In this document: positions 1-64,000 of the stretch, in pieces
How the letters are laid out: every line of letters starts with the position of its first letter
How positions within the stretch are numbered: the first letter of the stretch is position 1
From: Pecten maximus
Taxonomy: Eukaryota
Assembly (NCBI RefSeq): GCF_902652985.1
Contig: NC_047031.1
Location: 13,702,001 to 13,766,000, forward strand
Direction of reading: 5' to 3'
Length of the DNA: 64,000 bases
Notes under the pieces: model-generated
Database searches by the model: none
Seen by the model: the letters and a program-made list of their open reading frames with translations, nothing else
Told to the model about the DNA's origin: nothing
Made by a program: the position numbers and the translations under genes

Positions 1-1782
1 TCAGTACCCAGGTACCGGGCGTCGGATTCTACAAAGCACAACGGTGACAATTATGTTAGTGTTATAGGGCATTTTTAACATTCTGTATTGTTTGTTCATC
101 TACTGAAAAGCAAATGTTTTGATTTTGATCAAATATGTGCAATTCTAAAATGTGCGACATTTAAATGCCAAATAATCAACGCTTGTTTATGGTCCCGCCT
201 TACCTGTATCGTCATAGTGATGCTGTTACTGGAATATGACCGAGTAGCATTTTCTGTAGAAAAAATATCCACTGTTCCTGAAATTCAGATACAAAATGTA
301 AATAAAAATAACAATAAAGAAACTATTGACACAAATATAGATCTACTTCAGCTGCCATAAAAAAAACCATTAGTCTCGCTTCGCAAAATACCACAAGCAC
401 AGGAGGACACAATATACTTGTTCTATGGTGTCGGAACAGAAAAAGACATACTATCAAACAACGTCAACACATGACGATATAATCATCGCTAACTATATAT
501 ATTCTTTAAGTTAACCAAGATGTTCACCATTCACTAACATTCTATACCACACCATCAAAGCACAGGCACGTAATATTCTACGCCATCAAAACACAAATGG
601 TTTGTAAGAGGCGACTAAAGTCGGGCTCTTATCTTTTTTCTCCTTTATAAACAATTTTCGTCTTCCTAATGTTTCCATTGACAACACCTCACTTATTGCT
701 TTTTGTTGCGCGTCGCCACTGTGAGGAAGGCGTGGGTTCTGTTCCCAGGCCAAAACATACCAGAGTCCTGAAAAGTAGAATCACTACTCTCGCTTAGAAG
801 TGAGAGTTTTAGGGAGTGTGGCGACAGGTTTGCCCGTTGTCGGTATAATGTGACCAGGTGGGGTGTACTGCTGGTGTCTTCGACAGTATGCTTCAGTGAG
901 GTAGCATTATAAATTGGCAACATATCTTGACTATCACAAGGAGACTTAACACGAACATATCGCAGCCTCCCAAAACACACGTACCTACTGACCACTCATG
1001 CATATCACACGTACGGGAGGCCGTCCTTAAATGACCTTAGCTATTGATAGGACGTTAAACAAATAAAACCAAACTAAACAGCACATTGTATCACATCATC
1101 CTAACTCGACGACACACTTACCTGTTGGGTCTGCTATGGACGCTTCAATTAGACTCTGCGGACCCGAGATTGTGATTACAAGGCTGTCTATTTCACTGTC
1201 TACATATACATTCATAGAGGGGCCTTCTGATGTTGTCTGGACAAAATATTCCATTACCGATGTAGAGGATGCAAAGCTTTCCTAGAAATTACAAGAAGAA
1301 GAAATCTAAAATAACAGCCTCGGGTTCAGCTACACCGAGATAAAAAAGTTCTTTCATACCCTTTTTCAGACAAATGCTTCTTAAATACAGCAAGATTTCT
1401 AATTTGATAATTCTAATTATCTTTTCATTATTTGTTATTATTTGTTAATTGTATCACCAATGTCATCGACATTTAAATGTAAACACGTGACATCTTACCT
1501 CGAGCAACTTATCCAGAACTGTGGGGAGTTCCCTACTAAAAATTCGATACACAGTTCCTCCGGTACCACCAGCAATACTTTGGAACGTTGCCAAATCTCT
1601 TTTCTGTCTTAATGGAACATCTGTAAACAGGGCAGAGTAAATTTGATATGAAATTGAATTAAGTCATTTGTATAATCCATATATTCAGATTATTTAGTAT
1701 TTACCATGAACGTCAATATGATATTATTGCAATATCTTAGGTGCTTGAAGTACTCAGCTAAGTTATATGAACAGAACATATG

Positions 1783-1822
<40 letters not shown>

Positions 1823-4800
1823 GATAGAGAGAGAATGACATACATCTGCGTCGTCGAGAACATGATCCGGTAAGTAGAAATTCAATTTTTATCCCTTTTG
1901 CATTTGCAGCACCCACAGCAGTGGCAGCATTATCAGTATCTTTAGCGTCCGCGTCAGTGGCAACAATGATTACAGAATTTAATTCCGAGAGTTCTATAGC
2001 TGCAACAAAAGATAAATATGTATATTCATCAAACGACAGACGTGCTCAGAGACAAAACCAGGTGATGAGGAGCGCTTGTAAACCACTAGACAATAATTAG
2101 TCATTAAAAAATATCCAATGAATATGCGTGATAAAAATGAAACAAAAATGCGAAGTGGTCTCAAAACGTTACTTATATCAAATGCTATATCTGTTCCTGA
2201 GGATTAATGTATCTTGGTCTTTTCTTTAAATGTTCTGATGTATAGTGTGCTTAGTACAATTCTTTATCGGAACATCAGAACATTTAAAAGAGAGCCATAG
2301 AGAGTACGATACAGTAGACCAAAACAAAATAATGGTACCATACTGCTGTTTCATCCTTCCTCAACTAGTCCATGATACGAAGGACCTAAAGTGTTCGTCG
2401 AAATAGGAAAAACGAAATGTCCAAAACCTGATAAAATAGGTTTTCACTAAACTAAGGCTAGCATACCAGATAGAATATAAATACAACTGTGACCATTTAA
2501 GGATCATTTAATACAAAAAAATAACTTACGGATTGAATGTTTCCAAAACTTCAAAACACATACTAGAGATGTATGTGAGTGTTTGTAATGAATGATAATT
2601 TAGAGTTGTTTAGATAACCGAAATTTACTAAAATTGAACAATTAAGTACAAACCAGCCATCAATCCAGATATTGCATATTCTGGACAATCATCCCCTCCA
2701 TTGGCAGAAAGTGCATCAAGCCATCGAATCATTTCATCACCATCAACAGTACTGGCAACTGTAGTCAAACTTTCTGTAAATATAATTATATAGAAACGTA
2801 TCAAAATGATGATCAGACTATTCAACATCAACGTAGATTATTCAAGGACTGAAAAAAAAATCAAAATAATTTATTATACGTTCTTCCTAGACGGATAGGA
2901 GACATGATGCACACTGAAAAATATGTTATTTCCAAGAGTTTTTGCTGTTTTTGTGAATGGCATAAAATCACAGAAAAAAATGTCTTGGACGGATGGCACG
3001 TGTCTGTGTCGTCGTATCATCAGCTATGGTCATTTAAGATTTGCAGATATGTGTGCAAGATGCATTTGTGTTTTTGAGTGGCTGTGGTCTTTCGTCTTTG
3101 TCTTCATGTGATAGGGCGAACTGGATGTCAATTTTATAGAGCTACCTTAGTGAAATACACTGCCGACGACCCAAGCAGATTAGCTTACCCAGTCAAATTA
3201 TACTGTCAACGAGCGAACCAGAGAAGAAGCAACTACCATTTTAGAGACCCTGCTGTGTCTCAGCCAAGGAACAAAAGTCATCTTAACAGGGCCGAACAGG
3301 TCAAAAGTGACGAATTGTTAAGGGACCATTAGGGGGAAAAACACCCACAATACTCATCACGCAGAGGGGGTCGTCCTTCAATGATATGACCATAGCTGTT
3401 GATGGGACGGTACGTTATACAGATCCGAACCATAGAATCACATATATTTTTGGTTGATTAATTATGTTACCTGAACAATATTTTTTATTGCTTATTTCGC
3501 GCAGTTGCCTCCGTTATCAATGATTTAACAATGGTGTCCAGGGTAATGGCAAACTTCGGGGCTGGAAATCTACCAGAAGTGTTCACCACCCGATAGTATG
3601 AATACCATATTTAAATGTGAATTTAGGAATGACAAAAACAGCATTGTAACTTACATGTTATCAATTCATTTGCAATTAACACTTTTTAACTATCATACGT
3701 TATACATACCGGGGTCATTGAATGTAGCCAACACATATTTGCTTGGTGCGAAAGTACCCTCTCTTTCTTGGTTGACTCTTTTACTTAACGTCGACTTCAC
3801 ATGTGCTATATCATTGCCCATGGACCCGCTGACGTCGATAGCAAATCCAAGAGATGTTCTCGATTTCATTTGCAATCCAAAAAGGTTTAGAATTTTATCT
3901 TCATCAATGTCTGTGAGTATTCCATTTGCTGTGAATAACCGGGTAATTGAAATGGTTTTGATATTAAACTTTTTTTCCCTATCACGATTATCTGCAGCGC
4001 CTTCTAATTCTATAGCTTCTCATTATGACTATACAGTAGTAGATCGCGTTGACTTCGACCTGTATCTAAGATCAACTTCTTAAACGACCTCATCTAAATA
4101 AACAAAGGCCCTTAGACATAATATTGGGTCGGTAACATGCTGGAGTAAAATGCCAACAATTTCATTAGAATGAATTACCTAGACCTACATTGAAGGTCAC
4201 AGAGGTCATATCGGATAATCTTTAAACTACTTCTCAATTATCAGGAAACGCATATATCTGATACTGAGCCCGACATTTATATAAATGAATAAACCTATCA
4301 TACTTTGGAATTTTAATAAAGTGGTAATCAGCATTTTATCTGCACAAATGACCTAGATCAGCTTTTAAATTACATTAGAAGATTACCGATATATTTTGGT
4401 ATTATGTTAAAATATCCCAGGATATTTATCTAATATGTTTTTATTAAATTTTAGATTTAAGTATTTTAGGGAAAGGATTTCAAAAGAACTACAAATTATC
4501 TTCGTGCTGACGAAGAGATTACGACACCCGAGTATACCAGCCAGTCTGTTGTGAACATCTTTTATCGGTTTTGGATATCCATAGCGAAGACGTGTTTTGT
4601 GAATGTTCCGCAGTTGTAATTGGAAATAAAACAGATTTGGTCAGAATTTTGTCATTTTCTTATAAACTGTATGATAAACAAAGAAATTATAATTTTAGAT
4701 TTAATTATAGACACGTTATCACTCCTTGGTTCTTCAATAAAACCAATTCAATACCTGTGCTACCTTTTAATATCGACTTTTAGATTAAAAACTGGAGAGG

Positions 4801-7800
4801 AAAAAATAATTGTTTATATGTTTATTGTGATCTGCTTACTGAAATGAATGAAGAACTCTACTGTAGCTTTGATGGCAGCCTCAGAAGCTTGGGGATGAAG
4901 ATGAGAATGTGGCGAAAGATTCCTGTCAGTAGTCTCCTTATTGATACCCCCTGTCGCCGGAGTATCCTTCCCAGAATCCCTCAGGCCACCATGGCTACAC
5001 TTTCCTTTGACGCTGGCTGGGTCAGCTATGACAGATTGAAATCATACGTAAGTTTTGTATATATCGGATATGAACATACATTTTTTTGTATGAACACTCT
5101 GAAATAAGTTATATGTTACCGTGGTATCAGTATAATGTGACCGAGTGGAGTGTCCTGCTGGATGTCTTCGGCAGTATGCTTCAAGGTAGCATTATAAATC
5201 GGCAAAAGTTTCGGCCTATCACAAGGAGACTTAACACGTACAAACCGCAGCCTCCAAAGCACATACGCCCTCACCACACGCATGCATATCGCACGCACGG
5301 GAGGCTGTCCTTAAAGGACCTTAGCTGTTGATAGGACGTTAAACAAATAAAACCAGACCAAACCAAATCAATTTGTTTTGTGTGCTAGCAAGTCAGACAA
5401 CAGCAGTGTTTTACTGTCTATATATAGTATTAGGTTTTAATAGGGTGCATCAACAATCGACCCGTTAGTACAAAATACTGACTACAGCTTAAATTTGTGT
5501 ATTTATTTTTAGTCGGGAGATAATATTTTGTTGAAAATAAGGCGGTTTGTGCTGTTACTTATCAATAACACAGCTCGACATTTCAATCATGTCATGAACT
5601 GATGTTTTTTTCGCTGCGATTTTCACACCGCGAAGAGAATAAAACGAATCCCACTAAATAGACCTATAAACAGTTTTGAATATAAATACGTTATCACCGT
5701 GAAGAGGTGTGTCGAATAGGAAGTGATACACACCTGACGGTTTTGGAGAGTGATTCTGACCATACCAATATCCACTGGTGAGACGATCAGTGACCAACAA
5801 GTTGGAATCACAGGAACCTAATCTTAATCTGAAATAAATAGAACAGCATAAATAAAGCTCAGTCTTTGGAGAATACATGTCCGTCCCAACAGTAGGATAC
5901 AGCATACACGAGTGAAATAGCTTAAACATATTCAAATAGTATGCAACCTGAATATCATTAGAGTGAAAACATGGAGCATACTATTTTGTAAATCTATGTT
6001 TGGATTATCTACTAAATGCCAATTACATTTTCAAAACTTACGCGAAACTGCTGTCGTTACAAGAATTACAAGTTGCTTCATCCGTCGAGGCTATCTGCAT
6101 CAACTGCTTTATCGCCAGTGAACCTTGACGAAAATGATGAATTGTCACATAAAATCAGTCGTAAAAACCTATTCTGACATGGATCATTTCAACGCCTTGT
6201 TTTCGCATTTCCTTATCTTTGACACCAACACATTTTGTTCATTTGACCACTTGGTGACGTCATTGATCCTAATTCGTGATAAATTGCATTCACTATTTAT
6301 TGCAACTGATAGATAATTATTCCTGACATTCATTAGTGTATTTGGCAAAATATATTTAACAATAAAACTGATTGATCAATACAAAATTTTTTTTACATAT
6401 TTTTGTATCACAGCCATCATTTCACTGAAAACTTACCAAAATCTTGATAAGGTGCTCCACCGTTCATCTCGACCCAGTTCGTATTGCTGTAGAACGATTG
6501 GATGATCATCAGACATTTGCCCACTTTCTTTATCAGCAGCTCGACGACGGTATCGCTCAACGTTCCTGTTAACAGGAGCGACGCTATTTCCATCCGCGTG
6601 TCCTTGACTAGGATGTGTGCTTACAAAACGGGGAAAATATTAAAATGTTGTATTGATATCATTTCACTTTGTATTTGTTATCGTATGGCAACATTTTAAT
6701 GTATGTTTAATTATCAGCATATCAGCTGAACTTTCTTAACTAATCATGTGCTACATTCGTCAATTCCAGAGGATTAAATGACGAAATGTTTGTACTTAAT
6801 GAAACAAATTATAATATATCATTATGGTGCAAACATTTAATAGGACGTTAAACAAAATAAACCAAACCAAATTAATTCAAATCGCCTTTCGTCCGTGGTC
6901 CGTCGTCTGTCCGTTCTTCCTTCCGTCCGTCCGTTAGCAATCCTTGTAACCGCTATTTCTGAGAAAGTACTGAAGGAATCTGTCTCAAATTTCATATGTA
7001 GGTTCCCCTTTGTGTCTCGTTATGCATATTGCATTTTGGGACTGATCAGAAAACAACATGGCCGACAGGTAGCCATCTTGGATTTTGACAATTGAAGTTT
7101 GTTACCGCTTTTTCTCATAAAGTACTGAAGGAATCTTTCTCAAATTTCATATGTATGTTCTCCTTGGTCCCCCGATTGCATTTTGGGACCAGTCTGTCCT
7201 GAAAACAATCTGGCAAATAAACAGCCATTATCGCTAAATCTCAAATTTCTTATATAGCTAGGATTCCTTTGTTTGAAAAGTACTGGAGGGGTGTTTCTCA
7301 ATTTGCACAGATTAGTCAAATGAAGGGGAAAGTAGGGTGAAGATCAATCTGACATAGAACGTATGAAGATCATTCAATGGTGGGCGCCAAGATCCCTCTG
7401 GGATCTCTTGTTTATATAGTTATCAATTTTAAATTGCCTTAAGTCAGACTTTGTTGTCACAATCGAAAATAGTGCTAAGAACTGTAAACAATCGTTGATT
7501 GAAGACCCTCAACCCTATCCCAGCTTCATCGAACAATATTTAAATTTTGGTCAATCAGAAGCCTCCATTTAGTTTCCACAATTACGGTTCTGGAAGAACA
7601 GTATGTCTTTAATAAGTTAAAAGACTTTGCCGAGATTTAGTGAAATTGAGGTAAGGACTGATGAGTCATTGGTCGTCACACAAAAACTTGTGTATGATGA
7701 CCTAGTTGCCATGATGACCAAAATGCCCGAGAAAAAAAAACCCGTCATGCTCATCTTAATGTATAACTGAACTTTCCTTTATATTTTTGTTTTTGTTAAT

Positions 7801-9687
7801 TATTTTTTCGGAGTAGTCAGAACAAGACATGTTTCATTAAGTGGCACAAAGGAGCATAATTTCGATTAAAAATACGGGAATTTATGTAGACGCCAGATTA
7901 TTTTTTTACATATGTTGGGAATTTCGTTGATATCCATCCAACTCCCCCAAACACACGCATACAGCCCGTTGAAGGGGTAGGGGGGGGGGGGGGGGGATAG
8001 AAATCTAATGCATACATGAACTACTACTTCATCTTGTCTTTTTATACATCCAATGACCTTGGGATAGCGCGGTTCGATTTTTACGAATACATTTTAATCA
8101 CCAACCTTCCTTGATTCGTTCAGAGTTGACAGTATAATCAGGGTCCATGTGATAGGACTGGTAAACACTGGATACAGCGTCGGCAAACTGTCGGGCCTTC
8201 ATTTTGTAGTTTTTATAACTGTTGATGTCTAAATGTTCAAACAGTTAATTAGCATTCTTTACGACAAATCAACACTTATTGGGTTATTAGGGCCAAAAGT
8301 GGTGTGTATAAATTGACATAAAATGAAATGGCATAAAACATGCATATAGAAATTGGTACATTCACGTATACAGTTTTAAACGAAAAAGTAATATAGCTTC
8401 TCGTATCTCATGGTACAGACTGACAGTTTTTACAAAAAGTTCAAAAATTATGCATATGTTAACAGATGTTGATAAAGCTTTTTATTGGTTGGAAATCAGT
8501 GCAACGATCAAAATGTGTTTAATTGTAAATGGTTTATTACATGCGATACCCTTTGACTGGTCAACACGTTTCAGGATTTAGAATTAATATACTAGAAAAA
8601 AAACCTTAATGTTAAGAACAGTAGAACTTTAAACAAAACAGATTCAATTGTCATGTTATTGTAATTTTGTGTTGTTCATGCTGCCATTATTGCCACCCTC
8701 TTCTACTTATTAGTGTTATTATTCAAACTTTATCCCATTCTGATGTTAATGAACTCGCACAAATCTTACGCCTCATTGGTCATTAAACGTCTTAAAAGTC
8801 TATTGGATATATTGGATTTTAAATTAATTTTCCTATTACAAACCATCCGATGACTGTTCATTGATTGTATGTTGAAGTATAGTTTATTAGAAATCCCTAC
8901 AGGACAAGAACATATTTGCCTGTGTGAATCAGTTCATCCAACCCGGTCACATTATTCTTACAATTGGCATATACAGCTGAACATTGCATATAAATGAGAT
9001 AATCTAGGATTTTTTTCCCGGAAAATTCCCAATAAATATAGATAGTTTATTAAAAGTTTTGCATTGATTTAAATATTGGTTTTGTTATTATCATAAAATA
9101 TTTTCTTCACTTTTTGTATTTAAACTATATTTATAAAGTGTTTATCCAATAAATCACTATGACAGCTTGGAATGACAATTGATTACCACAGAAGCTTTCA
9201 AACCAAATAGCAATACCTTAGTTCAGAGGGTTAACTGATATCTATCAAAACCTGAACCAAACCTTTAAAATTATATTTGACATGAAACTCCAAATAAAAA
9301 AAAAACATATTTTTCCTCAAAAATTCACTTTTTATTATTGTGTAGTCCCGGGATAGATATGTAGCCTTTATGAAGATAGAACCATTAGCTTATATTTCCT
9401 TAATTCATATTTATATGAATATTTAATTGTATTAATCATTGCTGATTTAAATATCAAGACAGCTTACCTGTCCCAAAATATTCTTTGATGACGAAATCGT
9501 ACTCGGTTGTCCTCGACGTCGTCACGTGACCACTGGACAAGAGAAGAAGTGCAGCAACCCTGTCTAACGCTTCCAAAGTAATTCGTTCGTGGGTATACAT
9601 ATCTCTGTCATCGTTAAATCCAGCATTTGGGTTAAACGCGTCTGTCAAAGCAGACATTGTCACGACAGCCACACAAAACATATACAT
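1..9687 (-). CDS. VWA7: von Willebrand factor A domain-containing protein 7-like, secreted; 3' end lies outside the window
   Basis: Hand-spliced GT-AG exons with consistent phases: 9687-9468, 8228-8106, 6619-6437, 6123-6042, 5828-5734, 5025-4840, 3928-3710, 2773-2654, 1999-1844, 1620-1499, 1281-1122, 277-204, 28-<1. Motifs: signal peptide then FNPN, THERIT, QSFYSNTNWVE, LTSGY, KCSHGG..GGINKE..SPHSHLH, VWA MIDAS FAIDVSGSM, FNDP, GGDDCPE, VATDADAKD, furin-like RQKR. The symbol denotes the family, not proven orthology. Confidence 0.9.
720..1078 (+). mobile_element. SINE, probably of the mollusc Meta-domain type
   Basis: Core 'gtcggtataatgtgaccaggtggggtgt' and 3' end 'ccttaaatgaccttagct..ataggacgttaaacaaataaaaccaaac' recur at about 5125-5370 (+), 10470-10645 (-) and 59045-59145 (-); the tail also occurs at about 6840-6870. 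Confidence 0.75.
1784..1833. repeat. (GA)n/(GACA)n microsatellite
   Basis: Directly visible in a VWA7-like intron. Confidence 0.9.
5125..5370 (+). mobile_element. 5'-truncated SINE copy, same family as 720-1078
   Basis: Colinear similarity to about 840-1078, including the AAACC tail. Confidence 0.75.
6885..7412 (+). mobile_element. Non-autonomous Helentron/HINE-like element
   Basis: (GTCC)-like microsatellite at the left, about 150-bp internal repeats ('aaagtactgaaggaatct..tctcaaatttcatatgta' x2-3) and a terminal hairpin 'caagatccctctgggatctcttg'. Confidence 0.6.
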
Positions 9688-10469
9688 TTTAAATGGTTCA
9701 ATAATTATATTTCATAGCAACGCAATAGTTTTCGAGCTCCTTGCTTTTGTGGATTAACGAAATTGTATGTTTAATCTTCCTTATAAGATACTGTTAATAT
9801 TCTTTGAATCGAGCAGTATCAATAATCCTTAAATGATTAAATGAACTCCATTCTCGTCCATATACATGGCATTCTTACTGTGCAATGAGCTAACTATTAT
9901 TCGTAGAACGTCTTATCTTCACTTCTATACTTCCTGGATTCCGTTGTGACACATCACTTATTCATTGGCGCACTGTAAGATGTGTCGTACAGCTGTTTCA
10001 TGTTCGTATGCTTGTTAAGCGATACTTTTAACGCTACATCCAGGAGGGGAAGGAAAGATACACAAAATCAAAATAAAGAGAGCGGTGATATTTGGTTGTG
10101 GATTACTCATACGGTAACCAATAATACTTTAAATATATTCAATACTTCTATAGGTTACTCTAAGAAGTAACACAATTCTTAAATTAAGGCATGCTATATA
10201 TACTAATGTTTGTTTGTTTTCTTTCTACATGTTTGTCTATATCATGTTAACAGTCTTCTTGATCTTGATTTTTTAAGGCATATACATCTAATGTTAATCG
10301 TAAAGTTGGATTTGTCTATATCGACATCACCATGTGTTGAATAGTACATGCATGAAATAAAGAACCAATACATATGTTAAAATTGAGTATCGTCCACACA
10401 TATGTTATTCCGTAATAATACCATTCTATGTGATACAATCTTGTTTTAATCTTCCTCAATGTACTTGAT

Positions 10470-10645
10470 AGGATGGTTTGGTTTATTTTGTTTAACGTCC
10501 TATTAACAGCTAAGGTCATTTAAGGGACAGCCTCCCGTGCGTGCGATATGCATGTGTGTGGTGAGTGCGTGTGTGTTTAGGGAGGCTGCGGTATGTTCGT
10601 GTTAAGTCTTCTTGTGATAGGCCGGAACTTTTGCCGATTTATAGT
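10470..10645 (-). mobile_element. SINE 3' fragment, same family as 720-1078
   Basis: Reverse complement of the family's 3' end ('gtttaacgtcctattaacagctaaggtcatttaagg'). Confidence 0.75.
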
Positions 10646-11112
10646 AAGCAATGCCATACTTGAAACCCTTTCCGTCAAAGGCCTTTTAATATGAAGTTGA
10701 TTGACCATGAATGACTTATTGATAAGCCGTGAAACGTGGCGTTAACAGATACAACAGTAGGTAGACTGACTAATGTATAGAGCACAATGACTAATCACTC
10801 AACGCCAATATATAAAACTGACTTTGAAGTAAAGTGTTTGAGAATATTACGGGACTTATTCTGTTGTTTTCTATCATTTATGTATATAACAGGAAAACAG
10901 GGTATGTTCAGAATATGGGGAAATAAAACACCTGCACATAACTCAATACAACTGATGGAAATAACATTAAATATCTTCAAATCAATCCATTAATCTAATT
11001 GATATAAAATAACTTTGAAATATGTTTTGATAACTCAATTAAATTGATGGCAGTAACATTAACATATCATGTTAGAGTTTTCAGACAATCATTTATATCG
11101 TCATACGATTGA

Positions 11113-12065
11113 TGTATGGACTGAGCAGCAAACGTCAAACAACATTTATATGTGCTGAGCAGCAAACGTCAAACAACAGATATATGTGCTGAGCAGCAAA
11201 CGTCAAACAACAGATATATGTGCTGAGCAGCAAACGTCAAACAACATATATATGTGCTGAGCAGCAAACGTCAAACAACATATATATGTGCTGAGCAGCA
11301 AACGTCAAACAGCATATATATGTGCTGAGCAGCAAACGTCAAACAGCATATATATGGACTGAGCAGCAAACGTCCAACAACATATATATGTGCTGAGCAG
11401 CAAACGTCAAACAACTTCTCTATGTGCTGAGCAGCAAACGTCAAACAACTTATATATGTGCTGAGCAGCAAACGTCAAACAACTTATCTATGTGCTGACC
11501 AGCAAACGTCAAACAGCTTATATATGTGCTGAGCAGCAAACGTCAAACAACTTATATATGGACTGAGCAGCAAACGTCAAACAACTTATCTATATGCTGA
11601 GTAGCAAACGTCAAACAACTTATCTATGTGCTGAGCAGCAAACGTCAAACAACTTATATATGGACTGAGCAGCAAACGTCAAACAACTTATATATGGACT
11701 GAGCAGCAAACGTCAAACAACATATATATGTGCTGAGCAGCAAACGTCAATCAACTTATATATGTGCTGAGCAGCAAACGTCAAACAACTTATATATGTG
11801 CTGAGCAGCAAACGTCAAACAACTTATATATATGCTGAGCAGCAAACGTCAAACAACTTATATATGGACTGAGCAGCAAACGTCGAACAACATATATATG
11901 GACTGAGCAGCAAACGTCAAACAACTTATATATGGACTGAGCAGCAAACGTCGAACAACATATATATGGACTGAGCAGCAAACGTCAAACAACATATATA
12001 TGTGCTGAGCAGCAAACGTCGAACAACATATATATGTGCTGAGCAGCAAACGTCAAACAACTTAT
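11113..12065. repeat. 34-bp minisatellite, about 28 copies
   Basis: Unit approximately tatatgtgctgagcagcaaacgtcaaacaactta; period 34 (ctgagc at 11121, 11155, 11189). One more partial unit at about 14207-14234. Confidence 0.95.
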
Positions 12066-14206
12066 TGATCACATACCTGTTTTATCTTATTATAGTAATA
12101 CAAGCAATTTCCAGACCATGAAATACAACGGTCTGTATTGAACATGTAAAATACGGAAGGTGTATTAACCTTCTAGCCGGAACTATTTTTTTTATGGAAA
12201 TCCCCTTGTCATTGGACACGTAACATATCCGGGTATTGCATTGGTGAATATTTTTGGATAGTTTTTTAAGTTTGAGATTTTAAAAAAAATGTGAAGCATA
12301 AAAATATTTTTTAATTAAAATTCCGGAGTTATGTACGTTACTTAGGCTTTCTAAATAAACATTTGAGAAAGAGAAATAAAGTTGGCAGTAAATATAGAAA
12401 GTTGTCGTCTGCTACGGAAGCCTGAGAGGGTTTGTTTACAATGACAGTTGCTGGCAATTTTGACATCTTGCATGATCGGCTGATGGATTCAGACATAAGT
12501 GATGAATCCAGTATTCATGAAGCTGGAGGTATGTGTAATGAAGTGGCAATATCCGGGAATGGAATGGGGCCCAATTCACATTCATTAACCATCGAACCGT
12601 GCGCTCCCCCTCCATATAATGAGTAAAAGAAATGAAAATACCGTTAAGAAAACTGAGGGATGTATTAAAATATTTCAAGAGTGGATTCAGTCTCGTCCTA
12701 GGTATTACAGCAGGGACGTACTTCAGATTCTGCCATTTGAACTAGATACATACATTGGTGGTTTTTTGCTTTCTCTTCAGAAGAATGATGGTTCTAATTA
12801 TGAACCTGATACCCTAACCAGCTTTCACAGGGACATCGACCGCTATCTGAGGGAAAATGGTTATCTTGTCAGCATTCTAACCTCAGATTTATTCAGCACA
12901 AGTCGACAGGTACTTCAATCTCGACGGAAAGAGTTAAAACAGAAAGTGCTTGGGAACCGACCCAATAAAGCGCAACCTGTCAGTGAAAACGAGGAGGAAA
13001 TGTTGTGGGAATGCGGTCAGCTTGGTCACGACAACCCACACGCTTTGCTGAACACAGTATGGTTCAATAACACTAACCTTTTGGGGTTCAGGGGATGTGA
13101 TGAGAACAGACAATTGAAATCGGGAGCCATAGAATTAAAAAGAGATGAAAATGGGTCAGAATACCTAGAATTTAGTGAAAGAACAACAAAAACAAGAGGT
13201 GGAAACAGTACTCACGTAAGATCATTTAGTCCGAAACAGTTTCAAAATCCTGAAATTAAGTGGCGATGTCCAAAAAACTGTGTACAAAACTCCTCCATTC
13301 CGGCGTTGTTCCTACGACTATTATGCAATTATCTGGTCACAAAAACGTAAATAGTGTAAATAACTATGCCGTAGCTTCCTTTAACCAACAACGTAAAATG
13401 TGCGAAACTCTTTAAAACGTGAAGAAGTCTGCTATATCTTCCAGTGTAACATCCACAGTATCACGTAGGCCAATGGCGGAAACATCACACGGTCAAAACT
13501 ACCAGCCGTCACAACTTGTCCCCGTAAGAAAGAGGTGCAAAATCTTCCGACAGGAATGTTTTCTGGTGCAAATATCCGTGGAGGAACTTTCAATATCTCC
13601 TTTCAAATATCATCCCAGTCAAAAAATACCACATCTATACAGCATATCACCTCCCCGTAAGTAAACACACATAGCACAGCTGCTCGACTCCGATTCTGAT
13701 GACTGAAGTTACACATGGGAAATTTTGAGTTTTTGTGTGTCAGTGACGAAATGCAGCGATATCGCGAGTTGGGAGAATTTACTTATACTTTTTGTGAACG
13801 TTTCTTATTTAACCATTTATTGTTGCCAATCGTTTAAAATAGTAATTGTTACCACAAAATGTATTAGAAATGTGTGTGTATCTTGTGGATTATTTGTTTT
13901 AACAGTTAAATATCACAGAGAAAGTATATGACAAAATCTGCTCTGTTTTTCTTTCTCTTCATGACTTGCGGGTGCAGTACCGGTGACGGGTGTTGCTAAA
14001 ACAAGTTCAAACCGGTTTCTGAAAGACGAGGCGAACTGAAAACCATAAGTGTTAATAAATTTTAAAGTTTGAGCTCTACAAAATACTAAAGGTATGTGAT
14101 AAAAGCAAGACCACACATACGCGCACTCGTGAATATATTCGGCCGCACAATAAACTCATGCTCTCTGATTCGTTAGCAAAACACAAGTGTGTAGTCTTGC
14201 ATAGAG
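12066..14206 (+). mobile_element. Crypton-type tyrosine-recombinase DNA transposon, decayed
   Basis: Interrupts the 34-bp satellite and carries a DUF3504/tyrosine-recombinase ORF. Inverted repeats: atcacatacct (about 12068) / aggtatgtgat (about 14090), and gcaagaccacac (about 14105) / gtgtagtcttgc (about 14189). Ends are approximate. Confidence 0.75.
12619..13415 (+). pseudogene. Crypton tyrosine recombinase (DUF3504-like), internally deleted and frameshifted
   Basis: ORF 12619-13350 has NTVKKT..WI, KNDGSNYEPDTL, LLNTVWFNN..LGFRG..E and EFSERTTKTRGG. After RCP the H-x-x-R segment is missing. A different frame then gives IMQLSGHKNVNSVNNY..QQRKM (box II His and Tyr). Confidence 0.8.
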
Positions 14207-16699
14207 TATATATGTGCTGAGCAGCAAACGTCAAGCAATATTTGAGCTCAAAATGATGGCAACTGTGTGTATTTTAGCAGTGACATCACAAAACTCAGTC
14301 CTTAAGGATCTTTTCCGGTTTGATGTGTAGTTTAGTGATTTGTTCGCTTTTCTTTTCTGCTCGTTTACTTTGGTTTCACTGAATGGTTTATTTTTTTCGG
14401 AGTATCATAGTGCTTAAAACAAAAACAGAATTTGAATAGTATGTGTAATTGTATTTATATATTTTTTAAAACATTTGATAACATTCTGACTAACACAATG
14501 AATGATTCATGTACGTCGGTAGGTTTTCAAAACATTCACTAGTAATCATTCTAGTGGTCACTAATTTGCTTTGCTTATATGAAACACAGAGTTATCTTTC
14601 TTGTTTAAGATAAATATTCGGCCGGTTTGCCGTTAAATATAATGAAACAGGCTATACAGACGTTTTCCGGTTTTGGTAATTATTTTAACGTAAACATGCA
14701 TGTCCTCTTTTTAAATTTTATCGCAAGATTTAAACAGAAAATTAAGCTTTCCACAATTACATTATCTTGCAAACAGTTCTGTCAAAATCATTGTTTTATT
14801 TGATATATCTCTCTGCTTTTCCATGCGGCACGGCCTTGTGTAGTACCAAAGATCAAGGAGTGTTGAATATATAATAGTACTTCCGGTAGTCAACAAACCT
14901 GCATGGGTTAGAGAGTAACAACTTTGGACAAATCACAACAAAAGTTTACTGTTATACGAATATTTAACGTATCTATAATAATGTATCATTAAAACGAGTC
15001 ACCTTCAAAACTAAATGATGATATTTATTCTCAGTTAACGCGTTTTAGTAGTCTTGACATTAAAAGTGAAATTCAAAGGAACCCGAAGCTTTGGCAGGTG
15101 AAAATAACACTACACAACAATTTAACCGATCGAACTAGCATTCTTTGACTCTATGTCAAAACCGTTTAGGTTGTTTAATTTGATTAAAAGTGGCGCCTGT
15201 ACTGAACATTAAGGTATGGTTAATCTTGTCGGGTAAAAAGAGGTTGCACAAAAGTAATCGCTTTATTATCAGAAAGTTATTGAGTACACGATTTAGTATT
15301 TCCTGGTAGGCAGGTTTTGTTCTTTCTGATATTAATCAATTATACTTAACATAACAATTCTTCGAGGGTTTACTGCAACAAATTGTATCTAATGGTTTTA
15401 TTTTGACTCCTAAATGAAGTGTTTAACGAAGTATTTTATCCAACAACAACAAAATTATGATGATTCAATGAAATATGTGGGGTTTTTTTCACGGCTCGAA
15501 CATATTTACACCAACAATGTCTTAAATGATCACAACGGGAACAATACTGTGTGCGTTTCGTGTTTTTTAACATTTCTTTCTCCCTCTGTTTTTATTGGGG
15601 TTTTTTTATTTATTTTTATTTATTCGTGTATTTTTTCCTTACCTTAAAGGTATGATTGTTATGTTACCTTTGTAATTTGGATTTATCTCCCTGGATAGGT
15701 GTATAGTTTTACTATTATTCTTAGTAGGTGTTTTCCCAGGCCTGAAACATGTGATCGCTACACACGTCGAACAAGTTCCGACTATCTAGACCACATAGAA
15801 AAAATACATACCGTGATAGCATTTTAACATAATTAAAGATTAACATCAAATTTGATACAACTCACCAATACCTATCTATGCTCTCTGCCTGCTCTGACAA
15901 TGATCTCATAACGACCGTTGATCAGATAACCGTACAATTCTACTTGTTTAGCACAAAGTATCTAGTGGTAAGGCTAAATGTTACCGGTAGTCTAACAAAG
16001 GGTTAGTATCGAATTACAGGTCAGCGTTAAAGATTCGGTGTGCAAATCGAAAAGTATAGTTAGATTAGTGTTCACAGGTCTAGTGATAATATACATAAGA
16101 TAGTATTCTACAATAACAAAATAAAAAATATGATATTTATTCATGATATCCATGTTTTCTATAAAATATTAAAAACCAACAGATTAACATATCTGACGTG
16201 GAAGTATGTATTTGTATTATTACCATGCTCTTTTGATGTAATAAAGCTTGAAGACACCTCACACAAACCATTTGATTTGCTGAGGAGATATTTAAGATGT
16301 GTAACATAATAGTTGATACGATTCACATATTAACAGGCATGCGATACAAGCTTTAATTTAACCTAGACTGTAATGTGTGGAACCTCATTATAACTTACTG
16401 ACAACAGATTCACTTATAATGTATTAACCATACAACTTTTTTTATTTTATGATCGGCAAATATACCTTCGTATAATGTGTTAGGCAAGTGTTTTTTTAAG
16501 TTAAAGTATCTGTTTGGATTTTTCGCCGATATCAACATTGATACGTTTGTATAAACAACGCTATGGAATCTGTGTTATGGACGTCGAACTTGAAATCACA
16601 ACAAAGTTATATGTGAGATATATATATCACTTCGTAGCTTTGTGAGTGATGACAAACATTGGAAATGAAGGATGAGGACTGCATGAACCTTAATAAGCC

Positions 16700-19600
16700 A
16701 TGTTTAAAGTCGCATGGATAACATTACAATGTTTGATATTTTTCTCAACTGGACGAGTATCATATACAGCTAATATAGAGGAATATACTCCAACAACTGA
16801 TGCCCATGGACTCTCCGAAAACATCAATGTTTTACTGCCACCACAGGGATCACCAGACATCACTCCATTTGAGGAAAAGTATATACCAACAGGGCTTCTC
16901 AAACAAGGTACTTTACATAGTAGTTTTTAATACTTATTGACTTAAGATAAATAATATAACTGAAATGAAATATTAGTATATTGTGAAGATTAAACATTGT
17001 AATAAATATTGAATTTACATATGTTCTAGTTCATAATGTGTTATTTTAATTAAATGATGAAAAATGTGTTTTTTATATAACCCGGAAACATGTATTTTGT
17101 AGATATCCATTCCCGTGTCAAACGTGATTTAACGAGATTTCAATCGATAGCTGATGATACGGGCTGGACAGTGTACCGGAGAGGGTCTACTGACGTATCT
17201 GTTGTGATGGAGGAAATCAGTTTGGTACATATTACTGTCGTGTATTATATAAACCATAAGTTTTATGATTGTGTTACAGGGTCATTCCTATCTGAATTTC
17301 TTAATCATTGAAAACAAAGAACCACGCTTTTATCATGCAGTTAACATTCAGTCGAAAATCGTTATCTCGAAATAGGTGAGTCATGAAAAAACTTCGATAT
17401 TTCACGAATACTAGAGATAACTGAATGTAATTCATATCGAACTTTACTGCTTGAAGTGACTTTTTACTTCCATTTGAGCATCGCCTCGAGTTAAGAGTTA
17501 ATTATAATGAAATTTGACTGTCAACATTTATGAATACCTTTTTGTGATACACGACTGCCTGCTAAGAAAGTTGTGTTGTTGTTCGTCTTCTTAAAATAAC
17601 ATGACCGTTCAAAGACGGAGACCAAATATGACGGGACTACTGACAGACGCTTGACAACAGGTACGATTCTTACGACCTTCATGCAGCACGGAATCCCATG
17701 TTTTGGTTTGGTATTGTTCAATAGCCATAACAAGGTAAATAATTCATTGACCTCGTGTCTTGACTCGCCCAAGAGTTTTGATTTTGTGCTGATAACTTAC
17801 ATATTTCTATCAACAGCTTTACGGCCAATGACGGTATCCCCTGTAAAATATGTCCTAGTCATATTTACACCTTAGGACTTTGGTACTTTTGACCTATACA
17901 TTTCGATGCTTCGCTCTTATTGGTATATGACGAAACAATAGAAAATAATAAACAATAATAAATATAAATACATATTATAACAGATCGGTATGTCATCCGA
18001 GTCCATCATACGTCAGTTTACACAAACAACGGCAGCTGATAACACCATGGACATTCCTGTTGATGCGGATATGACGTCACTCAACATAAGTATATCTGGT
18101 CCTACCGATGTCACAGACGCCACCCTAACGGATCCAGGTGGTACGTATTTTTGTTGTAAAACAAGCTAAGAAGTTAAACACTCATTTGTGGTATTAATTG
18201 TCCTTTGTACATTCGACTGATCACTGACCGCAATGTAGCTTGGGTAATTGAAGACTGATTCCATTCAAACTTTGGAAGCTTTATAACTATAAACATTCGA
18301 CAAGTTTGATATCCTGAAATTACATTAAATGATAAATGATAATAGAATCATGATTTTGCCATTTAACAGATAAGTCCCGATTTTATCATTTGATTTACAT
18401 TTCAGGTGTTGTGGACACATTTATGGGTGGAACATCATCACGATGGCTGGAAAATAATACTGTGTTCATGGCTCTCCAGGTAAATGAACCACGAATCCAT
18501 TATTGTATTTTCGTATTGTTTACCGTCTTAGTTGTGATATTTTGCAGCTAGATAGATACCGAAACTATATAAGTTCTCAGTTTCGAAAGAAGGCGACATC
18601 AACATAAAATATAATATTAAACATATTTAAATATCTCTCTTCTTCAGCTTACTACAAGCCAAGTATTGCCGTTCAAAATATAGTGCAGTATAGCATGTGT
18701 CTATCTCATTGCGTTCTTACCACATTAAATGCAATTCTACCATGTTTGCTATGTAACGCCAGTTTTGATTGGTTAAAAATCATGTATTATTTTCCAATAA
18801 CCCACGCTCGTGCCAATAATACACGCTCGTGAGTCACGGCTGTTACAATTTTAAATATCTAATATTCACCCGTTTCATAAAAGGTTACTTTAGCCGAGTG
18901 GGCTAATGGATTAGTCTTTCAATATATTTTTATCACGACGCGAGTTAGAATCCTACGGAGGCCCCCACTTTTTTTTTTTTTTTTTTTTATCCTTTTTTTT
19001 ATTTTCAAAATCAATGCCATATGATAGATGCTCTTGATCGTAGTACTGTATTGCCTGTATATTTCATCAACAAATAATGCAATACTCAAGAAATAAATTA
19101 CAGGGTTTTCCCAGGGTTTCGTTGCTGTTTTTCTATTAGAATGAGGTCGATCTCAGAACTAAACGGTACATGGTAGAATAGAAATAATCAACTTTGACTC
19201 GTGTATTGTTGCAGGATATACAACTCGGACTCGGATATTTTGCAATTTTAATTAATAACTCAGGCCTGCGGCCTTCGTTATTAATTTAACTGCAAAATAT
19301 CCTCGTCCTCGTTGTATATCCTGCAATAATACACGAATCATCGTTAATTATTTCTTAATTTAACCACCGTTTAATCCCTTAAACTGTCATGACTGTATGC
19401 TATACACCATTAATGATCACGTGATTATCACATGATGTTCATTTCCTCTAGTGTAACAATTCAACAGGCACAAGTGTAATAGAAAGCGTTGATGGTACTC
19501 AGATTGTTGTTTGAATACATGCAAAAGAACGTACTACAAAACCTTTTTAAAAAAAAATTAAAAAAACACATGTTGAAGAAAAGGTCATTCATTGTGATGC

Positions 19601-22600
19601 TGTAACATTATCCGGTTTTATGTTTGATACTAAAATGCAATAATTAAAATTGAAATATAATACACTGATCATACTCCATTAATCCAGAACCCGGCTATAG
19701 GGACATGGACTCTAACACGGATTGACACCAGTAAAGTGTGGGACGTTAACATTACAGCCACTTCCGGTATTCATATTGACTTCCGGTTGATACAGACTGA
19801 CGGTTCCGGCTTCAAGACAATCTTTGACCGTAACCCCATCACTGGTAATGTCATAACAGCAACTTTAAGTTCTTTAATTTACCAGTTGTTGAAGAGTTTT
19901 TATTTTTCCCCGCTTAGATTCACTTTTTTTCTTAAAACGATATTTTAGAAAGAAAATCATTTAACTGCCATACTTTGGTCACTTGTATTTAACATTCTTG
20001 GTGACTCTGATAGGAGGTCAATATATGAGAGAATCTGAGAAGGAAACATTTGCCAAGTGATCAGACAGGTTGATCAATGCCATACCTTTATGTTATTGTG
20101 TTATCCGACTAAACAAATATATATTTACGTACCTACTTTTTCGACAATAAAATGTGTCCCGTTTATGTAATTTAAGTCTTATTATTTCAATCAGTGAACA
20201 CATGTATATCGTACACATTCAATATTCAAGAGGTTAATCCAGCGACGGATTTCAAACAATCAATCTATACAAAGCTTATAATTGTAACGGAAGCTGGCAT
20301 CGACATATATCAACCTTTTATTGTTGTAATTGGATGTTTTAATTAACGTTTCTCCGTGATATTATTAAGATAGTTCCACACACCTCAACGGATATTTGAA
20401 GGCTATAGTTTGGTATTGAGACAACACAAAGGAACACCGAATATATATGTGTGTTATTGATGTAGCTTATAGTAATGAAATTGGTGTTAAATCCATTGGT
20501 ATTAATCCTTTAAGATAATCCGTATGTATTTTTATAGTTTAACTATTTTATTCGTACAATGAATGAAATTGTATAATCATACTATAAAGGGCAGATCTAC
20601 ACACATACATTATATACTATAGGGCAGATCTACACATATACATTATATAGGACATATCTACACATATACATTATATAGGACATATCTACACATATACATT
20701 ATAATTATATAGGACATATCAACACATATACATTATAATCATATACGGTAGATCTACTCATATAATGATATTTATATAGGGCAGATCTACACATATAGAT
20801 TATATTTATATAGGGCAGATCTACACATATACATTATAATTATATACGGTAGATCTACACACATACATTATAATTATATAGGACATATCTACACATATAA
20901 TTATAATGATATAGGGCGGACCTACACATATACATTATATTTATATAGGACATATCTACACACATTACATTTATATAGGGTAGATCTACACATACACATT
21001 ATATTTATATAGGGCAGATCTACACATATAATTATAATTATATAGGACAGATCTACACACATACATTATATTTATATAGGGTAGATCTACACATACACAT
21101 TATATTTATATAGAACATATCTACACATATAATGATATTTATATAGAACATATCTACACATATAATGATATTTATATAGGACATATCTACACATATACAT
21201 TATAATTATATAGGGTAGATCTACACACATACATGATAATTATATAGGGCAGATCTACACATATACATTATAATTATATAGGGTAGATCTACACACATAC
21301 ATTATATTTATATAGGGCAGATCTACACATATGCATTATATTTATATACGGTAGATCTACACATATACATTATAATTATATAGGGTAGATCTACACACAT
21401 ACATTATATACTATAGGGTAGATCTACACATATACATTATAATTATATAGGGTAGATCTACACACATACATTATATACTATAGGGTAGATCTACACATAT
21501 ACATTATATAGGACATATCAACACATATACATTATATTTATATAGGGCAGATCTACACATATACATTATATTTATATAGGGCAGATCTACACATATAATG
21601 ATATTTATATAGTGTAGATCTACATACATACATTATAATTATATAGGGCAGATCTACACATATACATTATATTTATAAAGGACATATCTACACATATGCA
21701 TTATATAGGACATATCTACACATATACATTATAATTATATAGGGTAGATCTACACACATACATTATATTTATATAGGACATATCTACACATATACATTAT
21801 AATTATATAGGACAGATCTACACACATACATTATAATTATATAGGGCAGATCTACACATATATATTATATTTATATAGGACATATCTACACATATACATT
21901 ATAATTATATAGGGCGGACCTACACATATACATTATATAGAACATATCTACACACATACATTATAATTATATAGGGCAGATCTACACATATACATTATAA
22001 TTATATAGTGTAGATCTACACACATACATTATAATTATATAGGGCAGATCTACACATATACATTATATTATATAGGACAGATCTACACATATACATTATA
22101 ATTATATAGGGCAGATCTACACATATACATTATATTATATAGGGCAGATCTACACATATACATTATATTTATATAGGACAGATCTACACATATACATTAT
22201 ATAGGGTAGATCTACACATATACATTATAATTATATAGGACATATCTACACATATACATTATATTATATAGGGTAGATCTACACATATACATTATAATTA
22301 TATAGGGTAGATCTACACATATACATTATAATTATATAGGGCAGATCTACACATATACATTATAATTATATAGGACAGATCTACACATATACATTATATT
22401 TATATACGGTAGATCTACACATATACATTATAATTATATAGGACAGATCTACACATATACATTATATTTATACAGGGTAGATCTACACATATACATTATA
22501 ATTATATAGGGCAGATCTACACATATACATTATAATTATATAGGACATATCTACACATATACATTATAATTATATAGGGTAGATCTACACATATACATTA

Positions 22601-25600
22601 TAATTATATAGGGCAGATCTACACATATACATTATAATTATATAGGGCAGATCTACACATTTACATTATAATTATATAGGGCAGATCTACACATATACAT
22701 TATAATTATAGAGGGCAGATCTACACATATACATTATAATTATATAGGGCAGATCTACACATATACATTATAATTATATAGGGTAGATCTACACACATAC
22801 ATTATAATTATATAGGACATATCTACACATATACATTATAATTATATAGGGTAGATCTACACATATACATTATAATTATAGAGGGCAGATCTACACATAT
22901 ACATTATAATTATAGAGGGTAGATCTACACATATACATCATATTTATATAGGACATATCTACACATATACATTATATTTATATAGGACATATCTACACAT
23001 ATAATGATATTTATATAGTACATATCTACACACATACATTATAATTATATAGGGTAGATCTACACACATACATTATAATTATATAGGGTAGATCTACACA
23101 CATACATTATAATTATATAGGACATATCTACACATATACATTATAATTATATAGGGTAGACCTACACATATACATTATAATTATATAGGGTAGATCTACA
23201 CACATACATTATAATTATATAGGACATATCTACACATATACATTATAATTATATAGGGTAGATCTACACATATACATTATAATTATAGAGGGCAGATCTA
23301 CACATATACATTATATAGGACATATCTACACATATACATTATAATTATATAGGGTAGATCTACACACATACATGATAATTATATAGGGTAGATCTACACA
23401 TATACATTATAATTATATAGGGCAGATCTACACATATACATTATATTTATATAGGGCAGATCTACACATATACATTATAATTATATAGGGTAGATCTACA
23501 CACATACATGATAATTATATAGGGTAGATCTACACATATACATTATAATTATATAGGGCAGATCTACACATATACATTATAATTATATAGGGCACATCTA
23601 CACATTTGCGGTCATGGCTTCAAATATCAACGCAGCGTTCGAGCCATTGTCTTTAGTTCTACAAGACGAGGAAGGCGAAACATTGACCACTTCCACTCTA
23701 ACCACGTCATATACACCGACAAGGAGCACTGGCCATACTGAAGTTACCATGCCGACATCGGTATGTATGAACCTTCCCGGTATACAGTAAGTGGGTTAAG
23801 TTTTTTAAAGGTTCAATTGGTATAAGAGGTATGATGTCGTACTGGAAGGACACGGCTACTTGACCTAAGGGTCATTTGATCAAGTCCTGACACGGGCGTT
23901 GTTTTTTTATCCTTGAAAAAGATACTTTACTCCGTTGTGCTCAAGTAAACCCTGTTGTGAATGAGTGAATGGTATGGCGGATCAGGACGTATCATGCCTA
24001 AGCTATTTACGCCGAAATGGCAGCTGCTACAGTATGCTCCCCAGGGAGCTAAGAAATACACGTATATCCGGTGGTTGTTAACACCCAATAACAATAGATT
24101 CTATTTCTTAACCGATCGAGACGGCAATTTTACTGTGGTACAGTGGTATATCAAGAAATATACATTTTGTATCTTTCCTGCAGATATTTCGACAAATTCC
24201 AAAGAAAGCCCGGTCTATGTGTTGCGCGATCGGTTCGATTAATGTATTCAGTTATTTTTGTTTCTTTTCTCTCAGTTTTCAAGTTAAAAGAAAAAACATG
24301 ATTGCGTTGACTTTTAAATCACACCTTAATTCATTTGAATAGTAATGACATTCTTTTGAAGCTAAAAATTGCAAACTATTCGTTGTCTAGATTTCGACAA
24401 TCTAATCAGGTCGCATCCTAGAAATAGTAATATGTCGCGATTTTATGTAATTTGGGCTCTAAGTTACCATAGTGTCAAGTTGTATTGATAAAGCTATGTA
24501 TTGTAAGTCTTTAATAACATCATGTAAGAATATTTTTTTACGGTAACACTGAAATTTTATTTCAGAATTTCTACATACAACTGTCAGGGAAGGTTCCTGG
24601 TGGGTCACCGTTCATTCGGTCGTCATGGAGACTGGTGACCCCGGTCAGTGCGGATCTCATCGTTTATCCTATTATTGGTATGGAACTTGAAATAAAAGAA
24701 ACGATCAATTATGTTTAAACCCGCGTCGTGACGTCCTATGCCTGGTTATTTGTATGAAATTATGACGTGAATTTTGTAACGATTAAACAACTTAACTTTA
24801 TAACGGCACTGTCATCCTAGTATATAGCATCAAATAGAAGCCCTTGAATATATAATGTAATCACGTCACATTTTGATAAAGAAATATATTTTATATAAAG
24901 TTATCAAGCTTTAATGGTTTTTCACGAGATTACTTTTATCACGAAATATAAATTTTATTTATGTTTTTAAACTAGAGAGTAAAGCTGTTTCTATTTAAAT
25001 CTGTATATTTGAAAGAAAATATTAATGTCTTAAATATAGGACGGTACACATAGCAATTACTTTGGTACATACCATTTGAAAACGATTATTACAGGTCAGA
25101 TTGGGTCAACTGATGACATCACATACAAGTTAACCAATCATGCATCTGAAACAAACACTTATGACGTCACCATGTCAAGTACAGTGACGTCATCCATTAC
25201 AAGGAGTCACATCATGTTGATGGCTGACACACTCGAAGATACATTTGAAATCACTACATCATCAAACATTGAATCATTGTACGTATACAGCAACTCCTAT
25301 ATATTTATTAACTTTACGTTTTTGAATCAGTGGATGCGTTATATTTCAAATACAGTTATGTATGAATTAAGGAAAAGTTGTTTCATAGGTCAAAGACTTT
25401 TAGGTTTGTGATTTTATCCCATATATTCTTATTATTGATTCATTAATGATTCATTCGACTATCTCACACGTTCTTCGTAAATTCATTATTATTAATGTGA
25501 TCCGCGTCTACATGTTGTTTGTACTTAGATATTTTGTTGATGAGACCTTCGTTATTTTGAGGAAATGAAGAGAATAATTATACTTTTTAGTTGGTGTCCC

Positions 25601-28600
25601 CAATTCAATTTCTAGTGTTGCACGTGGCTAGATCATTAATAGTACAAAGACATATACTAATGATTAAACATATGTTGTATGCTAAATCAAGATAATGTTT
25701 CCTGCTGTTTTTTTTTTAAATATTTCATGAAGAGGAATAATAAAAATGACCAGGAAAATAAGTTATATGGTATTAAAGTGTAATGATGCATATATGAAAT
25801 TATTCATGTTTCCGATAGATCCTACTCTGTGACTCTCAGCGAACCTGGGGCACCTACATCACTACAGTCATCCTCGTATACATTACAGGTAGAGCCAACA
25901 CCAATAGTGATTTATAGTGATATAAATGTCATTACAAATAAGTTTAGCACAGTTGCCTATACATATATATATTAGTCCGGCAGAATGGTGCATATATCAG
26001 TAGAATTGTGGGTTTTGTAGTAAAAACATGAAACTTTGCATATAGGTAGGGCATCATGACTTGAATAAATTCAGATATGGGGCCAAGCTATTTTTTCCAA
26101 GATGGCCGCCAAAATATAAGGGTCAAAGAAGTAATATGAACAGTATAATCCAGATAACACTGGATCCTCACATAAATGTATGGAGGATACGAATTACTTG
26201 TATATATATATATATATGTATACATACATTGACCTCTTTCGTTGACGCTGAGGTGTAATTTGTTATTTCTAAACTGAAGATGAAGAGTCCAAGTGTAATA
26301 TATACCTGATATCATATTTATCTATAGTATGGACATTTATATTGTGATATTGTTAATTTTATTTGTAAAAAGGAGATTTTTATAACTAGTTGATATTCAA
26401 TAATTGTTTACTAAAAAAAAATAGAAAAACAAATCCAGTTAAATCACTGCTGTAGAGTTCCTCAGAACTGTTTTACAGTTTAAAATAACAAGCCATGTAG
26501 AATCCAAGTATCTGGACTTTTCTGTATTTTTTCAGTTAGCCAGTTCTCTTTGTACAGTATCCATGACTACAAACGAATGTGACAATGCTAATTCCTCGTG
26601 TTCGGCCTATCAATGGTCAGCCACAGCTGTGTTCAACTTTGAGGTGTCCGTCTTCGTAGTGACCACGGGTGTGTCCATAACTGATGACATCACAGACTAT
26701 ACAAACGTCTGTTTATCAAGTAAGTGTATATAATGACCCCACAGTATATAATATACGTTATCTACGTCAACAAAGGAGACAAATAACGGCGTCCTAAAAC
26801 TATTAAACCCAATATGGAGGAAGTGCAATATATTTTTTTTATATGTAATTGATTATTTATGCAGATGCTTTTTAAAAGATAAAACAGAAGTTCAAACCTT
26901 TACAGGGCGGTTATAGCCTAAAATTGATGGATGTGTATGACAATACACAGTATTCTATTCTGTTTTTCAATCGATTTAATAATTTTTCCTTTAAGGAAAG
27001 ATCATTAACTACTATATTTTCCTGAAATCATATACTACTTTCTAATTGAACACTTAACATATTAAGCAATGTTCTCAAGGTAAGAATAAGCGTTGTATAA
27101 TTCTAAATGCACTTTTGGTAACGAATCACGTGAAAACAAAAAGATGAAGTGTTCTTGGCCTGGAAAGTGCACGACTCAAAGATTGTACAAACAAACTGTT
27201 TAAGCAAATGTAAAATTAGAGTCAAAAATAACTTAAACTGCAACATACAGCTGATGTTACATGTCCAAATTGTGTTGATCACGAAAGGTGTTTTAAAAAT
27301 CGAAATTAGTCGAGAAAATGTCAGTATCAAACAGTGTCCTTTTTTTTACTTTTTACAAATATGTATATTACAAAGACTGAAAACTAAATCAACAATTATA
27401 GTCCACGAGATATTCCGACATGTGTAGTGTTTAAATGTTTGCAAGTGTATAAAAACACTAAAGAAACAAGAGGCCCATGGTTCTTAACCGTCACAAGAAT
27501 TTAAAAAATTTCTGTCAATTTGACCCTTTGTGACCCAACCTATCAGCACATGGGGGTCAGTCGGACCAACATACCATCAAACTACCTTCCAAAAATGCTT
27601 ATTCTAACCAAATTAGAACAAATAAAATACCAACAAATAATAGTCAAAAAAGTGTTCCATATCTTTGTTCTACAAACCTTCCCCTCTTTAAACACTGTGT
27701 CTTTCTCTATGATAACGTAGCTCTGTTTTACAGACCTCCCTAACGTCGGAGGCTGTGTCTTCCCCCGGTAATAACTTTGTATTTCTCCCTCTGTTTTACA
27801 GACCTCCCTTACGTCGGAGGCTGTGTCATCCCCCGGTAATAACTTTATACTTCTCCCCCTGTTTTTCAGACCTCCCCCACCTCGGAGGCTGTGTCTTCCT
27901 CTGTAATAACTTTATACCTCCCCCTGTTTAACTGACCTCCCCTACGTCAGAGGCGGTGTCTTTCCCCTGTAATAACTTTATACCTCCCTCCATTTTACAG
28001 ACCTCCCCTACTTCAGAGGCGGTGTCTTTCCCCTATTATAACTTTATACTTCTCCGCTCTCTGTTTTACAGACCTCCCCTACGTCAGAGGCGGTGTCTTT
28101 CCCCGGTAATAACTTTATACCTCCCTCCATTTTACAGACCTCCCCTACTTCAGAGGCGGTGTCTTTCCCCTATTATAACTTTATACTTCTCCGCTCTCTA
28201 TTTTACAGACCTCCCCTACGTCAGAGGCTGTGTCTTTACCGGTAATAACTTTATACCTCCATCTGTTTTACAGACCTCCCCTACGTCAGAGGCGGTGTCT
28301 TTCCCCTGTTATAACTTTATACCTCCCTCTATATTACAGACCTCCCCTACGTCAGAAGCGGTGTCTTTCCCCTGTTATAACTTTATACCTCCCTCTATAT
28401 TACAGACCTCCCCTACGTCAGAAGCGGTGTCTTTCCCCTGTAATAACTTTATACCTCCCTCTATTTTACAGACCTCCCCTACGTCAGAAGCGGTGTCTTT
28501 CCCCGGTAATAACTTTATACCTGCCTCTATATTACAGACCTCCCCTACGTCAGAGGCGGTGTTCTCCCCCTGTAATAACTTTATACTTCTCCGCTCTCTG

Positions 28601-31600
28601 TTTTACAGACCTCCCCTACGTCAGAAGCGGTGTTCTCCCCCTGTAATAACTTTATACTTCTCCGCTCTCTGTTTTACAGACCTCCCCTACGTCAGAAGCG
28701 GTGTTCTCCCCCTGTAATAACTTTATACTTCTCCGCTCTCTGTTTTACAGACCTCCCCTACGTCAGAGGCGGTGTCTTTCCCCGGTAATAACTTTATACC
28801 TCCCTCTGTTTTACAGACCTCCCCTACGTCAGAGGCGGTGTCTTTCCCCGGTAATAACTGTATACCTCCCTCTATTTTACAGACCTTCCCTACGTCAGAG
28901 GCGGTGTCTTTCCCCTGTTATAACTTTATACTTCTCCGCTCTCTGTTTTACAGACCTCCCCTACGTCAGAGGCGGTGTCTTTCCCCTGTTATAACTTTAT
29001 ACCTCCCTCTATTTTACAGACCTCCCCTACGTCAGAGGCGGTGTCTTTCCCCTGTTATAACTTTATACCTCCCTCTATTTTACAGACCTCCCCTACGTCA
29101 GAGGCGGTGTCTTTCCCCGGTAATAACTTTATACCTCCCTCTGTTTTACAGACCTCCCCTACGTCAGAAGCGGTGTCTTCCTCTGTGATAACTTTATACC
29201 TCCCTCTATATTACAGACCTCGCCTACGTCAGAAGCGGTGTCTTCCTCTGTGATAACTTTATACCTCCCTCTATTTTACAGACCTCGCCTACGTCAGAAG
29301 CGGTGTCTTTCCCCGGTAATAACTTTATACCTCCCTCTATATTACAGACCTCGCCTACGTCAGAGGCGGTGGCTTCCTCTGTAATAAATTAAACTAATGT
29401 TTTTTTCTTTGTCTGTTTTACCAACCTTACCCACAGCGGAGATTGCTGTTATTTCAATATGTCGCTGTCAGGGTACGCGGAGGATGGACATGGATGCCAG
29501 GTTAGACTTTCCTCAAGTTTACAACAAGACAAGAAGGTAATTTGATGATTCATACACCTATACTTATATAGATATATGTTTTATAAGTGTACATTTATAA
29601 GTAAATACATTAATGTGGGGGTGGAAACGCGACCTTTTTAAGAACAAATTCTATTAAGACAAAACTTATTCCCAAAACGAACACCAACTCAGGTAACTTG
29701 AGGAAACCTAAATAGGAAAACCTTTGAAGGTTTAATTATAGTCTGCTTCAATTATGAATCATTTTGTAGATCTGATACCAAAGTTAATAATACAATTAAT
29801 AAAATATTGTCATTTAATGCAACATATAACTGATGACATCACAGACAACAAACGTCTGTTTATCAAGTAAGTGTATATAATGACCCCACAGTATATAATA
29901 TACGTTATCTACGTCAACAAAGGAGACAAATAACGGCGTCCTAAAACTATTAAACCCAATATGGAGGAAGTGCAATATATTTTTTTTATATGTAATTGAT
30001 TATTTATGCAGATGCTTTTTAAAAGATAAAACAGAAGTTCAAACCTTTACAGGGCGGTTATAGCCTAAAATTGATGGATGTGTATGACAATACACAGTAT
30101 TCTATTCTGTTTTTCAATCGATTTAATAATTTTTCCTTTAAGGAAAGATCATTAACTACTATATTTTCCTGAAATCATATACTACTTTCTAATTGAACAC
30201 TTAACATATTAAGCAATGTTCTCAAGGTAAGAATAAGCGTTGTATAATTCTAAATGCACTTTTGGTAACGAATCACGTGAAAACAAAAAGATGAAGTGTT
30301 CTTGGCCTGGAAAGTGCACGACTCAAAGATTGTACAAACAAACTGTTTAAGCAAATGTAAAATTAGAGTCAAAAATAACTTAAACTGCAACATACAGCTG
30401 ATGTTACATGTCCAAATTGTGTTGATCACGAAAGGTGTTTAAAAAATTCGAAATTAGTCGAGAAAATGTCAGTATCAAACAGTGTCCTTTTTTTATTACT
30501 TTTTACAAATATGTATATTACAAAGACTGAAAACTAAATCAACAATTATAGTCCACGAGATATTCCGACATGTGTAGTGTTTAAATGTTTGCAAGTGGAT
30601 AAAAACACTAAAGAAACAAGAGGCCCATGGGTCTTAACCGTCACCTGAATTTTAAAATATTTCTGTCAATTTGACCCTTTGTGACCCAACCTATCAGCAC
30701 ATGGGGGTCAGTCGGACCAACATACCATCAAACTACCTTCCAAAAATGCTTATTCTAACCAAATTAGAACAACTAAAATACCAACAAATAATAGTAAAAA
30801 AAGTGTTCCATATCTTTGTTCTACAAACCTTCCCTTCTTTAAACACTGTGTCTTTCTCTATGATAACGTAGCTCTGTTTTACAGACCTCCCTAACGTCGG
30901 AGGCTGTGTCTTCCCCCGGTAATAACTTTATACGTATCCTCCCTCTGTTTTACAGACCTCCCTTACGTCGGAGGCTGTGTCTTCCCCCGGTAATAACTTT
31001 ATACTTCTCCCTGTTTTACAGACCTCCCTAACGTCGGAGGCTGTGTCTTCCCCCGGTAATAACTTTATACGTATCCTCCCTCTGTTTTACAGACCTCCCT
31101 TACGTCGGAGGCTGTGTCTTCCCCCGGTAATAACTTTATACTTCTCCCTGTTTTACAGACCTCCCTAACGTCGGAGGCTGTGTCTTCCCCCGGTAATAAC
31201 TTTGTACTTCTCCCTCTGTTTTACAGACCTCCCTTACGTCGGAGGATGTGTCTTCCTCTGTAATAACTTTAAACTTTTCCTCCCCCTGTTTTTCAGACCT
31301 GCCCCACCTCGGAGGCGGTGTCTTCCTCTGTAATAACTTTATACCTCCCCCTGTTTAACTGACCTCCCCTACGTCAGAGGCGGTGTCTTTCCCCTGTAAT
31401 AACTTTATACCTCCCTCTATTTTACAGACCTTCGTACGTCAGAGGCGGTGTCTTTCCCCTGTTATAACTTTATACTTCTCCGCTCTCTGTTTTACAGACC
31501 TCCCCTACGTCAGAGGCGGTGTCTTTCCCCTGTTATAACTTTATACCTCCCTCTATTTTACAGACCTCCCCTACGTCAGAGGCGGTGTCTTTCCCCGGTA

Positions 31601-33506
31601 ATAACTTTATACCTCCCTCTGTTTTACAGACCTCCCCTACGTCAGAAGCGGTGTCTTTCCCCGGTAATAACTTTATACCTCCCTCTATTTTACAGACCTC
31701 GCCTACGTCAGAAGCGGTGTCTTTCCCCGGTAATAACTTTATACCTCCCTCTATATTACAGACCTCGCCTACGTCAGAGGCGGTGTCTTCCTCTGTAATA
31801 AATTAAACTAATGTTTTTTTCTTTGTCTGTTTTACCAACCTTACCCACAGCGGAGATTGCTGTTATTTCAATATGTCGCTGTCAGGGTACGCGGAGGATG
31901 GACATGGATGCCAGGTTAGACTTTCCTCAAGTTTACAACAAGACAAGAAGGTAATTTGATGATTCATACACCTATACTTATATAGATATATGTTTTATAA
32001 GTGTACATTTATAAGTAAATACATTAATGTGGGGGTGGAAACGCGACCTTTATAAAAAAAAAAAACACTATTAAGACAAAACACATGTAAATGTCTCATT
32101 CCCAAAACGAACAAAGGTAACTTGAGGAAAATGTACTTGAATAGGAAAACCTTTAAAGGTTTTGTTATAGTCTGCTTCAATTCTGAATCATTTTGTAGAT
32201 CTGATACCAATGTTAATAATGAAATTAATGAAATATGTTCATTTAATGCAACATATGATCATTTAATATTTATTTTGTTAAATCTGAAAGAAAATACAAG
32301 TCTAACTTATATATAACAATAAATTAATCTGAAGGAATGTATAGCTTTAACTTACATATGACAATACAATGACAGGTCTGACAGTAAGTACAAATATCAA
32401 TGAGTATATCTTTGAATATAAAATGCATTCACATTCTCTGAGTAAGTTGATGCTTCAAAGTATAGAGTGAAATATGAAAATTCTCAAAATGTCCGTCTGT
32501 TTTATACATTACCCATTTACAAGCTTGGGGTTTGATCTTTTTTTTTAAATCTTCTAAAATGATTATTGCTTGACAATTTATTTGAGTATCTGATTATTAA
32601 TCAGAAATTGATTTACCAGTATTCTTTGCAAAATATTGTCGATTTAGGCAATTTTTCAGGTGAAAGTTCGCTATTAGAGTCACCTTAAATATTTCAATCA
32701 ATAATACATAATTTCCTATTGTTTTTGTTGATTTATTGTAAGGAAAATAAGTAATTTAAATCGAAATAATTATGACTGCATGACAGCTTTGGTTGTTACC
32801 CCATCTGTAGTTAGTAATTTTCATACCTCATTTATACCAATATAGCAAGGCTGATACAGCGCCATCTGGTAGTAGAATTGGTTCGTTAAACAAAACGATA
32901 TAACAGAAAAGGTCAATAAAATAATACATAAAAAGTATTAAGATATCACAAAAAAGTATGTAGTTCAATAAAATTACCACAGAAGCAAAGATATACTACT
33001 TGCTTAGTCAGTAAAGGTATTCATTAAATGACAAATTTTGTAATGTAAACATACATGCTGAAATACCGAATAAGATGGAAAATGTGGGGGGAAAATAATG
33101 ATGATCATTTTTTTTTCTAATTTTGCAGGTGGATGAGGAAAATGGGTCGATCATAAACATAATTATCGGAGTAGTGGTAGCTACCATTGCTTTTGGACTT
33201 ATCGTTGTTGCTATTTGCAAATTGATTGTAATGAAGAAATGTAAAGGTAATAGTGTTCATTCTAACGATACTTCCCTGAGCGTGCCCGATGACCCTTTCG
33301 CCAGCTTAAATCAGCAGCGACCCACGACGGCACCAGTAGCAACAAATTTTACGACAAAAAAGTTCCCGCTGCTAGAGAAAGATTACCTTAAATCGTACAA
33401 AGTACGACCTACGACTGGAACAGGACTGTCGCGCCCTCTATCATCACGTCCTTCATCCGGGCATTTTAGTTTATATATAAACTCAAGACCCACCTCCTTA
33501 AGATGA
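16700..33506 (+). CDS. VWA7-like paralog without the N-terminal and most of the VWA domain; predicted type I membrane protein, about 671 aa if both copies of the duplicated exon are used
   Basis: Exons 16700-16907, 17103-17224, 17984-18140, 18406-18479, 19688-19844, 23591-23760, 24566-24677, 25095-25278, 25819-25888, 26536-26719, 29437-29536, 31851-31950, 33129-33506 total 2016 nt and are open. Exons 2-5 align with the minus-strand gene (RVKRDLTRFQSIADDTGWTVYR vs RQKRDLATFQSIAGGTGGTVYR; NPAIGTW vs NPTPGTW), with identical 122-nt and 74-nt exon sizes. The last exon encodes TM IIIGVVVATIAFGLIVVAIC. Confidence 0.8.
18690..19340. mobile_element. Probable non-autonomous Crypton-like element with a long terminal hairpin
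   Basis: Near-palindrome at about 19195-19340 (gactcgtgtattgttgcaggatatacaac...gttgtatatcctgcaataatacacgaatc, centred on aggcctgcggcct). Family call is from general resemblance only. Confidence 0.5.
20580..23605. repeat. About 3-kb intronic 34-bp minisatellite with shorter variants
   Basis: Unit approximately atagggcagatctacacatatacattataattat; the last unit overlaps the acceptor and first codons of exon 23591-23760. Confidence 0.95.
23835..24110 (+). mobile_element. Degenerate tRNA-derived SINE (CORE/Nin-like)
   Basis: Degenerate B-box-like 'gatcaagtcc', CORE-like 'ccttgaaaaagatactttactc', and 'atggcagctgctacagtatgctccccagggag'. Confidence 0.45.
27720..29385. repeat. 60/65-bp tandem repeat array, copy 1
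   Basis: Unit approximately ttttacagacctcccctacgtcagaggcggtgtctttcccctgtaataactttatacctccctct; it produces 20-aa periodic ORFs. Confidence 0.95.
30872..31800. repeat. 60/65-bp tandem repeat array, copy 2 (shorter)
   Basis: Same unit as 27720-29385. Confidence 0.95.
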
Positions 33507-34500
33507 CGTCAGCAGTCGAAATTAATACAAAGGCAAAGGAGTTTTCCGATATGCAATCCATCAGGATATATACTATGTATAGAGACAGACATGAAGTTGA
33601 ACTATGACCTTTCGTTCGGTAAACGAAAATGCAAAGGAAAATCATTTGTTTAGGACTCGTTTTCTGACGAAGGGATCAGATCGTACAAGCAAACCGAAAT
33701 GTTCTGCTAAAAGAAAACAGCCGCTATGAAAAGGAGATAACTAGATTTTTAAAAATACGATTAGGAGTAACGAATGGATTAACTAATAGCATCTGATCAA
33801 ATTAATCGCCTTGTAGAACTCCACGAATCAGTTAGTAGTGCACCCTTACCTCACACCAGACATCTGTCCGACAAAAGTATACCGTTAGTTCCTTTATCTG
33901 GTTCGTACCACTTGAACCAAATGGGTACGGTATCACATGGCAATTGAACCCCAAGGGAATTTCCAAGATGGCGGCCGTCGATCGTGTCAAGAATAAACAC
34001 CGATTACATTGTATTTTCCTTTTTACAACGTTTATAGATTTACAATTAGCAATAGTTCCGTCAAACATTGACATATAATTAAGATTTCATCTCAGATGGA
34101 GAGTTCTGGTCTTGTTTTTTCCAAAAAAAGTACATATGCATGACAGACGAAGAATCACAGTAACGCCATATTGATCCAAATAGTACGTTTGAACGATCAA
34201 TGAGAATCGGTTCGGTTGCCTTAATTACGTTTTCTATATATTTTTTTATAATAGAATAAATGGAATTTAATATGATGCTTACATGTATCTGTTATAATTT
34301 CGAAATGCGTGATAAATCACAGCACGCAAATATCAGTACGATCACAGTAATAAATATTTTGGACATGATATGTCAATTATAAATGATTTCATTTTTTTCT
34401 ACGTATAAGTTTATGTGTTACCCATACATTGCTGGTTATCAAAAATATATGTTTGTAGAAGTAAACCTCCAGCAGAAGGGAGGTAACTCCGGTATACTTT

Positions 34501-34954
34501 AGGTCTCACAAAACTAATTCAGCCAATCAGCTGGTGTTTCACCTGAACCAAGTCCCTGAATAAGATGTGTTTCCTGGGTTTGTAGCTATTTCCCGAGTAA
34601 ATAACACATGAAATGGGTACTTTCTTTATACGGGAATAAAGAGTAGGGTCTTAAGATTAAAAATCTAAAATATACACTCCTGGTATAAATAGAAAGATGT
34701 AGGATTCCAGGTGTAAAAAGGCAGGAAATCTCCAGGTGGGGGTTCCCCTGTCCACTGTAAATATCAGGGTTGCCGTCTTACAAGTCTAGGTTTGCTCTTA
34801 TATGCTATTAAACATATCCAATAACATCATTTTTCTGGTAGGAGAATCTTCAAACTATAATTTGATATAACAACATTTGAACTTCAAATGAGCGATTGCG
34901 GGGATGAAGTCATTGGTAATAATATATAGTCAAATAATTAGTTGTGTGAGACCT
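34501..34954. mobile_element. Putative MITE with 19-bp terminal inverted repeats
   Basis: aggtctcacaaaactaatt at 34501-34519 vs aattagttgtgtgagacct at 34936-34954 (18/19 inverted match). No clear TSD. Confidence 0.55.
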
Positions 34955-35041
34955 GAATGCCTATAGATGGAGTTTAGTTATGTAATGCATTGCAGTACTG
35001 GGAACTGTGTGTTGCCTCCAGCGGAAAGGTGATTGGATACA

Positions 35042-35240
35042 TACTGTAAAAGTCATATTTTAGCGGTAATCCTATAGTACGTTTCGCGCTAGAAGTGTTA
35101 CGCTAAATTCACATGGCGTTTATTGCACTTTCTGTATACTGTTTCTATATGAAATTATTTTAGTGCGCCAATTCGTCTGTTCTTTAATCTGTTAAAATGC
35201 GCTAACATTTGATTACGCCAAATAAAATACCTTTCCAGTA
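35042..35240. mobile_element. Small degenerate TA-flanked MITE
   Basis: Imperfect inverted ends tactgtaaaag... and ...cctttccagta. Confidence 0.4.
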
Positions 35241-35414
35241 AATCGTAGTGCATGAACTCCTCGAGTAGATACCGTACTCAGACAATGATATAAAAATACC
35301 CCCTAGTATAAATACAGATTTAAATAACACAAATAGTTACCAATAGCCTCTATTCACGCTTCCGCCATTAAATTCGGAAACGAGGCTGAGGGTGCTTCCC
35401 TGACAACATCGAAC

Positions 35415-37551
35415 ATGGCCGCCAAGTGCGATTTGCCTTCTTGGTGGAAATCACTTTCCTTCGTGCCTCTGATTTCCGAGACAGTTATCGATGGATGGGC
35501 CTCAGAACTGAAAGTCCCGGCAAAATCGAAAAAGAGAGGATATAGCAATTTTGCTGAAGGATACGTCCATGACATTGAAGGTGTGTTTAATTTATCGAAT
35601 TCACAATATCAATGCATGATATTGGCGAAATTTAACTGTTAGTTATCGATACAGTATTCTGAAATTATCTTGGACTGAAAAATATTCATGAATGGAAATT
35701 TAATTTTAAAGATCATGAATACTTCAAACATCATTTCTTCATTTATTTTTTTGTACCACTATGACTCATATCAGCTCTTTTTCTATCGGATATGATTTTA
35801 CCGACTGATACACGAGGCCTGTCAAAATTAAATTGTATCTCGCTGTGTAAAACCTCTATCATTGTTGGAGTAATGTATCCTGTAGACAATAGTCATATTG
35901 ATGTTGTTAGACTGTAACTTATCCCATTTCTCCTTGCATTTATGTTTTTCTCCTTTCTTTTCCTTTTGCTAGACAAAATTAGTATAATCATTATTTTAAT
36001 TGTTGTATTTTTTTTCCAAATAAAATGGAGAAATTACCATTCGTTATTATCATTTTTAATCATCAATCATCACCATCTGACATCCATCATCATGGATCAT
36101 CCTTGGTCATTTTCATCATCAACAAATGGATCATCATATGGATCATCATCATCATCATCACCATCATCACCATCATCATCATCATCATCAATCATATCAG
36201 ACAAGATTTTTTTTGTGCCATTTCAGTGAGACCATTATCTACAGGATTGGGGTGTGACATCAAAGCAAAGTGTTTTCCTTCCATGAAGAAAAATGATCCC
36301 CCACATGTATTGCATCTGTCCTTGAAGTCAAATATATCTGTTGTAAATTGTAACTGTACATGCAAGGCAGGTTCAGGCCAATGTAGTCACATTCTTGGTT
36401 TACTATATACTGTAAATCATTATCAAAAACTTGATTTGAAAACTGTACCATGTGTTATTTCTAAAACATCAATGCCTCAAACATGGCACATTCCCCAGCG
36501 GATGCAAGGTGTCAAGCCACAGGCTGTTGATGACATAAGAGTTCAAAAAATTTCAAATTTCAAAAGAAAAAGAACAGATGGTGTCAAATCTAAATTTTAT
36601 TGTCCAGTTCAACAACCACTTCCATTCAAGAACATTGTAACAAATCTTAACACACAACTTCAATCAACCAATGTTCAGCTGAAAACTATATTACCAGTTA
36701 CTACAGATGATATTGAAACAGTTGACACAAAGGTTGGAGCTGTACCTAAAGGATCAATTCTGTCATATCAACAAAAAATATCTCAAGACAGCACAAGTAT
36801 CATAAATCATACAGATTATCAAACATATCCAGACTATGAAATGCCAGATAATACTAGTAATTTTGAGGTAGTTTTACAAATGGGTGAGCAAAATGTTTAC
36901 GATGGATTAAAAGTAACATTATCGGAGAGTATTGATGTAGAAAGAAACACTTTAGAACAATCAAAAAACCCTTCCTGGAAAAATGCGCGCAAAAACCGAT
37001 TAACGTCATCAGTTTTTAAACGTGTCTGCTCGAGAAAAAAAGAATACAACACCCTTGCTGATAACTTGATCAAAGGAAATAAAGTGCAAACAGCTGCTAT
37101 GAAATTCGGCATTGAACATGAGCAGGAAGCTGCTGATTTCTATGGTACAATTACAGGAAACAATGTGTACCATGCTGGATTATTGATAAATCCTTCCTGT
37201 TGGCATTTGGGCACATCACCAGACAGGAAAGTTATTGATCCATCTGTGTTACCCATGCATGGACTTTTAGAAATTAAATGCCCAAATGCAGATTCGATAA
37301 CAGATCTTAAGTACTTATGTTTGGTAGACAATTCTGGTACATACAAACTGAAGACCACACATGACTACTTTTATCAAATTATGGGCCAAATGGGCCTCAC
37401 AGGTGTGCAGTGGTGTGATTTATTTATAATGTGTAGAAATGACTACCATTTAGAGAGGATTAACTTCAATCCAGAAAAGTGGCATGAAATGAAGCAGACA
37501 TTAGACATGTTCTATTTCAACTACTATTTGCCAAAGTGTGTCAAACACTGA
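35415..37551 (+). CDS. SWIM zinc finger plus YqaJ/lambda-exonuclease-like nuclease of ISL2EU, about 496 aa
   Basis: Exons 35415-35580 and 36227-37551 (phase 1). SWIM: CNCTCKAGSGQCSH. YqaJ motifs: W..ARKNRLTSS, AAMKFGIEHE, GTSPD, LEIKCP, YFYQIMGQM. Confidence 0.9.
36060..36190. repeat. (CAT)n microsatellite in the YqaJ gene intron
   Basis: Directly visible; it explains the poly-Ile and poly-Ser ORF extensions. Confidence 0.9.
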
Positions 37552-38235
37552 AAATGTCATCAGGAAAAGGGTTACATGTATATATATATTACTAAAGTAC
37601 ATGGGTTTATACATGCACAACCAAAAGGTGTATGAATATCAATTCTACTGTAGAAATTGTTTACAGGAAAACAAGTACAAGGTACCATGTAACTGAATGG
37701 GTGTAACTTTGAACAATCTTCTACATTACATTTATTTACAGACAAACAAGTTGGAAAAACTATTCAAACTTGTGTAATTATGGAATAAAGAGATAGTCTA
37801 CTGATCATAACAATAATTCTATAAAAAAAGATGTTAGTATAGAATACCTACAGTTTAAGTAATATGTCTAGTTCTTCTTTCTGAGCAGTAACCTGATGCA
37901 GGCCTACATCCATGATACTTAAAATTTCTTTCGGGTCACCTTTGTCAAACGACATATCTAGTATAGCCTTAGGGGTACTGTAGCCTAGCAGATGATCTTT
38001 AATGTTAAAAGTAGTACTTTGTGTATGAACTATGAAGTCATCAAAACATGTCTTTTATTTTTCAGTCTATAACTTGATGGACTTCAATTAACAAACCAAT
38101 GAAAAAACATGTTTCAAACAAAATTGAATTATTTTCAGCTAAAGTGCTATTGACTTTATGCAGAATATATTGCAAACTACTAATTACACTTGTGTGTATA
38201 GATATATGATAGTTACATATTCCAACTTTGTAAAG

Positions 38236-41200
38236 CTAAAATAACTTTCCTTGAAAATTTGTAAGTAAGCAACAAATGGTCCAAATCTGATTCACAGTGC
38301 CAGCAATGGACAAAGGTACAACTTGATCAAAAATATGGTATTCTTTACATCTTCTTATTGCTCTCTCAACATGTATTCTTAATCTTGCTATTTGTTGTGT
38401 TTTACTGACTTCTTCTTTACTAAATTTACCTTTACTTCCTAGAAATGGAGGGATAACTAGTTTTGCACTAATTGGATCTAATAAATCCTGTATTAAAAAA
38501 CCTTTGTCTGCCATAACTTCATCGCCTGCCTCTATCAAATCTAGAATTCCACTACGTTGAGTGATGTCTTTATCAGATATGTTGCCAGTGTATAATCTAC
38601 TAACAAAACAAACAGCTCCATTTGGAGTAATACCAATAAGTCCTTTGAAGGTAGTATGCGACTTGTAATTTGAATATGTTTGTGAATTTAAAACTTTAGC
38701 ACTGGGAGTTTGAACACGAATTTCTGTACAATCCAAAATTACTTTTGTATCAGGAAAAGTACTCTTAAAACAGTCTGGCAAATTTTTTCTAACCATATCT
38801 CTTGTCGGCCAGATAGGTATACAACCTAAAATACAATACAAGTAATTACTCCAAGTTATAATAATACGACTAACAGTGCTCTGAGACACACAAAAACGTT
38901 GTGCTAGATCTTCCTCAAAAAAGCCTTGTCTAATTCGACATAAAAACATGAAAAATTGATCTACAAATGACAAAGATTCAATTCTAAATGGATTACTACT
39001 GATGTTACTATTCCTTTGAATTTGAGTCCATCTGATCATGTTGGAGGCTGTTGGCTCAATCACTTTATATATTGAACAAAAGATTTCATATGTAGGAAAG
39101 CCTGTATAAAAATTAATTAGATCAGGATTTGTAGAGAACTTTTCTACGCCAAACTTTTCCACCTTTCTCTCCAGCTCCAGAATCCTCTTTTGAAGTGCAC
39201 CAATATGATTCTTCATTTCCTGAAATAATGTAAAATCAAGAAATCAGTAGCAGTTCCTTAATTACTTTTTTTTTATTACAAGCATCAATGAAAAAATCAG
39301 TTGTTGGTATCATAGTAAGTTTATATAACAGCAATTTTTGATAAATTACCATCTGACAGGTAAATGTGAATTACCATCAGGTATTATATGTGAAATTTAT
39401 CATCAGGTAATTGTTAATTAACATCAGGTAAATGTGAAAAACATCAAGTTTTATCTGGTGTCCTGATATTGTAAACCCGTAACAAATCATTTTACCTCAA
39501 TATCTTCTTCTGGGGATGGCTTTTCAGTGCAGTAGTCATGCTCAAGATAAGGTGCTGGATTTGTTACTGTGGATGTCATTGTGGTAATCATTCTCTTGGG
39601 CATATTTTCATCACTACAAAGGAAAACATATAACTGCTGTGTTGTTGTTTTTTTTATTCTATCTTATTTTTATAAACATGCAAAGAAAATGCAAATCTAA
39701 TTGAATTGAACAAATAAAGCAAAAGATAAGTCAGCATATATATAAGGCATCTATTTTGCCAACTATTAGTATTTTTATAAAAAACAATTAAACCTCATTA
39801 TCTTTAACTTCCTAAAATTGAAGACATATATTTTGTCAGTTCTATCACAAATTCACACCGGACATTTTAGCTCATTTAACCTTGAATACTCTGATTTTTT
39901 CAACAGCATCGCCAGCTTCAAACCAGGGATATTCCTACAATTTTCCAACTGGGTCCATTGAATTGGGAATTTCTATGTGACAAAATGTGACATTGGGAAA
40001 TACAAACAGTAGTGAAATTCATACAAATGTCAGGGTTTTTTTAATGAATATTGCCTTTATATTATTTTTTAAATTCAATTTTTTTATAAATGTGTATGTT
40101 ACTGGTTTTTGTTTTTCAAAATTGCCTTAATATAGTTTTTTGTATATAAAACATACTTAATCATTCAACAGTGACTTCAAGTTCAAAATTGGGAATTAAA
40201 AAATGTCAGTGGCAAATTTTGAATTTTCAAAAGATTTTTTTAGGGGAATGAGTCCTTTTAACGGACCCTGTTTCTATTGTAGGAAAATCCCTGCAAACTA
40301 ATTAAGTTTGACTATATAGTTACCATATGATTGACACAATTTTCAATTCAACCACATTGAAAACTAGAGTAATTATAGATAAGAAACAGAAACAAAACAC
40401 TAGTTTTGAAGTATTTGCAGCTGAAATTACATAGATGTAGCACAAATATCATGGACAATACTTGTCAATATGCATATGTCAACTTTTGACTTATTCATCA
40501 CTTCTGTATACATTCATGAATTGCAATAGTAGAGTTCAAACCTGTTGATAGGCGCTAGTCTTTTTCGAGGTGATTTTCTTGGCACTGTGTCATGTGACCA
40601 ATCAAATGTACAAGGTATTGTCCCTTTTTTTAATTTCCGCAACCCTGAAAACAAATAAATTCTATTAATGTGATAGCAATAATAAACCAAGATTTTCCAA
40701 GATTTTTTTTATATTCACTCAGACACATTTAAAATGTATGATAAGAGGTCATACATATTTTTATAATTTACTTTTTATTCAGTGTTTTCATCAAAAAATG
40801 TACAATACATAACTTTCTCACACATACACACACATTCACACATTCACACACCCACACACACACATACTAAGGCTTGTATACACTCAATCAATTAAATTTA
40901 CTAAATTTGTATAAATCAAAGATATTCAAAATTACTGTAATTAATCATTTATCACATACACACATTTATACACACACACACACACAACATACACACATAC
41001 ATATGTCCCACTCAAACATTAAATGCAGAGAAAACTAAATAATCAAGATTTCTGTACTGTCATACATATTACATAGTTCAAATATATGACAGGCAATACC
41101 ATATACATACTGTACATGTATACAGATATACAAAAAAGTATACATACACTATTATAATTGCATCCAGCTCTAATATAAAGCATGCAGTAGTAGTAACATT

Positions 41201-43646
41201 AACATTACCTCACTATGCCATAGTTTTTGAATACATACACTTATATATACATGTATATTAACAGATTTTTTATGAAAAATTATAAACATATTTCTTCCAT
41301 TTTGCACTGGCTAGGGTTTTTGTAGGAATATGATGGAATGTATTTCAGCCTCAGTTGTGTTACATTATCATTCTTTCACAGAATTCAGAAATTAGAAAAA
41401 AATCATCACATATACCACTATACAGAGTGGGCATATTTGGTCCTGATTGTACAGCTGATTATAAACATACAGCTTAATTGGGGAGTAAAATTAGCATTAA
41501 TCTTTGCATAATGAGAAATACACCAAGGTAATGTGATTGATGTGTTCATATTATGACATGTACAGTGTATGAGTGACATACAAAAATGTGCACAGTAGTT
41601 TTAAAATCTGCTGCTTTAACAGTTTCTATCTCAAGTTGTACTCACAGGGACATGATACATTACAATGACTCTGGGGTCATTCCATGAGATATTTTTTTAT
41701 CATTACTGCTCATGATAATGTGTCTTGCCCTTATGTTTGTACTTGGGCTGCGCTTGTGAATAAAAATTAACTGCAGGATAGAGAAATATCTGATTAACAG
41801 TTACCTGTCAAACTTTTCACAATATCTCCTTGATTGAAATGTCTTGAGCAAACAACAGTAGAATCTGTCACCTACAAAGGACAGAAATTATAATTAATAA
41901 TACACTAAGTATTATACAATACACTTGCTTTAAATAGTCACATCCCCGGTAGATACAGTCAAATAAGCGAAGCTTCCGACGACATGGCCGAGAAACAGTG
42001 CAAATACTGTATACAAGCTTATTACATGTACTGTCATAATATACCATGTATTGTACAGCGCCCGCCCCGGCGATATTTCATGGGGACATTTAAAGACAGG
42101 GTAAATATATTCTATATCCTCTGGCAATCACACGGGAACAAAACGGTTGAGAATACATACATGCTTAACTATAAGCTTACGGTCGATATATTTTGGTATA
42201 AACCGCATATACAGTAAAACTCGGATAAGTCGAAGTCGACGGGACCAAGCAAAATATTCGACTTATCCGATGGTTCGACTTATCCGTGTTCGTGTGTTTA
42301 CGGAAACAAAATATCCGACTATCATGGGTTGTATGCAGAACAAGTGTTTGATAACATAGTCGAAAATAAGCAATAAATAATAACAAAGAAATTGATAAAT
42401 TATACATGGAAAGAATTATCCCTTTATCTAATAAACAATATTGTGCAAAGTTTAAAATCAAAACAGTTCATGAGTAGGCTAAAATCCTCTCTTTGACATA
42501 GATACGCGATTTACACACGGGAGTCGTACAATGACATCATAATATTCTATGAAAACGATACATACATTATAAGAATATAAATGTATATATTGTACTAACA
42601 TTATTAATTATCTTGAAATCCGTTCATATTGTTCTACAATTTAACAATATTAAACAGGAAAATTGATCGACCGTACGCGTGCTGATTTTGTATCAAAGGT
42701 GAAGGCCGCGGTCAATGTTTATCGGCTGCATGATATGCATTGCCACGATCTTTTGAACAGAGTAAAAACATCCCGCATATCATTTTACTATTGCATCGTC
42801 GTATTCAGAATTTAGGCATATATAAATAAATCAATGACAGGCAAGTATTTTATCTGCATTTTTCGATGGAAGATATGTAATTTATCGTTTACTTTTTCCT
42901 ATTTTTTTCGGCGGCCATGGGTATCAAAAAAGTAAACAGAACACATATTGGTTTGTAGACTAAAACGTGCTCATTTTTTTCTTAGTTATGTATACCTTAA
43001 CTTTTTACTTCACCCGTGCACCTGTATAAACAATGGGATGATGTGCGACCGACAGCCGGGAACTAACAATAGGCTTTGGTAACACCGTTACTGTTGATCG
43101 GTCACACTCGGTCAATCAGGCGAGGTCAGCAAATTTTACCTGAGACAGCATGACGACTCGATGTTCGACACAAAAATGGAAATTTTGGTATAGTTTAGAA
43201 AGGAGGGACCACAAAATATATTCGACACAACCGCAGTATTCGATTCAACAGTGTTCGATTCATCCGTGCTTAATTTACTAAGATAAAGAAGGGGGAAAAT
43301 CGGGACCGAACGAAACGTTCGACTTATCCAATGTATTCGATTCAACCGTGTTCGACACAAGTGAGTTTTACTGTATATAGCTATACGGACGGAAATAAAT
43401 ATATCGTTCTTATTGCCAATGTCTAATGACCCAATTTTGTGATTTGTTTTTATGTGTTTGGTCAACTTTACTTACTTTAAAATTCAGGCCCTCATCACGT
43501 CTGATCTTTATGATCCATTGCTTCCTCAATTCCTTGTCCTGTGGAAGACGATGGAATGACAAGCCATCGTGTCGTCTGCTGTCCCCATTGCACTTGGGCA
43601 CACAGCAGTGAAAGTTCGTCTTCAGCTTTTTCTCTGTGGCGTCCAT
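38236..43646 (-). CDS. THAP + HTH + DDE (Harbinger/ISL2EU-type) transposase, about 480 aa
   Basis: Exons 43646-43476, 41871-41805, 40644-40542, 39613-39496, 39219-38236 total 1443 nt and are open. THAP: CCVPKC..SFHRLP..W..VCSRHF..LKKGTIP. FYTGF, LAQRFCVSQSTVSRI. Catalytic triad ILDCTE / MADKGF / IHVERAI. Confidence 0.92.
42212..43373. mobile_element. Tc1/mariner (pogo/Tigger-like) MITE nested in transposase intron 1
   Basis: Ends CAGTAAAACTC..TCGAA / TTCGA..GAGTTTTACTG, TA on both sides, repeated subterminal 'ttcgac' motifs. Confidence 0.85.
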
Positions 43647-43761
43647 AACTACTGTTGCCGAGGAAGAAGCACCCTGAACCTCGTTTTGAAAACCGGAAGT
43701 CGTCTCGCGTGAATAGAGCCTATTTGTACACCTTCTATATTCTTATTCGTATTCTTATAAA

Positions 43762-44732
43762 TAACAGGACGCCCAGAGGGCATGTATTGCTGGCATGGAT
43801 ATTGCAGTAATTCTTGCAAAACACATTTCTACAGAGGAAGAATGATTTCAAAACAATTTCCCTTATTGGGACGCCGCTTGGTTCCACTTCAACCGAAGAT
43901 GCTTTAGATCAAACATGGATGAAATCAATTATCTCTATTATGACGAAGGATTTACTTCTGTTTTCCCTATTGGCACTTCGCCCCCGGGGCGCCAGTAGCC
44001 ATTTATGCAGAATTTGGTCTAAATCCATTCACTCGTTCATGACTAGTAGCGATTTAAAAGACTTACTTTTAGTTCCCCTATTGGGCCCCAACCCTCCGGC
44101 TTCAAAGGGTCAGTTACCATTTACGCAACTAACTATATTTCCGTAAATGGTAATTTTTCAATCGCCACTTTTTATGTTAATATATGTGGATACATATAAC
44201 ATTTTTAAATCGCTAATAGTCGTGAACGAATTAATTAATTTGGTTCAACTATTGAGCCACGCCCCGATCCGCCTCTCCTGCTGTAGAGAACCAGTTACAA
44301 TTTATGCATAATTTGGTCCAAATCAATTCATTCGTTCATAACTAGTAGCGATTGAAAAGACTTAGCCCTATTCCTACTTCTTGCCCCCGCCCCTACGGGA
44401 CTACATGACCAGAGTTACCATTCATGAAAAATTGTCCCCTTCCCCAAAGGATGCATCTGAACAAATTTGGTTCAAATCCTTTTACTCGTTAGTAGCGATT
44501 GAAAGGACACCAATATTTCCTCTATTTTGCCCCACCTATCCCAGGCAGGCCAGTGTCACCATTTATGCCATTTTCCCGCTTTTCTAATGAATGCATTTTG
44601 AGCGAATTGAGTCAAAATTATTTTCTCGTTGATGACTAGTAGCGAATTCAAAGACATATTAACAGACGGACTAACGACAGATACCGTGACACAACATAAG
44701 CGCACCGGTCCGTTGAACCAGGTGAGCTAATT
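43762..44732 (-). mobile_element. Degenerate Helentron/HINE-like element
   Basis: Diverged internal repeats ('aatttggt..aaatc..ttca.tcgttca..actagtagcgatt' about x4), a gacggac-type microsatellite remnant and terminal 'accggtccgttgaaccaggtgagctaa'. Confidence 0.55.
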
Positions 44733-45214
44733 AATCATTATCACGATAAAATTCTGTCCATTAAGAAAGGATGTCACGAACCTTTTTAGCATAGAGTCAT
44801 TACATTAACTGGATAAAAACAGGATTTGTTTAACGTCCCACCAATGCAACAATGTCTTTTGAGGACGGTTCTTAAGTAATGCCTTGTTATTACAAGGATA
44901 TCGGTACAACAAAGTATAAAACATAACACTGGTATTTACGATAAATAATATAAGTTAATGGAATGTAAGTTTTAATTATCACAGAATGATTATTCCAGGA
45001 GGAAATCCACAAATGATAGGGTCATTGGCGCGGACCACTTGATAACGTCATCATACTTAAATGCCACATCTGGAAATGGTAGCGTGGCCCCTAAACCCTG
45101 TCTAATACACTTCGTGTTGTAATGTTAATTTGAGAGACAGTATGTGTGTTTTTGTTATGGAATTAACACAATCACGGTACAATGTTCTCTGTAAGGTATT
45201 TACTGTGGCTGAGA

Positions 45215-48200
45215 TCATTGAAACTTTTTCATCCTTAGATTAAAATAATCCAGAACTGGATTAATTGGAGTGACTAGTGCGGACCCGGTGTTATCGACTG
45301 CTACTAGTACGCCGATTGAGACCAAAGATTTGTCCTCTAATCGTTGGAACACTGCCCCACCGGAATCGCCACGTTGAGCTAAAGGGGGAAGTTTGCAATC
45401 CGGTTCACCACATTGGCTGTTGTCTATAAAATGCATGCCCCGATATCTTTCATTTGCTTCTGTCCGCCCACATACTTTGTCTGTGAATTGGACGCTAGAA
45501 CTGTTTCGATATTTACCAATGGTCGGACCTGAGACACCTCCAAATATAATGGTATTATTGCCAGCTGTATGGTCTTTGCGTTTGTCATTGTCTGACTTTT
45601 CGCGTTCGGCTTCTTCCGAGACAGATGTTGGGTGTTTGTCTGCCTCTGGGTCACATGTCGGATTTCCTTTCTTTCCGGTGTCGAATGTTGGTTCCATGTC
45701 GGGATAACCTGCAACACATTAAGGATATTGCCATTACTCTCCGTGTTACTTGTAAATTGTTTGATTTTATACCCAGTGGTCATCTTGATAAGGCTTAATC
45801 TGTATTTGACCTAGATTTGTATAACGGGCGTCGGGACCTAGATTTGTATGACAGTAGTCGTCGTGACTTAGATCGGTATGGCCGATGTCGTTGTGACCTA
45901 GATTTGTATGGCGGGCGCCGTCATTGAAGCCCAAGGCGCTTACTCTATCGGTACACTTAAATAACGTTATTATTTTTCTCTGCTATTTTGGTTACGAAAA
46001 GTGACACTTGTTTAACAAAATGCAAATTTATATTGTTTTTAAAACAATGCTTTCGAAATTCAACATTGTCCCAATTATCTGTTTTTATTGCTGTCACCTC
46101 ATTGTTCATATGTTTCCCAACATTAATTCATGCAGATATTGAACGGTTACTACTTCTGATTACAATGATTGCCTTCCTTATATGCGCGATGCATGAGCGT
46201 GGTATGTTAGTGTTACATGTTTCGGGAGGCTGCAGTATATGTGTCTTTATCTCCTTGTGATAATTTTATGTCTGGTAAATTGGTACGACTAAAAAGAATA
46301 CTTACCAATTTTTTTGAACTGATGTTTTTCATATGCAGTAAATAGGCCCTGCTGAGGTTTTCTCTCTTTTTTGGTAATTTCCACAACGGCGATGTCTATC
46401 GATGTGTCCCTTTCAATGGCGTAGTCCCATTTTATCACTCGTCCGCACACCAGATCCACGTCTTGTTGGTTAGCGCCTGGACCATTTCCAGGCTGTAGCA
46501 TCAGGCGCTCACTACAACCGCGAGCATATACCTCCTCGACTCTTGTCCCTCCATATTTAGTATCAGAGAGTACATGTTCTTGTGAACTTCTGTTGGTTTT
46601 GGCCTTCTGTTGACACTCTTCTTTCGAGAACATCACATGTGCAGCTACAAGGCCACATAATCTGTTTTCATATTCCACAAATGGCCCTAAGGTTCCAAAC
46701 CGTGCTGTTCCGTCATTGGTTCGTATTGTGCATCCCATTTTCAATGGTACATGTTTGGCCAAAGGATTATCATCTCCTACAAGCCGAAAGTAACCTTCTC
46801 GAACATCAACAGGGACATATTGTCCGTCAACTAGGATTGAAGTCGGAAAATCAAGCTCGTTTTCGGGTATAAATGTTTTAAAAAGACAAAGTATCACGAC
46901 GCACGGTTGCCGCAGAAATTGCCCTTTACTATATTTGACCGGCGAAGACATGATTCCCCTGATGTTGGAATGCCTGTTCCACAATTTATCACAATCTTGT
47001 TTTATAGCTTTGTCAATCAGCACTTTTTCATCTTCCGATAAGAAATAGTCATTCTCGTGACAATGATGCAATACCACCCTTCCTTCATCTATTCCATCTT
47101 TTTCACAAATTTCTGGATCGCGAAACAGAACCCTGTAACCTGCTATACTTGTCTCCGCGCCGTGTGTCTTGGTTGTGCTGAAAACGACAAACACATTTTT
47201 CGCGTTGTGTTCACTTGGGTCTCGTAATCTGCCGAAAGCGACATGCTTGGGCTTGTGCTCGTGAGATAATTTCCCTCTAATGCCTCTAATTATAGCCTCA
47301 TTAGTCTTGCCTAAACTACTCTTAAGACATTTATCAATAATATAATTGTCTGTGTATTTAACCAGCATAGGGAGAACCTGATAATTGTCAAGATAAAACG
47401 CTAGTTCCATTGATGTAAACAGTTGTGGCAAACGTTTTTGAATGTCAGGAGGTATTTCGGCGCTTCCATTACTCGCCTGTTTCATGACATCTGCGCCATT
47501 GTTGTTTTCAATCATGCTTAAAAATGTTACTGGATCCTTGATCCCGTTTAATATATATTTGTGAAGAGAGGTCAACGGCAAAGAGGTATCAGGAAGTGGG
47601 CCTGTAACAGAAAATGTTCCCTTGATACGTTAAATCATCTCTAGATTTGTTTTTGGAAACAATCATTGTCATTCACCTCCTACACGTTCAATAAGATCCT
47701 TCTTCATTTCCCTTGTTTTCGATTTGAGAACGTGACATTATTTACATTTTCTATACTGATATTTGTCTTAGGATCTAGTGATTAAATTTGAATATGCCAT
47801 TTGTTTTCATTTTAGTTTTAAAAATCTTTTTAAATGTACATTAATTATTTCGTATATAATATATATATATATTCTGTTGTAAGTATGTAGTCTAAGTAAA
47901 AACATATCGTATCAAATAAGTAAAAACAAAATACATTTAAATTGAATTGAAAATTAAAATAGGTACTGTCAAATAGGGCATATATAACTATAATTATTGA
48001 TATTTTCATTACATTATATTGTAATCATTACTCAATTTCACCAATTTGTTGTTTGTTTTCATCAATAAAGATATTAAACTTCATGGTATGATTTTTTAAT
48101 TATATCATGTACTGTCACCATTATTTCCTTACATGTCATCAATACCTAGTTTGTTTTCCATGGTATATGGTGGTATTGGTATTGGATTATTATTGTCGTT

Positions 48201-49640
48201 TTATGAAGTTTTAGCATTATCTTATATGCTTTGTTCATGATTAATGGTGATGGTGTTCGAATTGTAATTGTTACACAATTCCGTCATTATACAATTAACA
48301 ACATCATTATATGATCACACAACTTCATAATGTCGTTGTACAACCTCTTTATGTTATTGTATAATTTCGTCATATATATTGAATGCGAATCTGACAATGT
48401 CTCCTACAATCATTATTAAACTGGCATTTTCACGGGGGTTACTTTTTTCTGTTAGGGACTATTCGCAACACAACTCCATGTACTGTTGTGCCAGTTCTCG
48501 TCAGTGACAAGGCAAAATTGAACCAAATGAAATATCACGTTTACCTTGGTTCACTAAAAAGTTTGTCGGAGCTATATCAATCATATAAAATGTTGTATAA
48601 TTATATAGCATATATTAAAATGTCGATTGATATAACCAGTTCACCGAATCATATAATATGATATAACTTAATAATATGACGGTACATTAAAGTAATTATT
48701 GATAAACCCAAATAAAAACACACTGATGACATCACAAAATATAATGATAAATTCAAATCAAATAATGAACAAAGCTTATAATATAATTAAACTAAATAAT
48801 ATGACGATAAATTTAAGTAATAAATTATAAAACTAAATTACGCAATGTAGGCATCATATCACATTAGGACACATTGAAATAATATTATAGTGACATCACA
48901 AATTAATGGCGAGTTCAAATCATACAATGAAATTCCTTGATATACTGAACATACAAATCCATATGGTATAGGAACAACCAACCAATTGAAAAAAATAGAC
49001 TTTTGAAACACCCCCTGTGTATAGAAAGTTTAGCATTCTCCATGCAATATTATGTGACAGCTATAGTGTTCCATAATTTAAGTCTGAATCAAAAATAATA
49101 TCGACAGTGTGTCCAAGGATATCATCAGGAAAGTTAATACGTGTACTCTTTTGAGAAGTAAAGTCAATAGTTAATTATAAAGTCTAGTGTGATACTCTGT
49201 ATTCAAAACGACTTACACTTACCTGTCAAGTAATATTCTATGTGCTTCACTAAAACATTGTTGTTTGTTTCCTTGGCTAGCTCCAGTACTGTTTTACCAG
49301 AAACTGTTTTTCCCTTCAGGTCAAATCCTACGGCTATTAACTTGTCAAATACCACCTTATCCCCACGGTTAGCGCACCAATGATGGAGAGCGTTAAATCC
49401 CTTTTGTTTGTCAGGTAACATTCCACTTTTGACACAATGCCGATGTTTTTCTAAAAGATGGAGCATCATTTTTTCATCAACAGAAATTGCAGCAGCATGA
49501 AGCACAGACGTTCCCCATCGCTTAGACCTATATGACACATCAATGCCACTTCTTACTACGGCGTCAAACTTGTCCACGTCCCCGCCGTGCGCATAGTTTA
49601 TCAAACTATCGCCCGTGTACCCGGGTGCAGCGCCCGCCAT
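45215..49640 (-). CDS. Ankyrin-repeat + NAL1-like trypsin-fold serine protease, paralog A, about 735 aa
   Basis: Exons 49640-49223, 47601-46306, 45708-45215 (2208 nt, phase 1/1 GT-AG), start context GCCATGG. ANK: GTSVLHAAA, GFNALHHWC, GKTVLELAK. Protease: FGTLGPFV, GLVAAHV (His), SIDIAVVEI (Asp), GGVSGPTIG, QRGDSGG (Ser). Confidence 0.88.
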
Positions 49641-52600
49641 GGCCTGAAAAGTAATGATATGGTTTTAGGTGCGAGAAATTCTACGTGTTCGTTTTGATTT
49701 TTGATATTGTATTACTTTTCCAGATAAAAGCTTGTGATTTTTGTAAGTTTCGAAAACAAAAACGTCATGTAAGAAAACAGTTATTGACCCGTTCTTAACT
49801 AAATACGAGAATTGATCAACAATTGTGAAAATAGGTCAATAATTGCTTATAACAAGTATCAATGATGGAAACGTTTTATTTTTCTGGGGATTATGGAAAT
49901 ATATTGTCTGTTATCTTTTTGCGGACCGCGGTTTCTTGTATAATCATACGTACGGGTACGTTTCAGGAAAATGAATGCAACCTACTTATATTTTGAATAT
50001 TAATGTATATATATAATTTTGAATGTGTGAGGTGAAAGGATATGGCCACTTACACTATGAAGTGTAACCAATTTGTGCGTCAAACCTTCACTGAAACAAT
50101 AGCCATTCTGATACATATGTCCCTGTATTTAGGGGTGTTGGTTTTGCTGGTAGTGGTTGTTTGTTTGGTTTTATTGTTCGACGACCTATCAATAGTTATT
50201 TTCACTATCTCCACTATGTGAGAGATGCATGCCTGTTGTGAATGAGTGTGTTTAGGAAGACGGTGATATGTTTATATTAAACTATTTGTGATATTTGTGA
50301 TAGCGCGGGGCTGATGCTGATTTAATAGTGCTATCTCTTGAAAGCATAATGTTCAGGAGGACATTTCACCCGGTCACATGTTACCGACTACCGGCGAACC
50401 AGTCGTCCTATGTGTTCAGCTTTATTCAAGAATTGTTACTACCGTTTAATAGTCTCTGGCTAAGGGGCAAAACCCAAAGCCTCTATCTCAGGGGCGAACG
50501 CCCAACTAAAAGGCCTAAAAAGTGCGATGTTATTACACAGGAAATTTGACCCATATCCTTTCATGTATTAATGAGTATGGTAATCAAACCTGCTCTGCTA
50601 TTTCTAGTATCTATTGAAATAATGAGTAAAACCTGAATGTCTGATTATAATGTTTATATCATGACAATTTGATAATATATTTGTTTTGTAAGTGTGTGTT
50701 AAGTTATATCGTTCACGTCTTGTTAATCTACATACCATCTAAAAGAAATCAATTCGTCTTACACAAACAAGCGTAACGAGGGTTGAAACGTTATTAAAGG
50801 AATACCTGTATCATTATGTCACAAGTAGATTGGCAAAAATACTTGCCGCGTCAGAATTTTCTCGTCTTTGAACCTATTATCTAAAGCTGAGGTAGTGACC
50901 TTTCCTTGTTGTATTTTCAGTGTGGATGATAATGTTATAGTATTTCCTACTTTCACTTTGTATATACTAAATATAACGAGTCGCATAATATACTGATGTA
51001 TATGTGGTATATTTAGATGATGTTGAATGTGTGTATGGATACATTATATGGTGTTTTTTTTGTTTTGTTTTTTGTGATGTTTTATATCATTCGATATATA
51101 GAATCATTAAGGGCCATCAGAAACAGAAATACATCAAAAAATCTGAAAATCACGCTGAGCATCTGACTGGTTGTTTTATCATTTAATGATAAAGAAAGAA
51201 GACTACGGTTTATAATTCAACAAATCACCAAAACAACATAAAGAAGAATATTATAGTATAAAAATGCCTGTTCAATCATATAATGATACAGGCCTATGAT
51301 ATTGACACTGCTGAACAAGTTAATAATTACCTACTTAATAACACAGCCACAAAACATTACCTATATATGTGAAACATTCATAGACATATGACACTTTACA
51401 CAAAAAAAAACGTAATTAGTAAATGTGGTTAAAATACTGTGGGCATTGCAGGTCAATTATCCGGTATAATAGAAACAAGGAATTGTGCTTACCACTTTCG
51501 AAGAGTATTACAAAAAAATAATAGACTTCTCTGGTAAATGATACATACTATATATGAGAAAATCGCCCTGCAAGATTTGGTTGTTGATCATGCAATCATG
51601 TGTTTTCTGTTTTGGTTTGTTAAGATACAATACACTGACTATAAAATCGTGTACATTTACCTGCACAGCACTTGAAATGGGGCGTTAAGTATGCATTTAC
51701 AAGTCTTACGACATAGTGTAAACAGATGATGTTTTCCTTCGCGACAGGACAGCAATACCACTGCTTCCTTGTTTAAACGCCCGAAATACGTCGACCTAAT
51801 TTCATTCCAGTGTATTTAGTTTCATTTTTAAAATACACCGACTAAGTTTAAAGATGAGTTTCGTTTTTGCATTGGATATAAAACTTTAATAAATCAAGAT
51901 TTACTATGATCTCCGACTGAAAAGATAAAAAATAAACTCATACCGGATTATGAAATCTAAAGTAAACAAAAGGCTGTTAAGTACCTAAGGTATGATCTAT
52001 ATATCAGTCGATTTGTCCTATTTCGGCCCCGCCGATTACCTTCCAGAGTCAAACGGGGCTAATATGTATATACAATATACACTCCAGCTGTCATCCAACA
52101 CTGATAATTCATAGTTTGTCTAAACCCTCCCCAGACGGAAACGTGATACCCAAAGGGTCATAGAATTTTAGTAATGTACCTTAGTACATTTCTATCTATG
52201 AGAAGTCAACTGGGGGGGATGGGTCTATACAAATCATCCGTTTGTTGATCTTAGGCTATGGAAGGTTTCTGTCAATTTCGATTCTAATCGGTTCAGCAGT
52301 TTTGGAGAAGCAGTCAAAAATGTAAAGTGATTACTAAAGGCCGAGGACGACGGACAAAAGGTGAATAGAATAGGTCACCTGACAGTTTGACAATTGTTTT
52401 TTCTCGTAAATAGTACAGCGCAGAGAATATGGATATCATTAAACGGGTTACAATAATGCATGGTAAAACAGGATGAGCATCACTCTTTTGAATTTATTAT
52501 CTAATTTGTATCAAAAATGAATTTTGACAATGAAATAAGTTAAATTGTGAGTTACACAATGGAATAAAGTACGAAGTTCAAATGTGTTTGGTCTTTTATA

Positions 52601-54714
52601 ATACACCTGAGATTATGTTGTCAGATGACCTTAAAACACATTCGACCAAAGTTAAAAACGGAAGGATGATAAACAATATCTTGCTCAAATATTGTCCAAT
52701 ATATCATTTTGTTTAAAACGATGTTACATTACACAATCTCCCAGGTGTAAACAATACATTGCTTGTCATTCTGATTTCCTGTGTAGTACTTAGAATACTA
52801 ACTATTTATTCAAAAATGGAATTGAAGGAAGAAGTTTACAAAAGAGTAGTGGTTCTTTCATTAACCTTTGTTTACATAGCAGACTTTAAGTGTTTGAAAT
52901 GACAGCAATCTTCATTGATAGGATATTATGTTGTGTTTTCCTACCCAATCTGATATTAACTGTATTTGAACCAGGGGATAACACCGATATCCAACTTTCG
53001 TTTCAGTAATTTCTTTCAGTTCCAAATTTCGGGTTTCCCATGTATACGTTGATAACATGAAAACTGGAGCAGTAATGGAATTTTACTTTCGTTTTGAATG
53101 GTAGATAACATAGTTTGTAACCTATCGCTGGAATTCCCCAAGTGTACGTAGTCCTGACAAAAGTGAGTATATTCATCTCGTAAAATATATATGTGGGTGA
53201 TACATGTCTAACCAATGATTCCTACCCAATTTGATGTTAACTACAATTGAACCCAATGATACATATGTCTACTTTCTTTTCGTTTCCAAATATCGGTATT
53301 TCCGAAAATACTTCAAAATATGAAAATTGAAGCAGTAATGAATTTTGAGATTCATCTCGGATGGCAAACAACTTAGTGTGTGTTTTTTTATTTATCTAAT
53401 TCTGGAATTCACAATGTATAACACTGGGCACCGCTGACAAGTCCTGGGATAGTTTTATACTAAATATTTGTGTTGTTTATTAATAATAATATAGCATGAT
53501 GCCGCTATTCACTTGTGTGTAGTTTGGACAATACTATTTCGCTTTATTTTTCTTGTACGTTAATGTCGTTAGCACGTTAGAGCATAACTGTTGTTACTTA
53601 TATTAACATACTTGCATCTAATTCTTAATGTCACGTCTAAAACTTATATAACAATATAAAAAAAATCATGCAAAAAAAAATGTTGTTACTACTATTAACA
53701 TACTTCTATCTGATGCTTAATGCCACGTCTAAAACTTATATAAGAATGTAAATAAAAATTATGCAAAAAAAAAAAAATTACAATTCTTTTAAATTCTAAA
53801 AGAAAAAAAAATACGAATAAATAAGTTAATAAAATCTTAGAATATACCGAACGGATAACGCATGCCAACCAACATCCTAGTACGATCCAAATATTATTTC
53901 TGTTATGATATTTTAGCTGTAGAAAACGACTGCGTTCGTGGGCAAATTAAATTAATTATTTGTGAAAAAGTTCACTGGAAAATCTTAATTACAAAAAATG
54001 TAGAGCAGATGCCTAAGGTTCTAATGTTAATTGAATACATTTTGATAATATATATACGCCTCCGCCTATCAAAGGTATTTTTATGCATTCCTACTACGGT
54101 CTGATTCTGTTATACAAAGCCATTATTGCCTAATGAAATAAACCTTTTTATTACACCAGTAAAATATCGAAAATTATTCATTCTGTAAAATGATATTTTT
54201 CAGTAATGATATTAGATATTTTAGTCTTGTCTTATAGGAAGATATAACAAAATGTAATACTGGTTTGAATGAAAGATAGGGAACTACTGCGTCCTCTGAA
54301 ATTTCGTCGTGTACGATATTTATATCCTCGTGAAATTTTAGGCTGATCTGACCTCCCCGATAGAGAATTTAAGTGACGAGTCGAACCTCCCATGAATATA
54401 CACGTACATAGGTATTTAACACTTTTCATTTTGGATCAACCTGCAATTGGCGAGGGTAATAAACGTACGTAATTTTCACAAACGACAGAGTGGTTCCCTA
54501 TCATCAACTTAACCATTATTACTTTCTATAACATATTTTTACTTTCCCTGGTAAGCGGGTCAATATCTTATCAATATAACTCACCCGCGCTACGTTGCTA
54601 TCAACATTATCAATAGAGAAGCATTAAATATATGTGAAATGTTTATAATTTTCTATCACAAATAACATTTAACAACATTTCATTGAGTGAATAAATGCTA
54701 CATACCCAGTGTAG

Positions 54715-55214
54715 NNNNNNNNNNNNNNNNNNNNNNNNNNNNNNNNNNNNNNNNNNNNNNNNNNNNNNNNNNNNNNNNNNNNNNNNNNNNNNNNNNNNNN
54801 NNNNNNNNNNNNNNNNNNNNNNNNNNNNNNNNNNNNNNNNNNNNNNNNNNNNNNNNNNNNNNNNNNNNNNNNNNNNNNNNNNNNNNNNNNNNNNNNNNNN
54901 NNNNNNNNNNNNNNNNNNNNNNNNNNNNNNNNNNNNNNNNNNNNNNNNNNNNNNNNNNNNNNNNNNNNNNNNNNNNNNNNNNNNNNNNNNNNNNNNNNNN
55001 NNNNNNNNNNNNNNNNNNNNNNNNNNNNNNNNNNNNNNNNNNNNNNNNNNNNNNNNNNNNNNNNNNNNNNNNNNNNNNNNNNNNNNNNNNNNNNNNNNNN
55101 NNNNNNNNNNNNNNNNNNNNNNNNNNNNNNNNNNNNNNNNNNNNNNNNNNNNNNNNNNNNNNNNNNNNNNNNNNNNNNNNNNNNNNNNNNNNNNNNNNNN
55201 NNNNNNNNNNNNNN
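54715..55214. other. Assembly gap, 500 N
   Basis: Run of N. Confidence 1.
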
Positions 55215-55249
55215 TGCCCCATCCCCAAAAAATTTAAAAAAGAGGTCCC

Positions 55250-55488
55250 CCGAAAACACTTTAAACGGAATCCGGATGAAAGACATGGATATATATTAAC
55301 TTACATAACTCATACGTGCATACCATCCCCAATAAAAGCGTGAAAACACTTTAACTGGAGACCGGATGAAAGACATGGATATATATTAACTTACATAACT
55401 CATACGTGCATGCCACCCCCGTCAAGAAGCGTGAAAACACTTTAAACGGAATCCGGATTGAAGACATGGATATATATTAACTTACATA
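55250..55488. repeat. About 90-bp tandem repeat, about 2.7 copies, next to the gap
   Basis: 'gaaaacacttta...gacatggatatatattaacttacata' at about 55252, 55342 and 55433. Confidence 0.85.
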
Positions 55489-56645
55489 TTTGTATATTCT
55501 ATCGACAACCTAACTTATTATAAACATTAAATTCCGTAATTGACTGCCGTTCTCCATTGTCGATCACATTCTGATTCTAAACAACGTTTTTTGGTTATAA
55601 CTAATGAAGCTTTCCACAAAGTGCTGTCATTTGTAACGAGCTTTCTATTGGAATCCTGGATAAATTTAGATATCATTTCAGTAATGACCGTGTTGTAAAA
55701 TTTTTAATACGTTGGAATATAATAATTATCACATATACATGTACATGTTTGTTTGTTAAAGCTGTTTCTGCTTCTACTGTTTACAATTCGATTATATTCA
55801 ATTATATTCATTTTATTCTCTTTCCATATACTGACATGATGTATAGAGAAAAAACATATTTACAATATAATATATACAATAAAAGTAGTGTTCGTAGTTG
55901 ACACACGGCACTGTTTCACAACAAAACATTTTCTTTTTAATCAAGGAGGGCAGCTCATGTTATTAATCAATCTAATAAAAATACGCATTTTCATTAATTT
56001 TTTAACATAAGTTATATTAATCAGTTCGTTAAACTTATAATATTTGGTCTTGATCAAAAGTATTTGTCTATAAATAAAATCCTGTGAGCTATTAACGCTG
56101 TACATTCAAGTAAATAATGAAATTCATCATCAATTTACGATTATTTAGTGAAAGGTTCGACATTCCTGTTTCATCTCACACGGACACTTAATATAAAGAA
56201 CGTTGATAAAGGCACAAAGACAAAATCTTTTGTTACACCCGGGTTCAAAATATCATATTCAAATAAAAATTTCCACTCCAATGTACATGTGTACTGCTGC
56301 GTGTACCATTAGCTAATTAAACAAGAAATATCTAAGTTGAACGGCGTAACAGTTTGATAATTTCCAGGAGAGTGATGTCCGGGTATAATTCAGGTAGTAC
56401 ATACATGTACTATTATTTAAATCCTAGTTCCACTTAGAAGTCTGCCGTCGGATAAGGAAATCAGCTTGGTAAAACCTAGGGTTTTCTCAGATGCATATAT
56501 GCAGCTATATTTAGAGGCCACGAAATCTACCCGTGACGAATCTATTAAAAAGCCAAGTCATTCATCGTGCCGTTGGGACGGGGTAGAAAATGATTCACAG
56601 TACAAGGGCCTGTCATAGTCTACTGCCTTTTTCATACATACCAAT

Positions 56646-56665
56646 GCGTTGGGAATTCCCAACGC
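56646..56665. promoter_or_regulatory. Perfect 20-bp palindrome containing the kappaB consensus GGGAATTCCC
   Basis: gcgttgggaattcccaacgc is its own reverse complement. Function is unproven. Confidence 0.35.
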
Positions 56666-59044
56666 TGACAGCCTTTAAATGTTTATAACGTTCAATATGA
56701 GTTATCTATGATGAGTGGAATGGATAGAAAATTTCATTTTTATACTTTGCCATGCCAGTTTAAAAACTGCCCTAACAAAACTTAATTTATATGAATTATA
56801 TGTTATTTTATCATTATATAAAGCATACTTCCTGAGGCTTTTGCATTGATTCACACTTCCTCTGGGTAATAAACAAATCGAAATTTAATTAGGATTTAAT
56901 CAATGGGTTGATATGTTACTGTTTATACAGAATCCCATAGGCCATGTTCATATACGGACATGTAAATGAATGTGTCTAGTACTGTCGAGATGTTAACAAA
57001 AAATCACATTGTTATTTCTCTTGATTTTAATTTTTATATCTCGGCTTCATTAACAATCCCGGAATATGTAATACGCCCATCCCTGTGTTAGAGGAAATGA
57101 TACTATAGACAATAATTAAAGAAGATTTAAATAATACTAGTGTTTATATCTAATAACATGTTGAGCTTAAAGGCTCGTGTTACACATGACCAATATATGT
57201 TTAGGATATACAATGTTTATTACAATGATAATAAATGTGCTTGCCGTTGTAGTGTATTTTATCCATATATTTCGCTGGCGTTACGCTCTAATGACACCCG
57301 AACAGCACAGGTGTATTAAGTAATATCACAAACACTCCTATGACAGCACACACGTACCTCGCGTCTGTATTAACGTCAGTATGTAGGCTAGGTATATACA
57401 GTGAACAGCGATACCCGTCAAACATTTCTCCCCCAGGCCACCCACCAGGTGGCAATGAACACTAACACATCACAGCATATTCAAAACGCACTGCACGATT
57501 GCCATTTATATATAAAATGTCATCAATCATAATTTTCTTCATACACTCTAATAATATTTAATACACATAAACTTCCTTCTATATTTCATTAAACACTGAT
57601 CAGTATTTTCTAATTTATTGTAAATACATGTATTACATCAATATTCCCCATAACCCATACAACTATTTTTGCGCCATAGTGACAAAATGCCCATATACTA
57701 TACAAACACATTTTATAAGCCCCAAAAAGAAAAACATTTTTTTTTCTTTTTCCTTCTGTCGTCGCCCAGCGCGCTGCCTGAACTGATACTCTGCGGTGTA
57801 CACGGGTACAACCCCGTGTGTCACACCACCCAGCGGAATACCCGTGGGAGAAAGTAATTTCGTGCTAATTCATTTCATTCAAACGCGCGAAATATGATTT
57901 ACTATTTTCTCTAGACGAGACTAAAATGAGATATGTATCTAGACATAAAACGAATTCTTTATAGGTAGTCGGTATAGCTAATATATATATAACGCATATT
58001 CTTTGTGTTCTGTGCAAACAAAAATATATATTCTGCTGCCATTGTTACATTTCATAGATTTCCTTCTGTGCTTTGTTTACTTAATCTTGGACTCTACCCG
58101 ACACCCGTCCTCGTAGGACCCTGGCTGTTGCAAGGACGTGAACAAAAACAAGAAAAGGGATTTGTTTACATCCATTCTCACAAGATCCTGACTGTTGTGG
58201 GGACGTTAACAAAATCAAAACAAGACAAACAAAGGGAGAAACGAGGTAGACAACGACGTTAACAGCAAAGATGTTATCAGCCAGCATGAAGTCCTCCACG
58301 TTGTCCTCGTGTAGATGACATTTTGTGATTAACGGTGCTATCCACATGCATGTCTTGATAAATGTTGTGATACATCAGATTTCATTCGGTATCAAGTTTT
58401 AAATAAAAATCTGACGTTCTTACTTGGTCCGCCATCCTTCTTTTAGTAAGTAAAACAAAACACATGTTTTTGTTGGAAAATGAAAAGTTTAAGAACAACA
58501 AATCAAAACAAAAATAAAAATCAACAAGAAACAACAATAATTTCTGCAGGCATTATTGACAAAGCCACGATGTCACATATTGCAGGTGAATTGTTTACGT
58601 TAACACAGCATTCACAAAATTTTCTCGAATTTTTACAATAAATCACAATTTATTTCTGAAAGGTATATGATGTTTTTTCTTCAATTGACACTCTGGTACC
58701 GACCTAACTACTTCAATATATATCTTCTTTGAAATGCAAAGTTAGACATAAATGCATGAAATATTTACATATCAAAAAAATGTCTTAGCTAATCATTGGT
58801 TTTTACACATCCTGGTTCAGGGGTTTAACAAAGGAATACTTTCATATATCTGTAACACAGTCTTGTTTCGTTCCCTGTGTTCTGGTCTGGCAATATTGAT
58901 ATATTCTTACTGCTTTTCCGTGTCTGTTTGAATCGAGGACTGGCTTGTATAAAAAAGAAGCATTACATTATTTGTGTAAAATATTTGAGTTAATTAAATG
59001 ATTATAATAGTCAAATACGATTGGCAGGTAAATGATGGTGTGAT

Positions 59045-59145
59045 TTGGTTTGGTTTTATTTGTTTAACGTCCTATTAACAGCTAAGGTCATTTAAGGACG
59101 CCCCCATGCGTGCGATATGTATGGGTGTGATGAATGCGTATGTGT
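59045..59145 (-). mobile_element. SINE 3' fragment, same family as 720-1078
   Basis: ttggtttggttttatttgtttaacgtcctattaacagctaaggtcatttaaggacg. Confidence 0.75.
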
Positions 59146-59868
59146 AAAATGATGGTGTGATACAACAAAATATAAATCTGTACATGATGGTGTGTTTTTT
59201 CCTTTTTAAAAAAATTATATATGTATGTTTATTTCTTTGCTATTTTGGTAAACTATTTAATAAGTATATATATGAAATACTATATAGTATTACTTCAAAC
59301 AGAATGCGCCACTAAATTACTATGTATATAAAAGGACATATAATTGCTATATATGCCATTCATCACTACAATATATACACAATAAGCCCCTAATATATTA
59401 TACAATTGTATATACATTAAGCACCTTATCTATATTATACACAATAAGCCCCTAATTTATTATTTATACAATATGCTCCTTATTAATCGTATATACAATA
59501 TGTATCTAATTAACTATACAATAGGCATATATACATGTAGAATTCAAACAACGAGGTTAACAGCTCCTTAGAGATCGACCACGCCTCCAAGTACACGTTT
59601 ATAACGCGGCTATTCACAGATGATACGTGGTTATATTTGATACAAAATAATTCGCCCTGTCTCTCCTTGTACAATAAAATTAGTCCATACCTCGAGGTGA
59701 ATTATACAAAATCCTAAATCTTATTTAAATATATACATAACATTACGATTGGGTCTATTTTCCCATTTAGCTGCACACTGGAACATTTTCTTGCATTAAA
59801 TGATAATATTACTTGTATCAGGATAAATTTCCATTTTTTGCATCCTTATTGAAATTTTGAAATCAGAG

Positions 59869-62800
59869 TTATGTTCGCGGTCGGAATACCTTTAAATTGC
59901 ACCCAGATGTTTCTAACACTGGTTTGATCGGGATCACAATTCCGGATCCAGTGGCTTCGTCTGCTCCCACCAAGATCCCGACACAGATGAGAGAGTTGTC
60001 CCTTATCTGGAACACTCCTGCGCCCGAATCACCATGAGTCGAAAATGGCGGTAGATGACAATCATCCTCCGAGCACTGTCGATTCTCTATATAGTAAATT
60101 CCTCTCCAACGCTCTGTCTCTGAAACTCTTCCGTATATCCTGGAATTGAATTCTGCGGTTTCGATGCCTCGGTAAGTGCCATAGGTCACACCGGATGCAC
60201 TCCCGAACTTGATAATCTTTTCCCCTACAATAGGTTCACCATATTCGCCATGGTCGAATATTGGTTGGTTCTCTGGAATTCCTGAAACAAAATGAATTCA
60301 GAGACAATGAAGGTTATGTATTTTACTAAAATAATTGAGAGTCGATTGAATAATTATTGCTACGGATGGAAAGAAGTAATGTTTTGATTTTTTATATCGT
60401 ACGGTACGACGGCTGATTGATAAAACGAACATACTCGAGTACGAGGCTCACAACCCTTGTACATCGTCACTTTCAGTTATCGGCTCCAACGCTAAAAAGG
60501 GTACAGTTCAAATAAAAAAATCTGTAATGAATTTTTACAAGTATCAATTACAATTGAAATGGCTGCAAAATAATCAAAACCTATTTTGAAAATACTATAT
60601 GAATGCCACAGAAAATAATTAAATGAAAGATTTAAGAAAACATGAATAATATAGAACCTTGTTCAGAGAGTTGTCCCTGACTAAATGCAGCAAACCCCGG
60701 TGACAGTGGCGCCCTCGCTGGAACCGTGATCTCAACAATAGCGATATCTATGGACGTAGCTTCATTCAGGCTGTACTTCAGATAAACTACTTCACCACAT
60801 ATCCGGTCATCCTCCGGATACCCTGTGTTCCCAGTGCTCGGTTGCAGGACAGGTATATCAGGTACACTGTCCTCAACATAAGTCACGGGGCCATTAACGA
60901 CGTGTGCACACGTGATGAAACCAATCTTGCCATCTTGCAGTTCTACAAACGGACCAATGCTTCCGAACCTGTTGAATACATATACATATGTAGAAATGAG
61001 TTACATTGTATCTATGTGTAGAAAACAATAGATCGGAATATGCCTTTGAAAGACATACCACCACCACCTACATCAACAACATCAACAACAAAAATAAAAA
61101 CAACAAAAAAACAGTAAAGGACAAATTATGAGTCGGATGTTATAACATGTTCTCGAGAATCTCATTTATACTGGAAGCCATTGTGGCCAGCAAATATATA
61201 ACCAATACTCGCCTCAACGTTGGGTCGTCCGCAGTTCCGATGTTGCATCCAAAACTGAGGGGTTGATGTAGAGCGTTAGGACTCTGTACGTGATGTAGGA
61301 CAACATGTCCCTCTCTAACATCTACAGGAAGTGTGTCATTCCCGACCTTTAGTTCCGGCGGAAATGCCGGCTCCTTGTCGGGAACGAACCCCTTGAAGTG
61401 GCATAAAATAACCAAACATGTTTGTTTCTTGAATGAGCCTCCGACGGATTTTACCGGCGATGACAAAATGCCTCGCAAATTTGAATGATTTTTCCAGAGT
61501 TTGTCGCTGTGTTGTTTGATCGCTCTGGCTACTAATATTCTGTCATCTTCTGACAAGATGTAGTTGTTCTGTTGGCAGTGATATAACGCTTTTCGACTCT
61601 CGTCGCTGGAGACAGATGGATTTCGGAACTGTACCGGGTAACCGGCCTTGTTTGTTTCACTGCCATGTGCGATGACGTCCGTGTATATTACAAACATTTT
61701 CTGTTTCTTTGGCTTGTATTCTCCAAACACGACCTCGATGAATTTATCTTTATATTGCTTTTCAAGCATCCCCTTGACGATATATGGCTTTAAAGTTACG
61801 TGCCCATTTTCACACATTGAAAGACACCGCCTAACAATGTCGTCATCAGTATATCGGATCAGAAGTGACGTCATTTCTTCTTTTCCTGAAAAGAAAGCTA
61901 CCTCCAATGGAGTAAGCAATTGTTTTGGTTTCAGATGAATGTCGGGGAAGAATGCGCTATTTATTTTCTTCATTGTGTTTGCTCCATTTTCAATCATGCG
62001 CAGCACATCATAAGACTTCCCCTCTGCTGCAGATCGATGCAGACCGATCCAGTTCCTGTGAATGACTTCCGGTGTCTTTTGATGGACTACGTCGTAAGAA
62101 TCTTCCTGTGTGTGTGTGAGCGTTAAGTCTCTACTATGTGGCGTCTCGTCGCCTTCAGGTGTATATTTGTCGGCCGCATCACTCATCCCAGATTCCGACG
62201 GAGAGCTGTCATGAGGTTTGTCAGCAGGTACAGAACTTCCGGGCTCACTAAAGTATCCAGACTCCATCATAGAAACTTAAACAATATAAAACAACATTAG
62301 ACATTGCAATAGGCACGTTGTTTTATATATGTACGGATACAAGTGTCGTGTAATGACGTCAGCACATGGAGCTGTTGAATAAAATGTTTCCAATTTTAGT
62401 CATCGTTACCTTTGCAAGGTATATAAAATGCTGAACATGGATATATTTTGCTACACTGCATATAATCCTTGTATAACACTGTTAAACATGTTTATTTACA
62501 TTCCATAGTACGTTTTATCACATAACTATCCCATTCTGCCATGTCACGCGGCCATGTCAGAAACATCGTAAGACACTAGTATAGACACATGCGTCATAAC
62601 ACTATTATGTCATATTAAATATGTGACGTCGTATGATTGTCTCGGTAGATGGAAACGTCCCATCCGAGCTGGATTTCGTTTGTCTTATTAAGAAAGGAAA
62701 ACTTTGTTTTGCTTATATTCTCATCAATAGTAGTTATGTGATAAACATAATCTTACACTCGTGACTATGCCATATGGAATTCATTAAACTCGCCTTAAGG

Positions 62801-63624
62801 CTTGAGGCATATAGAATTGTTGAACTCGTTTCGTGAATGTTAAATGACATAGCCACTCGTGTAAGATCCTTTATATATACCTCGTGTCTGACTTAAATAG
62901 CATACGATGTAAGCATGCTTTAAATACAACTTGCTTAAGGGACACACGCTTAATACGAATTTATGCTTACAGCGATGTAAACTCCCGAGCCTGTTCCAGC
63001 CATTGATATTTTAAGACCCTATTTATGGATCTTTGATAAAACTACATTATTCAAAATTATTACAAAATATGAGATACATATAAGTTATTGTTAAGTATAA
63101 TAAGGGGTAGATATGAGTTCTAGTTCAGTACAATAAGAGGTAGATATGAGTTCTAGTTAAGTACAATAAATGGGAAGATATGCTAACAATGATGATAATT
63201 TACCTTGTATGTATGAAGAATCAAGTTGGTCATTTCTCGCAAGATGGCGGACCATGTCTGTCTGTTTGGCCTCTCCTGCCAAGTCGAGGACGCTCCTTCC
63301 GTCTGCTGTTCTTGCCCTCAGGTCGACCCCAGTCTCAAGTAACTTATCAAACATCTCAATCTTACCCGATCGAGCGGCATGGTGTAGCGCATTATATCCT
63401 GCCGGGTCGAGAAACTGACCTTTGACATGGCACGCGGGATACTTCTCTATAAGATGACGTATCATTTCAGATTGTCCGTTACGTGCGGCAAAGTGCAATA
63501 CGGACGAGCCACTCGTGGTGGTAGAATCTACAGGAATACCATGTCTGACTATGGTGTCTAGTTCCTCCACGTCTCCTTTCTCGGCACTAGACAGTAAATC
63601 TACTATGGTATACTTTCTCTTTCC
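59869..63624 (-). CDS. Ankyrin-repeat + NAL1-like trypsin-fold serine protease, paralog B; start codon probably beyond the right edge
   Basis: Exons 63624-63204, 62275-61213 (GC donor), 60968-60658, 60281-59869 total 2208 nt and are open. ANK: GSSVLHFAA, GYNALHHAA, GRSVLDLA. Protease: FGSIGPFV, FITCAHV, SIDIAIVEI, KFGSASGVTYG, THGDSGA. Colinear with paralog A. Confidence 0.88.
62745..62875. mobile_element. Short palindromic element, probably a Crypton-like terminal hairpin remnant
   Basis: Inverted repeat atcttacactcgtgactatg ... catagccactcgtgtaagat. Confidence 0.45.
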
Positions 63625-63687
63625 CTGAAAATATCATAATGTCACAGTTTGTGTCCGTAAAAAGTTACGACAGTAGTGCAATAACAT

Positions 63688-63985
63688 GATAATAGTACGA
63701 TAATACTATGATAATATTACGATAATAGTACAATTATAGTACGATAATAGTACGATAATAGTACGATAATAGTATGATAATAGTACGATAATAGTATGAT
63801 AACAGTACGATAATAGTACGATAATCCGATATTAGTACGATAATACGATAATAGTACGATATTAGTACAATAATAGTACGATAATAGTATGATAATAGTA
63901 TGATAATAGTACGATAATAGTAAAATAATAGTACGATAATAGTACGATAATACAATAATAGTACGATAATAGTACGATAATAATA
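63688..63985. repeat. 11-bp minisatellite (gataatagtac)n
   Basis: Directly visible; it produces spurious YYYRTII ORFs. Confidence 0.95.
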
Positions 63986-64000
63986 CAATCAAAGAGAATG

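Follow-up and report, generated by a model that had tools for sequence, protein, structure and literature searches.

Rice NAL1 regulates development rather than immunity, and it degrades TPR2 and FZP. It has an ATP-binding domain (ABD, residues 89–172) and a serine protease domain (SPD, residues 184–458) with the catalytic triad H234/D291/S385 (PMC12012508), and loops of the ABD bind ATP-Mg through R120, R122, K123, K139 and D166. STAND/NTPase conflict systems of bacteria have been described as carrying trypsin-like effector domains (Kaur et al., eLife 2020, 2021; PMC7159879, PMC8195603).

Here we analysed a stretch of 64,000 nucleotides from the scallop Pecten maximus (chromosome contig C17), hereafter called the window. 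As a preliminary description of its sequence had proposed, it carries two diverged tandem paralogs of one architecture, genes A and B, both intact and both on the minus strand. In each encoded protein, an ankyrin block is followed by two ankyrin-like repeats, then by a conserved middle domain and last by a protease of the trypsin fold in which His, Asp and Ser are present.

Gene structure of the tandem pair

The coding exons of the two genes and the one assembly gap are as follows (window numbering).

49643-49223, minus strand: gene A coding exon 1, with the ATG at 49640; four ankyrin repeats (residues 1-140)
47601-46306, minus strand: gene A large exon; two ankyrin-like repeats and cap helices, beta subdomain, middle domain, protease N-terminal barrel
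45708-45215, minus strand: gene A last exon; disordered acidic insert, then protease C-terminal barrel; stop codon 45215-45217
54715-55214, no strand: assembly gap (run of N), intergenic, between the start codon of A (49640) and the stop codon of B
63624-63204, minus strand: gene B exon with the second ankyrin block (four repeats); Ank_2 E 1.4e-26, 93.3 bits against a cut-off of 27.3
62275-61219, minus strand: gene B exon; low-complexity linker, ankyrin-like repeats, beta subdomain, ABD-like middle domain (KLW.NHSN...VDVREG)
60968-60658, minus strand: gene B exon; N-terminal barrel of the protease, His in TCAHV and Asp in SIDIAIV
60281-59869, minus strand: gene B last exon; C-terminal barrel of the protease, FGSASGVTYG motif, Ser in GDSGAG; stop codon 59869-59871
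L031:8780-9197, about 71780-72197 in window numbering, minus strand: gene B first coding exon, another four-repeat ankyrin block, outside the window

The three coding exons of gene A add up to 2205 nt (735 codons). Its ATG lies 3 nt past an AG acceptor and therefore implies a 5′-UTR exon upstream. Exon 1 matched Ank_2 of Pfam (E 1.4e-8, 35.6 bits against a cut-off of 27.3), and the ankyrin exons of both genes thus passed the Pfam threshold. This exon is 91% identical to residues 1-140 of P0157, the NCBI model from the allelic P. maximus contig, which runs on from the ankyrin exon into the following one at YLTG/PLPD. P0001, the NCBI model for gene A on the chromosome, lacks the ankyrin exon; its residues 1-402 and 405-566 are 100% identical to the large and the last exon, respectively. 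The large exon holds the NAL1 ABD-like middle domain (KLW..HSN...VDVREG) and the first, N-terminal protease barrel, where the catalytic His lies in AAHV and the Asp in SIDIAVV, and the last exon has the FGGVSGPTIG motif and the catalytic Ser in GDSGG. In the AlphaFold model, the ankyrin block of gene A forms four helix pairs, followed by two further ankyrin-like pairs.

Four exons of gene B lie within the window (2199 nt, 733 codons). The exon at 63624 opens at an acceptor and has no ATG, so it is not the first coding exon. The first coding exon has a Met start with an in-frame stop two codons upstream, which places the start of gene B about 8 kb past the window end. Both genes are where the preliminary description had put them, but the 5′ end of gene B is cut off by the window. 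Against the B-type ortholog P0026, the exon 63624-63204 is 54% identical to residues 184-332, the exon 62275-61219, which has a phase-2 donor at 61218, is 63% identical to residues 346-676, and the last exon is 74% identical to residues 784-923. A short putative linker exon between the two ankyrin blocks of gene B was not located.

We observed that the introns joining the seven in-window exons are all GT-AG and compatible in phase. The in-window ankyrin exons of A and B are both 421 nt long and both end in phase 1; canonical four-repeat blocks of this 421-nt type occur once in A and twice in B. The protease of gene B is interrupted by one intron more than that of gene A (the intron before 60968-60658 is absent from A). 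The two proteins are about 41% identical overall (ankyrin block 41%, middle domain 41%, protease N-terminal half 30% and C-terminal half 42%), and the motifs HSN, VDVREG, G(T/S)(L/I)GP, AAHV/CAHV, SIDIA and GDSG were confirmed in both.

The run of N is the only one; the coding exons closest to it lie at distances of 5.07 kb and 4.65 kb, and no family match was found between the start of gene A and the stop of gene B. As the gap is intergenic and about 5 kb from coding exons, neither reading frame is interrupted by it; it could affect only the putative 5′-UTR exon of gene A. The gap is bordered by tandem repeats with units of 90-92 bp.

The joining of the ankyrin exon to the protease exons is found in the NCBI gene models of the allelic P. 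maximus contig (P0157) and of three other scallop genera (orthologs P0002, P0003 and P0004). From the gene models and the sequence, gene A has no signal peptide, as already noted, and neither has gene B; their N-termini consist of hydrophilic ankyrin sequence, and no IVGG-type activation site was found in A or B. A and B go back to an ancient duplication, are both intact and encode soluble proteins of the cell interior.

The middle domain and protease are related to NAL1

The middle domain and protease had been likened to NAL1 by their motifs, and both structure and profile searches place them far closer to NAL1 than to classical S1A trypsins, HtrA or FAM111. When the AlphaFold model of P0001 (pLDDT 86.9, pTM 0.84) was searched with Foldseek, the top 34 matches were all rice NAL1 (E 3.5e-12 to 1e-7), and the next class was alpha-lytic protease (E 2.5e-7). 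VIA on the Foldseek matches aligned 297 residues of the model (160-567) with NAL1 (90-447; 8pmg_B, Z 24.3, rmsd 4.0 Å), and an independent wide VIA search gave 7y77_A with Z 23.4. The Z values of the others were 18.3 for alpha-lytic proteases, about 12 for Deg/HtrA, 10.3 for FAM111A and about 9-10 for S1A.

The sequence profiles gave the same relative. The core profile A3 matched nine NAL1 sequences in the PDB with E 5.6e-9 to 2.5e-8, the next protein being at 0.07, and the half-profile A1 matched NAL1 only (E ∼0.5). In the HMMER alignments, the family His falls on H234 of NAL1 and the Ser of GDSG on S385, while the family Asp falls on D291 by structural superposition only, not residue by residue. 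The Pfam family Nal1_C (PF25819, cut-off 26.1 bits) was matched by none of the window exons, P0001 or the A1 members, except for P0005 (E 0.031). Four of 50 relatives showed Nal1_C, with E down to 1e-5 (P0063, at 21.8 bits, was the best seen individually), and the best place in the whole genome reached 23.6 bits, below the cut-off. NAL1_N (PF25608) had no match at E up to 10 among 21 middle-domain pieces and the full-length proteins. Some Lys, Asp and Glu positions are invariant in the middle domain of the family.

Like rice NAL1 (PDB 7Y77, 8HAS, 8HAU, 8PMG, 8PN2), the scallop proteins have an ABD-type alpha/beta domain directly before the serine protease domain, lack a signal peptide, and share the motifs GTLGxxV...GFLTxxHV, K.G..(S/T)G.T.G and GDSGS. 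They differ in that the identity of the core to NAL1 is only about 15%, that the N-terminal domain of NAL1 (residues 1-88) is replaced by ankyrin repeats and a small beta subdomain, and that the family has an animal host and at least 40 loci, against a few for NAL1. We concluded that the two-domain core is homologous to plant NAL1 and consists of an ABD-equivalent alpha/beta domain and an alpha-lytic-type trypsin-fold protease.

For the protease domain alone, the best match was alpha-lytic protease/Streptogrisin (MEROPS S1E; 2ALP, 5MRT, 3SGB; Z 18.3, rmsd 2.2 Å, 186 residues). Unlike the scallop proteins, the members of this group are secreted and bacterial, have pro-regions and carry neither an ABD-like domain nor ankyrins, and in the PDB they gave no significant sequence match to profile A3 (E 0.08 or worse). 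In yeast, the SPS sensor signals through Ssy5 (Peptidase_S64), an endoprotease that is intracellular and has the chymotrypsin fold, as does the scallop core. Peptidase_S64 had weak, below-threshold matches in two of 50 relatives (E 1.2e-4) and occurs together with Nal1_C in neighbouring ESM-Atlas clusters; in the Pfam scan it had no match to the window's own proteins. HtrA/Deg and FAM111A share the trypsin-type serine protease fold; they act as oligomers inside cells or compartments. We rejected either identity, given Z values of about 12 and 10.3 against 24.3 for NAL1 and no PDZ in the Pfam scans. The case of best matches to HtrA or FAM111 with no similarity to NAL1, which the preliminary description had raised against itself, was looked at and is not what the searches returned.

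An expanded family with a conserved triad

The catalytic His, Asp and Ser are intact in both genes, as first read, and are conserved throughout the family. Each of 21 paralog exons (21/21) keeps the same His and Asp. Among 161 relatives, 90 have H-D-S, 61 have H-D in models that lack the C-terminal half, seven have Glu in place of Asp, and in three only the His is covered; loss of His or Ser was seen in none of the 161.

At E≤1e-3 the family counts at least 714 cluster representatives; at E≤1e-10 it counts 525. The named representatives (30/30) come from bivalves or the brachiopod Lingula and are all "uncharacterized". Among them, consistent with the preliminary description, we found no characterised animal protein joining ankyrin repeats to a NAL1-like protease. 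No bacterial relative of this particular family was found. The P. maximus genome has at least 40 family loci and at least 47 middle-domain matches, clustered on contigs C17, C13, C10, C19 and C2; three of these matches contain stop codons.

Ankyrin repeats are fused to the core in 13 of 50 relatives. Other relatives carry DED (P0083, Mercenaria; 47 bits), CARD-NACHT-NLRC4_HD2 (P0079, Lingula), Roc-COR (P0013, P0073), nSTAND3 (P0120) or HEPN_DZIP3 (P0130); further partners are ubiquitin, Ig and DUF4559. An A-type and a B-type gene lie on one contig in Ylistrum and also in Mizuhopecten, and orthologs of A and B are 50-74% identical across four scallop genera. The preliminary description had pictured the pair as diversified in the manner of an immune module. 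We observed no positive-selection signal; dN/dS against the allelic contigs was 0.05-0.5, i.e. purifying selection, at a synonymous divergence of about 10%.

Discussion

The above results bear on the earlier suggestion that the pair belongs to an immune or cell-death module. That suggestion is strengthened by the expansion of the family and by the DED, CARD-NACHT, Roc-COR, nSTAND3 and HEPN fusions of the relatives. The core lies C-terminal to these domains, and a protease arm of immune or cell-death signalling is therefore its most likely role. For A and B themselves we infer, from the domain partners of their paralogs and the family expansion, that an immune or cell-death effector role is plausible.

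Two known systems offer functional analogies only. Caspases on DED/CARD platforms pair a protease effector with death-fold adaptors (compare P0083 and P0079), although the caspase catalytic fold is unlike that of the scallop protease. Bacterial STAND/NTPase conflict systems pair a protease with a STAND NTPase (compare P0079 and P0120). Unlike both, A and B carry ankyrins and no death-fold or NTPase domains. In these two proteins the ankyrin repeats would serve as a partner- or substrate-binding module, and the core, with its predicted activity, would cleave the intracellular clients so bound. Catalytic competence of the core probably needs self-assembly, as in NAL1, which forms trimers and a hexameric cage; when the core (residues 160-567) was predicted as two copies, the score was 0.01, with no call for or against a dimer.

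A less probable reading, though one to be taken seriously, is that A and B are NAL1-like housekeeping or developmental proteases, unconnected with immunity, whose ankyrins bring in specific regulators from nucleus or cytosol to be degraded. The nearest relative that has been characterised regulates development. The A/B pair is old, is conserved in all four scallop genera and evolves under purifying selection, where many immune genes turn over fast; the fusions to death-fold and NLR domains would then be domain shuffling in an expanded family, uninformative on A and B. Against this, the loci lie in tandem arrays, at least 40 in number and some of them pseudogenes, the same core has repeatedly been fused to DED, CARD-NACHT, Roc-COR and nSTAND3, and allelic contigs differ by about 10% at synonymous positions. 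Such arrays, repeated fusions and allelic divergence are typical of invertebrate immune or cell-death repertoires and not of housekeeping enzymes with a single copy.

It is also possible, but improbable, that the ankyrin solenoid is an intramolecular gate, lying over the active site as long as no ligand or partner has displaced it; each protein would then be a self-contained sensor-protease. Repeat domains are autoinhibitory sensors in STAND and NLR proteins, and in A and B the ankyrins and the core are contiguous in one polypeptide. However, pTM fell from 0.84 for the core alone to 0.72 for the full-length protein at equal pLDDT, which suggests that the ankyrins have no confident fixed docking on the core. 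In addition, relatives swap the ankyrins for adaptor domains such as DED and CARD, which points to recruitment and not to gating.

It is very unlikely that A and B have no enzymatic function, as degenerating copies or as pseudoproteases (scaffolds that do not catalyse) within the expanded family. Three family loci of the genome do contain stop codons and the NCBI model of gene A is truncated, but the seven in-window exons all have open frames and canonical splice sites, both genes retain His, Asp and Ser, neither His nor Ser is lost in any of the 161 relatives, and orthologs are intact in four genera. Moreover, of four comparisons confined to protease-only exons, three gave a dN/dS of 0.05-0.10; in the fourth (B exon 4) there were no synonymous differences and the ratio is undefined. 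We give almost no credence to secreted or digestive S1A-type trypsins with ankyrin exons belonging to a neighbouring gene, a reading that has the GDSG motif and a weak match of the last exon of gene A to PF00089 Trypsin (E 0.062, 13.6 bits, below the cut-off of 20.6) in its favour, and against it the lack of a signal peptide and of an IVGG-type site, Z values of 9-10 for S1A structures against 23-24 for NAL1, compatible exon phases, and ankyrins joined to the protease in gene models of four genera.

We therefore favour recruitment of a NAL1-like protease into signalling. The family core would act as a proteolytic effector or regulator arm, and the ankyrin-bearing versions, A and B, would represent one recruitment flavour of the family. 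The family to which this intact ankyrin–NAL1-like protease pair of P. maximus belongs most likely provides proteolytic effector or regulator arms of bivalve innate-immune and cell-death signalling.

Structure of the two genes and their ankyrin exons

By six-frame translation and a listing of open frames, the minus strand was found to hold long frames in two sets, within 45215-63633. They were resolved into the following exons.

Coding exons of genes A and B, and the assembly gap
49643-49223, 47601-46306 and 45708-45215, minus strand: coding exons of gene A, from the boundary sequence
63624-63204, 62275-61219, 60968-60658 and 60281-59869, minus strand: in-window coding exons of gene B, from the boundary sequence
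54715-55214, no strand: the sole run of N in the window, between the start codon of A and the stop codon of B

We observed GT-AG at every intron of both genes, with split codons that agree; the coding exons of A add up to 2205 nt and those of B inside the window to 2199 nt, both divisible by three. The ankyrin exons are each of 421 nt and each end in phase 1, and the ATG of gene A is at 49640, three bases past an AG acceptor. Gene B has one intron more than A, within the N-terminal barrel of the protease. The splicing of both genes rests on database gene models together with splice-site and phase logic. The run of N is separated from coding sequence by 5.07 kb on the side of A and 4.65 kb on the side of B, and has 90-92-bp tandem repeats on either side; a genome-wide family search gave no family match between A and B across this interval. 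Neither reading frame is touched by the gap, and the only thing it could affect is a 5'-UTR exon of gene A, which was not located.

NCBI models the chromosome copy of gene A as a protein of 567 aa (P0001; LOC117315654) that begins at a Met inside the frame and lacks the ankyrin exon; it is identical to what exons 2-3 of gene A encode. A second P. maximus model, P0157 (LOC117320121, 725 aa), is on the 8.3-kb contig C2409, which is colinear with gene A including the introns (93-99% nucleotide identity). P0157 starts at the same Met as gene A, and its junction of the ankyrin exon with the large exon is exactly the one inferred here. The orthologs of Argopecten, Mizuhopecten and Ylistrum, of 714-738 aa, share the layout and the start of gene A. 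That the ankyrin exon belongs to the protease gene, as the preliminary description had proposed, is thus borne out by P0157 and by orthologs in three scallop genera, all of which join the two.

The gene B exon at 63624 is without a start codon. The B-type ortholog of Ylistrum (P0026, 925 aa), which is 63-74% identical to the gene B exons, has two ankyrin blocks, and we found the matching first exon of gene B ~8 kb past the window end (L031:8780-9197(-), ~71780-72197 in window numbering), with a Met start and an in-frame stop two codons upstream. A linker exon (~40 residues) between the two ankyrin blocks of gene B was not located. The tandem paralogs with a shared architecture are therefore confirmed, with the correction that gene B reaches past the window and carries two ankyrin blocks. 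Neither N-terminus resembles a signal peptide, in line with the earlier claim for A.

Predicted structure and relationship to NAL1

All searches were run on individual exons or on database proteins, with P0001 and the full-length P0157 taking the place of a spliced product of the window. Pfam searches of the exons found Ank_2 in A (E 1.4e-8) and in B (E 1.4e-26); the one other match, to trypsin, was below threshold. Beyond the ankyrin repeats, no significant match came from single-sequence searches (Pfam on the exons; phmmer against PDB), so that the likeness to NAL1 is visible by profiles and structure only.

An AlphaFold2 model of P0001, built on a 50-sequence family alignment, was confident, with a pLDDT of 86.9 and a pTM of 0.84; the values for full-length P0157 were 86.7 and 0.72, with the following layout.

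Predicted domains of P0157
Residues 10-139: four ankyrin helix pairs
Residues 151-253: two further ankyrin-like pairs and cap helices
Residues 257-321: four-stranded beta subdomain with a helix
Residues 327-411: long helix and beta sheet
Residues 429-720: two beta barrels

In a Foldseek search against PDB, the best 34 matches were all rice NAL1 (E 3.5e-12 to 1e-7), followed by alpha-lytic protease (2.5e-7). VIA-align superposed residues 160-567 of the model on NAL1 90-447 (Z 24.3, rmsd 4.0 A, 297 residues). As the ATP-binding domain of NAL1 spans 89-172 and its serine protease domain 184-458 (PMC12012508), the aligned range covers both. An independent VIA search of 48,161 chains also placed NAL1 first (Z 23.4), ahead of alpha-lytic-type proteases (15-18, protease domain only), Deg/HtrA (~12), FAM111A (10.3) and classical S1A proteases (9-10). 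A profile of the core, that is the middle domain plus the protease (25 sequences), matched nine NAL1 sequences in PDB at E 5.6e-9 to 2.5e-8, with everything else at 0.07 or above. The profile alignments placed the invariant His of the family on His234 of NAL1 and the GDSG Ser on Ser385.

The NAL1-like protease core proposed earlier was thus recovered as the best match by Foldseek, by VIA and by the PDB profile search, and not HtrA or FAM111, which had been named beforehand as the best matches that would speak against it. An HtrA, FAM111 or S1A identity was rejected on Z scores of ~12, 10.3 and 9-10 against 23.4-24.3 for NAL1. Pfam Nal1_C stayed under its cut-off on the proteins and over the whole genome, and NAL1_N gave no match on the proteins. 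From the structure and profile matches, together with this sub-threshold Nal1_C, we concluded that A and B are distant NAL1 homologs outside the curated family boundaries. The structural and profile statistics lend good support to their description as cytosolic ankyrin-NAL1-like serine proteases.

Two further features were seen in the models. The beta subdomain (P0157 257-321; window ~47200-47010, in the large exon of gene A) is conserved between the ankyrin-like repeats and the domain resembling the ATP-binding domain, and has no alignment to NAL1, where the alignments begin at residue 90. A disordered insert, acidic or Lys-rich (pLDDT <50; P0157 584-610, window 45560-45660 in the last exon of gene A), lies just ahead of the FG..SG.T.G strand in the second barrel. 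It is present in 4/4 scallop A orthologs and not in B, and could be a regulatory or cleavage loop.

Conservation of the catalytic residues

The catalytic His lies in AAHV in gene A and in CAHV in gene B, and both genes also have the Asp (SIDIA) and the Ser (GDSG). Among the paralog exons of the P. maximus genome, His and Asp are invariant in 21/21; among 50 relatives, conservation is complete for His and at least 90% for Asp and for Ser. On the core HMM we aligned 161 relatives, 90 of which have H-D-S, while 61 have H-D in models from which the C-terminal half is absent, 7 have Glu for Asp and 3 are covered only at His; no loss of His or Ser was seen among them. The triad described earlier as intact is hence present in both genes and, as judged from these alignments, appears conserved family-wide.

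Size, spread and probable turnover of the family

With a profile that spans the middle domain and the N half of the protease, 714 cluster representatives were retrieved at E<=1e-3; at E<=1e-10 the number was 525. All 30 named representatives that we looked up are "uncharacterized" or "hypothetical" proteins, from the bivalves Pecten, Argopecten, Mizuhopecten, Ylistrum, Tegillarca, Mercenaria, Potamilus, Saccostrea and Ostrea and from the brachiopod Lingula. A homologous-protein search with the core profile returned 11 proteins, eight of them close scallop relatives and three short fragments. In a pattern scan of bacterial and archaeal genomes with the half-profile, 93 patterns matched, none of them a relative of the scallop family. 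Among the ESM-Atlas neighbours are clusters with Nal1_C, NAL1_N and Peptidase_S64, whose members belong to plants, bacteria, phages and a cnidarian set; as relatives these are leads only.

Middle-domain matches number at least 47 in the P. maximus genome and include a dense tandem array at 31.65-31.93 Mb of the chromosome that carries A and B (C17) and clusters on C13, C10, C19 and C2. Most of the arrayed paralogs have one large exon comprising the middle domain and the N half of the protease. Stop codons in three paralogs of the tandem arrays suggest birth-and-death turnover of the family. In Ylistrum (with consecutive LOC numbers) and in Mizuhopecten, the A-type and B-type genes lie on one contig, which indicates that the duplication is older than the radiation of these scallops; the tandem synteny is judged here from shared contigs and adjacent LOC numbers.

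Small unplaced contigs, C2409 and C3960, hold colinear copies of A and B, introns included. They differ from the window genes by ~7% of nucleotides (dS ~0.1) and by at most 12% of residues in the large exon of A. They represent strongly diverged haplotypes, or else a segmental duplicate of very recent date. Compared with these copies (Nei-Gojobori), dN/dS was 0.05-0.5, the protease exons being the most constrained; no value above 1, and so no positive selection on A or B, was detected. The introns of gene B contain three copies of a 33-bp repeat and 28 of an 11-bp microsatellite, at 63078-63182 and 63688-63986, and on C3960 the region of the 33-bp repeat (~105 bp) is found many times over within ~3.4 kb (L033:640-3998). 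A 30-bp repeat in the last intron of gene A (45807-45921) is also expanded on C2409.

Other open frames in the window

Three further open frames were noted.

36025-37551, plus strand: intact, 508 aa, SWIM zinc finger and YqaJ-type viral recombinase / alkaline exonuclease domain (E 2.3e-18)
38236-39216, minus strand: 326 aa, intact PIF/Harbinger-type transposase adjoining the YqaJ frame (DDE_Tnp_4 E 1.1e-44, HTH_Tnp_4 E 5.9e-17)
12619-13350, plus strand: 243 aa, DUF3504 (E 1.3e-17) and a QRICH1-like region

The YqaJ frame is probably part of a mobile element, and the DUF3504 frame is of the kind found in domesticated or decaying tyrosine-recombinase elements.

Fusion partners and proposed function

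In the relatives, the core stands at the C-terminus behind varied N-terminal modules.

N-terminal partners of the core
Ankyrin arrays: 13/50 relatives
CARD, NACHT and NLRC4_HD2: P0079, Lingula
DED (47 bits, above cut-off): P0083, Mercenaria
Ankyrin and Roc-COR: P0013
Roc-COR: P0073
nSTAND3: P0120
HEPN_DZIP3: P0130
Ubiquitin-like, Ig, NHL and DUF4559: various relatives

Judged by domain content, this is the pattern of a putative effector domain plugged into cell-death or immune recruitment and oligomerisation modules. In this the core may be likened to the caspases, and also to the trypsin-like effectors carried by bacterial STAND conflict systems (PMC8195603). In NAL1, a competent triad requires assembly of the hexameric cage (PMC12012508), which makes activation by induced proximity a natural hypothesis for the scallop family. 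A two-copy complex prediction of the core scored 0.01, a value that speaks neither for nor against assembly.

We infer that the ankyrin repeats would recruit partners, that proteolysis would depend on assembly of the core, and that the proteins would act as immune or cell-death effectors, a proposal by analogy that the fusion partners and the expansion of the family strengthen. The gating of the active site by the ankyrin repeats, which had also been suggested, has found no support so far. More tentatively, NAL1-like proteases might form an unrecognised class of death-fold- or STAND-coupled effector proteases in lophotrochozoan innate immunity: a serine-protease counterpart of the caspases, recruited by ankyrin, DED or CARD or incorporated in NLR and ROCO proteins, and activated once a NAL1-type cage is induced to oligomerise. 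In that case plant NAL1, a developmental regulator, would represent a branch of an ancient protease module of conflict type; we regard this whole scheme as possible rather than probable.

NAL1 has been known from plants, as a gene that affects yield and architecture, and its fold, an ATP-binding domain with a cage-forming serine protease, was solved only in 2023-2025. In the searchable literature we found nothing specific on animal NAL1-like proteases or on death-fold-linked serine proteases in bivalves. The present data place the NAL1 core in animals, in hundreds of genes of bivalves and a brachiopod, and join it to ankyrin, DED, CARD, NACHT, Roc-COR and nSTAND3, the standard recruitment and oligomerisation modules of cell death and immunity. 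They also offer a testable model, in which induced proximity might regulate NAL1-type cages. Provided that these proteins are active, bivalves, a group known for enlarged apoptotic and immune repertoires, would own a caspase-independent proteolytic arm that is today annotated just as "uncharacterized".
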